NCBI GenBank assembly: GCA_008632985.1
Contig: QPGO01000025.1
Span: 434,001-498,000 of the forward strand
Length of the DNA stretch: 64,000 nucleotides
Origin: Psammoneis japonica
Lineage: Eukaryota
Reading direction: 5' to 3'
The translations under genes and the position numbers were made by a program. Positions within the stretch are counted from its first letter, which is position 1, and each line of letters starts with the position of its first letter. Of this stretch, positions 1 to 64,000 are shown piece after piece. The notes beneath the pieces were generated by a model that saw only the letters and a list, made by a program, of their open reading frames with translations, ran no database searches and was not told the origin of the DNA.

Positions 1-415
1 CTTTTTCAAAATATTCCGGAGGAATCCCACTTGCCTCTGGGCTTAACGCTGCTTCCAAGACCTGGTTGGCATTCCAAATCATGCCCTCGAGGGTGGTGCC
101 CGGTGGTCCTTTGGTCGACATGGTGCTGCTACCGTACTTATTCTGTCAAATCTTGGGAACAAGATCAGAAGCGTGTCAACAAGAACAGTTCGTCAGTGGC
201 GAGTTCTGATCATTGAAATTATTAGAGACTATTTATAGCTAAATATTGGGATTTTGGAATTTTGAAGGTGGTACTGTACGTAGCGAAGATACTGAATTTT
301 TACAGCGCGCGCAGTTCACACGCTCACAATACACTCACCCGGAGCGAGCCATTACAGACCTCCCACCTCCCAAGCCGGGAGTGGGAGCGAGCGGATAGAT
401 AGATAGCGGGTAACC

Positions 416-1174
416 ATGATGATACCAGAAGTTGTCGTCGCTCAAACTGCACTCCCCATTCTCGTTCGTCGTGGTGGTTCGTCGGCATGGCAGGTTCTTG
501 AGAAGCGATTCCCAATAAACCGTGTTTTCTGCATTGGTCGGAATTACAAAGAACATGCTGTAGAAATGGGAGCAGATCCGCGAGAACCTCCTTTTTTCTT
601 CCAAAAGCCATCCAGTTCTGTGTTTGACACTTTCAGAGAAGGTGACTGTGTTGCGGAAGTTCCCTATCCATCAATGACAAAATCACTGCACTACGAAGGC
701 GAGCTGGTGGTTGCAATCGCAAAAGAGGGTGGTGGTACAAACAGTGGTATCGCGGCGCGAGAAGCGGACTCATATATTTTTGGATACGCCGTTGGGTGCG
801 ACTTGACACGTCGAGACCTACAGTCAGAGGCAAAGAAACGATCGCGACCCTGGTCGACTTCCAAGGGTTTCGATCACAGTGCTCCCTGTGCGCCGATCGT
901 CCCGAAAGATCAAGTCACAGTTAGCGGCAGCACATTTCTTAAGTCGCACATCAACGGCGAGAAGCGCCAAGAGACTACTTTGGATCACATGATTTGGTCA
1001 ATTGCAGAAACGATTTCAGATCTCTCTCGCTACTTTCGTCTCATGCCTGGAGATCTCATTTTTACTGGTACCCCAGCCGGCGTAGGTGAAATCAGAGTGG
1101 GAGACTTAGTATTAATAAGTTGCGGTGAACTGCCGCATTGCGAGTTTATTGTCGGTGACTCGATAGAAAGCTAA
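416..1174 (+). CDS. FAHD1: Fumarylacetoacetate hydrolase family protein (FAHD1/acylpyruvase-like)
   Basis: Motifs FCIGRNYKEHAVEMG, PFFFQKP, LHYEGELVVAI, DLTRRDLQ, WSTSKGFD, GDLIFTGTPAGVG; intronless ORF. Confidence 0.92.
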   Translation: MMIPEVVVAQTALPILVRRGGSSAWQVLEKRFPINRVFCIGRNYKEHAVEMGADPREPPFFFQKPSSSVFDTFREGDCVAEVPYPSMTKSLHYEGELVVAIAKEGGGTNSGIAAREADSYIFGYAVGCDLTRRDLQSEAKKRSRPWSTSKGFDHSAPCAPIVPKDQVTVSGSTFLKSHINGEKRQETTLDHMIWSIAETISDLSRYFRLMPGDLIFTGTPAGVGEIRVGDLVLISCGELPHCEFIVGDSIES

Positions 1175-1519
1175 CTTGTCTGTCTAGTAGTCATACTGTG
1201 AGACTTTGTACAACTTTTGTGGAACTTTACAAAGTTAGCAAGCTGCTTATGATGGGCAAACGTGAATTAAAAAATACAATGGGATTCTGGTTACCAGTGT
1301 ACTGGGGAGTAAAACGTTCACTGGGATCCCCGTCAGCAGCGCTTTGCCGGTCGGCCGTATTCGTCATTAGCGTAATGGAGGTGGAGAGTGGCTCTTGCTC
1401 CTCATCCGTCTCGTAGCGACAATCGCGCGCTTCGCAAGCCCTGCTCATGAAGTTGTCACCTGAAGGAGCCCAATGATGAACAGGGCTGAGAACAAATGCA
1501 GGCGCACGAGTCAACTGAC

Positions 1520-2710
1520 GATGATGTCAAAGACACAGAGGACAATGAAGCAATTGGTGTTGCATGTTTTGAAGAGGACTCCTTTAGCAACTGGGCACTC
1601 TCAAGCTCTCACGTGCAGCTTCCATTCCTGTGACCATTGAGTGAACGAGGACATGTGTGAAGAAAGAAGCTGTTGATGTGATGTTTTGTGGTGGCTGCTG
1701 TTGTCACTCAACAATTGTCTCTTCTTGAAACCTCATGACACATTTGTGCTTTGGGTGGACCTTTGTTGTTGAGTTCATTGTTCTGTTGATGCAGTCTCTT
1801 CAATTGTGCACAAAATGACCTCACACAGCCAAGTTTGAAGTTGTTCTTGCCAAATGCAGACAGAAGGAGCTCAGCATCAAGCTGCTGCATTTGCAATTGT
1901 TGCAGAGCCCAGCAAGTGAGCAAAGAGCCTCTTGACAAGCCAGCTCCAACTCATGAAGTTTGCGCAGCCAAACTTTTTGGTTTTCGGTCTGGCCCTTTTT
2001 CTTGCTTTTTGCTCTCTGAGAGGTGCTGTTTCAAAAAGCACCCAAAACCTGTCATGGCTTTGTGTTGGGCAGCACTGCAAATCCCTTGTTCTCTGTCTTG
2101 TGGCACCCAGTGTTTTCATTGTGCCCACAGCTTCGAACACCAGCATGTTCTCATCTCTTGTCTGGTGCTCTTCTGCAATCATCTTTCTGTTCCTCCACTG
2201 CTGCAAACAAAGCTGTCACAAGACCGCAACAATTGGAAGCATTCCAGATGGCCAGCAAGACTGCTGCAATGGCCAGAGCTGCAGCCATGCAGGGAAAACA
2301 GGAGGATGGCACCACAGCTTCCAGGAGCCACCGCCCCCAAGAAGAGATGTGCACAATCAAAAAGACTTGGTGCGCCACTCATTGGATTGTGAGACAAATG
2401 TGAACTTTGTGACTTGTGCCTCTGTTGTTTGTGGGAAACTCTGAGTTCTGTGCAGGTGAGTCCACCATTGAGCTGAGTTGGCGAACGAAGTCGTGGCCAC
2501 AATGCACCGGGCCCTGCCATGGATTGCAGTGGGTCCTGGGTGGGACACGAAGTGCAGTGCTGCCCAATGTTGGGTCAAGGAGATTGTTTGAATGTCAAAT
2601 TAGTTGTTGCTCTTGTTGCTTGTTACAGCAGCACATGTCATTTGCCGGGGTGTCCCTGGATGGAATGAAGTCCAGATGGGAACACAAGTGCTTTTTGGAA
2701 GTGCGGCTGT
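1520..2710. other. Hypermutated CpG- and TpA-depleted island, possibly a decayed minus-strand gene
   Basis: Abrupt switch to TG/CA-rich sequence with few CG and almost no TA; ORFs here nearly lack Tyr and are rich in C/H/Q/W; boundaries approximate. Confidence 0.75.
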
Positions 2711-2957
2711 AGTCTACCGTATCTGGGGGCGGGTCGCGCAGCCTGACGATGCGAGCAGAAGGTTAGGTGCCCCTGGGCGGAGCTGAGCTGAGAACGGGCG
2801 ACGGGTGGGAACGGCGGCAATGGTGCGGTGCTCTCGCGCTGCAGCCGGGCCTTTTAACTGTTCACGTAGCGAGATAAAGTGGACTCATCGCAATCAACAC
2901 AGACCTTACAGACATCGTCTCTGCACTGTGCACTAGAGCGTGCAATCGAACCAAACA

Positions 2958-3317
2958 ATGACTGACTCATCGCCACTACCGCCAAATCGATTTGAATTGG
3001 AATTGGAGTTCATTCAGTGCTTGGCGTCGCCCGCATACCTGCATTACTTGGCAACGACGGGCACATTGGACGATCCAGCTTTTATTGAATTCTTGAAATA
3101 TTTGGAGTACTGGAAGAAGCCTGAATACGCCAAATTCTTGCAGTACCCGCATTGTCTCTACTTTCTGTCGCTTCTGATTGAGAAACCGCAATTCCGACGA
3201 GAACTAAATAACGTGGCCTTTCGTAATTTTGTCCATGAGCAGCAGTTTTACGCATGGCAGTATCGGGCGTCCACTCTGTATGGAAGAGGACTCAATCAAG
3301 AAAACGACACCAAGTAA
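2958..3317 (+). CDS. MED31: Mediator subunit 31 (SOH1)
   Basis: RFELELEFIQCLASPAYLHYLA...FIEFLKYLEYWKKPEYAKFLQYPHCLYFL; ATG at 2958. Confidence 0.95.
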   Translation: MTDSSPLPPNRFELELEFIQCLASPAYLHYLATTGTLDDPAFIEFLKYLEYWKKPEYAKFLQYPHCLYFLSLLIEKPQFRRELNNVAFRNFVHEQQFYAWQYRASTLYGRGLNQENDTK

Positions 3318-3721
3318 TTACGACATAATCAGAATGCTCCCAAACAATGCTATCATGCAAGGTTTCGATACTTTGGTTGTATCACGAAGCCACGAACCAG
3401 TTATCTCGATAGAGAGCTCTGAAATGTCCGAAGCACAGAATGGGTAGCATTCTTCTGTTTCTGAACTAATTATAAACCAAGGTTGAATGAAACTCAGTGT
3501 ATTGAGCAATCAGTCGTGCCGCATAGTATTCGAAGTTTTGGTACTTTTTGGGACCAAGTTACTGGTTCAAGCGCTCATAGAAATCTCATCCTTACTTCCT
3601 ACATGCTACCGGTAGAGTTACCCGTCTGCACGAGTTTACGAGAGCTCACACATACCGTAAAACCGTTGGTACAGCTTCTTGAGAAAAACGTAGCTGCACA
3701 TATCCAAGGCGACGGGGACGG

Positions 3722-6700
3722 CTAGAGGTCAAAGAACTCGAGGTGTATGAGTAACCGTGAATGCCCCAATTGCTTCAACAGGGTCTCTCGAATATTCTTC
3801 TGAAACAGTCGTGGTCCACAGGTGTAACAAGGGATCTCATCGGGCTGTTCGAACTTCTTCAACGTCGACGAAAGCAACTCTAAGCTTACCCGCTCTGTCA
3901 GCAAATTCACGTTTGGGAATGTTGACTTGATTTGATCCGCGTTCTTCTCGGTTTCTGTATGGTTCTTGCCCGTCAAACACAGGGTGAAATCAAAGAAAAG
4001 TTGTTCATTCTGCTTGTCGTACTCCTTCGAAATTTCTAACAGTTCCTGTAGGAATGGAAATTCGATTCCCCTTTCTGAATGGATCAAACATAGGTAGATC
4101 TTCTCTTTAACAAGCCTCTGACGAACCAACTTTACCACAAAACGTATGGCACTCATAAAAGCGACAACGCCAACGCCTGCGGAAATCATAAGGCGTTGCG
4201 TCCCATCTACTGGATCGGGGAGAACAAAATTCCCTGCCGTTGTCAACAACTGACAGCTCGCTGGCGGTTCAATTTTGTTAACCAAAAAGGGCGAAACACG
4301 TCCGCCGACAACCTCCTTGATAAGAAATTCGAGATTGTCGCTTGTGCGGGTGACAGGGTCTGGGCAGGAAGCAATTGAGTAATATCTGTTTACATTCTTC
4401 CCGTCGATTTTCCATCGTAGCCGACCAAACTGCCCTGCCTTGTGAGATACTGCCTGGTCGGCCTTGAATCGGAGAATGACCGTGTCGTTTACCGCTATCT
4501 TTTCTTGTAAGGTCAACACTGTCTTTTCAGAAACCTTAGCGGTCTCAGCCACGGGACGAAATGGCATCACTAACTCTTTGACAGTTGGACAGCAGGAATT
4601 CTCGGATTTGTATTCCGGTATCATTGATACAGCTATCGTATCCCACAACAAAGCCCATTCCAGTGCTGCATCCGCCGTGAATCTTTTACCGAATGTCTGC
4701 GACGCCACTGACATCCAAGCAGTGCCAGCGGGGCCCAACTTCTCAACAGTTACCCCATGATGAATCCGATGACGCCGCCCAAGAGAATGCAATCGATCTA
4801 AAGTTGCCGACATGTCGTTTTCGTCCAGCATTTTGTTGACGACACTGCGGTACCTGTCAGCGGCCGACAATGGCTCCGTTGTGCTGCCAACAACCAATGA
4901 GGCAAATGAATCGAAAAACTTGTGAAACTCTGACGGAGCATGGTCTCGGAATTCTCGAAGAGCCACGCAGTTGACTACGCCTCCGATAGCACGATCCTTC
5001 TCATCGGTCAACATTTTGCTTAGGATAGACACCCCCTTGGTCCATCCAACCATCATATAATTCAGCATGATACCAATGACAAAGCTCCACGCGTCCCTTG
5101 TTTCCCCGTGAAACTTACTGCGCCCAAGCATTTCTTTCAATGTTGCGAGTAATGGTGCGGTAAACGAAAGCATTTCTCGACTGCCAACCAAATGGTGTAC
5201 ACGGTGTCGGGCCCCAAGATCAATCAGACAAGGCCGCAAGACTTCTTCAATGTCTTCGTTGATGCGAATGAGAACGGCGTTGAGCTGATGAACAAAATTC
5301 TCTCGCTGCATAGCCATACTAGGTGAACCCTTGAACATTTCAGTTATCAAGGGATCACTGTTGATAAAACGGTCATAAAAGCTTTCGGAGAATTCTTCTT
5401 TAGAAAACATGTAAATTTCGTTCCATTGCTCGCTTACGAGCTCTCTTTGAATGGCCCGAAACGTATCGCGCAACTGGTCGATCCCAAATAAGGATAGAAT
5501 AGATGTTGAGAGGACATTGGACAAGCCAATGGTAATGTAGTGACCAAGTCGAGTGACCATTGTGAGCGGCAAAATGGTCAAGAAAAGCGCCTTCATTTCG
5601 TCCGAGTTGAGTCCTTCCACGAGCTGACTACTAGCTTGGTGAAAGGATTTCCACGAGCCGTGTCACTTTGCCATGCTCTGTAGTGCTGAATAACAAGCCA
5701 CAATTTGTCCACAAAATCAGGTTGCTCTTCTCTGAGCCAAAGGGCAAAGTACATATAGCCTCTTCTTGCAAGAGCATCATGCATTCGGGGGAAAAAGTCC
5801 CTCTTCTTTGATTCCCATTCCTCATCAGTCGTAGTACGCGATGCCTTGAGAATGGCAGGATGTAAGGGTGGAATGATAGCCCGGTATAATTGGACCCAGT
5901 ACTGCATGTCTTGTTCCAACGTAGGCGCTACAGAAATGGCAGCAAACGCAAACGCATCCGAGGCGAACCACAAACTAGACGGTGGAATACCGTAATGAAC
6001 CAAGCGTGCAACAAAGGCATCCCGATGTCTATTAAATTCTGCTGGATTGTCAATCTCGCGAATAAATTCTGCAAGCTTGTCATCGAAATCGCGTCCGAGT
6101 AGTGGGATGGAGACCCCGCCGAAGCAAGCAGCCGCTGCAGAGTCTTGGGAATTCAGGAATTCATAGAACCGCGCACCAAACGAGTGTCCCTCCACCTTTA
6201 AAAGCGTTTCATGAATCGCCTTTATATGTTCCTTGGAAGTTTCACTGAGATTCACTTCATAGTCTGGACCCTCATCAGCCTGCGTCGCCTTGACGTGCTC
6301 TTGTGCCTTCTTTAACAAAAGGCGTGCGATCGACCGAGGCAACTTGGAACCGAGAGCTTCCATTGAGCTCATTGCAAGTTGTTGAGGAGTGGAAATCTCG
6401 AGTTCGAGTAAGGATTCAAGGTACTTAGTTTTGTTGATCTCGGAAAGAAAGTCCTTGAGTGGCTGAATCTCCCTCTCCTCGAGCGCTTTTTTCTTTAGCA
6501 ATCTAGCAACCATGCGTGGTACATCAGCAGGAACATTCTCATCAAGGATATCATCAATGCTAGTCTCCGCTTTGATCAGAACTGGGAGAAACTTCATCTT
6601 TTTAGCTGTTCTAAGCAAGGCCCTCAAGTCATAAGTTTGAATGGCCCTTTTCTCCAACAAGCGGAGGACCATGCGGGGTATCTCCTCCGGTTGCCCCACC

Positions 6701-6813
6701 TTTTCGCTGTCAGCCAAGTCGTCGACTTTGCATCCTTTCAGGAATTCGAGGTACTTCTCCTTCCCGACCGCCTGAAGAAACAGGGCGAGCTCCTGTTCCG
6801 TTTCGTCTTCCAT
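3722..6813 (-). CDS. Multidomain flavohaemoglobin-like protein: 3 SAM-like repeats + at least 3 globin folds + FAD- and NAD-binding FNR domains (about 1030 aa; one apparent frameshift between 5593 and 5662)
   Basis: Overlapping ORFs 5593-6813 and 3722-5620. Repeats of the type LxxFLxxxxKxKYL...PRMVxRLLxKxA; globin motifs FGARFYEFL, FYDRF..DP...MF, DLGARH, SLGRRH; reductase motifs GQF, RYYSIAS, GRVS, SAGVGVVAF, CGP, IHLEFF. Confidence 0.8.
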
Positions 6814-7294
6814 GGCAGGCGGCGAGAGTGTCGCTTGCTACTTGTCGTCCCCTTCGGTAGGTATGCTAGAGTTTGGAAGTTGGTCGTTCTGTACTGTGTT
6901 GTACAAGGTTGGCGGGAAATCCTGGGCAACACCTGGGGCAACATGCATGAACAACGGTTTTGGTCAGAAAAGAGGTAATGAGTCACCCTAGTTAACCGTT
7001 AAGCACGTCACAAGACGTGGCACGCGCGCACGGTGGCGTCTTCTGCCGGAATTTGGGGAATTTCAATTTTTCGATCAATTTTCAGCAGTGTTTTTGTTTC
7101 CCCGCTGTTTTCGTTGCACTGTAGTTTCTCGCTTGTTCGCCCTCATCACTCCATCACCACCGATACTTCAGGTTGAATAAACGTTGTGACTGTACAGTAG
7201 ACGACGACGACTCTGTCTACCTACTCTCTCCCGTTCTTTCAAAAACATTCGTCACTTGGCTTCACACGTTTTGTAAAACTCCCCTTTGATAACA
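6814..7294. promoter_or_regulatory. Putative bidirectional promoter of the two globin genes
   Basis: 481 bp between divergent ATGs; TGAGTCA at 6979-6985; inverted ACGT boxes CACGTC-acaa-GACGTG at 7004-7019; CGCG run at about 7023-7029. Confidence 0.55.
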
Positions 7295-8402
7295 ATGGAA
7301 GCGGTCCTTGAAGCATGTGACCTTTCGCAATTGGCTTCGCCCTTGAAAGACATGGGCATTGAATCGTTGGATGAGCTTACGTCCTGCGAAGCGGAAGACA
7401 TTGTGAGCGACTTGGATGTAGATCTCGCACAGGCCAAGAAACTGCTAAAGGCGGCAGAAGATGCACTCCTCATGGAGCGCCGCAAAACCGCCATTCAAAG
7501 TACGTGGCAAGCTGTTGGAGACTCGCTTGGTGTTGAAGCCACCAAGCTGTTCTATTCGCGTTTGTTTGAAAAGTATCCAGAAGTCAAACCTATGTTTGCT
7601 GATGCAGATATGGACGCCCAAGCCGAAAAGTTGCTCAAGACAGTCACACTTGCTGTAGACTATTTGAATGATGTAGAATCGTTGGTTCCGATTCTACAAG
7701 AACTCGGCGCACGAGTAAGTCTGGTGTCATGTCTGTGTCTTGTATCCAAAGTCATCTCTAACAATTCACATGTCGACGTTCGACTACTACTCATAGCACG
7801 CCAACGAATGGAATGCCAAACGCGAGCACTACGATGCGGTGGGTGAGTGCCTCTTGTGGACGTTGAAGACTGGCTTAGCCGATGCCTGGACGCCGGAGGT
7901 GGCTGACGCGTGGACGTGGGTCTACGGGGTAATTGCTACTACAATGGCGGATGCCGGAGACGAGGCGCTCCTAGAGTCTCGCAAGAAAGCTGTCCAGGAC
8001 TCGTGGCAGACGGTGAAGGATGCACTCAACGTAGAAGCCACCAAGCTCTTCTACAAGCGGTTGTTTGAGGAACACCCGGAGGTAATACCGTATTTCCAGC
8101 ACTCAGACATGGATGAACAATCAGAAAAATTATTCAAGACTGTAAGCTTGGCGGTCGACTATTTGAACGATGTGGAAGGATTGGTGCCTGTTCTACAGGA
8201 GTTGGGTGTACGTCACGCCACTGAATGGAAGATTGAACGCAAACATTACGATGCGGTCGGAGAGTGTTTGATATGGACCCTAAAGACAGGATTGGGGGAT
8301 GCTTGGAACGATACACTAGAAGATGCGTGGTTGTGGTGTTATGGACTGATTTCCAAGACCATGGCCGATGCTGCTGACAAGGCTGTTAAAGGCGATGATT
8401 GA
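7295..8402 (+). CDS. SAM-like domain + two tandem globin domains (flavohaemoglobin-family globins, no reductase); intron 7715-7796
   Basis: Splicing GTAAGT...CATAG joins ELGAR|HANEWNAKREHYDAVGECLLWTL, which matches the second domain ELGVRHATEWKIERKHYDAVGECLIWTL; both domains have TyrB10 (LFY), PheCD1, GlnE7 and HisF8. Confidence 0.92.
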
Positions 8403-8764
8403 CCGCAACAGCCACCAGAGCTTGTAATCACGCGTCGCTAACACAAAAGTAGAAGTAGTGTGCTCGCAGTCTTCTTCTTGTTAGATAGCTGATTGCTCTC
8501 GTCTTGTCATGGCTCTTTTTCTGTATATGTATAGTCGGAAGACTTAGTTTACGAGTAGGAAGTTGTAACTTTAGCTCTCGTGGACAAACGACACAAAGAC
8601 GGAGCAATCCGAGAAAAATAGTGTAAAGGATAGGTAATGAGCTTCAAGTAACGGTTCCAACCGTCGTGACTAGACTCCACGCTTCTCGTTTTTGGCGAGA
8701 TAAGCCGCACACAACATGACACGACTGCAAGGGATTGGTGATTCGGGATTGTGAACAACTCGCA

Positions 8765-9920
8765 ATGACGGCATCACCCTTGAGGATAAACTGCTGCAGT
8801 AGCGATACAACGATTGCCTGTAAGCGTATTGGAAAAAACGATGCTGATATTGAGGAGCAGAAGGGTCAAACAAGCTTCCTGGGCACCCTGTTACAGCGTA
8901 TGAACCCTCGCGTATGTCTCGGTCCTGTGACGGGGAATGTGTATGCGGCGTCACCGCTTGAGTCAGTCGTACCCAATCTTCTTGACGACATTAACAGTCA
9001 GGACGAGGTTGAGGCGCGAACAGAAGCCTTGCGGCGTCTCTACACCTTGACAGACCTTGAACACAAAGAGAATCGGTGAGTCTTGCTTTCAGTTTCATAG
9101 TCGTGGAAGAACATACGGGTATTCTTGCACACTTCACTGACTGTTCTAACCGCGTCTTGTATCATTGTGTGTTTATAGGGTACCTCTAGTTTGTACCGAT
9201 AAGTGGAATGTAGTGGAGACGCTTGCCAATATCATTTCAGCTAAAACTACCACGGAGGATAGACGGCTAGCATGTTTGATACTCAACAATCTCTCCATTC
9301 CGTTTGAATGCAAATCAGTCATGGTACTCGGTCCCACTTCGGAATTGCTGCTCGGTGCGCTGTGTTCTGTGATTCGACACAGTCATGCCGAGTCTTATCT
9401 ATGCTGTATATGTCTCTTTAATCTATCCTTTTTGGAGGAAGCTGTCGAAGCTGTTATCAATTACGCACCGACACGTGAAGTCGGTCCGTTGGACAACCAG
9501 AATTCTTTACTGAGAACCATTGAATTCATGATGAAAACATACTCCCCGTTGATACTGAGTAGCAAGGTTATGAGTGTAGAAGGAGAGGCGGTGCGATGGG
9601 CGACTGGATTGATTCGCAACTTGACAGACCGTGAGGAATCTTGCGAGTTGATTTCGGAGACTGTCATTCCTGAACTTGTCTGTTTGCATCTCAAGGAAAC
9701 ACCAAATCCCTTGAACAAGTGGACAAAGGATTCATTGGAGGACTTGAGTTTAATGGTCCTGTGTAACTTGGCGAAATACCCCGAGTCTCTGGCAAAGCTT
9801 CGACAGATTGAAGCGATGGAAGCCGTGGAAGGAATTGTTGGGCAAGGAGGCATACACGACTTTCGAGCCGCCATGGTTCAATGCAGCCTTGAATCACACA
9901 AAAATCTTGCGGCTTTCTAG
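8765..9920 (+). CDS. Armadillo-like helical repeat protein; intron 9076-9178
   Basis: In-frame GT-AG splice ENR|VPLV; ARM-like LNNLS, LFNLS, IRNLT, LCNLA motifs. Confidence 0.65.
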
Positions 9921-10743
9921 TTGCAGTGTATATCACGTTTGATACAATAATGCTATAGAAATCATAAGAATGAAATGATACGTTATCTATCTTGGAACTA
10001 GCAGATATTCGAATGGATACTGATGAGACTTGTAGAAGATGAGGGCTTCGTATGAACCCAGTGTACAGCATATTCACGGCCTCACACCGCATTCCACGCC
10101 CTCACAAGTCAACTGCGCGGGGGATAGCGGATGCCAGACTAGCACAGCTAAAGCTTTCGAGCTTAAAGCAGCAGGGTAGTGTAGACGATACATTTACGCA
10201 AGAAACCTTTAAAAATTGTCTTGAGACCCTCTTGTTACAATATTTGTGTTTACTTTCATCTGTAAGAGCTTGTAAAGTACTCCTAGCTAGGCCCTACTAC
10301 TTTATTACAGATAGAGTAGAGTAAAGGTTACCACACAGTGCTCATTGCTCGTTTGAACTCTACGTCAGTTACCATACATAGTTGTCTGTGCTTCAAGGAA
10401 ACTGCTCTGATATCTTTTTGCGCCATACTCGTGCACTCAACGGCAGAAAATCAATATATTAAACTTCAAAAAGGTTTATGTTATGAAACCCAACGCTTTT
10501 TATTTTCGAATATAATACTGAATAACGTGATACGTGTCTCGACCTTATCAAAGCTCAGAGACGAAGAGTTGAAATTTCAGTTGAGTGTCACGCGCCCGTT
10601 CCCACGTCGCTTCCCGCTTCCCGTGGGCGCATTTTTGCCCCAACCCACAACATACAAGATGCCCATGGCATTACAAACGCAATCCAGAGAAAGCAACTAA
10701 GGCTACATCACTTGGGAAATTGAATCCTTTGGATGAAGTAGGA

Positions 10744-13700
10744 ATGGATTCTACGGAACAAGCTTCCCCGAGAACGAAGCTCCGTCGAAAGGTTACAGAG
10801 TACAATCCTGAAGAAACCGCATCTCAACGGCTGGTCGAGTACTTTGTAGTGGTTAGCAGCCATCCACGGTGGGAGACTCAAAAGCAATCAAGCGATCACA
10901 AAAGGACACCAACACAACGAAGACGGAAAGGTACCGATGAAACGTCAGATTCACGCAACAAGTTTCGGCAGAGACGAAAGAATGCTACTGATGCTGATGC
11001 TGCTGATGATGCTGATGCTGATCATGATGATAATGATCAGACACCCGAAAACATCCACTTGCCTCAAGAGCACGCTGAACACACATTTCAACCAAAAATT
11101 ACTGCCCGCTACCCTACTTTGGACTACGAGGATCACGCTCTAAACCCCATGATTGTCCAGTTTTGCTACCCACATTCAGATGTGATTTTTCCGTTAACGG
11201 AGTTTGTCATGCCTCGATGTCATCATTTCGTTTGACAAATGAGAGAGGTACAAAGATATATGGGACTTGCTTAACTGTTTATGAAGAATTCCACCCAGAA
11301 AAGGATGGACCGATTCGTCGAGATCTTGTCTGTCTCACCGATTTAGGTGACGTAGAGGTTTCTCCAGATGCTGGTTCAGCTCTTTACTTGCCCAAGGTTT
11401 TGTGTGTGCTCTCCACCTGGCCTTACTTGACTGCTTTTCGCGAGTATCTGACACAGCTCTACAGATTGGCCACCGCCACAGATATGATGACATGTCCGAT
11501 TGAGAGATACGTCATTAATCTCTGTAGAGAGATCCCCGCACCCCCTCCAGGGGCATTCGAAATACAAGTATCAATCATGGCTGAATCAATGGAATCGATC
11601 CGATTTTGGGCTCCTCCGGCCAAGCTTCCCATGGGATACGTGGCCATTCCGTACGAGAGAATCTTTAACTGCTTGGATCTCGAGAATGTTCTTACTGTTT
11701 GGTATGCACTCACATTGGAACGGAAGGTCTTGCTCCTGTCAAGCCAGTACTCGATCCTCACGGTCTGTGCAGAGATTCTATGCTCCTTGCTATTTCCTTT
11801 TACGTGGAGCCATTTGTATGTTCCCCTCCTGCCAAAGTTCCTGAGTCCCATGTTGGACGCCCCCGTGCCATACTTGGTCGGAGTTGTTCGTGACAATTGG
11901 AGGTGGGCAAAAGAATACGTCAATGAAGAAACCATTGTGGTGGATTTGGATAGAAACTTGGTCACACTTGGAGAAGAAACCGAACCGCTCCCACCTCCTC
12001 CCAGTAGGAAATACTCAAAGCTTAAAGCATCCCTTCAACAAGAGACTGGGGATATATACTGGAAAACACGAGGAATCTGGGAGGAGCATCGAAGATTTGT
12101 TCACAAGAAAGCGGATTCAAAGGCTTGGGAAAAAGCTCGACTCGAGGGAGACAAACGATGGAATGAGAAACTGCATAAATATGACGAGGCGATAAGTGTT
12201 GCTTATTCACCAGATTCGCTGAATCTCATCGATGATACTCTGAACGAGAATCAACAAAGTCAGTGGGATCGAGTACAAGAAACGTTTCTGCGCTTTTTCG
12301 TTTCTGCTCTAAAAGACTACCGGAAGTTTCTTGGTGATGTGGAGGACGACAACCCAAAGAGTATTCATGACCAGTGGCGTTCTCGGCAAACTTTTGACCG
12401 GGATTTGTTTGTTGCCTCGCAGCGAGTCGATTATCAACCCTTTCTCTCGGAGCTCTGCATGACGCAACAGTTTGATGGGTTTCTCACAAAGCGCATCTAC
12501 AGTCCAGGAGAACCCGACGTCATATTTTTTGATCAAAGTATTGACGCAAAGAGAAACCGCAGCAGACTCAAAGTTAAGAAAGTTGAAACACCCTTCTTGC
12601 AAAGCGCTCAAGCTCATAAAGTCCTCAAGATTGTTGAAGCTGTGCCGCCAAGCTCGGATGGCTTATCTTATGGCAATGTCTACGTCTATGAAAAGTGGCC
12701 TGAGACTTTCGATAAGTCGAAGTTCTGTATGCCAAGGCCTATTCCTCGAATGATTGCTTCCGAATTTGACAGGCAGGCTGCACTGGTGACGAGGCTTCGA
12801 GCCCACCATACGGTTGAGGACGAGGTCCAAGATCACGGTGAACTCTTTATCGGAAACTTTGATTCCTCCCCTGAAGTTGCAACCTTTACCGTATTCTTCA
12901 TTACGTACTCAGCCGTGATTGGACGCGAATGGCAAAAGTTTGTTGAAAAACGCCGTCAGCGTGAAGAAATGGGTTATGAAACAGAGGACGACGAGGAGGA
13001 GTACCTCGAAGCCCTTGAAGTAGCTGCTGCGCAGCTGGATCTTGGCTTCAATGTTTTATCGATGATGCAGATGCGGGGCCTATCTCCAGATCCCGAATCT
13101 ATTAAGTGTCTGATGGAAGCTTGCGGCCGCTGTGGAGATGCGGAGCGCGCAAAGAAGTTGCTGGAGATCCTATCAAGAGATGGTCTTGTGGCAGACAGTG
13201 AAATGTACTCGAATTTCCTAAACGCCTTTGCATGTGGAGAAGGAACGGGAATCGAAAGTCCGGCTTCTGTGCCACGTAGTGGGTCTGATGCATACTCTGC
13301 ATTTCTCAAGAAGAAGTTAGAGGCTTCAACTCATGCACATGATGACGGAATGCCGTTCAGCGTTCCAGCGTCAGATACATCGGACGAGTTGTCAAGCATT
13401 GCAGATACATTGCCTGGTAGCATTGAGGATGCCGCTCAAGTTGACAGAAGTGGTTCCTCGTGGACAGCTGTTTGTGATGAGATGTTTTCATTCCTTTTTG
13501 ATGGATGGACAGTGACACCTAAACGCCCCTCACAAAGAAGGGCGAAGAGGCGACGAAAGAGGAGAAGGTCCAGCTTTGATGGCCTTGTCGTTACCAACCA
13601 GGTGAAAAAACAGGTGGCACTTGGTGAACAACTTCTTGACTTTTTATACCCTGACCTTCATATTGATAGCCAGAGTGATGCTTGTCCTATGTGTTCTCGA

Positions 13701-14102
13701 GTACTCACGGAGAACGAGGTAGTGTCGGGTTGGCAGTCTCGTCAGTATTCAGATTTCACAACCGGGTGTCCTCAATGTAAGCACAGGTTTGTTCCAAGGT
13801 TCGTAGTGAAGTGTTCGGACCCATCTTTCGAAGGATCTCAAGGCCCTGGAACACCTCTCTATTGCGAGTTCTTATCCCCTTGGGTATTGATCAAGGAGCT
13901 TACGCAGGATGCACATTCTTGGGACGCAGTCGAAGAAATGCTCAATCCTAGATGGCGGCAAGGAACAGAGATCAATGCGACTCTCTGGTGGAATTTGGCG
14001 ATTTCCTTTATACGATACGGCCTGCCGGTGTCATTTCTTCTGCAAGGAAGCTTTCAGAACAGACTAATTAATCCGGATCCAGAATGCCACTGTGGATTTT
14101 GA
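10744..14102 (+). CDS. DENN-domain Rab GEF (DENND4/Crag-like) with a PPR-like repeat and C-terminal CxxC pairs; frameshift at about 11231
   Basis: RLVEYFVVV, HHFV/LTNERGTKIYGTCL, LERKVLLLSSQYSILT, WSHLYVPLLP, LDAPVPYLVGV; PPR-like LMEACGRCGDAERA; CPMC..GW..TTGCPQC..RFVP; start codon uncertain. Confidence 0.88.
10982..11038 (+). repeat. GAT/GCT low-complexity tract encoding a D/A-rich linker
   Basis: atgctactgatgctgatgctgctgatgatgctgatgctgatcatgatgataatgatc. Confidence 0.7.
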
Positions 14103-14164
14103 GGTAGCTGAACTCCTAACGTTCATAACAGAAATATCCATCCAGTAGTTTAAGGGCCTACTGT

Positions 14165-17100
14165 TCAAACTTCTCCGTCTTCCGGTTCGTCGCTCTTATC
14201 TTCGCGTTTTCTCTTTGCCGGAACAATGGGTTTTGGAGGTGGCTTCTCTGCTTGTAGTTCTTCAATATCCGGGAAAGTGGGACTCGGTTTTGTCTGTTCC
14301 ATGTGCACCTTAACCACTGCACTAGTTTCCCGGGCGTGCTTCACTAAATCTCGCCAGTAAGGGTTTACAACGATAGACTTACATCTCGCGATCACAAACA
14401 AGAAATGCTTGGCTCGCGTCAGTGCAACGTTCATTCTTCGAACATCACTGAGAAACCCAATTCCTTTACTTCCGGCGGCACGGACACAGCTAAAAATAAC
14501 AATGCTTGCTTCTCGTCCCTGAAATGCATCGACAGTATTCACCTCGACAAGGGATGTGTACTCAGTGCCAAGCTTATCTGAAAAGCAGCGTCTAAGCAAA
14601 TTGGCTTGCTGAGCATAGGGAGTGATGACGGCTACGCGAGATTTAGCAGAGAGACCAGAGGTGATTCTTCGCAGTGACTCGTACAGGTAAACAGCGAGGT
14701 GCGCTTCCGCAGAGTTGGCTAGACTCGTACCGCCCCTCTCTTCCTTCGAATCAAGATCGAGGACCATGAACGGCTAATAGGGGAGGCAAAGGAATTCAAA
14801 ATTAGCAATGAGACAAACCAGAAGCATACGAGTAATGGCAAGCCAAGCGCCCAACACAAAAGTGGTGAAACTCGTACCTGAAACGCTTGAAGCTTGGTCA
14901 GGATGCATCGTTTCAGAGGATTTCCGTATTCTGGGTGAATGACATTGGGTCCATCCAACAGGTTCCCACCGTAAAAAATTCGTCGTGGAAAGTCCGAGAT
15001 TGCTGGGTGCATACGATACTGCCTGTTGAGAAGATGGACCTCATGCCCAGCCTCTTCCAACCTTTGAAACAAGCTTCGGTCGTATTTTGTGTTACGTCCC
15101 GAAACCGAAAATATTGTGGCTGGTAACTGCTGGGGATCACCGACTAAAATCGCATGCGAACTACCCAACTGCAGCGCGGAGAGTGTAGACGGCTCCACAC
15201 TTTGGGCAGCCTCGTCGACAACGACTACCTCAAACTTTGCAGCCGCCTCCAAGACACGGTTTCCCGCGGTACCAAGGGTGGTCATAACAATATGGGCCGC
15301 ATCCAAGAAATGGGTCTCGAGCTGCTGTCTCGTGATAAACTCACTGCCTCCAGCTGTGCCTTGAACAATTCTGCAACGTTCCATCTTTGCTTCGATTGAG
15401 TAATATCGATCGACCAGCTTTACAATCTTGCTTTGATAGCTTCTATACTCAGGCATGGCGGTAGCTGGGAACTGCTTCTCGTCAGGCTCGGGGGGTGGTG
15501 GTACTTCGAAGGTCGTGGTCTTTTCCTTATGATTCACAAAGTAGGTTCTTCCAGTTTCTTCAAAAGTATCCTCATCGATACGAATTTCCCAATCCTTAGA
15601 CAGAGGCCATGGCGACGCCCTGCTCAAAGCATAAACTCGTTTTCGTAATTTCATGATATCCGTTTGAATTCGTTGCAACTCCATCTTGAACCCGGCAATG
15701 GACGAGTCGAGTTGGGCGACATCGTTGTTCTCCAACACTGCTTCAACCTTTGATTCCAAGGCCACGTCTTTTACCATGGTACTCTGCCCAACGCCGACAC
15801 GAACAATAGACGGGTTGTATCGACATCCATTGCCATCGACAAAGCCATCCTCCATGATTTTCAAAATAACATTGTCCACGGCGGCATTGGACGGGGCGCA
15901 TACCAAGAGGCGAGGCTTGGACTTGGCAGCGTGGGCAAGAGAGTTCTTTCGGTTTCCCAAATGAAGTCCAGCTGCAATCTTCCGAACCTCTTGGTAGTAC
16001 TTGTTATATTGACGAATGTGCAATGAATTCAAAAGAGCAACAAGAGTTGTTGTCTTTCCTGTTCCTGGCGGGCCCTTGATCAGCGTAAATCCGCCATCAC
16101 CGTACTCTCGGGCAGCCGCAGATATGGCACCCAGCTGAGACTGGTTGAACTTTTTCTGTGCATACTGTGCAAAGCCTTTTCCCAACGCTTCTACACCACC
16201 CATATCATCCACCATGTGTTTCTTCTTTTTCTTCTTGTTTTGATTATCCTTACTCTTGCTATTGTCAGTCAGACCGCGGTTTCCAAGTAGATAGGAACGA
16301 AGCGGTATTGATTCGACGCGACAGAGTGCTGTAAATTCTCTCAGCGCCGTCACGTTGCTTCCAATCTTGAGCAACACCATGTCCTCCCGTCCCGCCTTGG
16401 CCCACCACTTTTTCGACACCACCAACGTCAAGCCATTCAATGACTTGCGTGCGTATTCCGTATGCCCAACTAGACCATTCTGACGAAAGGATGAATTGTC
16501 TTGACCACGGAGCGCTTGTCGTAAAATGACTTCTTCGGACACGAGTAAGACCACGTCGTTGGCGAGAAAGGATGGTTCATTCTTCTTGCTGTTCTTGTCT
16601 GCGGAAGCGACTTGGACTGTGATACAGTCCATGGTACTTTCGACATTACGTGAAAATGGCTTCACCTTGACAGGGACGGGTCCAGCTTTGTGCCAGTACG
16701 GGACTTGTTGAAGACATTCCGACAATAGTTGAGCACGAGCTTCATTTAGACAGAGGGGTGCCCATGCGGCCATGTAGTGACTGTGTGATACAAACGTATC
16801 TGGCAATTCCTTCGTTTCGACTGCAACAGAGGCCTGAATGGAAGACTTTTCTTTGTACAAGTGTCGCAAGAAGTCCCAATCACGCATGTTTTTCCAATAG
16901 TCATTCGGTTCCACGTTTCCGTAAGAAGTTGACGCGCTGGTGCTTCCCATGGTTTTAGCCGACGCTTGTACCAGCTGTGACAATTTACTAGTAGGCTTGT
17001 TTTCTTGTTTAGGTATAGTACCAACCACAGGAACAGCTTTCTTCTTTTTTGCTTCCTGAGTTTTCGCCATGGCAACTCGGGTCCTTGCTGCAGCCAAGGC

Positions 17101-17408
17101 GGCCGCTGCTGTAGTCGGAGGCGCGGGTTTGTTGCGCACGGCTGGTCTCTTTTGTTTGTCGATGACTTGAGACGATTCATTTCCTTGAAATATACTTTTT
17201 AATTTTTGTTTCTGAGCAAGCGATTGAATCGACGGTGCTGTCTTGAGTTGACTCGGACGCTTTTGTGTGGCTTTTTCTTTGGAGGCGGAGGTTTGGTGGG
17301 AGGTGGTGGTTTCTTCGTTCCTGCCAATTGCGCTGCAACCTGCCTCTGTCGTTCCAATATTTCGGCTTCATGGCTTGTCGAGGGCTTCGATGATCGATAA
17401 GATGACAT
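14165..17408 (-). CDS. Sen1/senataxin-like SF1 (UPF1-like) helicase with an internal WW domain; intron 14774-14877; frameshift at about 17272
   Basis: LIKGPPGTGKTTT, LVCAPSNAAVD, VVVDEAAQ, LVGDPQQLPAT, QYRMHP, ITPY, NTVDAFQGRE, RRMNVALTRAK. Confidence 0.92.
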
Positions 17409-17784
17409 ACTCGGGTACTTGAGGTTCCTTACAACAATGAGAAGCCTCGCATCATCGTCGCAAGTGCCGGCTTTCGAGTTTTTGTTGTGAATTTTGACGA
17501 TTTTGTCGGGCTGTGATGCCGAAAAGGCGGGCGCGCAGTCAATCACGTTTGGTCCCGCGCCGCGCGGGCACGCGACGCGCGAACCTTGTGTGGAGTTCGG
17601 TCAGTCCTCCCATCCATCCTTGATTACGCTTATTCCAAAGATATCATATTATCTGTTCAATGTCTAAATAGAAATTACTGTATTGAATAACAAAAAAAAA
17701 GCGGCAACTAACATCGCTGCTGCTGCTCTGCATGCAACCCAAGTCATGTCATTGTCGACCTTATTGCTGTTTCAGTTGCACATC

Positions 17785-20700
17785 ATGTGGGGCCAATTTG
17801 CTGGCCGCCTCAAGGAAAATGCAGGGGAAATATTGAATGCGGTGGCTCCACCTGGCAGTGATGAGGAGTATTATACGGAAGAGGAAGAATACGAAGAGTA
17901 TGAAGACGAGGAGTATACCGATGAGGAGGAAGAGGAGCAAGATGAAAAGACTGGATTCGGTGCCTTGCTAGAACGCTTTGTGGCTCAAGAGGAAGAACAG
18001 TATGAAGAAGTAGCGGAATCAGATCAGAAAGCAGACGAGACTTCGGCTGATGCAGCCGTGGATGAAACCACCGCGAAATTGGAAATACCGTCGCCAAGTC
18101 TAAAAAATACCACAGAAAACAACAATGCCATGGTTGAACCGTCACCGAAAAGACCGCCGCCACCACCACCTCCGCGACGAAGGCCACCACCACCCCCGCC
18201 TCCTCCAAAACCGGCAAGGGAAGATTCTTCTGACTTTGAGCAAGTTAGCTTACACGACGATGACTCGCAGGATGCTGCTGCCAAACGAATGCGAGATGAG
18301 GCAGCCAAACAAAAAGAGCTCATTGCAAAACGAGAAGCGGAGGAAACGCGACGTCGCGAAAAGGAAATTGCTAAGCGACAACAAGAAGAAGAGGAGGAGA
18401 AGCGACGTCAACAGGAAGAGATTGCAAAACGCGAAAAGGAACGATTAGCAGAGATTGCAAGGAAGGAGGAAGAGCAACGTCAGAAAAAAGCGGAAGAGGA
18501 AGAGATGCGACGTCGGCAAGCAGAAATTGCTAGGCTAGAAGAAGAAGAACGCCAGCGAAAAGAAGAGAAAAGACGTCAGTTAGAAAAAGAGAGAGCTAGA
18601 AAGGAGGAGGAAGAACGTCGTCGATTAGATGCGGTCGAGAGAGCTAGAAAGGAGGAAAAAGAACTGCTGGAGCGAGAAGCAGAGATTGCTAGACAGAAGG
18701 AAGAAGAGCAGCGTCAGCGAGAAGCAGAGATTGCGAGACAGAAGGAAGAAAGACAGCGACAAGAAGAGATTGCGAGACAGAAGGAAGAGAAGCGACTCGC
18801 AGAGACTGCCAGGCAACAGGAAGAAAAGAGGCGGGAGGCAGAATTAGCAAAGAAGAGGGAGGAAGAGAAGCGACTCGCAGAGATTGCCAGGCAACAGGAA
18901 GAAGAGAGGCGAGAGGCGGAAGTAGTAAAACAACGGGAAGAAGAGAAACGGCTCGCAGAGGTAGCTAGAAAACAGGAAGAAGAGAGGCGAGAGGCGGAAT
19001 TAGCAAAACAACGGGAGGAAGAGAAAAGGCTCGCAGAGGCAGCTAGAAAACTGGAAGAAGAGAGGCGGGAGGCAGAATTAGCAGAACAGCGGGAGGAAGA
19101 GAAACGGCTCGCAGAGGTTGCTAGAAAAGACGAAGAAAAGAGGCGAGAGGCGGAATTGGTTATGCAACGGGAGGCAGAACTTGCAAGGCAAAGGGAGGAA
19201 GAAGCCGAGCGTCAAAAGGAGGCAGAGATGGCTAGGCAGCGGGAAGAAGAAGCCAGACGTCTTAGGGACGCCGAGAAGGCAAAAGAGCGCGAAGCCGAGA
19301 TTGCCGCGCAAAGGCAAGCGGAAGTTGTATTAATAAGACAACAAGAGGAAGAGAAACAAAAAGCAAAGCAACTGGAGGAGGAAGAGCGAATGAGACAGCA
19401 AGAGGTGGCCATGAAAGAAAAACACGAAGCTGAGAAAAAGATGCGAGAATCGGAGGCGGCGAGGAAACATCAGGAACAAAGACAAAAGGCGGAAGCATCA
19501 ACAAAGGATGAAGACGTATTGCTTGTAAATGGCGGTTCGCCGCGTAATGATTCCGTAGCAAATGCACAGGATGGATTGGTGAGAAGTCTGCGCGAACAAG
19601 TCCGACAGATGGAACTAGAAAAGGAAAGCATGTCGCAGCTGCAAGGAAAGAACAAAGAGTTGGACCGTCAACTACAAGACGTTAGACAGCATTTATTGCG
19701 TGCAGAGAATCACATAGTGGAACTGCAACAAAATGCTGCCCAGTCTATGGACGAGGAAGAGGAGTGGCGACAGTCGCTCCTGGCGAAACAACAAGAACAC
19801 GAAGCTTTGCTGATTCAATCACAGGATGAAAAGATCGAACTGGAAGAAACCTGTCAGTCTCAGAGGGAAGCCTATGCTGCATTAGAGAGGGAATACGAGA
19901 AGGCGAGATTCAATTCAACCCAACAAATTGAAGAGATGCGTCATCTTTTGCAAGAAGCTGAAGCTCGGTTAAAATCTGCCGAAGCGGAAAAACGAGATGC
20001 TCTATCGAGGAAAGACGCAGCCTCCAAGCAGGCCCAACAACGGCAAGAGCGGTCGGTTCAAATGGCGGAAGATAAGTTGGCCAGTACTATGGCTCTCTTG
20101 GATGAACGAGATGACGAGATACATAATCTCAAGTCTGTCATTGACAATATGAGAGCCACGATATCAAGGAATGCTGAGGGTGCTGAAGAAGCGGAGGAGG
20201 AAATGGACGAGTTGCATGCCGAAAACGAAGCTCTTCTACACAAAATTCAGGTCATGGAAGAAGAGAGATTGGAAATGCAGAGACAAGTTGCAGATTTAGC
20301 TGCTGATCACGATAAAGTGAGCGGTCTTCAGGTACGTGGTTGGGGGTGTAAAGAACTTGAATAATCGTCGTTGTAGCACTCCTCACATGTAATGGCACTG
20401 CGCTGCTGCACAGATGGAGCTGCATATGCTGATGGAGGAACGTGATCGAGATAGGGCTCAGAAACAGTCAGCTGTAGAGTCAGCGGAAAGCAGTAAGTCA
20501 AAAACGGCAGCGGAACGCGACGCAGCCCTGGCAAAAGTTAAGGATCTCGAACAGCAGCTAACAGCAGTAATGGCGGACTTGAGTGTGGCGCAGTCTGATA
20601 CAGAACGCGTCATGACTGCCAACAGTAACCTCCAGAACGCACTTGAGGCTTTTCAGAGCGAACGTGAGGCTGAGATGGGAATTCTCGAAGAGCAGCGTGT

Positions 20701-21277
20701 GGCCGCTGAGGAGGCCGCAGCTGCTGCTCATGCGGCGGCAATACAGGCAACAAATGAAGTACATGAGTCGGAAATGAAAGCTATTCAAAACGCAGCCGAC
20801 GCTGCTGTAACAAACGTCATGGAAGAAGTTAAATCCCTGGAAGCGAAGGTTGAGGAATCTCGAAAAGAGAACGCGCAACTTCGGCGTTCTTTGGACGAAG
20901 CTATACACCGCCTTCAGTCAAATCAAGAGGATGTTATTGACAGAACCCTGATGAAAAACATCCTCTTGGACTGGTTTGCAAAGGATGGAAAAGGTAAGAA
21001 AGATGTTCTCAAGGTGATGGCGAGTGTCTTGCACTTCACAGAAGAAGAAAAAGACAAGATCCATATCGGGGAAGCACATGGAGGAACGTTTGGGAAAGTT
21101 GTAGGGGCGGTGGCGGCCCCCCTTCCTCCGCCAACTGCTGATGTCGACCACTTGGAGGGAGATAATGTCCGTGAAAAGTGGGTCAACTTTCTTTTAGCTG
21201 AAGCAGGAGAAGATGCGAGTGGCGGCAAGAGTGGTGAGCAGGTCAGAGCGCAACAGAGCAATGGGTCCACCATATGA
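17785..21277 (+). CDS. GRAB-domain golgin (GMAP-210/GC3-GC4-like) with a long E/R/K-rich helix; intron 20332-20413
   Basis: Long coiled coil; C-terminal IDRTLMKNILLDWF...KDVLKVMASVLHFTEEEK and REKWVNFLLAE; amphipathic N-terminus MWGQFAGRLKENAGEILNAVAP. Confidence 0.8.
18785..19200 (+). repeat. About 5 tandem 78-nt (26-aa) coding repeats
   Basis: Units such as EEKRLAETARQQEEKRREAELAKKRE and EEKRLAEIARQQEEERREAEVVKQRE. Confidence 0.8.
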
Positions 21278-21339
21278 GAATAGTCATCGCCGATTTACTA
21301 GATAATCGTCGGATGCAAAATGATTGTACTCGAATAGCT

Positions 21340-23930
21340 CTAGTTGTTAATAGTGCTCAAGCTTTTGACGCTTTCCGCAACTCGTTTTGCAGTCTTCGCC
21401 AGAGTATCCTTCTTGTATTCCATAAAATCTCCTCGGAATCTTGTTGCTTTGCCGTCGCCTACAACCCACAATTCACCACAAGTGTTTGTTATAAAGAACT
21501 GATCATGACTGACAACAATGAGACCTCCGCGAAAGTCTTTCACTGCTTCCACTAATGCGTCTATACTTTCCATATCCAAGTGGTTCGTTGGCTATGATCA
21601 GACGAACGAGTAGTGCTGAGAGTTCTGCGACACAAGTTATTTTCATCAAAGCTGTTCAAGTGACATACCTCGTCCATAATAATTACATGAGGCTTCTGGT
21701 ATGCCAATGTCGCGAAGGCAACTCGGCTTTTTTGTCCTCCCGACAAGAGTAACATGGGCTTAAGTGCGTCAGTACCCTGAATTTGGAACTTGCCCAAGAA
21801 AGAGCGCATTTCTTGGTCTCCGGCGTCGGGGAATATGGTCATCATGTTTTCTACAGACGAGAGTTGCAGGTCAAATTTGTCGGCACTATGCTGTGTGAAA
21901 TGCCCGATGCGAAGTCGACCATTACGTGAGATCGACCCACATGTGGAAGTCAGCTTTCCCATGATGAGATTCAACAGCGTTGATTTGCCAGCTCCGTTCT
22001 TTCCAAGGATGCCAATCCGAGAGTCCAGGTCAACACCAAAGTTCACTTTCTGCAAGAGGAATTCGCTTTCATCTAACTTGATACCATCCGGCGTCACGGC
22101 ATTGTAATCAAACGAAACATCGTCGACGGATATGATCGGGCGACCCAAAGGCTCTGGATTGGGAATCGAAAATCTCCAAATAGGTTCAATTTCGACGGGT
22201 TCCGGGGCTTCTAAATCCATTTTTTCGACAGCTTTGATACGACTTTGAACAATACTAGCCCTTTTTGCATTGGCCCGAAACTTTTCTATAAACTCCATCA
22301 TGTGAGCCCGCTTATCCTTGTAAGCATTGTAGACTCGCATCGCATTTTTCACGTTTTCTTCCGCGGTTTTCACGTAAGTGTCGTAATTTCCTCTGTAATC
22401 TATTGGACGGAGGTCGTGACATAGTTAGAAAGGAACGAAAAAGCCATTAGGAATCTGCCATTGTTCACTTCCCCAACCACTTACATGTCAATTTTTTATT
22501 CTTGAACTCGATAATATCTGTGCAAACCTCATTCAGAACCCTCTGTCGTGACTAACGACGACAAGCGAGTGCTTGTATTCGACCAAGTAGCTTTCTAGCC
22601 ATAAGACGGCTTCCAAGTCCTGTTGAAGAAGCCGGGAAACAAGTTAGGCACGATAATAAATCTCAAGTCATGAGAACAATCAAAAGCACTGCTCCTTCGT
22701 ACCAAGTGTTTGTGGGCTCATCAAGCATCAGTAGATCAGGTTCAATAAAAAGCGCAGCCGCGAGAGCGACTCGCATACGCCATCCTCCCGACAATGCCGA
22801 AGTGGGTCCTGCTGCATTTCAGGCGTGAACTGTAGCCCAGACAAAATCATGGCCGCTCGCGCCTCTGCAGAATCGGCCGACAATAGCTGAAGTCGAGCAT
22901 AAACTTCGTCAAGGCGTTTCAGATCCTTCTCAAAGCTGGTATCCTTCTTTTCCTGTTGCTGCTTCATGAGTCGTTCCCGCTTTTCCTGTACAGACCCTCC
23001 TGATACGGATGATTCATCCTTTTCCAACCTCGACAGAATTTCCTTTTCTTCTTTTAAAAGCGTCGTTCGTTCCACGTCCGCTTCAATCACAGCCTGCAGC
23101 ACTGGCGTCTCGTCACCGCTACTTCTTAGTTCCTGTCGTACGTGTAACACCCGTAAATGCCTCGGAAAGCCTTCAATACTCATTGATGCAATGGCCTTGA
23201 GCAGTGTCGTCTTTCCTACTCCGTTTTTGCCGACAAACCCGTAGCGTCTACGATAAGCAAATTTGAGCTCCGTGTGGTCAAGGAGTGATCGCCCGTTATC
23301 CAGAGAAAGGCTAACATTGCGGACCTGAATATCACGTTCGTTTCGTCCAGAGCTGTAATCCGGCAATACCATTGCTGAAACTGCACCAGTGCCTGCAGCC
23401 TGTTCTTCTTGTTCCTGTAGCAAAACTTTGGCTTCATATTCTCGCCTCATCTTTTCCAGTTCTTGTCGTTGTTTTCGCTTGTCCTTGGCGGACGATTTGT
23501 CAGTATGAGCTTCAATCACCTCATTGACCTGAGCAGAACACCACTGTCTGTTCCCCACATGTATCTATTCGCGTCTACCTCAGCATCTGTCTCGGTTAGA
23601 TCGGATGACATTGTAACGACGCCCTTTAGGCGACGCACTGCCGTTTGTTGACAGCACTCTTCTCTTCCTCAGTCGGACCACCGCCTAGATCGACCACGGC
23701 TCGACAAGCACTGTCAATCAGTTCCTGTGGACAATGCAGACCGTCGAGAAAAGGACCCATTAGCTCCTGAACTTCCTCCTCATTCTGACTGTCTTCCAAT
23801 CCTTCTGAAACGAGACCGGCCAAGTACGCAACGAGATCTTCGTCCAATCCCTCCACCTCCGTTCCTCCATGCTCCTCCACAGCACCTTGGACAAGGCAGA
23901 GACTAACTCATCTTCTTCCAGTTTAGGCAT
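21340..23930 (-). CDS. ABCF3: ABC-F family ATPase (ABCF3/GCN20-like); multi-exon with several apparent frameshifts
   Basis: [27 protein letters not shown] (after frameshift at about 22810), [37 protein letters not shown]. Confidence 0.88.
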
Positions 23931-24278
23931 TATCTAAATGGGGGCGTATGTATGGTACTGTACAACTGCACGGTACAATTCCGTCGCCATGGCGATGAAT
24001 GAAGACTTGAGCTTGGTTCACTTCCCTCTCCATCTCCGCTGCCGGCTGGTGCGTCAGTCGCGCGCGGGCGGACGACGGACAGTGCACCCCAGGAGCCCGC
24101 ACATACACACTGGCGAAAAGATTCCAAATTCCTGCTGTCACGATCGAAGAGGACGAAAGAGTTCCGTCCAAAACAAACACGACAATCCCACAAAATCGAA
24201 GAAGGTCCAAAAACAACGACAATCCTTCACACAAAAACAAGCCGCTTCATCTCTTGTCAACAAAGTACAACACAAATA

Positions 24279-24794
24279 ATGTATTTCAATACCTATTACA
24301 TGACTCGTGACGGTTCTCGCCTCCATTCGTCCCTTGCTCCGATTTGGACGTCCGCTCATCGTCGCGGAGCCAAATCGACGTTCCGAAGAGCAAATGCCGG
24401 CGTGGTCCATTCTGCCGCGCGCTTGTCGGAAAATGATCGTGGTATGCGAATTTCCATGGATATTCCAGGAGTCAAGAGCAGCGATATCAAGGTTCAGATT
24501 CACGATGGTGTTTTGTGCGTTTCGGGAGATCGAAGAGTCGATGAAGACACCACGTGGACGTTTCAGAAACGATTCTCGATTGCTACCGATCGAATCGACA
24601 CTGCTGAAATCAAGGCGCACTTGGCGGATGGAGTATTGGTCATAACGGCTCCGAAAAAGCAAAAGAACAAGCAACCTCAAACAATCATGGTCGTGGAAGG
24701 CGAGCCGAAAGATGCACCAGAAAAGCAAGAAGAAACAGAAGAGAACACAAACAAGACGCCCGAGTCCACAGACGAAGGCGATGATGCAAACTAA
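24279..24794 (+). CDS. Small heat-shock protein (HSP20/alpha-crystallin domain)
   Basis: MDIPGVKSSDIKVQIHDGVLCVSGDR...FQKRF...IKAHLADGVLVITAPK. Confidence 0.9.
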   Translation: MYFNTYYMTRDGSRLHSSLAPIWTSAHRRGAKSTFRRANAGVVHSAARLSENDRGMRISMDIPGVKSSDIKVQIHDGVLCVSGDRRVDEDTTWTFQKRFSIATDRIDTAEIKAHLADGVLVITAPKKQKNKQPQTIMVVEGEPKDAPEKQEETEENTNKTPESTDEGDDAN

Positions 24795-25313
24795 TGAATT
24801 TGTGTACTGAAGCATTTAGCGAGGGATAATATGGGCAAAAATAGCAAAAATAACAGTTTCATGTAGCTCTAGAGTGTAAGTAGAAGTACAGTACAGTAAT
24901 TCCGGTAATGCCATGGTTCATCAATCCAAGAACGACGTGGAACAAAACTGGGTCGTGTGTGTGTACCAAAAACGCGACCTAGCCTCAGGTCGCTCCGAGT
25001 CTTGTATGCTTCAAGTATCAATGAAATAGGGCTAATCTTCTATCACCTCCTCACACCACGGGACTCGAGATCATTGATATATACATAGTGAAATATATAT
25101 TTTTCTCTTTTCGAAATATCTAGTTTCGGTAGAATCATCAAATGATCAATTGCCCGCGCATCTCCGTTCGTGCGAAATTTTGGTCCGACCAAGGGAAAGG
25201 CGTCACAGACCATAGCATGAGCACACACCTACCAGTACTCGAACCACCTTTGTGATCGGCTTCCTCTCCTGCGGCGCCTACACGATACCCAAACGCGACG
25301 GTACCTTTGGCCA

Positions 25314-27875
25314 ATGAGGTTGATAAATTTTGCCGGCCGTGGTGGCGGTTTTGGGATGTTTTTTTTCTTGCTGTTGCTTGTTCTCTCTCCCTGTGAAGAA
25401 CATGCAAGTTCTTTTGCCGGGAACTGGCGTTTTCTCATTGACGCTGCAAGCTTCCTAGATGAATGTCGGGCTACATTAACATCCGATTCTGTCTTGGAAG
25501 ATGGATTGATCTCTCAAAACGAATATACGAGTGCGATTGTGCAATTATGTGGCCTCGATGGAGTAGAGTGCGAGCTATCACCCAACCCAACGTTTTCGAG
25601 CCTGAGTCTGTCGCTGTCGTTGGCCTTTCTTGGCCAGGTCTGCGCGCAGTTTGCAACCACAGATGATTGCATCGCTGAAGTGGTTTCCACGGCTGCTCCA
25701 GGAAGCGAGTTTGGATTGGATATAAATGGAGAGGACCTCGATACTCGAATCTCAGAGCTCTGCTCTGCTGTATTCTCGAATGTGGTTGTGACTCCTGGTC
25801 AGTTTGTGGCTCTTTCCCTCTGCTTGTTTCATTTTTATACAACAAATGATTTTCTTCTTTTGTTTTCTCCCCTCATCCATTCATTCGTTATACTTTTGCA
25901 TTTCAGACACTCTTTCTCCCACGGTGTCAACCCCATCTCCTACGATACTAACTGAAACCCCATCGACGTCTCCCTCGCCATCTCCCACTGCAGCTGGCGG
26001 TGCGGGAGCGGTCAACTCGGGTCTGAACCGCCCCCAGCGCCAAAAGGGCTCTCATCTAGTGACTCCAGCTTATCCGGTGGTGCTATAGCTGGAATCGTTG
26101 CTGCATCTGCTGTGTTTGTTTTTATTGCATTGCTGCTAGTTTGGAGAAGGAAACATCGAAAGAGAAACACGAGAGAATTGCCTCAGGCCGTATTGGAAGT
26201 GAAGGGTGATGAATCGATCTTTACAGAAAACAGCCGAGAGTTGTATGTGTTTCCAAATCAAACCGCTGGATCTACCTTTGATGAAGGATCCGATGATTCG
26301 CCGGAAGCGGTGTCCCGCGATTTGCAATCTTCCAACATTGAAAATGAAACACCACCTCTCCACTTTGATCCGAACTCTACTGGAGGGATGATAGTGGAGA
26401 GCTCACCAGGTGAAGATGCCGAGGGAAACCAAGGATCAAGTGCTACGAGTCTGCGACAGAAGGTAAATGCGCTGGACCACGCGATCGACATTGGTGATTG
26501 GGATGCTGTCTACAAAATTTCAAGTACTCTTTCGGACAAGGATGACCTAAGTAGTCATCGATCCGGTAGCTCTACCGGGTCTTCCACGCGGGCTCGAAAA
26601 CGCTTGAATCCAACTGATCAGGCCAAGGCTGCCAAGCTTGAGAACCTTGTTGAACTTGGAGACTGGGAGGCTGTGGCCTCGATGGCAGCAACTTTTTCGA
26701 ACGTTTCCTCTGGCGAAGTGTCGCTTGCATCATCGATTTACAATGACAGTGAATTCGGTGCTGATGATGCAAGGGTCGGTGCAGTCCCGAGAAAAACTGG
26801 CAGCCCAAGGTTTGATGAAGCTGCGGCTAAATTTGCAGAGCTACGTGAGACGGAAGACGCCAGGTCCACAGGCACTCCCGAAAGCACCCCAAGTACCCCG
26901 CCAAGGCGATCATTGATGGATTTCGTTGGACACGGGGGGAAGTCGCCTGCTGCTGCCGACGCTCTTGCTGCGGAAACTGAAACCGATGTTACTGGGATTA
27001 TCGGTGCTTCACCCCGGGGGAACCAAGCGACGACAGGAGCAGCCGCTGCAGGAGCTACAAGGGCATCCGCTTCTTCCGCAGCATCCGAGTCAGACGACGA
27101 GAAGAAAATCGTAAGTCAGAATGAAGCTGTTTGTGATTTCAACGGTATTGTATGCCTTCATGTCTCTCGGCGCTGACGTTAGCTTCCTTTTACGTGTCCC
27201 GATGAACATCAAAAGAGAAAAAACAGCTGGCGCAGTTTCTTCGGCAAGCGAGGGAACGAAGATTACATGGTCGACAACGTTATGGAAGGTACTCCAGGAC
27301 TCTTTGATCCTGATAGTGACGTAACTGCAGCGAGTCCTGACGCGTTTCCACACGAGGCGTCACCCCGATCTTCGCCAATTTCGTCTGGAATGTCGACGCC
27401 GATCGACGCAGAGATGGCTCAAGAGTTCGAAAGGATGATTGCAGCAAATGACTGGAAGGGATTGGCTGAAATGGCTGCTCAGGAGGTGGGTACTGGTGAA
27501 AGTGACGACGGCAAAGTTGAACTACGTCCTACTCCAAAATCGGAGAGACCAGAGTATGGAGTTCGTAAATTCCCTTCGATGCACGGTGCGAAGGTGCTGA
27601 TTCCTTTCTGGGAAAAGCTCATTGACGAGGTGGAAGCCGAGAAAAAGGCGGGCCTTGGGTCCTTAGATAACCAAGGTAACGAAGTCGATTTGAACAACGA
27701 AGAGCTCCTTGGAAAAGGAGTAGGCGCTTCCGCAACTCCCGTAAATCGGAATGAAAAAGCTTCAACCGCAGAGGCAAGATCGCATACCAAAGAGACATAC
27801 GACGCCGCAGCGGCTTTTGCGAAAGCATGGAACAACCTGAAAGAAGACACAGATCATGAAGGGGAGTCGACATAG
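25314..27875 (+). CDS. Type I membrane protein: signal peptide, Cys-rich ectodomain, S/P/T stalk, TM helix, cytoplasmic [G/N]DW repeats; introns at about 25797-25906 and 27111-27215, frameshift near 26030
   Basis: Hydrophobic N-terminus; C..TLTSD..DGLISQNEY; TM GGAIAGIVAASAVFVFIALLLVW followed by RRKHRKR; repeats IDIGDWDAV, VELGDWEAV, IAANDWKGL. Confidence 0.6.
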
Positions 27876-28166
27876 TTGTTGCAACTGGGGCAAGCGGGTT
27901 TGTACCTAAAGCCACTGAAGCAAGACCAGCTATGCTGGTTTATCAGTCGGGCAGCAATTCGAACGCGGGTCGTACAAGAATCGCTTTCTACATGCATCAT
28001 TGTAACATATTTCTTTTTACTGAAAATCGAATTCGAGTTATTTCTATCTACCAGTCTCCGTGAGTAACGAGCGTGGAACCCACGTGTCTCCCTTCCAACC
28101 GCTACGTAAAGGGTAGCGAGCAATTGCCATCATTTTCGACGAAACACAACAACGATTCTAAAGGCA

Positions 28167-29480
28167 CTAGTTGTCGTCACTCGCCTGCACCATGGGAGCT
28201 TCTCCAAAATCGTCTGTGGATGTTGTTTGCCACCCTTCAGTAGGAACAATGTTCTTCTTTCCTTTGGCAGTGTACATTACCGTTTCAATTATTCCGTTGT
28301 AAGTCGTTTTGATCGCTTTAAGGATCCATTGTTCATTCTGAAACTCCATCAAATGGTAGACTTCTTGACCAACTCTTGCTCCTTCTTGCAAAAACACAAT
28401 GTTTTGGCAAGAATTTACGTAGTTCTGACGTTGGTCTAAGATAGTCTGCCGAAACATTTCTTTGCTCACTACAAAGTATCGACCATCCACGGTGCTTAAC
28501 CCAGCGCCTTTGACGGTGACAAACAGCCCGCCAAACAATTCGCTGCGTTTCACGTGGGCGACCTCTTTTAGGCGATCCCATCCTCTGTACTCTCTACACA
28601 ACAGATCCTGTTGGGCACTGGCATTTGTCCAAGCGGTGCGACTGATGATGAGTCTAAAACCACGGATACCACGGACAATGTCGTAAAGCTCTGCTGGTGT
28701 GGTTCTAGCCAAAAAAAGCAGTCGCTCTGCCATTTCCTTTGCGAGCGCTAAGTTCGATTCGGAATACTTGGCCCAACACAGCAGAAGCTTAAAGAGAAAG
28801 AGCTCAATGCAGTGGATGGAAGGATCCCCAAGGATCATCACCATTGATCGGTGGCTCAGAAGTCGAAACGTACGATGTTCTGGTGTCGACCTGATGAGAG
28901 CACGAAGAGGATTCATTCGAATCATTCCCATGGCTGCCTCAGACAGCGCAGTGCCTTCCCGATTATCGTTATCAAGCACAAACGCAACCAACGATGGCGT
29001 CACCGGGTGAGAATCTTCAATTTGTCGCTTTGGGAAAAACTTGTTTGTGATTTGAACTGACAGCTCCTCAATGTCGAAGTAGTCGGCGGCATCGCTCAAC
29101 AGAATTAGATCTCTCGCAAGATTTGTGGTGGTAACTGGGACACTACTGTCAAGAAGCGACAACTCGCCGGTACTACAAAACTCAACCATCCATTGTATGA
29201 TGTGAGTGGGGAACTCTGTTTTGATTTCCGACCCATCGAGTACTTCACGGAACCCGCCATCAAACATGGCTCGAGATACCGGGCTCCAAGCCCTGAGATA
29301 AAACTTGTGTATCGGTACCGCTTCTTCCTCTTCCTCGATCCCTTTTAGTTTCACAAGACCACCATACGGATCGCTTTGTAGCAACAGTTGAGTGAGCGCC
29401 TCAAGTTGGTTGCGTGGAGGAGTGAAACGCGAGAGGCTAGAAGACATTCTCCCGTTGTCGCCATTGTTTTCTTCAGCCAT
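28167..29480 (-). CDS. BTB/POZ domain protein with a BACK-like region
   Basis: VPIHKFYLRAWSPVSRAMFDGGFRE, MVEFCSTGEL, AADYFDIEEL, ELFLFKLLLCW. Confidence 0.82.
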   Translation of the reverse strand: MAEENNGDNGRMSSSLSRFTPPRNQLEALTQLLLQSDPYGGLVKLKGIEEEEEAVPIHKFYLRAWSPVSRAMFDGGFREVLDGSEIKTEFPTHIIQWMVEFCSTGELSLLDSSVPVTTTNLARDLILLSDAADYFDIEELSVQITNKFFPKRQIEDSHPVTPSLVAFVLDNDNREGTALSEAAMGMIRMNPLRALIRSTPEHRTFRLLSHRSMVMILGDPSIHCIELFLFKLLLCWAKYSESNLALAKEMAERLLFLARTTPAELYDIVRGIRGFRLIISRTAWTNASAQQDLLCREYRGWDRLKEVAHVKRSELFGGLFVTVKGAGLSTVDGRYFVVSKEMFRQTILDQRQNYVNSCQNIVFLQEGARVGQEVYHLMEFQNEQWILKAIKTTYNGIIETVMYTAKGKKNIVPTEGWQTTSTDDFGEAPMVQASDDN

Positions 29481-30056
29481 TGTATGCTCTCTCAAACAAT
29501 GTTCTACCAATGTAGGTACGTCTTGTTTCCGTCGATACCTGCTTGAGAGGAAGCGCTCTCTACTTGCTCAACTAAACAACGAGAGCTTTGTTTTCCGATC
29601 GTTGTGGTGGCCGTTGCTCGAGACTACGAAGTGAGAGATGGAATGCAACGACAATGATTTGTAACGACCATGCGTGACGGACGCGCGATTTCGTAGGATT
29701 TCCAGCGTCTTTTTTGGCGCACCAAGAAACTGCACGGGACTCCTCGTTGAAGAGAGGCCAATGCGACAACGCCAAGAAGAGTAAAGCCGCTTCGCCTATG
29801 CAGGAATGGCAACCGAAAAGGAGGAGGAGGCCAAAGTAGTTTCGTGCTTCGCCTACGCCAGTGCAGAGAAGGCTATCGACACAACATAGCTAGAGTAGCT
29901 AGTCGTTGGTGCGGCAGAAGCCTCTCCTAAAGCAACTATCGAGGAGCAAAGAACAAGGAGGAGTGAGCGAAGCACTCGTATGTTGCAATTCGGATATGTA
30001 CAGTTCCTATTATATAATTGTGTTTTCTTTTTCTATGAGCTAATCTTGAGTCTAAA

Positions 30057-32308
30057 CTAGAGAATATCCCAGGTCTCGTTGACAACAATCGCCGTTTTGG
30101 TCACCATGTACGCTGGCACAATCTCATACGCAGAAACTGGCACTTCTTTGGTCGGATTGGCCGTGTCAGCTTTGTATCGAGGTCTGCCTTGTCTCTTTCC
30201 AACCAACTCTCCGGACCGGTAAAGAGGAAGAAGGCGAACAGTCGCTTTCGCTTCATTGTAGTGCAAAACGAAAAAGTAGCCGCCTTTTCCGTCCTTTTGC
30301 TTGAGTACCTTGTTGTAATAGTAAACCTTGTTAGGGTCACGAACAGTCTCAACCCTTTGCTTCCGGAGTCCTCTCTTCGTACCACTCCTCGGGGCGGGCT
30401 TCTGCGTGTCGGCAGGTTTCACCGCTACTCCAGTGGATGTGGTACCGGGTCTCCTCGGTGATTTGCGACATGGCGCCCGGCGCGTTTCTACAACTTTTTC
30501 ATTCTTGCCTGCCACGACGCTACCAGCACTGGCCGACGATACATTCTCGTTTTTCTTGTTCGCTGGCAGAGGAGTAGAATCTCTACGTCGCGGAGGCTTG
30601 CGTCCACCTGCGGAACCGGCGGTTTCGGCAGGAGGGACGGCAAGCCAAACACTTTGATACTGTTTTTGCGCGTATGTGAGGGTCTTGCTCTCCGGCGGCG
30701 GAGTCAAGAGAGTTTCTGTTTGTCTCGTTTCCACAACGGACAGATTGGAAGTCGCTGTCTTGCTTTTCTTATTCGACCGCATAGAGTTGACAGGTACCAT
30801 CTTGTTCTCTGCATGAGTACCCTTTTCAACCTGACCAACAGCGGTTCCAAGGCTCCTTTTCCTGCGATCACGCCCGGGCGTCGTCACATGTTTGAGATAG
30901 GGATTTGGAGCAGGCGAAGCAAGGCTTGGACGAACCGTCTTTTTCTTTCTGGCGGGAGTCGACGCTCCGCCAAGATTCATAATCTTTGGCTTCTCGTTGA
31001 CTTCCAACTTTTTCATTTCGCTCAAGAATGACGGCTTTCCCACCGTGCGCAACCCTTTGTTGGGCGGAAGACGAACGGCCATCATGTAGGAAGGTCCGCC
31101 GTGCAGGTCTAAGCTAGTACTTGTCTCGTGTGCGTAAGTCCAATGCCTGTAGCCCACAATGTTGTCTTCGTTTCCGATGAGATGCTCTTCGTTTCCGTAA
31201 GTCGACACTGCACCGACTCTTTGAAATCCGAATTTCTCGTAAAACGACCGTGAGCTGTCCGTGGCTTGCAGTACCACATATTTGTAACGACCACGAGACG
31301 CAATATCATCCAATGCCATTCGAAGCAAGTATTCTCCGCAACCGAGGCCCCCCAGCAGACTAATCTCTGCCATGTTCTCATAAACAACGCCAGCACCAAG
31401 AGGATCGCCCGAGCGCGGCTGGGATTCGAGTTCCTCCGCTAGACTACCATCAAAGTCCACCTTGAATCTGGTATCAGTCTTGGAAACTCCACTCTCGGGA
31501 TGAAGCGAATCAAACTTGAAAAAATGCGTCCAAGTGGTAAAGTTGGTCCAAAGTATGAATCCCTGAAGCCAACCGCCTCCCTTGTGACGAATTTGGAATC
31601 CCTCTAGAGGATCATCAATATCTACGCGATCGCGAATGTAGTCTTTCGATAACGGCGCATGAAATGCTTTGTGCACGCTCTTACTCACAACATACCGTCG
31701 CATAGCTGAGGCTGTACATACCGCTGTCATTTCTGAAACACAGTCTTCCCATTCCGACCGGTTCTTTGGAATCCAAACGACACCAGCATTGTCTGTAAAA
31801 GCAGCTTCTTTCTGTGCACCTCTGTTGCGCTGCACAAGTCGTGACTCCTCGCCCTTGGAGTTGGTATGCCACGCAGGGCCGTTCACACGAACAAACTCTT
31901 TGTTCCTCCTTGCTCCGGGGACCAAGTTCATATCGTATTTGACTTTATCCTTTTCCATATTCTGCGGCTTAGCTTCTCTACTAGGACGCTTCTCGTTTGT
32001 CTCTACCGCGTTAGAAGCATTGTCGCTAAAGAAATCTTCGTCATGGCGGGGTGCACGATTGACTTCTTAGAATTCACATCACGGTGTTGCAGCGCGGCGG
32101 CCTTGTTTGTCATGTTTGTTTGTCTGAATGTTCCAAGAGGCACGCCGACAACGACGCTCGGCGGCGGCGATCGATGTGGTTTGACGAGCTGGTCAACGCC
32201 AACGGACGAATAATTCACTGCAAACGTTACATTCTGTCGCATCGGAGGCGATACAACAGAATGCGATGAAGCGGAAGCTGCGGAATCAATCATTCTCCCG
32301 TTTGTCAT
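30057..32308 (-). CDS. GNAT-like acetyltransferase domain protein with a basic low-complexity C-terminal half; 5' part frameshifted or uncertain
   Basis: AEISLLGGLGCGEYLLRMAL...YKYVVLQATDSSRSFYEKFGF; long ORF 30057-31958 with an upstream overlapping ORF to 32308. Confidence 0.65.
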
Positions 32309-32759
32309 TGTGATGATTCCGATTGGCCATGGCCACGATTGATTTCACGTCGCGGAATGAGCACGTAGAAATTACGTAGGTCGCCGTATGTTTTTTGGTC
32401 CGGGAAGCGACGAGACGAGATGATTCGCGAACAGCGCTACGGAAGATCTGGTATGATTTCTACGCGCGCTCTTCTCGATCGAAATCTTTCGAACGGCCAT
32501 GTGACTGTGCCTACAATACTACGAAGATCACGTAGGCAATTCAAAAGCCAGCCAGAAAACATTAGCCAATCAAATTTAGCGTGAAACTGTTTATTCTCAT
32601 ACTGGTAGGATCTCCCTATATAAAAATGTTCAACTGACGTCACTTTCTATGACTTTCGTAGAAAATGTACCATCTGGCATTGACACGAGAAAATGGCGGG
32701 AAAAATTTTTGGTCGCGGCATAGCATGGTGGCGGGAACAACTAAATGCGACACGGGGGC

Positions 32760-33930
32760 ATCACGCATCTTTGGGACATGAGCGTGGAAGAGCACACCCA
32801 CAGCTGTAGTGATTTTGCCATGACAGCAAACAGCATCCACTTGCACTCCACAGATGCTGACACGTGTGAGACTGGTTTCGCAATGAGAGCACTTCACTCA
32901 CATGAATGGAAACTGTGAGCTGGAAATTTGACTGATGATGATGTGTGGTTTGAGTGTTTGCTCAAGCTACGCGCAGAATAAACGGTTGTCAGGAATAAAC
33001 AGGCGTCAGATGAAGCATGGACAGACCGTATAATGTATGGGAACTTTCTCGTAGATTCTACGAGAAAAACGGGCGATAGACAGACAAATGCGACAGAAGA
33101 AGTCGATTTCCGTCGTCCCCGTGCTTTTTGTACGGCATTCGATGCTGACAATGGCGTGCCGCCGGTGACGCTATTGACTAATTTTTGTGAGACGAAACGC
33201 ATTAGATACGTCTTATGGCGAGTAATAAGTATAGATGTGCGCCCATATTGACTCTGGATGCAGTTTGTGGTTGATTTCAGAGCATCGTTGTCAATGGCTT
33301 TTTTTGCAATTTTCTACGTGAATTATGCGTAGCAACAATACGGGATATTGATGACAATGGCATCATCTCGAATGATCGATTAGAGCTATTAGATAGACAC
33401 CAGTGAGCCAAATATTGTATCAGCTACACTTATCATGTTTATATTGTTACTACAGTATGCCTGAAATTAGTGTGGATATTGTTTTTATCCCCACATGGTC
33501 GCCATTGTCGCTTGTCGTGTTGTGTCGCGTTTTTGTGCGTCTCTGTCGCATTTTTCGAACCAACCTCATCTCTTTTTTAAATTGTACGCAATTTCTACAT
33601 AATTATTTTACCGGTAAAACGCTAGGAAACTGGCGTCTGACGCCTGTTTATTCTTTCTGTAGCAAGGCTGCAGAGCACAAGAGCCCAGGAATGGAGTGCA
33701 AGAAGAAAATGACCTGAGCCTCTGCTTGTTGCTTGTTTTTTCCATCCCCACCAATGGCCATGAATTCAACCCCACACCTTTTGTCTGTTCTCTAACCCAC
33801 TCTGCAGCTCTTCATCCGCACCAGAAAGAATCCCATGGTGACTCAAGATGGTGCATCACAGGCAACTGCGAGTCAAAGCGCAAGTTGATTCGTTGTCATC
33901 CGCGACCACGACTGAATCAGGACTGATGGA
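32760..33930. other. Small CpG/TpA-depleted relic split by a MITE insertion
   Basis: 32760-32966 and 33663-33930 show the TG/CA-rich signature; the inserted element does not. Confidence 0.5.
32967..33662. mobile_element. Non-autonomous TIR element (MITE, about 696 bp) with a possible CAAG target-site duplication
   Basis: Perfect 18-bp IR GAATAAACAGGCGTCAGA at 32993-33010 / 33636-33653; termini CTACnnnnAGAATAAAC...GTTTATTCTnnnnGTAG; inner IRs 33086-33097/33542-33553 and 33147-33156/33500-33509; CAAG at 32963-32966 and 33663-33666. Confidence 0.7.
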
Positions 33931-34136
33931 CAGACAACCTTGCTCCAGTCCCGTATGTTTTCTACGTAACCGGTACTGGGTCTTGGATTACGACTTACAA
34001 TAACATACGTCGCCGTTGGAGTTGGAGCGAAAATCGCCAACAAAGCCACACAACATCGCTGTCGCGAGACAAACCGTGGGACAAAGAGTCAGCGAAGGCA
34101 ACAGAACTAAAAGAGGTTTATATTGTTTATCGAATT

Positions 34137-35113
34137 ATGATGTTGTTTGCCCGCGGTGCCGCCACAATGTCAAAGCTTGCGATCGACCCCAAAGCGATGA
34201 GAACCGCAATCTCAGCAAGTCGACGTTCTTTCTCCGCCCGGGCATCTCCTGCACACCGACGAATGATTAAACGGAACGCCAGTGCCGCCACTGAAGTCCC
34301 GACCAAGCGGCCAGTTCCAACCCTTGCCGATGTTCAAGGGATGCCACTGAGTTGTCAAGAAATGGACAATACATCTCTTTTTCAGTTGTCGGTTTCAGGG
34401 AACCATGGGGCTCGTATTGAAGTGCTCAAGCGGCATATTATGAGGTACGTCAGGGAAGATACAAGAGAAAAATGCATGGTATCTGCATCCTATGAACTTT
34501 TTTGGTTTACAATGAACTAATGAATGCTGCCTCAAAATTGTTGCAAAACAGCGTTGACAATGTGAGCTACGAGGAAGCTTGCAAGACGTTTCAGATCATT
34601 GACAAATACAACGATAAAGGCCTGGCTTGGATGGCGTTTCCTTTCTATTTGGGCATGACCATGGCTGTGACGGGAGCTCTTGCTTCGTTTCCGCTCGTCT
34701 TTCATGAACAGACTGTTCTCTTCTTCAACGAGTACTTTGTGACTACGGATGTGCCTGATGCGAAAGACTTGGAAACATTTCTCGAGGTTGGCAGCTGGTC
34801 ATGGAATTGGATGGAGCCTCCTCTTGGACAGATATCCTTTGTTTTGTTGTGTCTACAACATGCACGGTGAGGAAAAACTTAGACTGGTTCTCTATTGCTC
34901 TGTAGCTTGTGCTTTGCTTTGTCGGTCAAACTCTGATCTCCTTTTGTTTTGCTATTGCACAGTGGGCAAATGCATAATCTGGGCATCAAGCCTTACACTC
35001 GATTCTTGAAACACAAGAGGGCAGAGAGGCTCGCTAGACATTTCCCGCAGTATGATAGGAACGTGATCATGCAGTTTTCAATGACAGACAACTTTCTCGT
35101 CGACAGAAAGTGA
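34137..35113 (+). CDS. Hypothetical membrane protein, probably mitochondrion-targeted; introns at about 34444-34551 and 34867-34962
   Basis: R/A/S-rich, acid-poor N-terminus; GT-AG introns join the ORFs; hydrophobic segments; LETFLEVGSWSWNWMEP. Confidence 0.65.
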
Positions 35114-35790
35114 GAAGCACTATGCATGAATCTAGGGAAAAATGAGATATTGTACAACAACTAAGTAGGGAATAAGGAACACTACATAGTGGGAATCACG
35201 CACCACAAAAACGAAATGACGAGTAGACAAAGCCTATTAGAACGGTAGGAGTTACATAGGAAATTTTTTTAGATCGATCGATCGTCGGCCGATCAGATTG
35301 CAGCGCACTCTCCATCGTGAGTCTATGCGTCGACCACATAGACTCACGATGGAGAGTGGTGATTGCAGCGCGCGTGTTGCGCAATCTGAACCTTCCCGCC
35401 ACGGGTTTCATTTACAATATGCAAGTTTTGAGGTTTCCAAATTCATTGTTAGATATTAACTCTCTAATACAGTATTTGCGTTGGAAGTTCGTATTCTTGC
35501 TACGTACGTGGTTTCCAGTACAATGTTTATGTGGAATGAAGTCGTATCTTTTCCCAAAAATTTTCTGTGAGCTTCATGCATGATCAACATGCCGCGTCGC
35601 GACGCGACATGAACCGTACCGTAGGTCATCCGCGTAACTTCACTCGTACTAATGCACATACTTGTTATCGATCCAGAAGTTCTGAACCCTGTCGATTCAT
35701 ATGAAGTGCGGTTGTTGTTTTGGTCGCTACTTTGCCATCCTCGAGTGACACAACAGACAACAAATTGTGTAGATCTATCCACGTTGAAAC

Positions 35791-38700
35791 ATGAACGAAA
35801 AAACTTGCGTCTGGGTGAAAAGCACCGCGTTGAAAAAGGCGCTGGGCGTTGACGAGACGACGCCAGTCTCACCTAAAAGCAGCAAGTTAACGATTAGCAA
35901 GAAGGTTGCCAACGATTATGAACGGACAGGGGGAGAATGGTCCTGGGTTCTGGCTGAGGTATTAACGGGTGACATCTCTGGGATTGCCTCTCACGCCGAT
36001 AAGTTCTCTTCTAATCTCAAGGTACGGGTGATTGACGAGGAGTCCGACTACAAAGACGAACAAGTTGAACTGAGCCCAGAGCAGTTAAAGAGCAAGAATG
36101 GCCGTCCTAACGTTGAAATGGCGAATGAGTATGTTGCCGAGGGCAAGGACCTCGTCCCTCCTGACGATCTCATTACGCTCACGCATCTCCACGAACCGTC
36201 CGTAGTCTTTTGTCTTCGCAAACGTTATGACAATGACGTGATCTATACAGCAACGGGACCCATCCTGCTTGTCGTCAATCCTTACAAATCTTTACCTGGA
36301 CTCTACGATGACAACGCCATGAACAATATTGGGCGCATGGAGAGAAAGTGGCGGAAAAGGCAGAGCTTGAGAAAGGACTAAAGCCCCACATTTATGCGAA
36401 TGCGGATGCAGCCTTTCGCAAGATGATGTATGGGTTGAGTCTAAAGAAGAGTGGTTTGGAAGACGTCGTTTTCAACCAAGCCATTCTCGTGTCTGGAGAA
36501 AGTGGTGCAGGTATATTGTTTGTCTGGGGGGCGCCTATTCGTGTTGGATGTGCAATGTGACTTACCTCTTAACGTTTATTTTTGTTCGTGTCACAGGCAA
36601 GACTGTCACTACAAAACACATCATGAAGTATCTCGCGACGCTCTCTCAGCGCAAAGCCGAACACGCAAAGCGCCGCCGTGCTCCATCTCCTGGACGTGGA
36701 GAAAAGGATCCCCTTCGTCGGGGAAGCAGCGTTCGCGGTCTTTCAAGAGTTCAGGTATGTATCTTGTCTAAGGACTGCTGATACTTTTGTGGATGTGCTG
36801 TTTGACTTACCTCTTGCTGTTTATCTTTCTTCGTTTCATAGTCTTGGAAGGCTGGTGCGCAGATTGAAGAGAAGATCCTCAAATCCAACCCGATTTTGGA
36901 AAGTTTCGGAAACGCTCGTACCATTCGAAACGATAACTCTTCGAGGTTTGGGAAGTTCATCGAACTTCAATTCAAGCAGACCGGGTCGTTGATTGGAGCA
37001 TCTGTTGACACGTACCTTCTTGAAACGGTTCGTCTCATTCATCAAGGTCCTGGAGAGCGTAACTATCACATCTTTTACGAGATGTTGGCTGCCGCCACCA
37101 AGGAAGAACGTCGACAGTACCACCTTGCAGACTACACAGTTCAAGATTTCAAAATGACAAATTCGTCGGGAACTTATGATCGCCGAGACGGAGTGCGGGA
37201 TGATGAGTTGTTTGACAATCTTGTAGTTGGTGAGTGTCGACGCAGCGAACGACTGGTGCTCTTTCCATTTGCAATCTGACTCAATCGTTGCAATTTTAAA
37301 TCTTCTTGTTTAGCGCTGGGAACTATGGGTATTGAACCGTCAACGCAGGATGACATCTTTGGAGTCACCACGGCGTTCTTGCATGCCTCTAACCTAACGA
37401 TGCTTGCTGTTACGGACGATTCTTCCAAGGTGGACGACTCAAATCCTCACTTGGCACCTGTCTTGAAGCTTCTTGGATTGGAGAAGGACGCTTTCGAGTC
37501 GGCGCTCTGTGAATATGAGATCGAAGCAGGAAACACGTCATTTACCAGAAAGGTTTCAAAGGAATTCGCAGAGAAAGGCTTGGAAGCTTTAATCAAGAGC
37601 ACTTATGGGGCGATGTTTTCCTTCATCGTCCAAAGCATCAACAAGAAGATCGATTACAAACCGAAACGCGGAGAACCCGCAGCTCTTGGAAAGGCGGCAT
37701 ACATTGGTGTTTTGGATATTTTTGGCTTTGAATGTTTTGCGGTGAATTCGTTCGAGCAGCTCTGCATCAATTTCACCAACGAAGCGCTACAGCAGCAATT
37801 CAACCGCTTCATATTCAAATCGGAACAGGCAGAGTACCAGCGGGAAGGTATCGAATGGGAGTTCATCGAGTTCCCAGACAACCAGGATGTCATTGACCTC
37901 ATTGATAAGAAGGGGTCTGGCATCATCTCCATCTTGACTGACCAGTGCCGCAATCTCCGAGGGACAGATAAGACTTTCCGTGACCAACTCTACAGTTCTT
38001 GTGATTCGCACGCCAGATTTGAAGCCCCGGGTCTTATCAAGGCTAATGGCCAGTTTGTCGTTCATCACTACGCAGGCCCAGTCAAGTATGACACTGATGG
38101 GTTTGTTGAAAAGAACAAGGATGAGGTTCCTCGTGGTGCTTCAGATTTGTTGATCAATTCTTCGAATTCATTTGTTCAATTATTGGGCCAGATCACCGTC
38201 GGACCAACGTCGAAGAAAGCCGGAGCCAAACGTCCCACGGTGGGCAGTACGTTCACTGCGCAACTTGCAGAGCTGCGCAAGCGTATCGACCAGACCTCTC
38301 CTCACTACGTGCGATGCCTGAAACCCAACCAGGATTTGCTCCCAAGTGACTTTGACAACGCTATGATTGCCGACCAGCTTCGTTATGCGGGAGTGCTGGA
38401 AGCGATTCGTGTCTCACGCGTTGGATATTCTCAACGCTATGATCATCATTTGTTTGTTTCTCGTTATGCGTTTATTTCGATGACAAAGGTTGAGGCTGCA
38501 TCTCCCGACGATCGAGTTGACGTATTGGTTGACATCATTGCTAAGAAGATCTGGAAAGCACAGAATCCGACAGAGTCGCTGTAAGAATATTGCCCGTGCA
38601 GCTTTCTCTTGTTGTTTGCTTTGCACTCACATTGCCCATCACCTTTTTTTCACAGACCACCGGATTTATTGAATGCAGTTGGAATCCAGAGGGGCAGCAC

Positions 38701-39646
38701 TAAAGTTTTTTTGCGTCAAGCGGCTTTTGAATATATGGAGCGATTCAGAACTGAGAAGTTGTCAATTGCCGCTGTTGTGATTCAAGCTCAAGTTCGTGGA
38801 TTTTTGGCGCGTTGCCGTTATTTGCGTGATCGCGAGTCTGTTATTTTGGGACAGGCATGTATTCGACGATTCCTCGCCAGGAAACATTTGCACTTTGTTC
38901 GTGAACGCAAGGCGGCGGCGCGAATCCAGAGCGTTTTCCGAATGGTGGTAGTTCGTGCTCGCTTCCTCAAGAAGAAATACGTCGCATTGTGGTGTCAAAA
39001 GCACGAACGTGGACGCTTGGGTAGGGCTAGGTATTCAAGCCGAAAGAAGGAGGTCGCACTTCAGGCTCTGGACGCTCGAAGTGCCACAACAATTCAATGC
39101 ATGTATCGTTCCTGGAAAGCAAGAGCCACTCTCGCGGAGCTTAAGGACAGCAAGGTGGTAGAAAGGAAGACCTCAGTTGCCCGAATAGTGGATGAAGAGA
39201 AACAGAAAGCAGACATCCAAGCCTATCGAGCCAAAGCGGTCGCAAAGGAAGTCGCATTCGAAAAGGACAAGGAGGTGGAGGAACTTCGGAAGGAGCTTGA
39301 GGACTTGGAGATTTCCACCCGTAGGAAGCTTGAAGAATCCCAAGATGAGATTGCAGATCTTGCATCCGAACTTGAAAGGACTAAGGCGGAATTGGAGGCA
39401 TCGAGGAAGTCGGCGGAGACTGCTTTGTTCAAACTCGCCACTGCAGAAGCTGAAAACAAAAAGTTGAAGGATCAAGTTGGTTCTGGTGTCCTTATCCCAG
39501 GGGTTAAACCTTACGCCAGCACAAGCTTTAATGACCACGATGATCTCAAACAGCTCGATGAACGCATGTACAGTGTCACTGCGAGAGCCCAGCAGAGCAA
39601 GCAGGATTTGCAATCTTTGGTCGAATCTCTGGCGATTCTCAAATAG
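35791..39646 (+). CDS. Myosin heavy chain (motor, about 5 IQ motifs, short coiled-coil tail); 4 introns; frameshift at about 36323
   Basis: DDLITLTHLHEP, GESGAG|KT split by intron 36511-36596, ESFGNARTIRNDNSSRFGKF, LDIFGFE, NSFEQLCINFTNE, PHYVRCLKPN, IQAQVRGFLAR. Confidence 0.95.
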
Positions 39647-39913
39647 AGTCCTTTAAGGTCAACTATTTGGGGTGTGGCGTTGGCGTATTTTTCATTTTTG
39701 TCGTTAGGAAGTAGTAGTTGTGGAAGTAGCAGTCAAATAAGTCGTTGCGTGACTCTTGAGAGCCACGGTAGAAAGTCGTGGTACCTGTAGGAATTTATAT
39801 ACATTCTTACTATTGTACTGAATTGAATACTGAAAAGCTTCAAGCGTAAGCCTTACGTCTTACCGTACCTTCCGCACTGATGCACGAAAGGGAGAATTCA
39901 ATCTGATAAAAAG

Positions 39914-41860
39914 TTACACTGCAACAGCCCTGGTTGCGAGTTCCTCTTGTGAGTCATCATCGGAAAAAGATGGCGCGGGAGAGAAGTGAGCATTGGGTGT
40001 TATGGATACGAAACGTCGTCTCGGAGATGCCGCATCTAGATCCGGTGGGAGAAAGTCTCGGTTGTATAAATCACGGTCTTCGTGGGATAGTTCGGTAACA
40101 TCGAACTTCGAATCAGGCAAAAGGGTAGTCGACGTCATCGGGTGAGGATACCCGCGTGCGCCTCGGTCCGATGGGCCGCGATAGGCGAGCGAAACAGCTT
40201 GGAAATCTTCCGTGCCATGACTGAAATGATGGCGACTTGTTCTCGTACTCTTTTGGTCATCAGCCGATGCCTTGTTAGCGACTGCTGGCCTTGGACGGCC
40301 CAAACTTGACGAGACGGAAACCGTGTCGTCCGTTTCGGTTCTTTTCAGGTCTCTGTCAATTCTCTCCTCGCGTCTCCTTTTGCGCTTCAACGCGGGAGCG
40401 CCCTCACGGCACGCCTGGCAAGTTTTTTCGAGAGCACCCCGTAGACCGATGTCGTACCAGAGAATTTCCCCATTTGCAACGCATTGCTCTCGTTTTAGGA
40501 ACCTCCCACCTTTCTGCCTGATCTCTTCCACGACCAAGGCCGCAACTTCTGGTTTGTCACGCTTTTTGGCATGGAGATAACGATCTTGGAATCGCTTCAC
40601 AATTGATCGATAATACCTGTTAGTAACAGATAATAAGAGGCCGTGAGAGTGTTGTCGTAGCTATCCATACAAGCGATAGAAAAATGCAGAGACGGCCGAA
40701 ATCGCATGAAACGCGAGCAGTACAACTTCACCTGCTACCAGGGTGTGATTGCAAACCAACAACGTTCTCCACTTACCTGTTGCCCGGATGTGAATTAGTT
40801 GCTCCTGTGAAAAGAAAGAATTCAAAGAGTTATCGCTTAGTAAAGCATATCTTTCGTGTACAATACATATCACCGTGACTATACATACCACCCCTTCCGC
40901 ACAAAACATCGTTCTGGTTGATGTCACGAATGTAATCCCGCTGTGGCTGGGGCGGCAACATAAAATGTGGCCCAGGAGGAGGATAGTAAGGATACTGGAC
41001 GAAAGGTGGAGGAAATTGGCCATACGAATAGGATTGCATGGACATTGGATGAAGAGGATACTGGCCATGAGATGCCGTAGTCATAATGATCGGTGGTGGT
41101 CCAGCAGGCGACACACGAGGAGGAGTATACATTCTCCCCGACTCGGTTCCACCCGCAGTCTTCAAAGACGATTGCTCCGTCTCAAGCATAATTTGAGCCG
41201 GTGGCATCGCGTAGTTGTTTCGTTCGTTTGAACCTCCTCTTTGATATCCGTGATTCGTTTGCTCGTAGATAGTTCTTCCCACGGACTTGTTTTGCTCGTT
41301 GCGTTGGCCGACAGAAATATCATGAGTCTTGTTTGAACGAGCTGAAAAAATCGGTGAGTGGTTCTGTTGAGAATTCGCATTCCTACTCTGCTCGTAGAGT
41401 CTCGCCTCGGCTGAGCCTGTGCTCTTGATAATTTCGGTTTTCGTAGTCTCACGTAGCTTGGAGTTTCCATCCCGTACAGATTCATAAGAAGATGCATAAT
41501 CACTACCAGTGGTAGCCTGTTTTTGAAAGCACCGAAAAAGAAATATGTGTAACTTGTTAGTGGTGACGAAGCGTGAACACGGCTTAAGCAATCTGGGTCA
41601 ATCTGATAACCGGGTTTTCATCCCAAACGCGTGCGAGATAGAGAACGCATTTTCGGACACGCAACGGTCCCTTACCTCATAGGGGTGTTTAGAAGTGTAC
41701 CCATTTCCTGGCCATTCTGGAGATCGTGGAGCACTTCCAAAGTCTCCGGCTGCTCGACCACCGACACACACACATTGTTCGTACCGGTATCTCCGCTCTT
41801 ACGTTTACCAAAATGGCGAACGTCATTCGGGCTGCTTGACGATGAATGTAGGGTCTCCAT
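39914..41860 (-). CDS. DUF6824-domain protein (diatom-expanded family); multi-exon, 5' exon uncertain
   Basis: DVLCGRGG|ATNSHPGN|RYYRSIVKRFQDRY..AKKRDK..VA..VVEEIRQKGGRFLK..WYDIG..ALEKTCQACRE. Confidence 0.75.
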
Positions 41861-42379
41861 TTCTCCCTCTCTCTCCTTGATTTAGCTTCAACAAATCAGA
41901 AATAATGGGAAGAAGCGTGTAGCTTGTCTGCATTTTTTCGCTGGCGAGTTTCGATAAAATGTGACCGATGAAACGTGATCCGCGGCTCCTCGCTCGTCGG
42001 ACACGATCGTGTCAGATCTTAATCTTCACCCCTGAATATATCGATGATGTCATATTCTAAAAGAACCTGAATAATAAGTATACGTTACAGAGGACAACTA
42101 CTGTACAGTAAGTAAGTATCACACTTAGTCATCGGTGCTTGTGAGCGCGCGCTACGAGATAGATAGAAGGTCGCTCGGTCTATCTAGAGTCTATCATCAA
42201 TCAGGGCCCAAGGCCTAAGCATAGGCACTCTAGATCGACGATACTGATGGCCAACAAACAGGAAATAGAAAAGAGGAACTTACCGGTACTTCCAGGGGGT
42301 CGCTAACCTCTATCGATACACCTTTTACTACTTTGACACCAGACTACAAACCCAAGAGCAGCACCAAAGCTCGCACGCG

Positions 42380-43734
42380 TTACTTTTCCGCCACCTTGTC
42401 GACCTGTAGCACATATGCTCCTTGGACGTTTCCTCCTTTCAGATCGCGAAGAGCTTTATTTGCATGGTCAAGGTCGTACAGGGTTACTTTTGGTTTGAGA
42501 GGGATCTCAGCCGCCACCTTGAGCAGCTCTCGGAGGTCTTTGCCAGTGACATTCGCAACAGTCTTAATTTCCTTCTCCATCCAAAGGTGCTTTGCGTAGT
42601 CCATCCCAGAAAGCAAAGAAGCATCTTTGCTTTCCTTCCTAATAGCATTTATCACGAGCCTCCCCCCTGGCTTCAGTACCTCCATCGCTGAAAGTATAGG
42701 TCCCCAAGCTGGCGTAGTATCAATTATCGCGTCCAACATCTCGGGTGGCTTGTCGTCGGTGTTGCCAGCCCATACAGCTCCAAGTTCTCTAGCAAACTCT
42801 CTGGTTTTTTCACTGCGTGCAAAGACATAAATATCACTGTCTGGGTACAGGTGCTTGCAAAGCTGAAGGACAATGTGGCCAGAGCCACCAAAACCAGTCA
42901 AGCCTAGGCGCTGCCCATTTCTTAGGTTCGTAAGCATGAGAGCGCGGTATCCGACACCTCCGGCACACAAAAGAGGTGCAGCTTCTTCATCTGTAAAGAC
43001 TTCAGGAATCTGATGGAGCAATACCTATTAGAATGATTTGATTCTGCCGACGTAGGCAACCGTTGCAAAAAAAAAACTACATACCTTATGAGCGTAGCGC
43101 TCCCCGACCCTGAACGAAACGAAAAGAACGAAAAAGGGGCAATGGAAAGGTTGAGCGAGTCTTGTTTGTGACGGATGCCTATGGATCAGCCTTGCAGAAG
43201 GCTTTCCACGATGCAGCTGCAGAACAAAAGGGCTACTCACACCATATATTGACTGTATCCTCCATCAACGTCGCGACCAGTGGCTCGATAAAGGGGAGAA
43301 AGATTCTCCGTTTCTGTTCCATCAGAATCAAAGATCCACCCTACTCCAACCCGATCACCGACTTCTAGCTCGGTTACCTCTTCACCAATTGCAGCTACGC
43401 GTCCAATAACTTCATGTCCAGGAACGACCGGAAGGGAAGGAGGTGCCGTGCGACCTTCGATTTCATCCAGCTCTGTGTGACAAACACCACAAACAGACAC
43501 TTTGACTAGTACTTGATGCTTCAGAGGGACGGGGATTGGCATTCTGGTTGCTACGAGAGGTCCGTGATTGGGGTCCTCAGACGGAGCAATCGGACCGATC
43601 TTTGTAAGCGCCATTGCCCGCATTGTGCCACTTGAATCCGCCATTTCTGAAAAGCCAGAGACACTTGCTACAAGCTGACCGTACAATGCAATCAAGAGGA
43701 GAAGGCAGGTGATTTGAGCGGTTTGATACACCAT
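42380..43734 (-). CDS. Zinc-dependent MDR alcohol dehydrogenase (AdhP-like) with an N-terminal presequence; 25-nt micro-exon at 43085-43109
   Basis: VCGVCHTELD, VVPGHEVIGRV, GDRVGVGW, DGGYSQY, AAPLLCAG, GLTGFGGSGH; introns 43110-43240 and 43010-43084 give an in-frame join. Confidence 0.9.
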
Positions 43735-44991
43735 GAGCAGCTCTACTGTAGGATACAGTAGCGGTTGTGTGATCGGTGATGAAGAAAACAAAAAATCCGA
43801 ACACGACCACAACGAGTCTGACCGCCTCTCGTCGACATTTTCTTGTCTTTCAACTTCAGCCAAATGACAATGTAGTGCCGGCCCCCCACAGCTTTGACGA
43901 GAGCTCGATGTTGCTTCAGACACTTTGGTTGTGCATGATGCCCATGCTCTCTTTAACGTCATCAATTACAAAAGTGCGAGGCAGTTTCGTGAAACATTGC
44001 TTGCAAGGAAACATTGTTGGTTGGACTTTTCAACATCACTCTGGCTGGCCGAGGGTTTTGCAAATGTGCCAGAAGACCGAAGCTTGCTTGGGAGGACACA
44101 GTGTCTCACTGTGCAGGAGTGTGTCCATTTTCTAGAATGTTGGAAGGCAAGGACATGCATCCAACAAGTCCAATCAGCTCTGATCTGCAGGCTGTAGAAC
44201 AGGTGCCAGAGAGGACACAAAAACAGGCGGAAGAGACAAAAGAGCCCCGCACAGTGTCATCTCTGAAAAATGTCTCCCTGTGAAATCTGCCAGAAGTGCA
44301 CACTGCAAATTGGTGCAACTTGCAGAATTGTCACAAAGAACAGCTGGGCCTGTTTGACAAAAGTCATTAACCAAGTTCCACTCAGCAGCAGGAGCAAGCA
44401 TCTGGTGTGTGCAACATCCTTTCAAAGGCCGGCCAAGCAGCACACCAAACATTGGGGGGAGGGGCGATGCACAAACTGGTGGCAGCAGCAGGGACTCCAC
44501 CACTTGACTGCACAAAACTCTTCATTGACAGTGTTGACATGAGAAAAGATGCCAGTCGTTTGCTCTCCTGCATCATCTTTTGTGTTGGGTGACACGCATG
44601 AGTGTCATTTCCAGCCCTCTTCTTCAAAAGAAGAGAAAGAGCCTCTTGCTTCTGCTGCACAGAACAAAAAGAAATGGGTGGCTGTGGGCTGCATTGAGAG
44701 TCCACCCCAGATGCTGGTTTTTGTTCAAGTGTCATCCAATCAAAGGTTGTCACAGCAGCAGAGAGGGGTGCATGTTGGGCCAATGAGCGATGGTGCCAGA
44801 GGTGGTGGTGACAGGGCCAAGTTGTGCTTGAGAGCAACGTGCTGTTGTCTGATTGTGGGGAGCTTTGAGGTTGCTGGAGGCCCTCTCATGTTGTGCAAAC
44901 AGTGCAAAGATTTGGCACCTCATGGTTTGGTGGGAGTGAACTGTTGGCACTTGTGGTGGCCTCGTGTCCAAGAATCATTGACAAAGTGTGT

Positions 44992-45016
44992 CGCAGCAGC
45001 AGCAGCAGCAGCAGCA
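44992..45016 (+). repeat. (GCA)n microsatellite
   Basis: gcagcagcagcagcagcagcagca. Confidence 0.85.
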
Positions 45017-47449
45017 TGAGTGTCGGGGGTGTCTTTGACATGTTGGAGTTGATGCTGGCACCCACACAATGAGTTTGATGGTTGAAGAAAAGCAAAAAGA
45101 GGCACAGTCAGTTTCCAGCTGCTCTCAAACTGCGCCCATGTTGTGTGGCTGGCAGACTCCCATTTTTTGTTGATTTGCCAGAGCCTTTGGGCAAAGAAAG
45201 AGGCAGTGGAGTTGAAAACTGCATTGCATGAGCTGCTGTTGCAGCAACAAACTCTTGGCTTTAAAAAAATGCTTTTCCCAGCTGTCCATCCAAAGCTGGC
45301 ATTGTGTTGTGCACTTGTTGGCATCTTTGAGCCAAGCCTGCATTTCAATTGATGGCGCTGATCTGAAAAGCAACTTCTTAGAGTGAGCATCTGGGAGTGG
45401 AGCCACACCATTGGTCTGCTGCACCTGTCAGCTTCAGATGGTTGCTTTTGCATTCAGCCATTGCCCTGGTGTCATTTGGGCCAGAACTTGCACTGCTGGT
45501 TTGTGCACTGGGCTCCTGACAACCAAGTGGGTGGTTTCTTTCCTCAGCTTGCAAATCACCATAGTTTTTTGCTGATCACGGCTGCCATGTTTGTTGGCTC
45601 TGTTCTGACATGTGTTGTTTGCCATTGACGAATGCACACAAATGCAAGGGAGTGGGAGAAAGGGATGCTTTGGGACACATTTGGGTTGGGGACACTCCAA
45701 AGCTGCCGGGTTCCTTGGTGTGAGATGACATTGTTCTTGCAACTGCCATGCACATGTCCCCAGCAGTGTTGGATCCAGAGTGGAGAGCAAGCACATCACA
45801 GATTGCAACTTGGGAGAGAGCACCAAAACTCCAGAACAAAGTGTCAAAGGCGAAGTGATTTGCAGCAAAGTTCTCCCTGCATCTTTGGCTGGTGGCAAAT
45901 GTCCCCACACCATGGCTTTGCTGGTGACACACTGTTGCCATCACAAATTTGCTCGCAGGTCACAACATGGCAAAAGCAATGGTTGAGAATCCAATTGCAT
46001 GTTGCTCACAGGGGCAACTGCCATCCATTGGATCAACGACAACAGAGTGCAATTAAGCAGGATTGTTGCATGAATTTCTCAATTGCAAAGGATTTCCCTT
46101 TGCACCACTGTTTGCTGCTCTTTAGAGCTGCTGCAGTGAAATGCACCAAACTGTCAACAATTCATGTGTGGCTCAAGCATTGCTTCAATCTTTTTGCTGC
46201 AAAACCAGTCACAAACAAGATTTTGTGAGCTCCAAAGTTGTCGAAGAATTTGCGCATCCTCAATGCAAAAGCCACTCTCATGCAAAATCTGAACAGAGCA
46301 AGGAAATTGGATCAGCAAGACACAACATTGGGCTGTTGTCATCTTTGCAGAACAGCAATGAAGTTCTCTTTGACTGTCATTGCCGTCCTCTCTGGTGTTG
46401 TTGTTGCTTTGACCCACAATGATCCTCTTGCCACCATTTCCATCTTGACCTTTCTTGCATTGAAAGCAACCTCAAAATGAAGCAAAGATGAAGAAGTGGA
46501 CACAATTCAAGATGTTTTTGCCACCCCAACTAAAGAGAATCTAGCAATTGTCATGCATGAGAGCTCCACCTGCACATCACAAGAGGCACGTCTCAGAGGC
46601 TGCATCAAGGAACTCATTCATCTTGCTTCAAAACCCCAGGTCAAGCAGATTCACCAGTGTCCAATTGCTTCCAATTCCAAACTCGCCCAAGCCCTTGGCA
46701 AAGTCCATCACTCATGCTCCAACCTCCATTTGTTTGGGATTGAGTTCAAATCCTTTGCAACCAGTGTGAGCCAAATCAAGTCTTTCATCACCAAAGCCCT
46801 CAAATGCTTCTGCATGACCTCCACCAAGCTGAACATCTGTGGAAAGCTTCTGCCAAAGCTTGACAACACAAGTTCCAGTCCCTTGCTTTCAGCTGTGGCA
46901 ACATTTGAGTTCCTGCTTTCAGACTTTTCAAGGCTGGGGAATGTGTCAATGCCCCCAGTGCATGTCAAAGCATCTGCAACTTTTGACGGTTGATGCCGGC
47001 ATTCTATTTTGTCAACTGTGATTGTTCAACGCATGGAAAATGCACCCCTTGTGGGACAAAACTGCAACATTGACCATTTCTGTCCAGCCCTTCCACTGCT
47101 TGTGACACCCCTGTGCCATCTGGCACCCCGTGGTGAACCAAATGTTGGAGAGCCCCTGAGCCCCAGCACCATCAAGTGCCTCATGGCGAAGAAGATTTAG
47201 ACAACTTGGTTGGATGTTTTGGACAAATGGAAAATTCATCCCAAGCAAAGCAAGACAAGGAAGCCATTGACTGGCTGACTGACCTTTTTAAATGCGTGCA
47301 AATTGCAACTGTGACTGACAAAAATGACTGCTGTGCCAGCATGGCAGTTTCACCTCCAATTGAAACAGCTCAAGTGGTGATGCATCCTGAGCCCACAGCT
47401 TGAGCTTCAACACCCTCTGAGACTGACTCCAGATGAACCAAGCACTGCT

Positions 47450-49420
47450 TTCTCAGAATGATGTGGGCACCACCTGCATTCACGCTTCACAGCTTCCTCA
47501 AAAACTCCATTGGAAATGAGTGACAAGGCTCTTGTCATGAAACAGCCCACCAAGCTTGTCATTTCCTCAAAAATTGCAAACCTCATGGCTGTCCTCACTT
47601 TCCAGTGCAGAGCTGAAGAACCCAACTGAAGAGCCCAACCCCTTGTGATAAAAGTTTGGACAAACACCACACCAAACAAAATGCTGTGTGGCCAACATCA
47701 AAGTCAGCAGGCTCCTCTCCATCAACAATCTGAGAACATCACCCAAACCTGGGCCAAAGTCAGTTGCTTGGATGTGTTGTTGCCTTCAAATTAGCCAGTG
47801 TGACATGACCACAAGCAGCTCCAATTGCAATGAGCAATTCACAATTGTGTGTTGCAACACAAGAACCATTCCTTGTTCCAACAGAGTCATTGTCATCATG
47901 ACTGATGACAGGAGACAACACAACCATGGGTGGAGTTGAGTCCAATTGCTGTTTGCTGAGTCACATGGGAGCAACAATCCAGCTCAAGCAGCAGCTGGTG
48001 GCAACTTGTCTGGCAACTCACAGTTGTTTGGGAGAGAATGGCAATGTTTCATTCCAAACCAAACACCACTTGCCCAACCTGTTTCTTCTTCTTCTTCTTC
48101 TTCTTGCCTCTTGTTCAACTGGGATTTGGCAACTCTTTGGATTCATCATTCACTGACAGTTGAGCAGAGCCACAGTTTGGAGCAACATGTGATGACCTGT
48201 TGTCATTCAGCACATGACAAGAGACAATGCCACATGTTGTTTGGTGATTGAACAGTTTCTTCTTCTAGATCTTCTCCTTTTTTAACAGCCTCATTCAGGA
48301 ATGTGACATGGGCAGAAAGGCTCCACAACTTGACCATTCCATCATTTCCACCCACAGAGATCCAAGCCGAGTTGCACCCCCTGGTGAAAGGATGCAACCG
48401 CCCAGAATGATTTCATGCTCTTTGTCCACAAAAACCACCCATGTGATTTCCTGAGTGCAAACTCCATGTGTGTGCTGTCCCATCCTCCCCAACCAAGATG
48501 ACTGCAACTTGAGTCATGCAGCAGTCCCACATTTGGGTGGCATGGCCCCATCCAGCCCACATCAACTTGTTGTTGTTGTTGTTCTCCATTTGTTTTAAGC
48601 CACACTGTTCAACTGCCTGAGGAGGTGGAAGCTGTGCACGTTCTGCACTGAGCCACTTTAACAGAGTGAACAATGCCTTTGTGACCATTCAAAATGTGAT
48701 TGACTCCTTTGCACTGGACAGGAGGATTGGCTTCATTGTTGGCAGCCGCTGTTTCTTCCACGCTGCTGGTGGTCCACAGGAGCATCTTGTTTTCAACCGT
48801 CCCAGTTCTGCCATTGTGTGAGCAAATCTTTTGCAATGGACTGATGGAGTGACATGGAGCATGTGATGCATCTCTTGGAGCAGACTGTTCTGTTGACAGA
48901 TGCAATTTTGCAGCAGTCCTCTTGATTTTCAATCCAGAACGTGTGAGCCACATGTTGTGTGCCATGGCAACAACCATTGTCAAGCCTTTGTTTCCACTGT
49001 TGCCATGAAGATTTCTGTCCCAAATCCAAAAACAGCATGTGTGGACTGGAGTGAATCATCTGGTTGAACAAGATGCAAAGGAGCAAACCTCTGCTTGTTT
49101 TCAGTGCTCACTGCCATTCAAACAAATGCCAGTTGCTGCCCCCCCAACACAAACATTGCATCATTGCTGGATCACAATTCATCTTCATCCCCAAATCCAA
49201 TGCCCTGAACAGCCCCTCCATTGTGAAAAGCTCTGCATGAAGCTGCTGGATCCTTCTCACAAAGGGAACAGCACGGCAGGTGGGAGGCTTGTGCAGCAAG
49301 CAAAAGTGTGCTCTTGCTCTGTTGGCCCACCCACGATGGACTGCTTTTCAAGAAAATGGCAATTGGTGATGGCGACTTTGACTCACCCATGGCTTTCTTT
49401 AGAACTGGCAACAGTGGTGA
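47450..49420 (-). pseudogene. Decayed WD40 gene resembling WDR6/Trm734
   Basis: Ordered motif relics across frames: RAFHNGGAVQGI, VVAMAHN, RCITCSM, GTVENKMLLW, LNGHKGIVHSVK, ASTSSGS*TVWL, GWGHATQMWD, VILVGEDGTAHTWSL, VGGNDGMVKLWSL. Confidence 0.65.
48083..48105 (+). repeat. (TTC)n microsatellite
   Basis: ttcttcttcttcttcttcttctt. Confidence 0.8.
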
Positions 49421-52400
49421 TCGTGAAGAGAGGATTTTTTTTTTGCCTCAGTTCATCATTGTCACTTGTTGCTCATTGTCTGCTTTTTTGGTTTTGGTGG
49501 AACAAATGGGGCGATGGCCTGTTCCATGATGTTTGCAATGACATGCGTGCCAAAAATTCATTGTGCATTTTTCGCACACAAACATCCATCTGCAAAGCAT
49601 GATGATGTTGAATGTGTGTCAATCATGTCAAAAATTGCCAAAAGAATGAACCCAACTTCACATCAACATGATGCTGAGTTGCAGTGGATGTTGCTTCCTC
49701 CAAGGTGACCCTCCTTCCAACTGTTGGGCAGTTTCCTTCCTGCAAACTGTTTGAACACACATGCACTTGTGCAAGAGCAGAGTGGCAGCTGCCAGCCTTG
49801 TTGTGTTCTTGCCAGTTCTCAACAAAGAGAAAAAGCCACAAGCAGCTGCTCCAAACAACTCTCTCAATTTTGTGAAGATGCAAAATGAGCCCACTGCCTT
49901 GTCAGCCTGGCCATGGAGATGACTCTGACCATGGCCATTGCATGGATGAGCATTGCTCAAACACCACATTGTCAGATGCAGCAAGGTCATTGATTGTGAA
50001 GAAAGCATTCAAGGCAGTTGCCTGCCTGCAGCTTCCCCCAAAAAGTCTCATGCCTCATCTGTTGCCAAATGAGAAGAAGAGGACAGCAATGGCAAAGGGG
50101 AGGAAAAGCTTTTTCTCATGCAGAGCCCAAGCCAGAAATTGGGTGGTGGCCATTTTGATGACAAGTGCTCTTGGTCTAAACTCTGTGGCACATTTGACAA
50201 TGAGAAAAGCAGCAACAAGAACAACAAGACAAAAAATCCCCAGATCCACATGACATTGAAGGTGGCAGTGATGCCAATGAGGTCATCGTTGTGGAAGAAA
50301 AAGACTCAGAGTGCACAGCAGAGTCAAAAATTCAGGTCAATGCCTTGATGATGAGCTCTCTCTTCCCAACTTGCCCAAGTCTGTGCACCATTTCCTGGTC
50401 TCAACGATTCATCCAAAGCCAATGACAAGGGTTGTGGTGCTTCCAAATCACCTTGTCCATGCAACACAGGTGACAGTGAAGACATTTCTTTGATCTTCTC
50501 AAGCATCAGCCAGTCCTGGCAGTGCTGCATCAGCCACTGAGGCTCCAGGTTTGCTGGGGCAGGGAGAGGCATCATTCACATCACAGGACAAAACTCCACT
50601 GGCACCTTCAGGAAGCGCCACAGTGCCAAACTGCTCTCCCCCCTCCTCCAAGGATGGAGGGCTGGTGGCAATTTCACAGCCCACAAGGTCAGATCTGCTT
50701 GTGATGTGTTGCACTTGACAATCTGCCAAAGCCAACTTGGCTGGACTAAAAGCTTTTTTGTGCTGCTGCACATTTCTTTCTGCACAAGTTCATTGCAGGC
50801 CTCAGCTCAGTCCTTTTGATCTTGATCCAGGTGCAGCTGCATGCTGGCTTGGTTGACATTGCTGGTGGCAGAAGATGCAGGCTCAAAATTGGCAGCTGAC
50901 ACCAGACTTTCTCCCAAGGCATGCACCAGCATGGTCAGCATCTTCTTGCAGTTCACCCCAGCTGCCTCTTGCTTTGACATCACCCCAATTGACAGGAGAA
51001 ACAGGATGAGGATGAGGCACACCTTCTCTGGTGACAGCGCTGCCACTTTGTTGTCATGCGGTGGCTGCAGCAGTGCTGGCCAACAAAGAGTCCATTTTGG
51101 AAGAATGAGCTGAGCCAGGGGGTGAATGCTCACATTTGCCCAATGCTTGTGGCACCTCCTCAACAACCTGGCAGGGCAGGCATGCTGAAACATGGATGCA
51201 AGAGCAGAGGCAGCCTGTCAATGCACTGAACATCATCCACTGGAGCACTCAGGTGCACATCTCAGAGCAATCACAAAGACAACACTGCCCATTGAAGCTT
51301 GGTGCCTGGCCATCACGACATGCAGAACTTTGGAGCAGGAGCTCTGTGAAAAACCAGCTCTGCAACAATGCCTCCAAGCCCCTGTTTCTCATCTGAGCTT
51401 GTGCAGAACATTCAAAGTCATGATGAGATGAGAGGATCCAATCAATCACAAAGGCAGCAGCAATGTCCAGCAACAGCTCCTTCCATGGAAACTGTGCAAA
51501 CAGTCTTGCTTTGTTTGCAATTGTTTTAAATCAGAGCATGGCTGTGGCCAGCCTTGTTCATCATCTTGTCCACACCTTTTTGCATCTCCCACTGTCCCCC
51601 TCACATCTGACAGAAAACAGGGAACTTGAAATGGGGCCAAAGTTTGTGCATGTGGGTGGTGGATTGCCCACCTTTTGGGGGGTCAATCTGATCAACTGGA
51701 CAAACTTTTGCCATGCCATCAACATCACAGTTTCAAAACTTGCAAGCAGCATTAGAGCACATCCACTGTGTGGCAGCTTGCAGCACCCATTTTGAAAAAT
51801 GTCCCTGTGCAGCACTGAATGCTGCAGAGATCAGTTGTCAGTTCAATGCATGCTGGATTGCACAGAAAAGGTGGCCCAACAGTTGACATTCTTGACAAAC
51901 AAGCATGTGTGTGGGCTCTTGATGTGAGCACATGCTGTGTTGTCATCAGAATGGTGCCATGTGGTTCTTGAGGAATGCACTGGTGTTGTGCTGCTCAAAG
52001 AAGGGCTCACAACTTTTTGCATTTGACAACTCTGCAGGTCTTGGCTTCAATGCCAAAAGGATGCATTGGCTCTTGAGCCCTGTGTGTCAAACATTCTTTG
52101 CACTGCAGTGGTTGTGAGGTGCTGCTCCAGAGCACCTCTGCCAAGGCTGGCATCACAAGCACAAGCAACACCATGGCTGGTGACTCACCCTTTCTCTCTC
52201 CGGGAGGATGCCCAGATGAACAACAAAAGGCTGTGCAAAGTTTTCTGTTGTGGCCAGATTGACAGAAACAGCATGTCCAGGTTGTCATGCTCAGAAAATT
52301 CTGTGTGCATGAACCGGGTGCCAGTTGGGATCCCTGAGAGCAAGACAAGACCCAAATTGCTGCCAGTGTGTTGTCTTGCATTGCCTGAAAAGACAGCAGT

Positions 52401-55057
52401 TAAAATGGCTGGACATCCAGTGAGCTCAATGAGAGCAGCAGTGGTGAGATCTGCAGCCCACCACCATCTGTCTGTTTCAAAATGTCAAAACCATGCAGGG
52501 CTGACAAGGCTTGCTCCTTCTGCACACACCATTGGCAGCTGGTGGCAAAATCACTGATGCCACACCCAATGCCACCTCTTGTTCCAATTTCTTTTTTAAA
52601 ATGCAAAAACAAAATGCAGGCAGCACTCACACTTCATTTCTGAACACTTGGACATTGGATGTGATGCTGCAACTCCTCCACGATGCGGCACAGGTCATCC
52701 AAAAAGTCATCTAAGATGGTGTAGAGCTTGCGCTGTCTGTGAAGGATGGACAATTTTGCCAAGCTGTTTGATGATCAGCAATGTGATGAAATCAGCAGTT
52801 GGGGCAATGCTGGAAAGGAAACAACCCTTGCAGTCCATCCCCTCCTGCTTCTGTGACTCTCCTGTGTGACTCTGCAGGAGAAACAAGTGGTTTTCAAAAG
52901 GGGGGAGGGGGCTGGAGAAACCACAGCATTTCAATGAGAACATGTGACGAACTTGCAATGAAAAAGACTCCCATGAATGACAATGGCTGGCAACAAAGAC
53001 TCTGCCTTGCTGCCTGAGGTTGGAGAAGAGAAGCAGCTCCACATCTCAAGAAGAACTCCTGCAAAGTTTTCAGGAACAAGCCACAGGAATTGCAGCTGCA
53101 GGGCTTTGTCAGAGGCGACAAGAAACATGCTTTGCTGGCTGCTGACATTCTGCATGTTAGCACATCTTTCTTTGTCCATGGAGCACCCCCACACTCAAAC
53201 ACTCTCAAAATCATGATGGTTGCATGGGTGCCCGGCAATGGACAGAAAAGAAGTTGGAACAAGTGTGGCGATTTGGCCAGAGATTGTTGATGTGGGGCAT
53301 CACTGAACTGTTTCACCTCAGTTTCCAGTTCAGTTGTAAGATGCAAAAAGAGACAAGAGCAGCAAATCTCACAGCAAACCTTGTGCTTTGTGAGTGCTTG
53401 AGTTGGACTCTTTGATTGCATGAGGTGGCCCAGATGCTTGGCACAGCAATGAAGTTGATGATCATTCACCCCTGGTGTGGTTGCACTGTCAGATCAACAA
53501 CAGTGTGACACCCAAAGAGGCAGATCTTTGCAACACTGCAAATGCAGCAGTGGCAGGTGGCAAACTCTTTGACTCAGCCATTGTCAGGTCAAAAGATGAA
53601 CACATGGTCATTTGGCATTTTCTCACCAATCATCAACATCAACCATGTGTGCACCAGCCACAAGGACAGATTGGAGATTTGCTTGCCAGAAGACAAGGCT
53701 CTAAGCTTCCAAAACCTGCTCACACCACCTCAACAGTTGAAAGGAAATTGCAGTTCACAATGCATGTGTGCTGTTTGGCAATGTGCTGAAGGAGACAGCC
53801 AGAACAGCACCAGAACAGCACACCTGTTTTGTTTTGAGAATGTGCTGATGACTGCCTCTGACAGCAAACAAAGTGCAAGTGCATGCCAGCCAGAAATGGA
53901 GCTGTGATGAATGACCCAAGTGGAAGTTTCAAGAGCTCTGTTTTCTGCTTCTTTTACGTGAGACATGCTTCTTGCCTTTGTCAGAATGAGATTTCACTGC
54001 AGAAACAGAAATGCATTTTGTGTCAGAGTTCAGAGCATTGTGCTGCCTCACAAGGGTTGCTGGCACAAGCACTGTGATGAGTCATGAGCGAACTGTCAGC
54101 ATGAAAAGAGCCAGCTGCTGGCGGCAGTGGGAGTTCACAATTTAGCTGATGTGCCAGCCAGAAGTGGGGTTGCAGTGAATGATGGCAAGTCAAAGCTTCT
54201 GGAACTCCATCATCCACTCCTTTTGTGTGAGATGTGTTTTTGTCCTCCTTGGAAGGCGAGAGTGCTGTCAGTGAATGACATTCAAAAGAAAAAGTGACAA
54301 CAAGTGTGCAAGAATTTTTTTGATGCCAAGGCACACTCGCTCACCCACACTCTTGTTCTCCTCAGATTCCTTCATGGAATCCCTCCTCCAATGATTGCAG
54401 GCTTCCTCAATTTCTCTGTTGAGTCAGGTTACTCTGATGGTCGAATTTGGCTTCGAAGTTGATGTGTTGAGTTCAGAGTGGATGCAAGAACAGGTGAGGG
54501 GGGCGAGACAACTACTTCCACTCTAACAGCAAATGTTCCCAATTCGCATTTGTCCGATCGATTTATCTGCACATCCAGACTGAATCGAAGGCAAGAGAGA
54601 CTCAATGGGTGAGTGCCACATTTGCAGTTTGTGGTGACATTGTTCTTTGGCAGACGGCAGCCACACCGAAAAGCAGTGCATTGTGAAAGACAGAGCAAAC
54701 AGCTGATCATGATGATCTTCCGCATGGACGCCTTCTGTCACTTTGTTCTTCGTTGGAGCGAGCACAAGGAACACAAGCATCGCCATTAAAGGAACCAATT
54801 CGAAAGTTGTCGCACACCCGGAATCACCTGGCCTGTAGCTAGAGGGCCGTAACTAGAGAATCGAGAAGTTGCATTATTGTTTCGCTTGGCTTTGCTCGAG
54901 GTCTTTCAGCCGCGCCGCATTTACTGTACCCGTATGACCACAGCGTAGGCAGCCACTATAATCCAACCGCAAGATGGAGCTCTCGAAGTTGCTAAGTAAA
55001 GTTTTGACATACGTTGCACCTAGCTAGCATGCTAACCATCACTAAAATGTTACGTAG

Positions 55058-56629
55058 TCATTCTGTAGCTGGACTTACAAAAAAGAGTGCCGCGGTCAAG
55101 TATGCACCAGCTGGGTAGGCAGCTGGACTTTGAGTGTGGCATGAAGCTGCTCCATTGATTTTCAATAGCGTAATACATCTTCCTGCTGACACAGCTGCTT
55201 GCTGCACCATATTTAAAAAATACTGACCGCCGTCCTTCTGTGTCATGGCTGCCGAGCACGAGCAGGATAGAAGCAACCCGCCCTTTTCGGCCGATATGAG
55301 ATGAATGGCGTCTCTATTCAATGCGTGATATTTTCTTGAAGCACGGTCCAGACCAGAGGCAGACGGAGCGAGTTTCGGCGGATCCAAAATAACAACATCC
55401 CACTCCTTTCCTTGCGACCGAGCTGATTTCATAAAAGGCGAAATATCGCTTTGCACAAACTCAATCTTGTCTTTATCGCAAGCGTTGAATTTTGCGTTGC
55501 CTCTGCAAGCATCAATAGCGTCTTGAGATGAATCGACACCAGTCACGTGCGCTGCTTTCCCGTGAATCAACGCATTCAAGGCAAACCCACCGTGATACGA
55601 GCACAAATCCAAAACTCGCTTCCCTTGACACAGTGGTGCGAGATTCCGTCTATTCTCGCGCTGATCACAATAAACGCCTGTCTTCTGGCCCTTTTGATAC
55701 GGCAACGAGATGTACTGTATGCTAGACTCTGTCGTCACGACTATTTTTTCAGTGTCATAATCCGTATCCTCGTCAACATTCATGTCAAGTTTATATCCGT
55801 CTTGTTTCAGACGAGCCGGTGTAGTCTTCCAGATAATATTGATTTCAGTGCCTTCATAACTCGGGTGCCGACTTAGAACATCGCAAAGTACATCATGAAT
55901 AACATCTTTGTAAATCTCACACCACGACGCCGACGACATTACAACTGCAACTTTCCCACCCAGGATATCCACAGCGAGTCCAGACAGTCCGTCACCCTCC
56001 CCATTAACAAGTCGATACGTATCGGTTTCTTGTGACGGCAACGACAATGCCAATCGTGATTGGACAGCAGCACCCAGCTTTGTCGATAGAATAGTGCAAA
56101 GTGCTTCTGTCTCTTCTTTGCATTGCTTTACTTGATCAGCTAGAGACGGATTTATCGATGCATGACACAGCATTCGAACTCTGTACATGGAATTAGGATT
56201 GTAAACCCCCCACCCAATAAATTGTGTTGGACCGTCTGGTGGAGTATCAAAATGTGGATATGTCTCGCTCTTGCTCCGTCGCTTCTCCTTATTTTGTTGA
56301 ACTGCAACCCCAACTAAATTCCCCATTTCGATCTTTTTCTTTCCTGACGAAAACGCAATGGCTCCTGGAAAGATGAGCGGATTGCCATCTCGAAAGGATC
56401 TAGACTGTCTATTTCGTTTCACAACAACTATAGGAAATGAATACTCTTTCTTTGCAGCAGCCGATGAATGTAGACGAGAAAGGCGTAACAGCAGAGGTGT
56501 CGCTGGGCGCTGAATTGTGACGAAACCTCTGCACGCCACAAGCGACATGGACACGATTGTCAACGAAGGGAGAAAGCAAGAAATGATGGATCGAATCATT
56601 GACAACGTCAAGTTACTTCTCCCTCTCAT
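55058..56629 (-). CDS. RlmI-like SAM-dependent rRNA methyltransferase, probably organelle-targeted; start uncertain
   Basis: YRLVNGEGDGLSGLAVD, GQKTGVYCDQRENR, VLDLCSYHGGFAL, DVVILDPPK, SCSCS; hydrophobic N-terminus followed by ACRG-FVT. Confidence 0.88.
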   Translation of the reverse strand: MRGRSNLTLSMIRSIISCFLPSLTIVSMSLVACRGFVTIQRPATPLLLRLSRLHSSAAAKKEYSFPIVVVKRNRQSRSFRDGNPLIFPGAIAFSSGKKKIEMGNLVGVAVQQNKEKRRSKSETYPHFDTPPDGPTQFIGWGVYNPNSMYRVRMLCHASINPSLADQVKQCKEETEALCTILSTKLGAAVQSRLALSLPSQETDTYRLVNGEGDGLSGLAVDILGGKVAVVMSSASWCEIYKDVIHDVLCDVLSRHPSYEGTEINIIWKTTPARLKQDGYKLDMNVDEDTDYDTEKIVVTTESSIQYISLPYQKGQKTGVYCDQRENRRNLAPLCQGKRVLDLCSYHGGFALNALIHGKAAHVTGVDSSQDAIDACRGNAKFNACDKDKIEFVQSDISPFMKSARSQGKEWDVVILDPPKLAPSASGLDRASRKYHALNRDAIHLISAEKGGLLLSCSCSAAMTQKDGGQYFLNMVQQAAVSAGRCITLLKINGAASCHTQSPAAYPAGAYLTAALFFVSPATE

Positions 56630-57245
56630 GCTGAAAGCTGGAAGAGCCTTTGATGGATGAGACGAACGACGAAAACGACAAGATCCAAGATCCATCACAA
56701 GTCGTGATAATCAATATGCTGATATTCATGGTTTATTATTCCTGAGTGATTGCTGACGAAAACTTCAAGAAAGTTGCTAGTAAATGCGTTGAGAAACGTT
56801 CCTAATGCGTTTACAATACTGGAATAACTTTCTTAAAATCTGTACATCACATTGGACCTAATTTGGTTTGCATTTTAAAAAAATGTCTATCGACCTCTAA
56901 TGGTCATATAAGTATATTTTTGCGTAAACATATTATAACCTCTAATGTAAATACTTCATATTATCTCTCTGTTTATAAAATGACAAACTAATCATATGTT
57001 CTAAAGATCGTATATGGCATAACAATTTTTGGTGTTTTCCCGCCCAACGGCTCCGCAATCACAAAATTTTCGCAAGATTCACATTATCACGAAGAACCCA
57101 ACGCTATCGTGTGAGAAAGCAAAGAGAGGTGCAAATTTCGTCACTGTTGTGCGTTTTATCATCCTATTGATAACGTACAAGATTCAAGGCATAACAACAG
57201 GTGAACAAAAAGTGTCGTGTTATAAAGCAAAGAGAGGTGCCAACC

Positions 57246-60200
57246 ATGGACTACAGCGATGACGACTCCTCGGACGCTTCCGGTCCGCCGCCGCCGCCTC
57301 CTGATCATGCGCCCCCTCCAGAGATCGACGATGCGCCGCCTCCGCCTCCGCCTCCGCCTCCGCCACCAAGCCACCCGCCACCAAGCCATCCGCCTCCTCC
57401 AGATGTCGAAAAGGTAGTGGAGGATGAGAAAAAGGAGGATGAAGTCAAGGCGGAAAGCGTCGATACAGACGAGGAGGTAACGGAGGTTACGGAGAATACT
57501 GAGGATGCGGAGGTCAAGGATATTGCAGATCAAGATGTTCAGGAGAAGCTAGAAAACATGGGAATCGCAGAAGGAGACGACGACGACGACGAAGATAGCG
57601 TAGAAGTGCCTATTCAAATGTATGAGGCATCTGAATCTGCTGCTATAGCTGAAGCTGAAGCAAAAGCTCGTGATACCGGTATGGAGGTTGATGAGTCTCC
57701 GGAAAAATCAAGAGGTGGTTTCTGTGAACGCAAGCGTCTGATTTGCTGCTGTGCGCTCATTGTGGTTGCTCTTGCGATTGTCCTTGGCGTTGGATTCGGA
57801 ACGGGGGCTTTTACCAGTGATGACAACAAGTCAACTGATAGAGGCGGAGGCGAAACCGCAAACACGGCTCCGACTGCAGCACCCGTTACCGGCGAGCCAG
57901 TAGTCGAGACTCCTTCCCCGGCGCCTGTTGATCCTGTCGACCCTACCGACATTCCAACCCCAACCGATCCTCCTTTCGGCTTTGAAGAGGCCATTGCTGC
58001 CATCAGTGCTGATGGAGGCGCCGCTCTGAGCGACCCGACGAGCTCAGAAGCTCGAGCAGCGGCTTGGCTTCAGAACGATGACACTCTCAAACTCGATCCT
58101 ACGGATCCATCTCCTGAAAACCAACGCAGAGTTAAACAGCGGTATGCATTGGCGACGATTTGGTTCAACAGTGAAAATGCTGACTGGGTTGACCAGACCA
58201 ACTGGTTAAACGAAGACGAATGCACATGGTTCGGAATCGTCTGTGGCTCCGAAGGTAGCAATCCAGCGAACCCCGAAGGTGGTAATCCAGGGACGAACCG
58301 CAATCTTCGCCGCAAGTTACAACCGTCCACCACTGTCACGGCGGTTGATCTGAAGAGCAACGGTCTGACTGGAGGGGTCTCTGCTGAATTGGCGCTACTG
58401 TCAGATCTAAGCAGGATGGATCTTAGCGGAAATTTGCTTAACGGATCCCTTCCTTCCACGTTCACGAATCTAACAAAGCTAGAGGTTATCGATCTCCGGG
58501 ACAATGCACTGAGTGGCGACATCTCGACGTATGATTTCTCCGGGTTCTCGGTTCTGCGAGTTTTGAACCTTGCGAATAATGGTCTGACCGGATCCTTTCC
58601 TTCCACCCTGACGGATGTTCCAACTCTAGAAGTGATTCGTCTGGACGAAAATGAGCTCAGTGGTCAGATCGCTAATATTGACTTTTCTGTATTTACTGTG
58701 CTCCAAGAATTTGCGTTGAGTGGCAATGCGTTTGCAGGAGCTGTTCCTGCTTCGCTTTGGTCCGTGTCGACCTTGACCGCTCTCGAGCTCGAGCGCAACG
58801 CATTCACAGGAAATCTTTCGCAGCTTCCGCAATTGACCAACCTTGGTAGGTGACACACGTCATTGGGGTATTCGCGTCATTTGAATTTATGCTCTTTTCC
58901 TCAATAGCATTTCTTGTTCGGTGTTTTGCTTCAACAGTTTTTGCCTTTTTGGGTGGCAATAGCTTTAATGGCGCCTTACCCCCTGAAATCCGGTCGCTCG
59001 AAAGTCTCCGTGAGTACCGTAGTAGGATTCCCCCCACGTCCATTGTCACCTTTTGACTGCGTTCTCAACCACCTTATGTCTTGTCTGTCGTTCACAGAAG
59101 TTTTGTCTGTATTCGACAACGAACTATCGGGCGCAATTCCCGAAGAAATTGGAGACCTTGAGAACCTAGGTACGCCCTCGAGCCAAGTGTGTAATTGAAA
59201 CATACAAGTGTGTCACACCCAACTCAAAATCTTACATAATCTGTGTTCTCCTTTTGATTTTACAGCTGCTCTCTACCTTGATGGTAACAACCTTGAAGGA
59301 GAAGTGCCTGATTTGGGAGGGCTCACAACGTTGAGAGCCATCGGACTTGGAAACAATGAAGCTCTTGTATTTGATGAATTCCCTAAATTCATCTACGATC
59401 TCAAGGAATTGCAGCAGCTTAGGATGGAGAATCTCGGGATGACTGGATCGCTTGATCGTGCCTTTAGAGACATGACTGCTCTAACGCTCATCTATCTTGA
59501 TGGGAACGAAATGTCGGGAGATCTCCCAGACCTTTCGAGAATGACTGGACTTTCAAGGATTCGTCTCGATGGAAACTCGTTCGATGGGGACCTTTCCTTC
59601 ATGTCCACATCGCCATTGTTGACACAAGTGATTGTTCCAGGCAACAACTTTGTCGGAGGTATCCCAGCCGACATCGACACTTTGGAAGGTTTGGAAATAC
59701 TTGATCTTCAGGACAACCCACTCCAAGGTGGCATCCCGGCTGCAATCACTAATTTGGAACTTCTAGGTAAGATTCGGCTTTCGATTATTTGTAGTTTGTG
59801 CCGCCCAGCCGCACCTCACAAGATGTCATCCTGTCGATTTCTTTGACCCAGAAACTCTTAACTTGGGGAACTGCCTGTTGACTGGCCCGATTCCTGCGGA
59901 CATTGGAAATATGGCTTCTTTGGGTGAGTACCATGCGCTATTTTCGTCCGTGACGCGACGAGCTGTTGGACCATCCATGTCTGGCTAACACCATTCTTTC
60001 ATTTCTTTCGATAGTTGAACTTTCATTGAACGATAATGTCTTGGATTCTGGCATTCCTGATTCGATTGCGAACCTCGGAAGTCTTGGTACGGAAATTGTC
60101 ACGTGTCTTCTGCATATTTCTTCTGGCTGAATGCTAACCATTACAATGGCCATATGTTCTTTAGAAACTCTTGATCTAAGCACGAACGGTATCACTGGAG

Positions 60201-61364
60201 AAATTCCCGCTGTCATCACTACTGGGTTGGGAAGTATTCGTAAGTCATGCATTGCAGCGACTTTCTCGCTTTTTTTTTTAATGAAATATTTATTGACATC
60301 TTGTTTCTGGTGTTTGTCCCCTGCAGGACGCCTTCGCCTCAACAACAACTACTTGACCGGTAACATTCCTGCTGATATTGGCAATTTGGCAACCTTGGGT
60401 GAGTTTGCGAACTGCTCCACATTAGTTGAATTGTGTTCGACTGTGAAGCGACTGGTAGACTTACATTCCATCTCTCATTCTCTTTGCAGTCGAGCTACGT
60501 TTGGACACCACGAGATTTTCGGACGACGGATACGAGGGCCTTTCTGGTCCGATCCCTGAATCTATTGGGAAGCTTGCGAATTTGGGTGAGTTACTTTTGA
60601 GTAAGAGAATCGGTGTACTCTCCTGACGTGTCGCTCACAAGTTCGTGCTGTTTTTTTCTCAGAAATCTTGGACCTTTCTAGAGCCGCGCTGACCGGACCA
60701 ATCCCAGGCGCTCTCATGGGACTAAAAAATTTGCGTAAGTGTCCGCGAGACTATAGTCATTGCCCAGTGTACTGTTTCGATTAATGCTCATCTCCCTTCT
60801 GTCGTTCTGGTTTGTAGAACGTTTGGATCTTAGTAGGAACGATCTCACCGGTGAGATTCCTGCGAACTTTGGAGACTTGGTAAATCTAGGTAAGACGCAT
60901 GCTGTTATCGGCGCGATGTCTTGGACAAGCACGGTTCGTTTCTAATATCTTCTTTTCTTGAAACACTTTCAGTACGACTCCGGCTTCACGCTAACCGAGA
61001 CGACGTCCTTGGAACTCCTGGCTTCACCGGAGCCCTCCCACCTTCGATAGGCAAGCTTGTAAACTTGGTCAGTGCGGAGCTATTTTTCAATTCTTTCACG
61101 GGGGCAATCCCTGCAGAGATCGGAGACATGACTGCATTGGAAGTTCTGGATGTCGAATTCAATTTCATTGGTGGCGAGGTACCATCCGAAATTGGTAAAT
61201 TGCAGAATTTGCGAGAGTTCTATCTGTCTACAAACAACATTGTCGGTGAAATGCCACAGGAAGTGTGTGACATTGAAACCATAGAAGATCTCTTCCCTGA
61301 CTGTACTCTGGTATGTCCGATCCCCGACTGCTGCTCAGGATGTAACGAAGGAGAAGAAGCGTAA
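57246..61364 (+). CDS. Type II membrane LRR protein (Pro-rich/acidic cytoplasmic N-terminus, TM, P/T stalk, Cys cap, more than 20 plant-type LRRs); 12 exons
   Basis: TM ALIVVALAIVLGVGFG; QRYALATIWF...ECTWFGIVC; LxxLxLxxNxLxGxIPxxIGxL repeats; 11 GT-AG introns traced in frame. Confidence 0.9.
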
Positions 61365-61939
61365 ATTTCCTCTGGAAAAGCTGAACGACAGAAGTATTAC
61401 TGATGATGCTAGAGTGTCAGCTTGGAAAGGATTTTGCATGGTCTCTTCTTTTCGTTTATGTGATGTGAAACGCTTCGTTTTTCGACCTGAGAGACCGACC
61501 GGGTTAGTGACTTATAAATATTTGTTACATATTATTAAACTGATGTTTCGAAAACTGTTGTGCTATCTACACTGCTCATTGCATCGGATAGAGTCGATCT
61601 CTACTATAGAGGCCCTCCAGAGTTAGCTACCGGTAGGGTCGCGATTAGGTAGGTTGGAGCAAGGATTTGAACAGATTTGAAGGAAGAACTGACACGGGAG
61701 ATGGACGGACTGACTGACTTACGTGCGCGCCCTACGCGTTCAACGGTCACAATGCCAGTTACGTAGAATCTACAGGGAAGTGTAGTACTCCTCCATTTGC
61801 CAAAATACCCCCTGACTGCTATGCTGGCTTTTTTTCCGGCGACGCGGAAACGCACAAAAAGACGAAGCAACGGCGGCACTCTATTCTGAACGACTGCTTC
61901 CTGACGCATCGTTTCAATTAAACGCAGGCATTGGTTCCC

Positions 61940-64000
61940 ATGCGGTCCTTCACAAAGAGATTAGTCGCATGCTTGGCACTGCTATCGTTGAGCTCTTTAG
62001 CGGACGCCGCTGCCCCCAAGCAGAACAAGAACGCGGGTGGCAATGCGTTGAGCCGAAAGGAGCGCCAGGCTGAGGCCAAGCAAATGCGCGAAAAGTACAT
62101 TCAGATGCGTCAGAAGGGTGTCGACGAGGTTAGCAACACGAAAGAAGCAGCAGAGCTGAGAGACTACCGTCTCCGTCAGAAGAAACGCAAGGGTCTTATT
62201 CGCAAACGCGATGTCAGTCTGGCGTCTGTGCTCTTTCCTGGTGTGTCTGCTGTAGAGTATCCCGACAATGAGGAAGTCATGGTGGTGGCGGACTTGGTGG
62301 AGTCTAGAAAGACCCAAGTTCCCTATGAATTTTATGATCTTCCGACATGCGATATGCCAAAGCTTACTCCCGCCCGAAAGAAACTTCTTCATCGCAAGAA
62401 CCTCGGAGCTCGTCTTCAGGGACACGATCTCAAACCAGCTCCTTTCGTGCTCAACGTCAAGCAAAGCCATGGCTGCAGACCTCTCTGTGAAATTACTCTA
62501 AGCAAGAAAGACCTGTCTTGGATGAGAAAATTGGTCGAACGCCAGTACCGTGTGCAACTTAATTTGGATCAGCTTCCCGTTCTGATGCGAAGCAAAGAGC
62601 TCAACTACGCGGCTCGTGGCTACCCGGTTGGGTTTAAGGCTCCACCCTCGCTTACCGGACTTAAGACAAGCGAGATCTACCTTTATAATCACCTCAAGTT
62701 CACTGTTACCTACCGCGAAGACGCTTCCGAGTTTGATGGTGTTCGAATCACAGGCTTTGACGTTCATCCCGTTTCAGTGGAGCACCCCAAGCAAGGAGGC
62801 AAACTTGCCTGCAGCGCTGAATCTGATATCGTAAACGTTGCCAATTCCTACCTTGCACTTCGTGCTGGAAAGGAGGGTGACGCTATCAACGTTTTATACA
62901 CTTACGAAGTCAAGTGGGAACCAAGCGACCTTCCCTGGTCTGACCGTTGGGATGTCTACCTGATTGGAGGCCCTGATGACGATAGTAAGTTTTCCTGTGG
63001 TATCTATAAAACCGTGTTCCCCACGTCTTCGCATACTCACGATAAATGCCTGCTTGCTCTTATTCTCCTTGCAGTTCACTACTTTGCCATCGTCAATTCG
63101 CTCATGATTGTGCTCTTTTTGACCGGAGCGATTGCCACGATTATGATTCGCACCCTCCGCAAGGACATTGCTGGATACAATGAAATGCAGACCCTCGAAG
63201 AAGCGCAGGATGAAACTGGATGGAAGCTCGTTCATGGGGATGTGTTTCGGCCTCCTCAGACCAGTCCCATGCTGTTGAGCGTTGCTGTAGGCACTGGCAC
63301 TCAGATTGGTGTTGCTTCTTCCTTGCCATGATGTGCGCTATTTTGGGACTCCTCAACCCAATGAAGAAGGGTCAAACTCTGACTGCTATTCTCATGCTGT
63401 ACGTCTTTAGTGGTGGTGTCGCCGGATACGTTTCTGCTCGGCTCTACAAATTCTGCGAAGCGACGGCATGGAAAAGAAACGCCATTATGACAGCCGCGGC
63501 GTTGCCTGCAATTTTGGTGGCAATGTTTTCGGTCTTGAATGTGTTTTTGTCATTTGTGGGCGCTGCAACTGCAGTCTCCTTTTTGACTATTCTGGCTCTC
63601 TTTTCCCTCTGGGTGTGCGTGGCAACCCCGCTGGTTTTTGTTGGCAGCTACTTTGGACTACGTGCCAAGAGCATTGAGACGCCCACAAAGACAAACCAGA
63701 TCGCCCGTGTCGTCCCACCGTTGCCCTGGCACGTCCATCCCTTAGTCACTGCCCTGTGTGGTGGTATCCTTCCTTTCGGCTCTGTCTGCATCGAATTGGC
63801 TTTCATTATGAGTGCGCTTTGGTTGCATCAGATTTACTACGTGATGGGCTTCTTATTGGCCGTCCTTCTCATTTTGACTGCTACCTGCGCACAAGTATCG
63901 GTGGTGATGTGTTACCTTAATCTCTGCGCTGAGGATCATCGGTGGTGGTGGAAGTCGTTCTTTAATACGGCTTCGGCTGGCTTTTACATGTTCCTCTACT
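61940..64000 (+). CDS. Nonaspanin TM9SF/EMP70 family protein, truncated by the window end; intron at about 62984-63073; frameshift at about 63320
   Basis: Signal peptide; KTQVPYEFYDLP; YLYNHLKF; WSDRWDVYL; HYFAIVNSLMIVLFL; DETGWKLVHGDVFRPP; GGILPFG; EDHRWWWKSF. Confidence 0.93.

Follow-up and report, generated by a model that had tools for sequence, protein, structure and literature searches.

A divergent pair of multi-globin genes sharing a SAM-like N-terminal domain in the diatom Psammoneis japonica

Layout and gene models of the locus

A large gene on the minus strand (6813..3722) and a small gene on the plus strand (7295..8402) lie head to head in the window, by which we mean the whole 64-kb stretch of DNA that was analysed. 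Their start codons are exactly 481 bp apart, confirming the two divergent genes at this spacing that the preliminary description had proposed. When all six frames of the window were scanned by HMM, neither another copy of their common N-terminal domain (N-domain) nor another globin turned up. The features of the pair are as follows.

3722..6813, minus strand: large gene, 1030 codons as a single ORF counting the extra base of run X1; no intron
6274..6795, minus strand: three tandem repeats of about 58 aa each, five-helix and SAM/(HhH)2-like (6628-6795, 6454-6627, 6274-6453)
5839..6252, minus strand: G0, a 3-on-3 globin fold without proximal His (ORF A 188-325)
5657..5658, no strand: 1-nt indel, at which the window sequence loses the frame; the coding-strand G run is one base short
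5054..5446, minus strand: G1, globin with TyrB10, PheCD1, GlnE7, PheE11 and HisF8
4616..4948, minus strand: G2, divergent globin, the second Pfam Globin stretch of ORF B
3725..4510, minus strand: FNR-type reductase, with an FAD-binding part (4226-4510) and an NAD(P)-binding part (3725-4192)
6814..7294, no strand: 481-bp spacer between the start codons, taken as a common divergent promoter
7295..7714, plus strand: exon 1 of the small gene, with the N-domain (7295-7474) and helices A to F of globin Ga
7715..7796, plus strand: intron of 82 nt (GTAAGT..CATAG), just before the HisF8 codon of Ga
7797..8402, plus strand: exon 2, with the remainder of Ga (ending near 7973), all of globin Gb (7977-8387) and the stop

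In the window, the large gene is divided into ORF A (6813..5593, 406 aa) and ORF B (5620..3722, 632 aa). An intron was ruled out as the cause of this break, which is a 1-nt frameshift: contig 1 of run X1, an independent read-based contig with a depth of 60.9, has the missing base as an extra C behind 5657, and restoring it gives an uninterrupted ORF of 1030 codons. Relatives align straight across this point, and contiguous full-length relatives of the large protein were found in P0003 (1034 aa), P0005 (1038 aa) and P0130 (1032 aa). The protein of about 1030 aa comprises eight modules, in the order three repeats, G0, G1, G2 and an FNR-type FAD/NAD module. The architecture of repeats, globins and reductase first described for this gene was therefore recovered, but the copy in the window is broken by the frameshift at 5657/5658.

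The small gene runs from an ATG at 7295 to a stop at 8402 and gives a spliced product of 341 aa. Contig 10 of run X2 skips exactly 7715-7796 (GT..AG), which confirms the intron, and the P0013 record reads through an intron at the same place. The earlier reading of one SAM-like domain, two globins and no reductase stands as an architecture, but the single 82-nt intron must be added to it. Both genes are covered by contigs of run X2, which contains the spliced form; the run is cDNA-like by this splicing and is recorded only as 'DNA?'. Its small contigs map onto both halves of the large gene, and on the two sides of the spacer its contigs extend to 6847 and 7103, respectively. An inverted pair with an ACGT core, a putative element, is located near 7004-7019 within the spacer.

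Globin folds, reductase and the common N-terminal domain

Both globins of the small gene have TyrB10, GlnE7 and HisF8, and Pfam Globin scored 74.8 bits on exon 2 and 24.2-25.2 bits on exon 1 (cut-off 22). The nearest solved chains of Gb are 3s1i/3ubc (1.7e-20), 3wfw, a globin fused to Roadblock/LC7 (4.4e-20), and Vitreoscilla Hb (1.3e-15). Flavohaemoglobins matched the small gene's globin as well (1cqx, 1.6e-11; 1gvh, 1.9e-10), with Tyr, Gln and His aligned.

In the large gene, Pfam Globin matched ORF B with 42.2 bits in two stretches (cut-off 22). The first, G1, is most similar among solved structures to 3s1i (E 1e-8) and is 24 % identical to Gb (E 5e-9); its TyrB10, PheCD1, GlnE7, PheE11 and HisF8 are kept in all 11 aligned family members. 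The second, G2, was detected by the globin HMM with an i-E of 4.8e-4 and by BLASTP against the small gene's globin with E 0.002. It has HisF8 within an 'RRH' motif in 11/11 family members. Its B10 residue is Phe, and in helix E an Arg-Tyr is conserved where GlnE7 would be.

G0 gave no Pfam Globin match and is recognisable as a globin only by structure. Its AF2 model (block-mean pLDDT 84-95) superposed on 1hbg with a VIA Z of 15.2 (rmsd 2.5, 135 aligned), globin folds made up 46 of the 50 VIA matches listed, and Foldseek gave TMt of 0.70-0.75 to globins. In the family alignment, TyrB10 (Y217) and PheCD1 (F231) are invariant, and behind G0 comes an invariant PPLHP. At the position aligned with F8, however, 10 of 10 family members have Leu, Phe or Met, and the nearby His273 is not conserved. 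G0 is probably not a haem globin despite its globin fold. HisF8 is thus missing from G0 and present in Ga, Gb, G1 and G2. The several globin folds noticed at the outset therefore amount to three in the large gene, the first of them lacking the proximal His, and the assignment to TyrB10/GlnE7 globins of the flavohaemoglobin family agrees with the presence of TyrB10, GlnE7 and HisF8 in three of the five globin folds of the pair.

The FNR-type FAD/NAD reductase proposed for the large gene was borne out by Pfam, solved FNR structures and motifs. ORF B matched FAD_binding_6 with 33.6 bits (cut-off 21.1), while NAD_binding_6, at 18.7 bits, fell under its cut-off of 22.2. RxYS, GGxxS and CGP, which we take to be the FNR motifs of this module, are readable in the family alignment together with a C-terminal EFFDL. 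The best solved matches were 3fpk (9.3e-9) and 1fdr (5.3e-8), and Fpr-type ferredoxin/flavodoxin reductases (3fpk, 1fdr, 2xnj, 8dos, 4f7d, 1a8p and 2qdx) were among the 14 PDB matches (E <= 0.01). Given that the best matches are Fpr-type and that the 14 include no flavohaemoglobin chain for residues 355-535, these matches do not establish descent from a classical flavohaemoglobin.

All three of the SAM-like repeats described earlier were found in ORF A by a repeat HMM (i-E 3e-29 to 1e-30, on its own seeds), and most relatives of the large protein have three as well. Profile alignment of the small gene's N-domain with these repeats gave an hhalign probability of 96.9 % (E 1.8e-10, 57 columns), and independently built alignments gave 96.1 % (E 3e-9); by this sequence comparison, N-domain and repeats are homologous.

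The AF2 model of the N-domain (pLDDT 90.2) has five helices. SAM-domain structures occupied 28 of the 32 Foldseek matches listed (TMq 0.62-0.76), none of which reached E 0.001 (best 0.044). The SAM domains of EphA5, Sans, EphA2, tankyrase, SARM1, ARAP2 and SLy1 had VIA Z of 8.0-8.4, and (HhH)2 domains scored equally well (AF1548, 8.5; NusA, 8.1-8.2; Rad51, 8.2). For repeat 3, the Z was 9.8 with NusA AR2 (rmsd 1.8, 62 aligned) and 8.9 with the Sans SAM domain. In both window proteins, Pfam SAM_2 (12.6-16.5 bits against 20.5) and HHH_5 remained under their cut-offs. HHH_5 was the best sub-threshold Pfam match of P0010 (2.2e-5) and P0007 (0.0089), and an HHH_5 cluster was the best Atlas lead, a weak one with a score of 0.78. 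Only the five-repeat paralogue P0133 passed cut-offs, and it did so for both types (SAM_2, 36.4; SAM_EPH, 37.6; HHH_5, 31.6; RAD51D_N, 28.0). Neither predicted structure nor Pfam tells a true SAM domain apart from the (HhH)2 type represented by NusA-AR and Rad51-N. The initial identification of the N-termini as SAM domains consequently holds for a five-helix, SAM-like fold (AF2, Foldseek and VIA) but not at the level of family, with SAM_2 under its cut-off and (HhH)2 domains tied.

Relatives, proposed function and alternatives

The large-protein family is rare: a set of 1.84 billion representatives contains nine of its clusters. Far more common is the small-gene family, with at least nine full N-domain-globin relatives and further records from Thalassiosira oceanica, T. 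exigua and Odontella aurita. Among the relatives retrieved for the large protein, none was NCBI-sourced, though T. exigua and T. oceanica have the small one. Members of both families occur on one contig in four other assemblies, despite a sequence divergence of 30-50 %; same-contig assignment was by equal size and source rather than by reading the contig sequence, and gene orientation and spacing are known for the window only.

Contig of length 37453: P0127, P0001 and P0013, both families
Contig of length 36431: P0131 and P0010, both families
Contig of length 5266: P0130, P0026 and P0029, both families; its small size means that the genes must be adjacent
Contig of length 9525: P0132 and P0021, both families

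Small-gene homologues are also present in L003, which comes from a 67-kb metagenome contig, and in L002, and tblastn found no large gene within 10 kb on either side of the homologue in L003. The expected conservation of the linkage in relatives thus appeared in the four assemblies but not around the small gene of L003. Furthermore, in the sister architecture P0134 the place of the repeats is taken by a flavodoxin domain (8.8e-24), which ties the N-terminal position to electron handling. We found no published description of this gene pair or architecture in the literature, and likewise no fusion of a SAM-like or (HhH)2-type domain to globins, in line with the earlier statement that no SAM-globin system is known to have been described.

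The textbook example of a one-chain NO dioxygenase is the flavohaemoglobin, and for any globin that lacks a reductase it has to be asked what reduces it. This alga seems to have both answers encoded side by side: a flavohaemoglobin-like protein that is greatly expanded, and a double globin with no reductase of its own, each bearing the docking-type domain. From the sequences, the role of the pair is probably nitric oxide handling. We tentatively favour the reading that the two proteins form an undescribed, diatom-specific haem module, a trans-reduced NO dioxygenase docked via the common domain. The large protein would be an expanded flavohaemoglobin-like enzyme with its FNR module behind two His-bearing globins, one with the TyrB10/GlnE7 pocket that NO dioxygenases typically have (G1) and one with an altered pocket (G2). 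The N-domain would serve for protein-protein docking, either recruiting the double globin to the large protein or gathering the two on a shared scaffold. NAD(P)H electrons from the FNR module would keep several haems ferrous, and these might carry out the O2-dependent conversion of NO to nitrate. Both genes would be expressed and co-regulated from one short divergent promoter. A study of Phaeodactylum places a globin of the flavohaemoglobin type with the genes most sensitive to nitrate, reports its co-expression with nitrate reductase and interprets it as an NO dioxygenase (PMC6779911).

An extension of this reading, which we consider unlikely, has each of the three repeats dock one double globin through that protein's single domain, so that one FNR module would serve up to eight haem globins (2 + 3x2). 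The result would be a modular, self-assembling NO-dioxygenase 'globin-some' with a stoichiometry set by repeat number, the conserved divergent gene pair would keep its two parts together, and the flavodoxin-headed P0134 would be a hard-wired alternative for the same electron hand-off.

It is somewhat doubtful that the two proteins are instead independent enzymes, whose common domain was inherited through local inverted duplication and domain shuffling and is not a mutual dock. The N-domain would then homo-oligomerise each protein or take both to the same third partner or place, and the double globin would be reduced by a general cellular reductase. Homology of the N-domains and of the globins (G1 and Gb) is as expected after duplication, and the lone small gene of L003 and the much commoner small-gene family, against nine clusters in all for the large one, also fit. 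Nevertheless, co-occurrence in four assemblies despite 30-50 % divergence exceeds what a duplication relic would predict, and a reductase-less TyrB10/GlnE7 globin needs an electron donor, one of which is encoded 481 bp away.

A role as gas sensor or signalling scaffold instead of detoxifying enzyme seems improbable; the globins would then sense O2, NO or redox state, the repeats would assemble a signalling complex, and the FNR module would do no more than reset the haem. SAM domains are typical of signalling scaffolds, the missing proximal His of G0 and the altered distal pocket of G2 recall regulatory pseudo-enzyme domains, and the sensor-like fusion 3wfw is among the nearest solved globins. 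Pfam, however, detected no output domain (kinase, cyclase or DNA-binding) in either protein, and in the flavohaemoglobin literature the combination of a TyrB10/GlnE7 pocket with an NAD(P)H reductase in one protein is the mark of catalytic turnover.

We regard as highly improbable that the N-domain is an (HhH)2 nucleic-acid-binding module tethering the globins to DNA or RNA. VIA ties or favours (HhH)2 (AF1548, 8.5; NusA AR2 with repeat 3, 9.8; Rad51-N, 8.2-8.9), in keeping with the sub-threshold HHH_5 matches of P0010 and P0007 and the weak Atlas lead. But DNA-binding HhH motifs have a Gly-hydrophobic-Gly hairpin, whereas in the large-protein repeats Gly is absent from the first hairpin position and the second is occupied by Pro-Lys/Arg-Met, and the NusA AR repeats, which are the nearest (HhH)2 matches, bind proteins according to the titles of 2jzb and 1u9l. 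Least credible of all is that the large gene is a pseudogene here and the pair no longer works: the frameshift is present in the window and the X1 contig differs from it by single bases at 3701, 6741, 6943, 6956 and 7746 and by a 10-nt insertion, so that the extra base may belong to the other allele, but the sole read-based contig over the site has the frame-restoring base, both halves are otherwise stop-free over 1030 codons, and small X2 contigs lie on both.

If the domains do dock, as in the favoured trans-reduction reading, the pair would be the first case of SAM-like modules organising a globin system, with natural trans-reduction built into gene order and relevance to NO handling in diatom nitrate assimilation. 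If they do not, it would still be a rare, undescribed multi-globin architecture. The pseudo-globin G0 and G2 with its Arg-Tyr distal pocket offer themselves for study.

Comparison with known systems

The N-domain and repeats have the five-helix fold of about 60 residues found in SAM scaffolds (Caskin tandem SAMs, tankyrase, Eph receptors and SARM1) and in the protein-binding (HhH)2 repeats of NusA AR1/AR2 and the Rad51 N-domain (TMq 0.62-0.76, Z 8.0-9.8). Both families are used in tandem and as homo- or hetero-typic docking units, and oligomerisation of the diatom proteins is putative; their sequence similarity to either family is under the Pfam cut-offs. The nearest solved sequences of the globins are bacterial single-domain F-family globins, namely 3s1i/3ubc and 3wfw ('hemoglobin-like flavoprotein', presumably the Hell's Gate globins) and Vitreoscilla Hb, with Tyr, Phe, Gln and His aligned. 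Those are single domains of about 135 aa, whereas the diatom globins are in tandem and follow an N-terminal SAM-like domain.

Large chimeric three-globin proteins with a redox-type N-terminal domain are described in another alga, the cryptomonad Guillardia theta. According to PMC4101818, EKX33177.1 and EKX39126.1 exceed 1000 residues, have three 3/3 globin domains and an N-terminal putative cytochrome b5, and are known from sequence only. The paper mentions no FNR module ('reductase' is absent from the main text), SAM-like domain or partner gene.

Flavohaemoglobins (Hmp / Yhb1 / FHP) likewise have a TyrB10/GlnE7/HisF8 globin upstream of an FNR-type FAD and NAD(P)H module in one polypeptide, and comparison of the small gene's globin with the chains 1cqx, 3ozu, 1gvh and 4g1b gave matches of 1.6e-11 to 2.4e-9. 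The large protein, however, is about 1030 aa rather than about 400 and has eight modules rather than two, since it adds three SAM-like repeats at the N-terminus and two globin folds, one of which lacks HisF8. The divergent G2 adjoins the reductase and separates the canonical G1 from it, the nearest solved relatives of the reductase are Fpr-type FNRs, and a second, reductase-less gene lies alongside. The pair is a new variant on the flavohaemoglobin and chimeric-globin theme.

Reading frame, putative transcripts and spacer of the gene pair

The closest relatives of the proteins encoded in the window are from diatoms (Thalassiosira exigua with 69 % identity, T. oceanica, Odontella aurita, and MMETSP transcripts), and the window is eukaryotic. 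The gene pair comprises the following elements:

6813..5593, minus strand: ORF A, first half of the large gene, 406 aa, overlapping ORF B in another frame
5620..3722, minus strand: ORF B, second half of the large gene, 632 aa
7295..8402, plus strand: small gene, ATG at 7295, 341 aa
7715-7796, plus strand: the only intron of the small gene, 82 nt, GT..AG

The two genes had been described as lying head to head 481 bp apart, and exactly 481 bp separate their start codons. Read contigs from three runs (X1, X2, and X3) of one sample were mapped onto the region. X1 contig 1 (7785 nt, depth 60.9) has one additional C behind position 5657, with which the large gene reads as one ORF of 1030 codons containing no stop and no intron. 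Because this base restores the frame, the window's break reflects either an error of assembly or one of the alleles. Five single-base differences and one 10-nt insertion further separate X1 from the window, so an allelic difference at the break is conceivable. Full-length relatives of the large protein (P0003, P0005, and P0130; 1032-1038 aa) are continuous over the junction of ORF A and ORF B, and no contig of X3 was placed on the gene-pair region. An intron at the frame break was ruled out: the frame overlap spares only ~70 nt, the relatives are colinear there, and the X1 contig adds one base. The 3′ end of the large gene is adjoined by a gene for the Mediator subunit Med31/SOH1 (2940-3317, plus strand; Pfam 6.6e-35).

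In run X2, contig 10 (1283 nt) spans 7103-7714 and 7797-8466 and leaves out the small-gene intron precisely. Six further X2 contigs, all small, map to the large gene and its 3′ flank (3600-3946, 4072-4261, 4313-4541, 4983-5334, and 6691-6847). X2 is on record as 'DNA?', and we read it as cDNA-like because contig 10 is spliced, this one intron-less contig being the sole basis of the reading. If X2 is cDNA-like, transcription covers both genes, and at most ~255 bp of the spacer (6848-7102) stays untranscribed.

A repeat search of the spacer, at the settings used, returned a single direct repeat (12 nt, two copies) and none in inverted orientation. An inverted pair with ACGT cores (CACGTC, 4 nt, GACGTG) is located mid-spacer at 7004-7019, between the outermost X2 contig ends (6847 and 7103), and could be a candidate bZIP-type site. 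The window and the read contigs differ at many positions between 6741 and 7231: besides single-base changes there are insertions of 10 nt (behind 6950) and 5 nt (behind 7121), and deletions at 7151 and 7200. These differences fall mostly in the spacer and the 5′ UTRs, with very few in coding parts, and the pattern looks like two haplotypes.

Domains of the two proteins

The modules of the two proteins were delimited as follows:

Small protein, plus strand: N-domain of about 60 aa, then globins Ga and Gb; no reductase
Large protein, residues 7-180, minus strand: three tandem repeats of ~58 aa each (own HMM)
Large protein, residues 188-325, minus strand: globin fold G0 (AF2 model and structure search)
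ORF B, residues 59-189, minus strand: globin G1 (Pfam Globin, 42.2 bits; 3s1i, E 1e-8)
ORF B, residues about 225-335, minus strand: globin G2 (second Pfam Globin stretch)

The N-domain profile (9 sequences) matched the repeat profile (22 repeats) over 57 columns with 96.9 % probability (E 1.8e-10), and separately built alignments gave 96.1 % (E 3e-9). Judged by these profile-profile scores, the adjacent genes bear homologous N-terminal modules. Five helices make up the N-domain in its AF2 model (pLDDT 90.2). Among the matches listed by Foldseek against the PDB, 28 of 32 rows were SAM domains (TMq 0.62-0.76; Caskin1, SLy1, Sans, Eph receptors, tankyrase, and BICC1) and the remaining four were RadA; nothing among them reached E 0.001, the best E being 0.044. 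A search independent of Foldseek gave Z 8.0-8.4 for SAM domains and equivalent scores for (HhH)2 domains (8.5 for AF1548; 8.1-8.3 for POLQ, Rad51, and NusA AR1/AR2), values near 8 being frequent among small helical models. For repeat 3 in the large protein, NusA AR2 gave the best fit (Z 9.8, rmsd 1.8, 62 aligned). In Pfam searches of the window proteins and their orthologues, SAM_2 and HHH_5 were both sub-threshold. The ESM Atlas offered weak leads for the N-domain (0.78 to an HHH_5 cluster and 0.76 to a SAM cluster) and no usable match for the three-repeat region. The preliminary description had assigned SAM-like N-termini to both proteins; the fold is borne out by AF2 and Foldseek, but membership of the SAM family proper is not, as (HhH)2 domains tie with it in structure and Pfam stays sub-threshold. 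On the models, the shared domain has a SAM-like fold of either the SAM or the (HhH)2 family, both of which include protein-docking modules.

The closest solved structures of the small-protein globin are bacterial single-domain proteins named 'hemoglobin-like flavoprotein' (3s1i at 1.7e-20, 3ubc, and 3wfw), followed by Vitreoscilla haemoglobin (1.3e-15) and flavohaemoglobins (1.6e-11 to 2.4e-9). In alignment with those structures it has Tyr B10, Phe CD1, Gln E7, Leu E11, and His F8. In the large protein, G1 carries Tyr B10, Phe CD1, Gln E7, Phe E11, and His F8, conserved in 11/11 aligned relatives.

G0 had no Pfam match. AF2 modelling of ORF A on 10 sequences (mean pLDDT 82.6; 84-95 as block means over G0) shows it as a complete 3-on-3 globin, superposing on Glycera haemoglobin with Z 15.2 and rmsd 2.5 over 135 residues in VIA and on Scapharca HbI with TMt 0.70-0.75 in Foldseek. 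Globin folds occupied 46 of 50 rows among the matches listed by VIA. TyrB10 (Y217) and PheCD1 (F231) of G0 are invariant. Each of the ten sequences has Leu, Phe, or Met in the His F8 column, and the window protein's nearby His273 gives way to Arg or Lys in 6/9 relatives, so this globin fold has probably lost haem ligation. Tyr274 (5990-5992, minus strand), three residues past the missing His F8, is invariant, as is a PPLHP motif (5857-5871, minus strand) directly behind helix H; these might represent an alternative ligand or a domain-contact motif.

G2 is, by sequence comparison, a divergent globin (i-E 4.8e-4 with our own globin HMM; BLASTP to the small-gene globin, E 0.002). Its His F8 lies in 'RRH' in 11/11 relatives, B10 is Phe instead of Tyr, and an Arg-Tyr of helix E (about 4800-4830, minus strand) replaces the Gln E7 of F-family globins in 10/11 relatives. 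The predicted distal pocket, beside the reductase, is unusual. Behind G2 follows an FNR-type module (FAD_binding_6, 33.6 bits; NAD_binding_6, 18.7 bits, below cut-off). The solved structures closest to it are Fpr-type ferredoxin/flavodoxin reductases (3fpk at 9.3e-9 and 1fdr at 5.3e-8), with flavohaemoglobin chains absent from its 14 matches.

Relatives and linkage of the two genes

An exhaustive search of 1.84 billion cluster representatives recovered nine relatives of ORF A at E <= 0.001, and a word-indexed search recovered six of ORF B. Public records name the relatives 'hypothetical protein', 'Globin domain-containing protein', or 'ferredoxin-NADP reductase/hemoglobin-like flavoprotein'. 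Compared with the large family, the small-gene family is more common, and it is found in named diatoms, with loci THAOC_11870 in T. oceanica and ACHAWF_013870 in T. exigua. The repeat HMM detected repeats in eight of the nine relatives from the exhaustive search and located three in each relative whose N-terminus is complete; the ninth relative is P0134. This 1144-aa protein, with four cluster members, shares the body G0-G1-G2-FNR with the large protein and has a presequence and a Flavodoxin_1 domain (Pfam 8.8e-24) where the three repeats otherwise sit. By its domain order, P0134 would be a split diflavin reductase wrapped around globins. Its N-terminal FMN domain suggests that this position serves electron hand-off, either by a built-in shuttle or, in the SAM-like form, by recruited partners.

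The repeats also occur in a globin-less protein of 691 aa, P0133, found solely by the exhaustive search. The repeat HMM marks five ~58-aa repeats in it, with Ala/Ser-rich linkers in between and 'KCPF' motifs repeated at the N-terminus. It is the sole family member to pass Pfam cut-offs, and passes those of SAM_EPH, SAM_2, HHH_5, and RAD51D_N at once. A repeat-profile search in longer proteins, with 8000 candidates scored, returned eight large-family members and no other architecture, which is weak evidence.

Relatives were assigned to the same contig by a common source and equal contig nt in the protein tables. Four other contigs carry both families:

ENA contig, 37453 nt: P0127 and P0001 (two large-gene parts) with P0013
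ENA contig, 36431 nt: P0131 with P0010
Logan contig, 5266 nt: P0130 (1032 aa) with P0026 and P0029
ENA contig, 9525 nt: P0132 with P0021

P0013 is a double-globin exon 2 that reads through an intron at the same site as in the small gene. The Logan contig is only 5266 nt long, so its genes must be adjacent. These are four of the 16 contigs recorded for SAM-bearing large-family members; the other 12 are uninformative, because most barely exceed gene size and the comparison covered the best 120 of 291 small-family matches. In one metagenome scan, only three of 80 loci (L001-L003) resembled closely related eukaryotic versions of the small gene, and the large gene was in none of the three. L003 (positions 9869-10577 of the locus, which derives from a 67-kb metagenome contig) and L002 (1688-2334) contain an N-domain-globin gene, 48-49 % identical to the small gene across the N-domain and globin. 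Within 10 kb on each side of the L003 gene, tblastn found no large gene, and the neighbours are unrelated. The linkage named in the preliminary description recurs on contigs of relatives, but L003 has the small gene with no large gene in those flanks, and linkage is not universal.

Candidate function and comparison with known systems

F-family globins with TyrB10/GlnE7 perform O2-dependent NO dioxygenation and require re-reduction; in flavohaemoglobins an FNR module is part of the protein. From its anatomy, the large protein would be a self-reducing haem enzyme. The small protein, encoded 481 bp away, shares the N-terminal module and has two globins of the same type, but no reductase. The most economical reading, which we hold tentatively and at somewhat under even chances, is a two-component NO-dioxygenase system assembled through the shared domain. 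Its main rival, itself rather unlikely, takes the shared domain and the adjacency as relics of local duplication, with each protein working alone or at a common third site. The others are less likely. A sensor reading of the gene pair, set beside the self-reducing anatomy of the large protein, seems improbable. Still more doubtful is a nucleic-acid tether role for the N-domain, for which the AF1548, Rad51, and NusA matches could be cited. That the large gene is a pseudogene, as its broken frame in the window might suggest, is very improbable beside the frame restored in X1.

Under the two-component reading, the candidate system would work like a flavohaemoglobin. It differs in that the large protein, with eight modules and extra globin folds, falls outside the architectural definition of that family. 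In Phaeodactylum, according to the available part of one report (PMC6779911), a globin of the flavohaemoglobin type ranks with the genes most sensitive to nitrate; the same report finds it co-expressed with nitrate reductase and interprets it as an NO dioxygenase. The available part of a 2006 globin census (PMC1457004) gives T. pseudonana and P. tricornutum two small globins each and no more. Neither a SAM-globin nor a diatom multi-globin FNR protein was found in the accessible portions of the full-text literature, which included PMC7475203, PMC1457004, PMC6779911, and PMC4101818 and excluded the 2013 review 'Microbial eukaryote globins'. The closest described analogues of the large protein, as far as the available text of PMC4101818 goes, are chimeric proteins of Guillardia theta, known from sequence alone, which join three globins and a putative cytochrome b5 head in >1000 residues.

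Follow-up and report, generated by a model that had tools for sequence, protein, structure and literature searches.

How does a stretch of some 10 kb in a diatom genome come to be almost devoid of two dinucleotides at once, CpG and TpA, between genes that use both freely? The locus lies in a window of 64 kb (the whole stretch of DNA that was analysed) from Psammoneis japonica, in which the original prediction had pointed to a block of about 10.8 kb with CG rare, TA nearly absent and normal flanks. Observed/expected (o/e) ratios in windows along the 64 kb agree with that description. The block and its neighbours, with core and margin borders set post hoc, after the data had been seen, are as follows:

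43240..43965, minus strand: 5' exon of a zinc-type alcohol dehydrogenase (ADH) gene (ADH_N, E 1.2e-18), its upstream side facing the block
43760..43988, no strand: left margin, upstream of the ADH-like gene; TpA 3 versus 9.0 expected, CpG 13 versus 13.1
43989..54440, no strand: core block, CpG and TpA both depleted; intergenic, no ORF longer than 199 aa
54441..54786, no strand: right margin; TpA 3 versus 13.5 expected, CpG 14 versus 19.8, near normal
55061..56695, minus strand: RlmI-like SAM-dependent methyltransferase of ordinary CG/TA content, its 3' end facing the block

Over the core (about 43989-54440), o/e ratios are 0.11 for CpG and 0.05 for TpA, with 1.87 for TpG and 1.80 for CpA; the flanks have a CpG o/e of 1.00. 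Ten consecutive 1-kb windows from 44001 to 54000 share this profile (CpG 0.05-0.19, TpA 0.01-0.07, TpG 1.71-2.23, CpA 1.57-2.01, G+C 0.45-0.50), compared with 0.70-1.30 for CpG and 0.41-0.91 for TpA in 1-kb windows away from this block, a second, smaller one and the edges of both. G+C in the block is at the flank level, and positions 43950-54800 hold 84 CG, 40 TA, 1212 TG and 1249 CA, with 67 CG and 34 TA remaining in the block proper. Flank DNA outside long ORFs (9.66 kb) keeps both steps, with a CpG o/e of 1.06 and a TpA o/e of 0.78, so the depletion is not simply a contrast between coding and non-coding DNA. Six-frame translation also bears out the earlier remark that the ORFs of the block lack Tyr and are rich in Cys, His, Gln and Trp: Tyr makes up 0.04% of residues in the block versus 2.2% in the flanks, the other four are 1.6-1.8-fold higher, and Arg stands at 0.42-fold.

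Across the whole 64 kb, the fraction (CG+TA)/(CG+TA+TG+CA) falls below 0.2 in only two runs of 300-nt windows, 43901-54700 and 1401-2700. The latter contains a small block with the same double signature:

1415..1519, no strand: left margin; 0 TpA versus 4.1 expected, CpG 7 versus 6.0
1520..2481, no strand: small block, between an FAA-hydrolase gene and a Med31 gene
2482..2600, no strand: right margin; 0 TpA versus 4.7 expected, CpG 5 versus 6.8

With its right margin, this patch covers about 1.1 kb (~1520-2600); the 300-nt windows spanning 1601-2600 contain no TpA at all and 2-7 CpG per 300 nt. At the large block, depletion of TpA alone extends to ~43760 and ~54786, past the refined core of ~43989-54440, and at 4 of 4 borders of the two blocks the TA-depleted footprint is 100-350 nt wider than the CG-depleted one, as measured from borders drawn post hoc.

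The missing steps are balanced by what has been gained. Relative to flank-scaled counts, an excess of ~946 TG+CA in the block matches a deficit of ~907 CG+TA, which argues for conversion in place, and flank DNA in which CG and TA are converted in silico reaches TG/CA o/e ratios of 1.90/1.85, compared with 1.87/1.80 observed. About nine tenths of the CG and TA steps are turned into TG or CA across 10 kb, the direction of change being read from this bookkeeping and from the polymorphism described below rather than from an alignment to an ancestor or outgroup. Loss of CpG alone cannot explain the pattern, which points to a further A:T>G:C process, local and limited to TpA; the double signature and the second, localized A>G (T>C) process put forward in the original prediction are upheld. 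TG (1180) and CA (1208) are randomly interleaved along the block (1189 runs versus 1194.8 expected, z -0.24), which indicates that either strand was hit site by site, without strand patches.

We consider it probable that the block is resident, single-copy, non-genic diatom DNA that was rewritten in place by two transition processes acting on both strands. The first would convert CpG to TpG/CpA, most simply by deamination, spontaneous or enzyme-assisted, of 5-methylcytosine (5mC) in a CG-methylated, silenced island, and the second would be a separate A:T>G:C process acting at TpA only, with a strong 5'-T-A-pyrimidine preference. Combined, they would have changed ~850-950 of ~10,450 positions while keeping G+C, and the ~1.1-kb patch at ~1520-2600 would have been rewritten by the same two processes.

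The pattern is not an artefact of this assembly, a possibility that the original prediction had kept in view. Contigs from the DNA run X1 (library type not on record), which possibly comes from the same sample as the assembly and therefore supplies supporting rather than fully independent evidence, cover the block and bridge both borders (4172, 1197 and 11665 nt; k-mer depth 57-67), differ from the window by 0.2-0.6% and carry the same depleted pattern. The k-mer depth of the block in X1 equals that of the flanks (57-67), indicating a single copy. It is extremely unlikely that errors of sequencing, base calling or polishing over modified DNA conceal a true sequence of CG and TA, since X1 contigs of 1.2-11.7 kb are equally depleted, contigs of this kind arise only from accurate reads, and ~900 changes would need a systematic error in two data sets.

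The positions at which X1 and the window differ, of which 40 of 97 were listed, reaching to 50147, are informative in themselves. Among those listed, 35 fall within 43990-50147 (6158 nt) and 5 in 3989 nt of flank, a 4.6-fold higher density in the block. The 35 comprise 20 CG<->TG/CA differences, four that form two CA<->TG doublets, two TA<->TG, five other transitions and four transversions or complex changes. Still among the differences listed, CpG sites differ at 20/60 in the block versus 0/238 in the flank (p 6e-16), and TpA sites at 2/21 versus 1/183 (p 0.03). X1 has CG and the window TG/CA in 13 of the 20 CG<->TG/CA differences listed, some of which miscalls of 5mC in long reads could have made, but at the remaining seven the window has CG and X1 has TG/CA, which speaks against an artefact. 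Both processes appear to be still active or very recent, the direct sign of ongoing change at TpA being the two TA<->TG differences (p 0.03). One TG/TA difference between the window and X1 lies in the left margin, at 43931.

What the block contains was sought at several levels. The flanking genes are diatom-like by sequence, and the best named relatives of the RlmI-like methyltransferase are from diatoms (47-56% identity). Within the block, Pfam matches at curated cut-offs are lacking in all 131 ORFs (stop to stop, 55 aa or longer) and also in the 40 longest out of 56 read-through frames in which TGA was rendered as X; the best sub-threshold Pfam scores of the block ORFs are at chance level (e.g., DUF7612, E 0.013). 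The plus-strand frame 45629-47197 had no protein homologue at E <= 0.01 among 8000 scored candidates, and the plus-strand frame 44198-47197 gave 0 matches against 1.84 billion protein representatives. A transposon or viral identity was accordingly set aside, with no Pfam domain and no protein homologue to uphold it; degraded or orphan foreign DNA could conceivably be the source of the block. An ancestral long ORF at 44198-47197 on the plus strand is a doubtful candidate: this frame has only 11 TGA in 1000 codons, compared with 14-33 per 802-1487 codons in other long frames, and the period-3 power of the block in purine/pyrimidine space is at noise level (median 0.9 versus 2.6 outside), with local peaks near 46200, 48600 and 50400.

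Searches beyond proteins gave a similar picture. Rfam found 0 families in the 64-kb window, no border motifs were seen by eye, tandem repeats are lacking in the block, and an exact 50-mer of the block had 0 matches in metagenomes. Only five short two-copy families and 0 inverted repeats turned up in the block when LTRs, TIRs and internal repeats were sought. Between the block and the rest of the 64-kb window, no exact 36-mers are shared in purine/pyrimidine space, and BLAST in the purine/pyrimidine alphabet gave nothing beyond the level of a reversed control. On another contig, X1 has a match to 46621-46823 (200 nt, ~88%) with CG-rich continuations, which may, judging from this similarity, be an unmutated paralogue; short matches of 20-54 nt to further X1 contigs and to contigs of a second run, X2, also occur inside the block. 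In the flanking genes the X2 contigs have CT..AC joints, so that this run looks like one of transcripts; it leaves most of the block uncovered, which bears neither way on expression of the block.

Foreign or otherwise special DNA, poor in CG and TA on arrival or made so by selection (virus-like or through nuclease-site avoidance), would account for the sharp borders and for the lack of anything similar in protein databases. It would also have a precedent in RNA viruses, for which joint CpG/UpA suppression with an excess of UpG/CpA has been described (PMC3829696, PMC7879557). Nevertheless, this origin is very unlikely, because the gain in TG+CA equals the deficit in CG+TA expected from host-like DNA, G+C is host-like, the listed X1 differences concentrate at CG and TA sites, and the two CA<->TG doublets fit independent hits on one ancestral site. 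Moreover, the same pattern recurs in a 1.1-kb patch between two housekeeping genes, and no coding signal was found on which selection could act. The avoidance levels known from viruses are also milder than an o/e of 0.05.

In its CpG arm, the block resembles decay by 5mC deamination, in which CpG is turned into TpG/CpA on both strands, the CpG deficit is balanced by TpG/CpA excess and confined to a domain, neighbouring genes keep a CpG o/e near 1, and CpG sites are highly polymorphic inside the domain. Such decay, however, cannot remove TpA, and the rate of CpG loss in the block is apparently very large, roughly 15-25% of CpGs per lineage versus ~0.1% flank divergence, a rough estimate from the differences listed. 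Diatom transposons are described as CG-methylated through DNMT5, and many diatoms are said to carry also DNMT4, which may be related to RID, the enzyme of RIP in fungi (PMC9998398). The block itself is presumably methylated or silenced.

Fungal RIP and the hypermutation of basidiomycete repeats at CpG/TCG have a parallel here: the transitions amount to a defence-like burst, limited to a domain and ruinous to coding capacity, and TCG, targeted in the basidiomycete case, is the most depleted NCG here (0.06 versus 0.12-0.16). RIP, in turn, converts C to T mainly at CpA, raising TpA and lowering G+C, whereas the block has a TpA o/e of 0.05, a CpA o/e of 1.80 and an unchanged G+C. RIP also requires duplicated DNA, while the block has single-copy depth and no duplicate within the window. 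The term RIP-like, under which the block was first described, is therefore not supported.

The few TA steps that survive define the target of the TpA arm. They lie in YTAR in 26/34 cases in the block versus 345/1961 in the flank (p 2e-13); the YTAR share is 19.9% in non-ORF flank DNA, against which the excess in the block is also clear (p 2e-12), and the same trend is present in the small block. Survivors observed versus expected are 2/120 for TAC, 1/109 for TAT, 17/90 for TAA and 14/90 for TAG, so that TAR has survived roughly 10-fold better than TAY. With survivors mostly in YTAR, the target is T-A-pyrimidine or, on the other strand, purine-T-A. Newly made TAs cannot account for this bias, since only 22-24% of the TG/CA sites of the block stand in a Y..R context. 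The greatest gains are in TGC/TGT and GCA, with ACA (1.65x) slightly below CCA (1.79x).

This preference bears on the possible enzyme. ADAR/ADAT-type deaminases and TadA-derived base editors convert A to G with a preference for a 5' U/T; the natural site of TadA, U-A-C, would fit T-A-Y, whereas a 3' G is preferred both by ADAR and in the editing of fungal mRNA, and TAG is among the best survivors in the block, persisting about 10 times better than TAC/TAT. ADAR-like RNA editing copied back into DNA was considered as a route and rejected, since editing at the RNA level would give a strand bias and none is seen in the TG and CA counts or in their runs. A DNA-acting adenine deaminase, as the original prediction had suggested, is a reasonable candidate for the TpA arm and would be the leading putative enzyme for it.

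Because R-T-A and T-A-Y are the same site on opposite strands, the base that is hit is not distinguishable from the sequence, and the primary lesion could also lie on the thymine. A TET/JBP-type oxidase could produce 5-hydroxymethyl- or 5-formyl-uracil at R-T-A in silenced DNA, which would mispair with G and yield T>C, and action of this enzyme class on 5mC as well could connect both signatures, both targets then being 5-methylpyrimidines in self-complementary YpR steps. 5-Formyluracil mispairs with G, and the 5-hydroxymethyluracil of dinoflagellates shows enrichment at TpA. Oxidation of 5mC alone, however, does not yield C>T, and we regard a thymine lesion as improbable.

A process of the kind required has been described in one other organism. 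In mutation-accumulation lines of the chlorarachniophyte Bigelowiella natans, 230/231 mutations that arose de novo in two regions of integrated viral DNA are reported as TpA>TpG/CpA, at a rate about 1000-fold above background and with essentially no C>T, 1/231 being of another kind (Mettrop et al., bioRxiv, 10.64898/2026.01.13.699255). The process in B. natans and that in the block would share A:T>G:C change at TpA, giving TpG/CpA on either strand, with which the balance and the strand symmetry of the block agree; both have sharply local nuclear domains and a raised diversity inside them. The long-term footprint reported for B. natans likewise consists of consecutive 1-kb windows that are poor in TpA and rich in CpA+TpG, many of them unannotated. 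The cut-offs given in the preprint (Rho TpA <= 0.43 combined with a Rho for CpA+TpG of >= 1.52 in at least 3 consecutive 1-kb windows; 10.64898/2026.01.13.699255) are passed by the block in 10 consecutive windows, although they were made for another genome.

The two cases also differ. B. natans belongs to another supergroup lineage than the diatoms, its targets are integrated viral DNA, whereas the block has no detectable viral, transposon or foreign identity, and its evidence is experimental, whereas that for the block is compositional with a few polymorphisms. TpA depletion is near saturation in the block (o/e 0.05), compared with a Rho of 0.45 given for the NCLDV region of B. natans. The block has an equally deep loss of CpG, while the main text of the preprint has 0 occurrences of "CpG", leaves diatoms unmentioned and gives no trinucleotide context with which the T-A-Y preference of the block could be matched (10.64898/2026.01.13.699255). 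We infer, by analogy, that the second process may be of the same kind in both, which suggests that diatoms too have the TA-specific mutator of this unrelated alga, in the present case together with CG decay. Our literature search met with no account of diatom TpA loss, and only the B. natans preprint describes such a process. The earlier phrase "possibly undescribed" therefore no longer covers the TpA process itself, which was shown on its own in B. natans, and holds only where diatoms or the combination with loss of CpG are concerned.

The B. natans data also weigh on an idea raised with the original prediction, that of a single cause: deamination of 5mC would create T:G mismatches whose error-prone long-patch repair, by a Pol-eta-like polymerase, would mutate nearby TpA. 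Loss of CG and of TA coincides in two separate blocks, and the TA footprint reaches 100-350 nt beyond the CG core at 4/4 borders, albeit borders set post hoc, as a spreading repair tract might. The target of Pol-eta, however, is WA, and AA is not depleted in the block (o/e 1.22 versus 1.16 in the flank) while AG is hardly raised (1.10 versus 1.00). In addition, the target here is T-A-Y, with its roughly 10-fold TAY/TAR survival difference, a preference that to our knowledge is no feature of Pol-eta, and the TpA mutations reported for B. natans come without accompanying C>T. On these grounds the Pol-eta idea is not supported, and coupled repair as the sole cause is quite unlikely.

Two separate processes acting on resident DNA thus remain our preferred reading, and it bears on more than this locus. 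TpA-restricted A:T>G:C hypermutation was first reported in 2026, from a single chlorarachniophyte (10.64898/2026.01.13.699255), and the same footprint, saturated, at a locus of a diatom would mean that the process is not peculiar to one lineage. That the TpA process accompanies CpG decay suggests marked chromatin, probably methylated, as its target rather than viral sequence in itself. The T-A-pyrimidine preference speaks against an ADAR-like preference and would be expected of a TadA-like active site, and the overshoot of the CpG-depleted core by 100-350 nt is a testable feature. Some diatom species are genetically tractable and their methylomes are known, which opens the mechanism to study by knockout of candidate DNMT and deaminase genes. 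For annotation, blocks purged of CG and TA resemble orphan DNA and are recognisable from composition alone.

A broader reading, which we hold to be doubtful but worth stating, is that diatoms, and perhaps many SAR lineages, possess a chromatin-targeted defence pathway that hypermutates silenced DNA at CpG and TpA. In its CpG arm an enzyme, possibly DNMT4 with its relation to RID, would drive C>T, and in its TpA arm a DNA adenine deaminase of TadA/ADAT-like type would act at T-A-Y. If this were true, marked islands would be turned, over a span of thousands up to hundreds of thousands of generations, into Tyr-less, Arg-poor, TGA-riddled junk of unchanged G+C, and the pathway would be a non-fungal, duplication-independent counterpart of RIP.

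In 10 consecutive 1-kb windows spanning 44001-54000, the observed/expected (o/e) ratio is 0.05-0.19 for CpG and 0.01-0.07 for TpA, with TpG at 1.71-2.23 and CpA at 1.57-2.01, while the 1-kb windows beyond this block (core ~43989-54440), a second smaller block and their edges range from 0.70 to 1.30 for CpG and from 0.41 to 0.91 for TpA. The original prediction that CG is rare and TA nearly absent here, with both present in the flanks, is therefore confirmed, and its interval, 43950-54800, holds 84 CG, 40 TA, 1212 TG and 1249 CA. The G+C content of 44001-54000 (0.45-0.50) equals that of the remaining window. The contrast is not one of coding versus non-coding DNA, since flank outside long ORFs (9.66 kb) has o/e values of 1.06 for CpG and 0.78 for TpA. 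Six-frame translation of the block agrees with the amino acid bias described previously: Tyr makes up 0.04% (2.2% in the flanks), the shares of Cys, His, Gln and Trp are 1.6-1.8 times higher, Arg drops to 0.42-fold, and TGA accounts for 537 of 597 stop triplets.

The proposed sliding-window check, run over the 64 kb in 300-nt windows with (CG+TA)/(CG+TA+TG+CA) < 0.2 as threshold, recovered the block and added a small one, with just two runs below the threshold (43901-54700 and 1401-2700). The small block is a 1.1-kb patch with the same CG/TA to TG/CA signature, a TpA count of zero in the windows spanning 1601-2600, and no Pfam domain in its ORFs.

Surroundings of the two blocks
43240-43965, minus strand: 5' end of a zinc-type alcohol dehydrogenase gene, adjoining the block
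55061-56695, minus strand: 3' end of an RlmI-like methyltransferase gene, adjoining the block on the other side
1415-2600: small block, between an FAA-hydrolase gene and a Med31 gene

The best named relatives of the RlmI-like methyltransferase are from the diatoms Skeletonema, Thalassiosira, Discostella and Cyclotella (47-56% identity), and its best unnamed matches reach 61-64%, which places the window in a diatom without proteins of its own in the collection searched, and not in Bigelowiella. Contigs of a second run, X2, skip 40613-40774, 40803-40888, 43009-43085 and 43108-43240, stretches of 75-160 nt with CT..AC ends that resemble short GT-AG introns in genes on the minus strand; this suggests that X2 is a transcript data set, though it is not recorded as RNA. 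Elsewhere in the window, a purine-rich tandem array at 18643-19178 (units of 39, 45 and 78 nt, up to 5-12 copies), apparently within a coding region, accounts for the pronounced skew in AT and GC between 18 and 20 kb. Period-3 power in purine/pyrimidine space at 57300-58800 is 17-25 times background, far above the window's other genes, and a 646-aa minus-strand ORF (3725-5662) combines globin with FAD- and NAD-binding oxidoreductase domains in a flavohaemoglobin-like architecture.

A base-calling or polishing artefact could produce such a pattern in the assembly, and X1, a public DNA run of unrecorded library type that may derive from the same sample, speaks against it by showing the same depletion across both borders. 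X1 contains 0.82 of the block's sampled 31-mers, and among its contigs aligned to 40001-59000, pieces of 4172, 1197 and 11665 nt (k-mer depth 57-67) span the block and bridge both borders, with a depth equal to that of the flank (57-61) and 0.2-0.6% of positions differing from the window. Since contigs so long and deep require accurate reads, the depleted sequence is genuine DNA at single-copy depth.

With flank tetranucleotide counts scaled to block length and summed over 16 contexts, the block lacks ~907 CG+TA and has a surplus of ~946 TG+CA. Random in silico conversion of CG/TA to TG/CA in flank DNA yields TG and CA o/e values of 1.90 and 1.85, compared with 1.87 and 1.80 in the block. TG (1180) and CA (1208) are equal and randomly interleaved (1189 runs observed where 1194.8 would be expected, z = -0.24), so both strands were struck site by site. 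A processive single-strand deaminase, or editing through one transcript, would be expected to leave strand patches, which the runs test did not find in the block. ADAR-like RNA editing is likewise rejected, as strand bias is absent and TAG, a context favoured by ADARs, is among the best survivors. The Pol-eta-like polymerase proposed originally is not supported, because its WA mutagenesis would reach AA, which is untouched in the block. Nor is the "RIP-like" label, as fungal RIP makes TpA, whereas this single-copy block loses it with G+C unchanged.

The TpA process has a marked context preference. Among the 34 surviving TAs, 26 are YTAR (TTAA 10, TTAG 8, CTAA 5, CTAG 3) and none is RTAY, compared with 345 YTAR among 1961 TAs in the flank (p = 2e-13) and 19.9% in non-ORF flank (p = 2e-12). 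TAC and TAT are reduced to 2 and 1 copies (120 and 109 expected), TAA and TAG to 17 and 14 (90 expected for each). The Y..R context accounts for no more than 22-24% of TG/CA sites in the block, so freshly made TAs cannot cause this bias. A two-rate model with TAY changing ~5 times faster than TAR would fit all four context classes; T-A-Y being R-T-A on the opposite strand, the data are silent on whether A or T is damaged. The largest trinucleotide gains are TGC/TGT and GCA, with ACA (1.65-fold) slightly below CCA (1.79-fold), and the small block follows the same trend. The CpG process shows a mild 5'-T preference (TCG 0.06, other NCG 0.12-0.16).

Each block is bordered on both sides by a margin of 100-350 nt that is depleted in TpA, has normal CpG and is raised in TG+CA (CpG 39 against 45.8 expected, TpA 6 against 31.2, TG+CA 151 against 110, summed over the four margins). 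The margins were delimited post hoc after data inspection, which makes their p-values optimistic. This suggests two separable processes with a common target, the TpA process extending 1-2 nucleosomes further; a repair tract spreading outward from the core would also fit.

Of the 97 difference rows between X1 and the window, 40 were covered, reaching position 50147, and at least 35 differing positions lie in 43990-50147.

Differences between X1 and the window in 43990-50147, among those listed
CG to or from TG/CA: 20 positions (13 CG in X1, 7 CG in the window)
CA to or from TG: 4 positions, forming two doublets
TA to or from TG: 2 positions
Other transitions: 5 positions
Transversions or complex: 4 positions

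The flank at 40001-43989 has 5 differences, none at CG. Among the differences listed, density is 4.6 times higher in the block than in the flank, affecting 20 of 60 CpG sites against 0 of 238 (p = 6e-16) and 2 of 21 TpA sites against 1 of 183 (p = 0.03). At 43995-43996 and 44590-44591, one data set reads CA where the other reads TG. Such pairs are the expected trace of independent opposite-strand hits on a single ancestral CG or TA, and they point to very high rates per site. An independent-loss model, in which ~25% and ~15% of CpGs would have been lost per lineage, predicts ~1 visible doublet, against the two observed. Both processes thus show signs of recent or continuing activity, although the TpA part is thin because almost no TpA remains to mutate.

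The longest block ORF has at most 199 aa, and a Pfam cut-off was reached by none of the 131 block ORFs and by none of the 40 longest among 56 read-through frames (X at TGA). Two large protein searches with frames read through in this way yielded no homologue, and searches of the block found no LTRs, TIRs, tandem repeats or Rfam family. In the purine/pyrimidine alphabet, chosen because transitions are invisible there, the block had no match in the remaining window above the reversed control, and median period-3 power was 0.9, the noise level, against 2.6 outside, with a few local peaks. The plus-strand frame 44198-47197 is TGA-poor (11 per 1000 codons) and lacks a homologue, so an ancestral gene there is no more than a possibility. 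A 784-nt X1 contig at single-copy depth matches 46621-46823 at ~88% over 200 nt, and its sequence beyond the match is CG-rich; this contig may represent a paralogue that escaped mutation and a potential guide to the direction of change.

Full-text literature searches retrieved one directly relevant paper (Mettrop et al., bioRxiv 10.64898/2026.01.13.699255). According to this preprint, 231 of 302 nuclear mutations in Bigelowiella natans mutation-accumulation lines fell in integrated giant-virus and virophage regions, 230 of these 231 being A>G/T>C and all 230 on TpA, at ~6e-7 per site per generation and in some lines only; 124 genomic clusters of TpA-poor, CpA+TpG-rich windows are mostly unannotated, and the authors suggested an ADAT2-like DNA adenine deaminase. 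CpG, diatoms and trinucleotide context are absent from its main text. By the cluster cut-offs given there, 10 consecutive windows of the P. japonica block qualify. From its figures (211 mutations, 3132 generations, 6169 TpA) we infer ~1e-5 per TpA per generation, at which 92% TpA loss would take ~2e5 generations, so such a block need not be old. Relevant to the CpG process in diatoms, another study describes CG methylation of transposons via DNMT5, and the presence in 31 of 60 species of DNMT4, which may be related to RID, the enzyme of fungal RIP (PMC9998398).

The observation is thus confirmed and sharpened. We consider it likely that a marked island, probably methylated and silent, was rewritten in place by two processes, of which one would be CpG decay and the other a TpA mutator of the B. 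natans type, here acting on T-A-Y. Beyond the recently described kind, what is new is the lineage, the coupled CpG signature, the trinucleotide preference and a target that is non-viral or unrecognisable.

Follow-up and report, generated by a model that had tools for sequence, protein, structure and literature searches.

Flank-dependent loss of TpA from gene-free, CpG-poor DNA of the diatom Psammoneis japonica

Within a window of 64,000 nucleotides of Psammoneis japonica (the whole stretch of DNA analysed), a gene-free island has lost nearly all of its TpA, and T-A-Y was lost about 6-fold faster than T-A-R. This flank rule, taken alone, is held with great confidence. For the whole reading preferred here, a probability of about 0.55 is given: gene-free and partly repeat-derived DNA would owe its present sequence to two transition processes that altered it in situ, the one acting on TpA being due to an adenine deaminase. 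The first process would be a decay of CpG to TpG/CpA with no flank preference, most simply explained by deamination of methylated CpG. The second would be a TpA-specific hypermutation to TpG/CpA on either strand, with a per-strand rate set by the base 3' of the adenine. Its agent may be a locally targeted DNA adenine deaminase that turns A into inosine (read as G); an adenine deaminase has also been put forward for Bigelowiella natans.

Islands depleted in TpA and CpG

The limits of the main island (Table 1) were set by TA and CG density, with an uncertainty of ~100 bp at the left edge and ~100–400 bp at the right edge. Only 33 TpA are left there versus ~409 expected from flanking DNA, along with 67 CpG. 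Observed/expected ratios per kb range from 0.01 to 0.07 for TA (~0.4–0.9 outside) and from 0.05 to 0.19 for CG (~0.7–1.3 outside). The TA density drops from 39.1/kb outside to 3.2/kb (ratio 0.08) and that of CG from 57.3 to 6.4/kb (ratio 0.11; ~89% lost), while TG rises from 71.4 to 112.8/kb (ratio 1.58) and CA from 66.4 to 115.7/kb (ratio 1.74). The ratios of AA, AT and TT stay between 0.93 and 1.08. Among the NA steps TA alone is depleted, AA standing at 1.08, CA at 1.74 and GA at 0.79 of outside. Both edges (~43990 and ~54340–54430) adjoin genes with normal TA and CG. The second island, likewise delimited next to normal genes, has no TA at all between 1586 and 2600; the three TA within 1520–2640 are TTAG, TTAG and TTAC, and 13 CG are left there.

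Table 1. Positions in the window of the two islands, their neighbouring genes and the repeated segments
Feature	Position	Strand	Remarks
Second, small TA- and CG-erased island (replicate)	1520–2640	.	Limits ~1440–2700
Last ORF of the ordinary gene left of the main island	43237–43965	-	Normal TA and CG content
Main TA- and CG-erased island, gene-free	43990–54430	.	10.4 kb; TA/CG density
Shorter repeated pieces	44702–44814, 46437–46619, 48159–48299		Matches to other contigs of the same read set
Island part repeated in the genome	48311–49006	.	~83% identity to other contigs of the same read set
Ordinary gene right of the main island	55058–56698	-	PUA-like and SAM methyltransferase domains; normal TA and CG

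CG and TA were lost in the same two blocks with identical edges. The loss of CG showed no dependence on flanks (p = 0.2 and 0.24), which bounds the strand bias of CG>TG to ~0.45–0.55 and indicates that it was probably a process separate from the loss of TA. The CpG loss had no place in the preliminary description of this DNA, which dealt with TpA.

No Pfam domain was detected in the 45 ORFs of at least 90 aa of the main island, the sole sub-threshold match being GYF (E = 0.009), and reading through the island in six frames gave no Pfam match at E ≤ 0.1. A repeat search returned only short chance-level pairs, with neither LTR nor TIR, and blastn of the island against the 64-kb window gave no second copy or paralogue. 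About 1.1 kb of the island is also present, at 80–90% identity, in other contigs of the read set. The longest of these segments in Table 1 is thus repeated elsewhere in the genome, and the loose ends of the contigs matching it hold CG and TA. Blocks free of TA and CG, with only TGA stops, yield spurious ORFs and mask transposon homology, which is of consequence for genome annotation.

Assembled Logan contigs of run X1 (4.2, 1.2 and 11.7 kb), aligned on 43213–57000, showed 24, 6 and 23 differences, respectively. Throughout the main island they show the same sequence devoid of TA and CG, at ~99.5% identity, and the mean word depth over the island (57–67) equals that of the flanking genes. The island is not an assembly error. 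Run X1 probably derives from the assembly's own sample, with a library type that is not on record, and therefore does not count as an independent check. Spliced contigs of run X2 cover 42068–43715, in the flanking gene; most bins of the main island lack X2 contig cover, an absence that is evidence neither way. The metagenome surroundings of genes related to the myosin of the window (80 loci, 687 kb) yielded a single marginal TA-poor segment of 500 bp (locus L076, 3701–4200), these contigs being mostly genic and little informative.

Surviving TpA and per-strand rates

The 33 surviving TA comprise TTAA (10), TTAG (8), CTAA (5) and CTAG (3), i.e. 26 YTAR, the remainder being two GTAG and one each of ATAA, ATAG, GTAA, CTAT and TTAC; RTAY does not occur. 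YTAR makes up only 345 of the 1961 TA (17.6%) in the 50.1 kb outside (Fisher p = 5.8e-14), and the same contrast is obtained with ORF-free outside DNA (132 of 724 TA, 18.2%; p = 4.0e-13). Its share is similarly high when the island is divided into thirds (10/13, 8/9 and 8/11). The preliminary description had stated from reading the sequence that surviving TpA sits almost only in YTAR, and the counts bear this out. All 11 YTAR sites that it named, as well as its four exceptions, are correct to within 1 base, but three further exceptions had been missed (44195 GTAG, 52722 GTAG and 53337 GTAA).

With the flanking, mostly coding, DNA as stand-in for the ancestor, as in every survival and product figure given here, survival amounts to 26 of 71.9 expected for YTAR (0.36, thus ~64% lost), 7 of 214.4 for YTAY and RTAR together (0.03) and 0 of 122.3 for RTAY. 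Compared with outside, the most depleted trinucleotides are TAC (0.01), TAT (0.01), ATA (0.02) and GTA (0.02), the very ones that had been noted as nearly gone, followed by CTA (0.10), TAG (0.16), TAA (0.19) and TTA (0.22). Half-sites beside surviving YTAR are A-rich at +2 (32/52 versus 34% outside, p = 0.001). TAY followed by A, C or T is reduced to 5 sites out of 349 expected, both strands counted.

A model was fitted with one rate per strand, a hit on either of the two being enough to remove a TA. Counts of the 16 NTAN tetramers inside and outside the island clearly favoured two rates over a single flank-blind rate (likelihood-ratio chi2 = 64.6, p = 9e-16), so that a loss independent of flanks, named at the outset as what would overturn the claim, is rejected. 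The rate for TA followed by C or T exceeds that for TA followed by A or G by a factor of 6.0 (CI 3.8–10.2), and the fitted survivors (26.3 YTAR, 6.4 YTAY+RTAR and 0.3 RTAY) agree with the observed 26, 7 and 0. Because one hit suffices, nothing is left of RTAY, whose rate is high on both strands; of YTAY and RTAR, where one strand is fast and the other slow, ~97% has disappeared; and YTAR owes its survival to a low rate on both strands. A version with four rates accounts for all 16 tetramers (deviance of 7.8 on 12 df), with point estimates over the history of the island of 3.10 hits per site for TAT, 2.96 for TAC, 0.81 for TAG and 0.25 for TAA; TTAA is the most resistant tetramer. As TAT disappeared no more slowly than TAC, it is a pyrimidine that is preferred, not C in particular. 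The quantitative rule therefore reads TAT ~ TAC > TAG > TAA, without a requirement at +2.

These results support the conclusion that compositional drift does not explain the TA loss, which depends strongly on flanks, as had been argued from the first reading of the sequence. The definition of TAY as the target needs to be softened: TAY is preferred, but as a difference in rate, YTAR itself having been largely lost. The flank rule points to sequence-reading chemistry, not drift, as the source of the footprint.

Products of the loss and the base hit

The gain of TG+CA in the main island (90.7/kb) balances the loss of TA+CG (86.9/kb), with a difference of +3.8/kb [-2.7, 10.3]. This shows that the lost TA and CG were converted near-exactly into TG and CA, i.e. 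by transitions. TG versus CA is homogeneous in 500-bp bins (chi2 = 27.2, 20 df, p = 0.13), giving no sign of strand-coordinated tracts.

The survivors alone fit TAY>TGY and TAY>CAY equally, and the orientation has therefore to be read from the products. The claim of TAY>TGY (the same as RTA>RCA), initially made on survivors that could not decide it, is now carried by this second line of evidence. The products were not used in the rate fit, and the comparison assumes a flank-like ancestor and strand-symmetric CpG decay. YTGY+RCAR (class I) gained 33.0/kb in the main island versus 17.2/kb for YCAY+RTGR, a difference of 15.9/kb [8.1–24.4], where the model derived from survivors predicts ~+14. Class I accounts for 777 of 1302 products (0.597), against 0.592 predicted for TAY>TGY. 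A flank-blind process predicts 0.534 and is rejected (p = 6e-6), as is the opposite orientation with 0.476 (p = 2e-18). The second island (1520–2640) holds 97 products of class I versus 51 of class II (97/148, 0.655), and likewise rejects the flank-blind process (p = 0.004) and the opposite orientation (p = 1.5e-5).

In a joint fit over 16 contexts, the TA share (alpha) was 0.98 with a CI of -0.04 to 1.86; 19% of the bootstraps gave an alpha of 0.5 or less. The TA and CG shares were correlated at -0.97, and TA- and CG-derived products are consequently not separable by this fit. At position 45563 the window reads ATAG and the read contig ATGG, a product of the disfavoured orientation. Under the assumptions given above, the base hit was probably the A of TAY, whose partner in the base pair is the T of RTA. 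A>G at TAY and T>C at RTA are indistinguishable in these data.

Known systems and rival explanations

In mutation-accumulation lines of B. natans, 230 of 231 hypermutations were A>G or T>C, with TpA as the site throughout, the targets were integrated giant-virus and virophage DNA, and an adenine deaminase was proposed (Mettrop et al., bioRxiv 2026, 10.64898/2026.01.13.699255). The likeness to the islands is that TpA alone is hit and becomes TpG or CpA on either strand, in sharply delimited non-host or silent DNA, with scarce TpA and abundant CpA+TpG as the long-term footprint. In the window, TpA transitions as the only change at A:T are seen indirectly, from the fall in TA, the mass balance and the steady AA, AT and TT, and both islands are confined beside normal genes. 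The cases differ in lineage (rhizarian versus diatom DNA) and in targets, which were viral there, while no recognisable coding content is found here; moreover, the mutations were watched arising in B. natans, whereas the end state alone is seen in the window. The main text of that preprint contains no occurrence of flanks, context, trinucleotides or CpG. A literature search returned no report of TpA loss in a diatom; hypermutation restricted to TpA has been published for one unrelated alga.

Repeat-induced point mutation (RIP), known from Neurospora and other ascomycetes, likewise introduces transitions at high density and locally, into DNA that is repeated or foreign; it has a dinucleotide signature and stops sharply next to intact genes. 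RIP changes CpA to TpA (C>T), with an increase in TpA (RIPCAL, PMC2621366), and is ruled out by the ratios of TpA (0.08), CpA (1.74) and TpG (1.58), which go in the opposite direction and concern the other base pair. The CG half of the island, and that half only, resembles methyl-CpG decay of silenced transposons, in which CpG gives TpG/CpA on both strands, the change being limited to a silent block and still polymorphic; in diatoms, DNMT5a methylates the cytosines of transposons (PMC9998398). Accordingly, CG stands at 0.11 of outside, the mass balance shows TG and CA as products, and 23 of 38 in-island differences among those listed touch CpG in the window or the contig.

Among adenine deaminases, native bacterial TadA reads U-A-C-G with a strict G at +2 (PMC10586758, PMC11472039), and TadA8e shows almost no context preference (PMC10586758). 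The preliminary description had compared the flank rule to TadA. T at -1 and a pyrimidine (C in TadA) at +1 are indeed shared, and evolved TadA acts on DNA, but in the island T is as good as C at +1 and no G is needed at +2, so that the resemblance appears loose. ADAR and fungal TAD2/TAD3 (ADAT2/3) mRNA editing also converts A to I with U preferred at -1. The +1 preference is G>C~A>U for ADAR, in values given second-hand, and A~G>U>C for fungal TAD2/3, and 86% of Fusarium edits have U at -1, with UAG and UAA as favoured triplets (PMC4817773); G is also reported as favoured at +1 by ADARs in PMC11156358. These systems thus prefer a purine at +1 and act on RNA, whereas the island protects TAG and TAA relative to TAC and TAT. 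The preference for a pyrimidine at +1 would set the candidate agent apart from both, and the fingerprint argues against ADAR-like and fungal ADAT-like specificities. It could be matched in vitro to candidate deaminases or T-modifying enzymes. We know of no characterised enzyme with this flank profile.

The same flank rule could arise from thymine chemistry: a TET/JBP-type oxygenase or other T-modifying enzyme would mark the T of 5'-RTA-3' in silenced repeats (e.g. as 5hmU or 5-formyl-U), and the modified base would mispair with G and give T>C. As RTA>RCA is the same base-pair change as TAY>TGY, survivors and products fit equally, and 5-methylpyrimidine-purine steps (T-A and 5mC-G) would be acted on by a single kind of enzyme. 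Dinoflagellates, which also belong to SAR, have a TET/JBP homologue that produces 5hmU, a base which marks and silences transposons, is enriched at repeats and, in older work, replaces thymine preferentially in TA and TC (PMC11572971). In that source 5hmU figures as an epigenetic mark and not as a mutator, and no RTA-like flank rule was found in it; 5hmU pairs with A, no report of T>C was found, and PMC11804724 names breaks, not transitions. A flank rule for TA loss with none for CG loss also argues against one recognition step, and this explanation is considered unlikely. An explanation with no dedicated editor is that deamination of methyl-CpG leaves T:G mismatches, and that long-patch repair by an error-prone, Pol eta-like polymerase mutates nearby A:T. 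Pol eta has its hotspots at WA>WG, as in antibody hypermutation. Such repair would account for the joint disappearance of CG and TA from the same two blocks with the same edges, and CpG changes are the commonest differences between the window and the contigs among those listed. However, AA, the other WA step, is undepleted, and half of the TA loss as transversions would bring the mass balance to about -18/kb; with AA at 1.08 and no large transversion share, the island lacks the marks of Pol eta-type WA mutagenesis, which hits AA as well as TA and gives a sizeable share of transversions. The nearly exclusive transitions at TpA in B. natans speak likewise against the repair explanation, which is judged very improbable.

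The flank pattern could also be unrelated to loss rates, if YTAR were newly created, if the ancestor were rich in TTAA and TTAG, or if sites were kept by selection or a bound protein. The island has no ancestor sequence (no paralogue in the window, no LTR or TIR), and the A-rich +2 beside surviving YTAR could mean an A/T-tract origin or a wider protected motif. Against this, just ~22–24% of the TA newly formed from TG or CA would be YTAR, going by island NTGN and NCAN counts, YTAR is the rarest class outside in coding and ORF-free DNA alike, the island offers selection no ORF, domain or repeat structure, and the product asymmetry, which is independent of survivors, matches the rate model in size. 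Little credence is thus left to a pattern unconnected with rates. Finally, the footprint might be an artefact, with modified (e.g. methylated) bases misread by the sequencing chemistry and TA and CG still present in the cell's DNA. Some long-read base callers do make systematic miscalls at modified motifs. This is scarcely credible here: the X1 contigs, even if probably from the same sample, carry the same TA- and CG-free sequence over the whole island with 53 differences in ~13.8 kb, and these differences are mostly CpG<>TpG/CpA in both directions.

The flanks of the 231 published B. natans mutations could show whether one and the same process is at work in the diatom and in Bigelowiella. It is conceivable, though rather doubtful, that an ancient defence by locally targeted DNA editing is common to diatoms and chlorarachniophytes, with an enzyme reading 5'-TAY-3' (or RTA on the other strand) at a specificity unlike that of any characterised adenine deaminase and with the flank rule as its fingerprint. 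In that case, the fingerprint would make it possible to identify the enzyme and could lead to a natural editor of DNA adenine. A natural enzyme turning A:T into G:C in double-stranded genomic DNA at a short motif would be of interest for base editing.

Two minor observations concern the window-versus-contig differences, both among those listed. The main island holds 38 of 40, while making up 67% of the stretch compared (p = 6e-5), which might hint at an elevated mutation rate. Possible TA sites are found at only three single positions and in a paired CA<>TG change at 43995–43996.

Extent of the island and its surviving TA

Per-kb counts set the main island (~44.0–54.4 kb; TA O/E 0.01–0.07, CG O/E 0.05–0.19, TG and CA O/E 1.6–2.2) apart from the rest of the window (TA O/E ~0.4–0.9, CG O/E ~0.7–1.3). 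Its edges were placed by mapping every TA and CG. They enclose 33 TA and 67 CG.

Coordinates of features (window positions)
Feature	Start	End	Strand	Remark
Main island	~43990	~54340–54430
Second island (replicate)	1520	2640		no TA in 1586–2600
ORF of 893 aa	17683	20364	+	no Pfam match
Gaps in X2 contigs	43009; 43108	43085; 43240		75 and 131 bases
X1 contig match 1	43213	47381		24 differing letters
X1 contig match 2	47383	48579		6 differing letters
X1 contig match 3	48554	57000		23 differing letters
Spurious ORFs	44382	53469	both	150–200 aa
(CAG)n run	44990	45015
(CTT)n run	48081	48105
Methyltransferase gene	55058	56698	-	immediately right of main island

The survivors were TTAA (10), TTAG (8), CTAA (5), CTAG (3), GTAG (2) and one each of ATAA, ATAG, GTAA, CTAT and TTAC; none of the 33 was RTAY (R, A or G; Y, C or T). 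The preliminary description had stated that surviving TA is nearly all YTAR, and NTAN tetramer counts confirmed this (26/33 inside vs 345/1961 outside). Since YTAR is the rarest TA class outside (132/724 in ORF-free DNA), its enrichment in the island (Fisher p=5.8e-14 vs all outside, p=4.0e-13 vs ORF-free outside DNA) is not a genome-wide property. The excess was present in every third of the island. All TA positions in that description were correct within one base, and to the exceptions it named three overlooked non-YTAR survivors (44195, 52722, 53337) have to be added. The +2 base next to surviving YTAR (3' of TAR, both strands) was A in 32/52 half-sites, compared with 34% outside (p=0.001). 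Added protection may have come from a purine-rich 3' flank (TARA); alternatively, the surviving TA may lie at former T-tract/A-tract junctions.

Compared with 50.1 kb of flanking DNA, the main island has the same base composition, a deficit of 36.0 TA/kb and 50.9 CG/kb and a surplus of 41.4 TG/kb and 49.3 CA/kb. By block bootstrap, the TA+CG loss (86.9/kb, 83.4–90.3) equalled the TG+CA gain (90.7/kb, 84.3–97.3; difference +3.8, -2.7 to 10.3), so that, if the flanks fairly represent the ancestor, essentially all lost TA and CG are now TG or CA, by transitions only. Both strands changed evenly, and no strand-coordinated tracts were detected at the 500-bp scale (p=0.13). With TAA and TAG erased, TGA is the sole stop remaining, which accounts for many spurious ORFs that could be mis-annotated as genes.

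Flank preference and orientation of the change

The survivors were fitted with a model in which the adenine of each strand is hit at a rate fixed by its 3' neighbour, a hit on either strand removing the TA. A single rate for all contexts fitted poorly, while two rates (TAR 0.50, TAY 3.01) were better by chi2 = 64.6 (p=9e-16), with a fast/slow ratio of 6.0 (profile CI 3.8–10.2). Four rates (TAA 0.25, TAG 0.81, TAC 2.96, TAT 3.10) matched the counts of all 16 tetramers (deviance 7.8, 12 df), the gain over two rates being not significant (p=0.13). Fitted survivors were 26.3, 6.4 and 0.3 vs 26 (YTAR), 7 (YTAY+RTAR) and 0 (RTAY) observed; YTAR survives because it is a slow context on both strands. 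The flank preference of ~6-fold is real and enzyme-like. The earlier proposal of TAY as an enzyme-defined target holds in this respect, but not as an absolute rule, as ~64% of YTAR was also lost.

From survivors alone, a change of the A 5' of a pyrimidine (class I: YTAY>YTGY, RTAR>RCAR) is indistinguishable from a change of the T 5' of A-pyrimidine (class II: YTAY>YCAY, RTAR>RTGR); product counts can separate them. The asymmetric flank classes of the main island lost 19.9 TA/kb and 27.0 CG/kb; there, class I products gained 33.0/kb (28.1–38.2) and class II products 17.2/kb (11.5–22.2). The difference of 15.9 (8.1–24.4) compares with ~+14 predicted by the survivor model, 0 by a flank-blind model and ~-14 by class II, CG decay being split evenly. 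The class I fraction (777/1302 = 0.597) agreed with the class I prediction (0.592, p=0.76) and not with the flank-blind (0.534, p=6e-6) or class II prediction (0.476, p=2e-18). In the second island, where TTAG makes up 2 of the 3 TA within its limits, the fraction was 97/148 = 0.655 (flank-blind rejected at p=0.004, class II at p=1.5e-5). A joint fit of TA and CG shares was not identifiable (correlation -0.97; TA share 0.98, CI -0.04 to 1.86), and the orientation therefore leans on flank-independent CG survival (same rate model on CG, flank dependence not detected, p=0.2 and 0.24), which bounds CG strand bias to ~0.45–0.55. Assuming a flank-like ancestor and strand-even CG decay, the class I fractions of both islands support the orientation TAY>TGY (= RTA>RCA) put forward in the preliminary description.

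Candidate agents

In mutation-accumulation lines of Bigelowiella natans, two integrated viral regions received 231/302 mutations. Of these 231, A>G and T>C changes made up 230, with TpA as the site in every case, and the authors suggested an ADAT-like DNA adenine deaminase as agent (Mettrop et al., bioRxiv 10.64898/2026.01.13.699255). The island would be a variant of this recently described hypermutation. In the main text of that study, the words 'flank', 'context', 'trinucleotide', 'CpG' and 'diatom' do not occur. Literature searches yielded no account of diatom TpA loss.

The analogy with TadA proved weak. Native TadA is described as acting on U-A-C-G with a strict G at +2 (PMC10586758, PMC11472039), whereas in the island T equals C at +1 (3.10 vs 2.96) and +2 is free, G not being required (TAY then non-G, 5 left vs 349 expected). 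The +1 preference is also the reverse of that given for fungal TAD2/3 mRNA editing (A~G>U>C; U at -1 in 86% of sites; favoured triplets UAG and UAA) and for ADAR (G>C~A>U, as cited there) (PMC4817773). Fungal RIP runs in the direction opposite to the island change. Thymine-directed chemistry at R-T-A, instead of adenine-directed chemistry at T-A-Y, would produce the identical change, R-T-A>R-C-A being T-A-Y>T-G-Y; dinoflagellate transposons are reported to be marked with 5hmU by a TET/JBP enzyme, with TA and TC preferred according to an old report (PMC11572971). We consider this route unlikely. The CpG loss would most simply be methylation-driven; diatom transposon methylation is described as going via DNMT5a (PMC9998398).

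Read support and genomic setting

Contigs of one read set (X1) carry the block at a depth as over the flanking genes, which means that reads contain the TA- and CG-free sequence; X1 is probably the assembly's own sample (library type unrecorded), and the match is not independent confirmation. Of 40 window-vs-contig differences listed, 244 further ones lying outside this list, 38 fall in the island, whose share of the contig-covered stretch is 67% (p=6e-5). Among those listed, 23 of the 38 involve CpG in window or contig, and three single-site differences affect TA. At the left edge (43995–43996) the window has CA and the contig TG: a single ancestral TA or CG has given two distinct transition products, hence the site was resolved separately in each of two alleles or lineages. 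At 45563, ATAG vs ATGG is a class II product. The (CAG)n and (CTT)n runs of the island were skipped as repeats in contig placement.

No Pfam domains were found in the main island (ORFs >=90 aa, six read-through frames), nor terminal repeats, nor a second copy within the 64-kb window. About 1.1 kb matches other read-set contigs at 80–90% identity, and the unmatched ends of those contigs have CG and TA; at least part of the island is thus repetitive, and its copies elsewhere are less mutated.

The window genes are eukaryotic by domain (DENN, SF1 helicase with WW, globin-FAD reductase, myosin head + IQ, EMP70, LRR). The best named relatives of the myosin are diatom proteins (Fragilaria crotonensis, 53% identity; a Ditylum brightwellii record; a CCRYP_ record, which we take to be Cyclotella cryptica), with up to 69% identity to unnamed environmental proteins, which points to diatom-like DNA. 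Around relatives of the myosin, 80 metagenome loci (687 kb) contained a single 500-bp window with TA O/E <0.2 and TG/CA >1.4 (L076, 3701–4200), which may be chance. The gene to the right of the island carries PUA-like and SAM-dependent methyltransferase domains (Methyltrans_SAM, Cons_hypoth95 matches); no evidence ties it to the island. To the left, the gaps in contigs of a second read set (X2) have CT..AC ends and mark GT..AG introns in a minus-strand gene, so that X2, not recorded as RNA, is transcript-like. The 893-aa ORF codes for a coiled-coil protein rich in Glu, Arg and Lys, in which a ~23-residue unit is repeated in tandem ~20 times and a poly-proline tract is also present. The ORF explains the extreme purine skew at 18–20 kb (AT skew 0.6).
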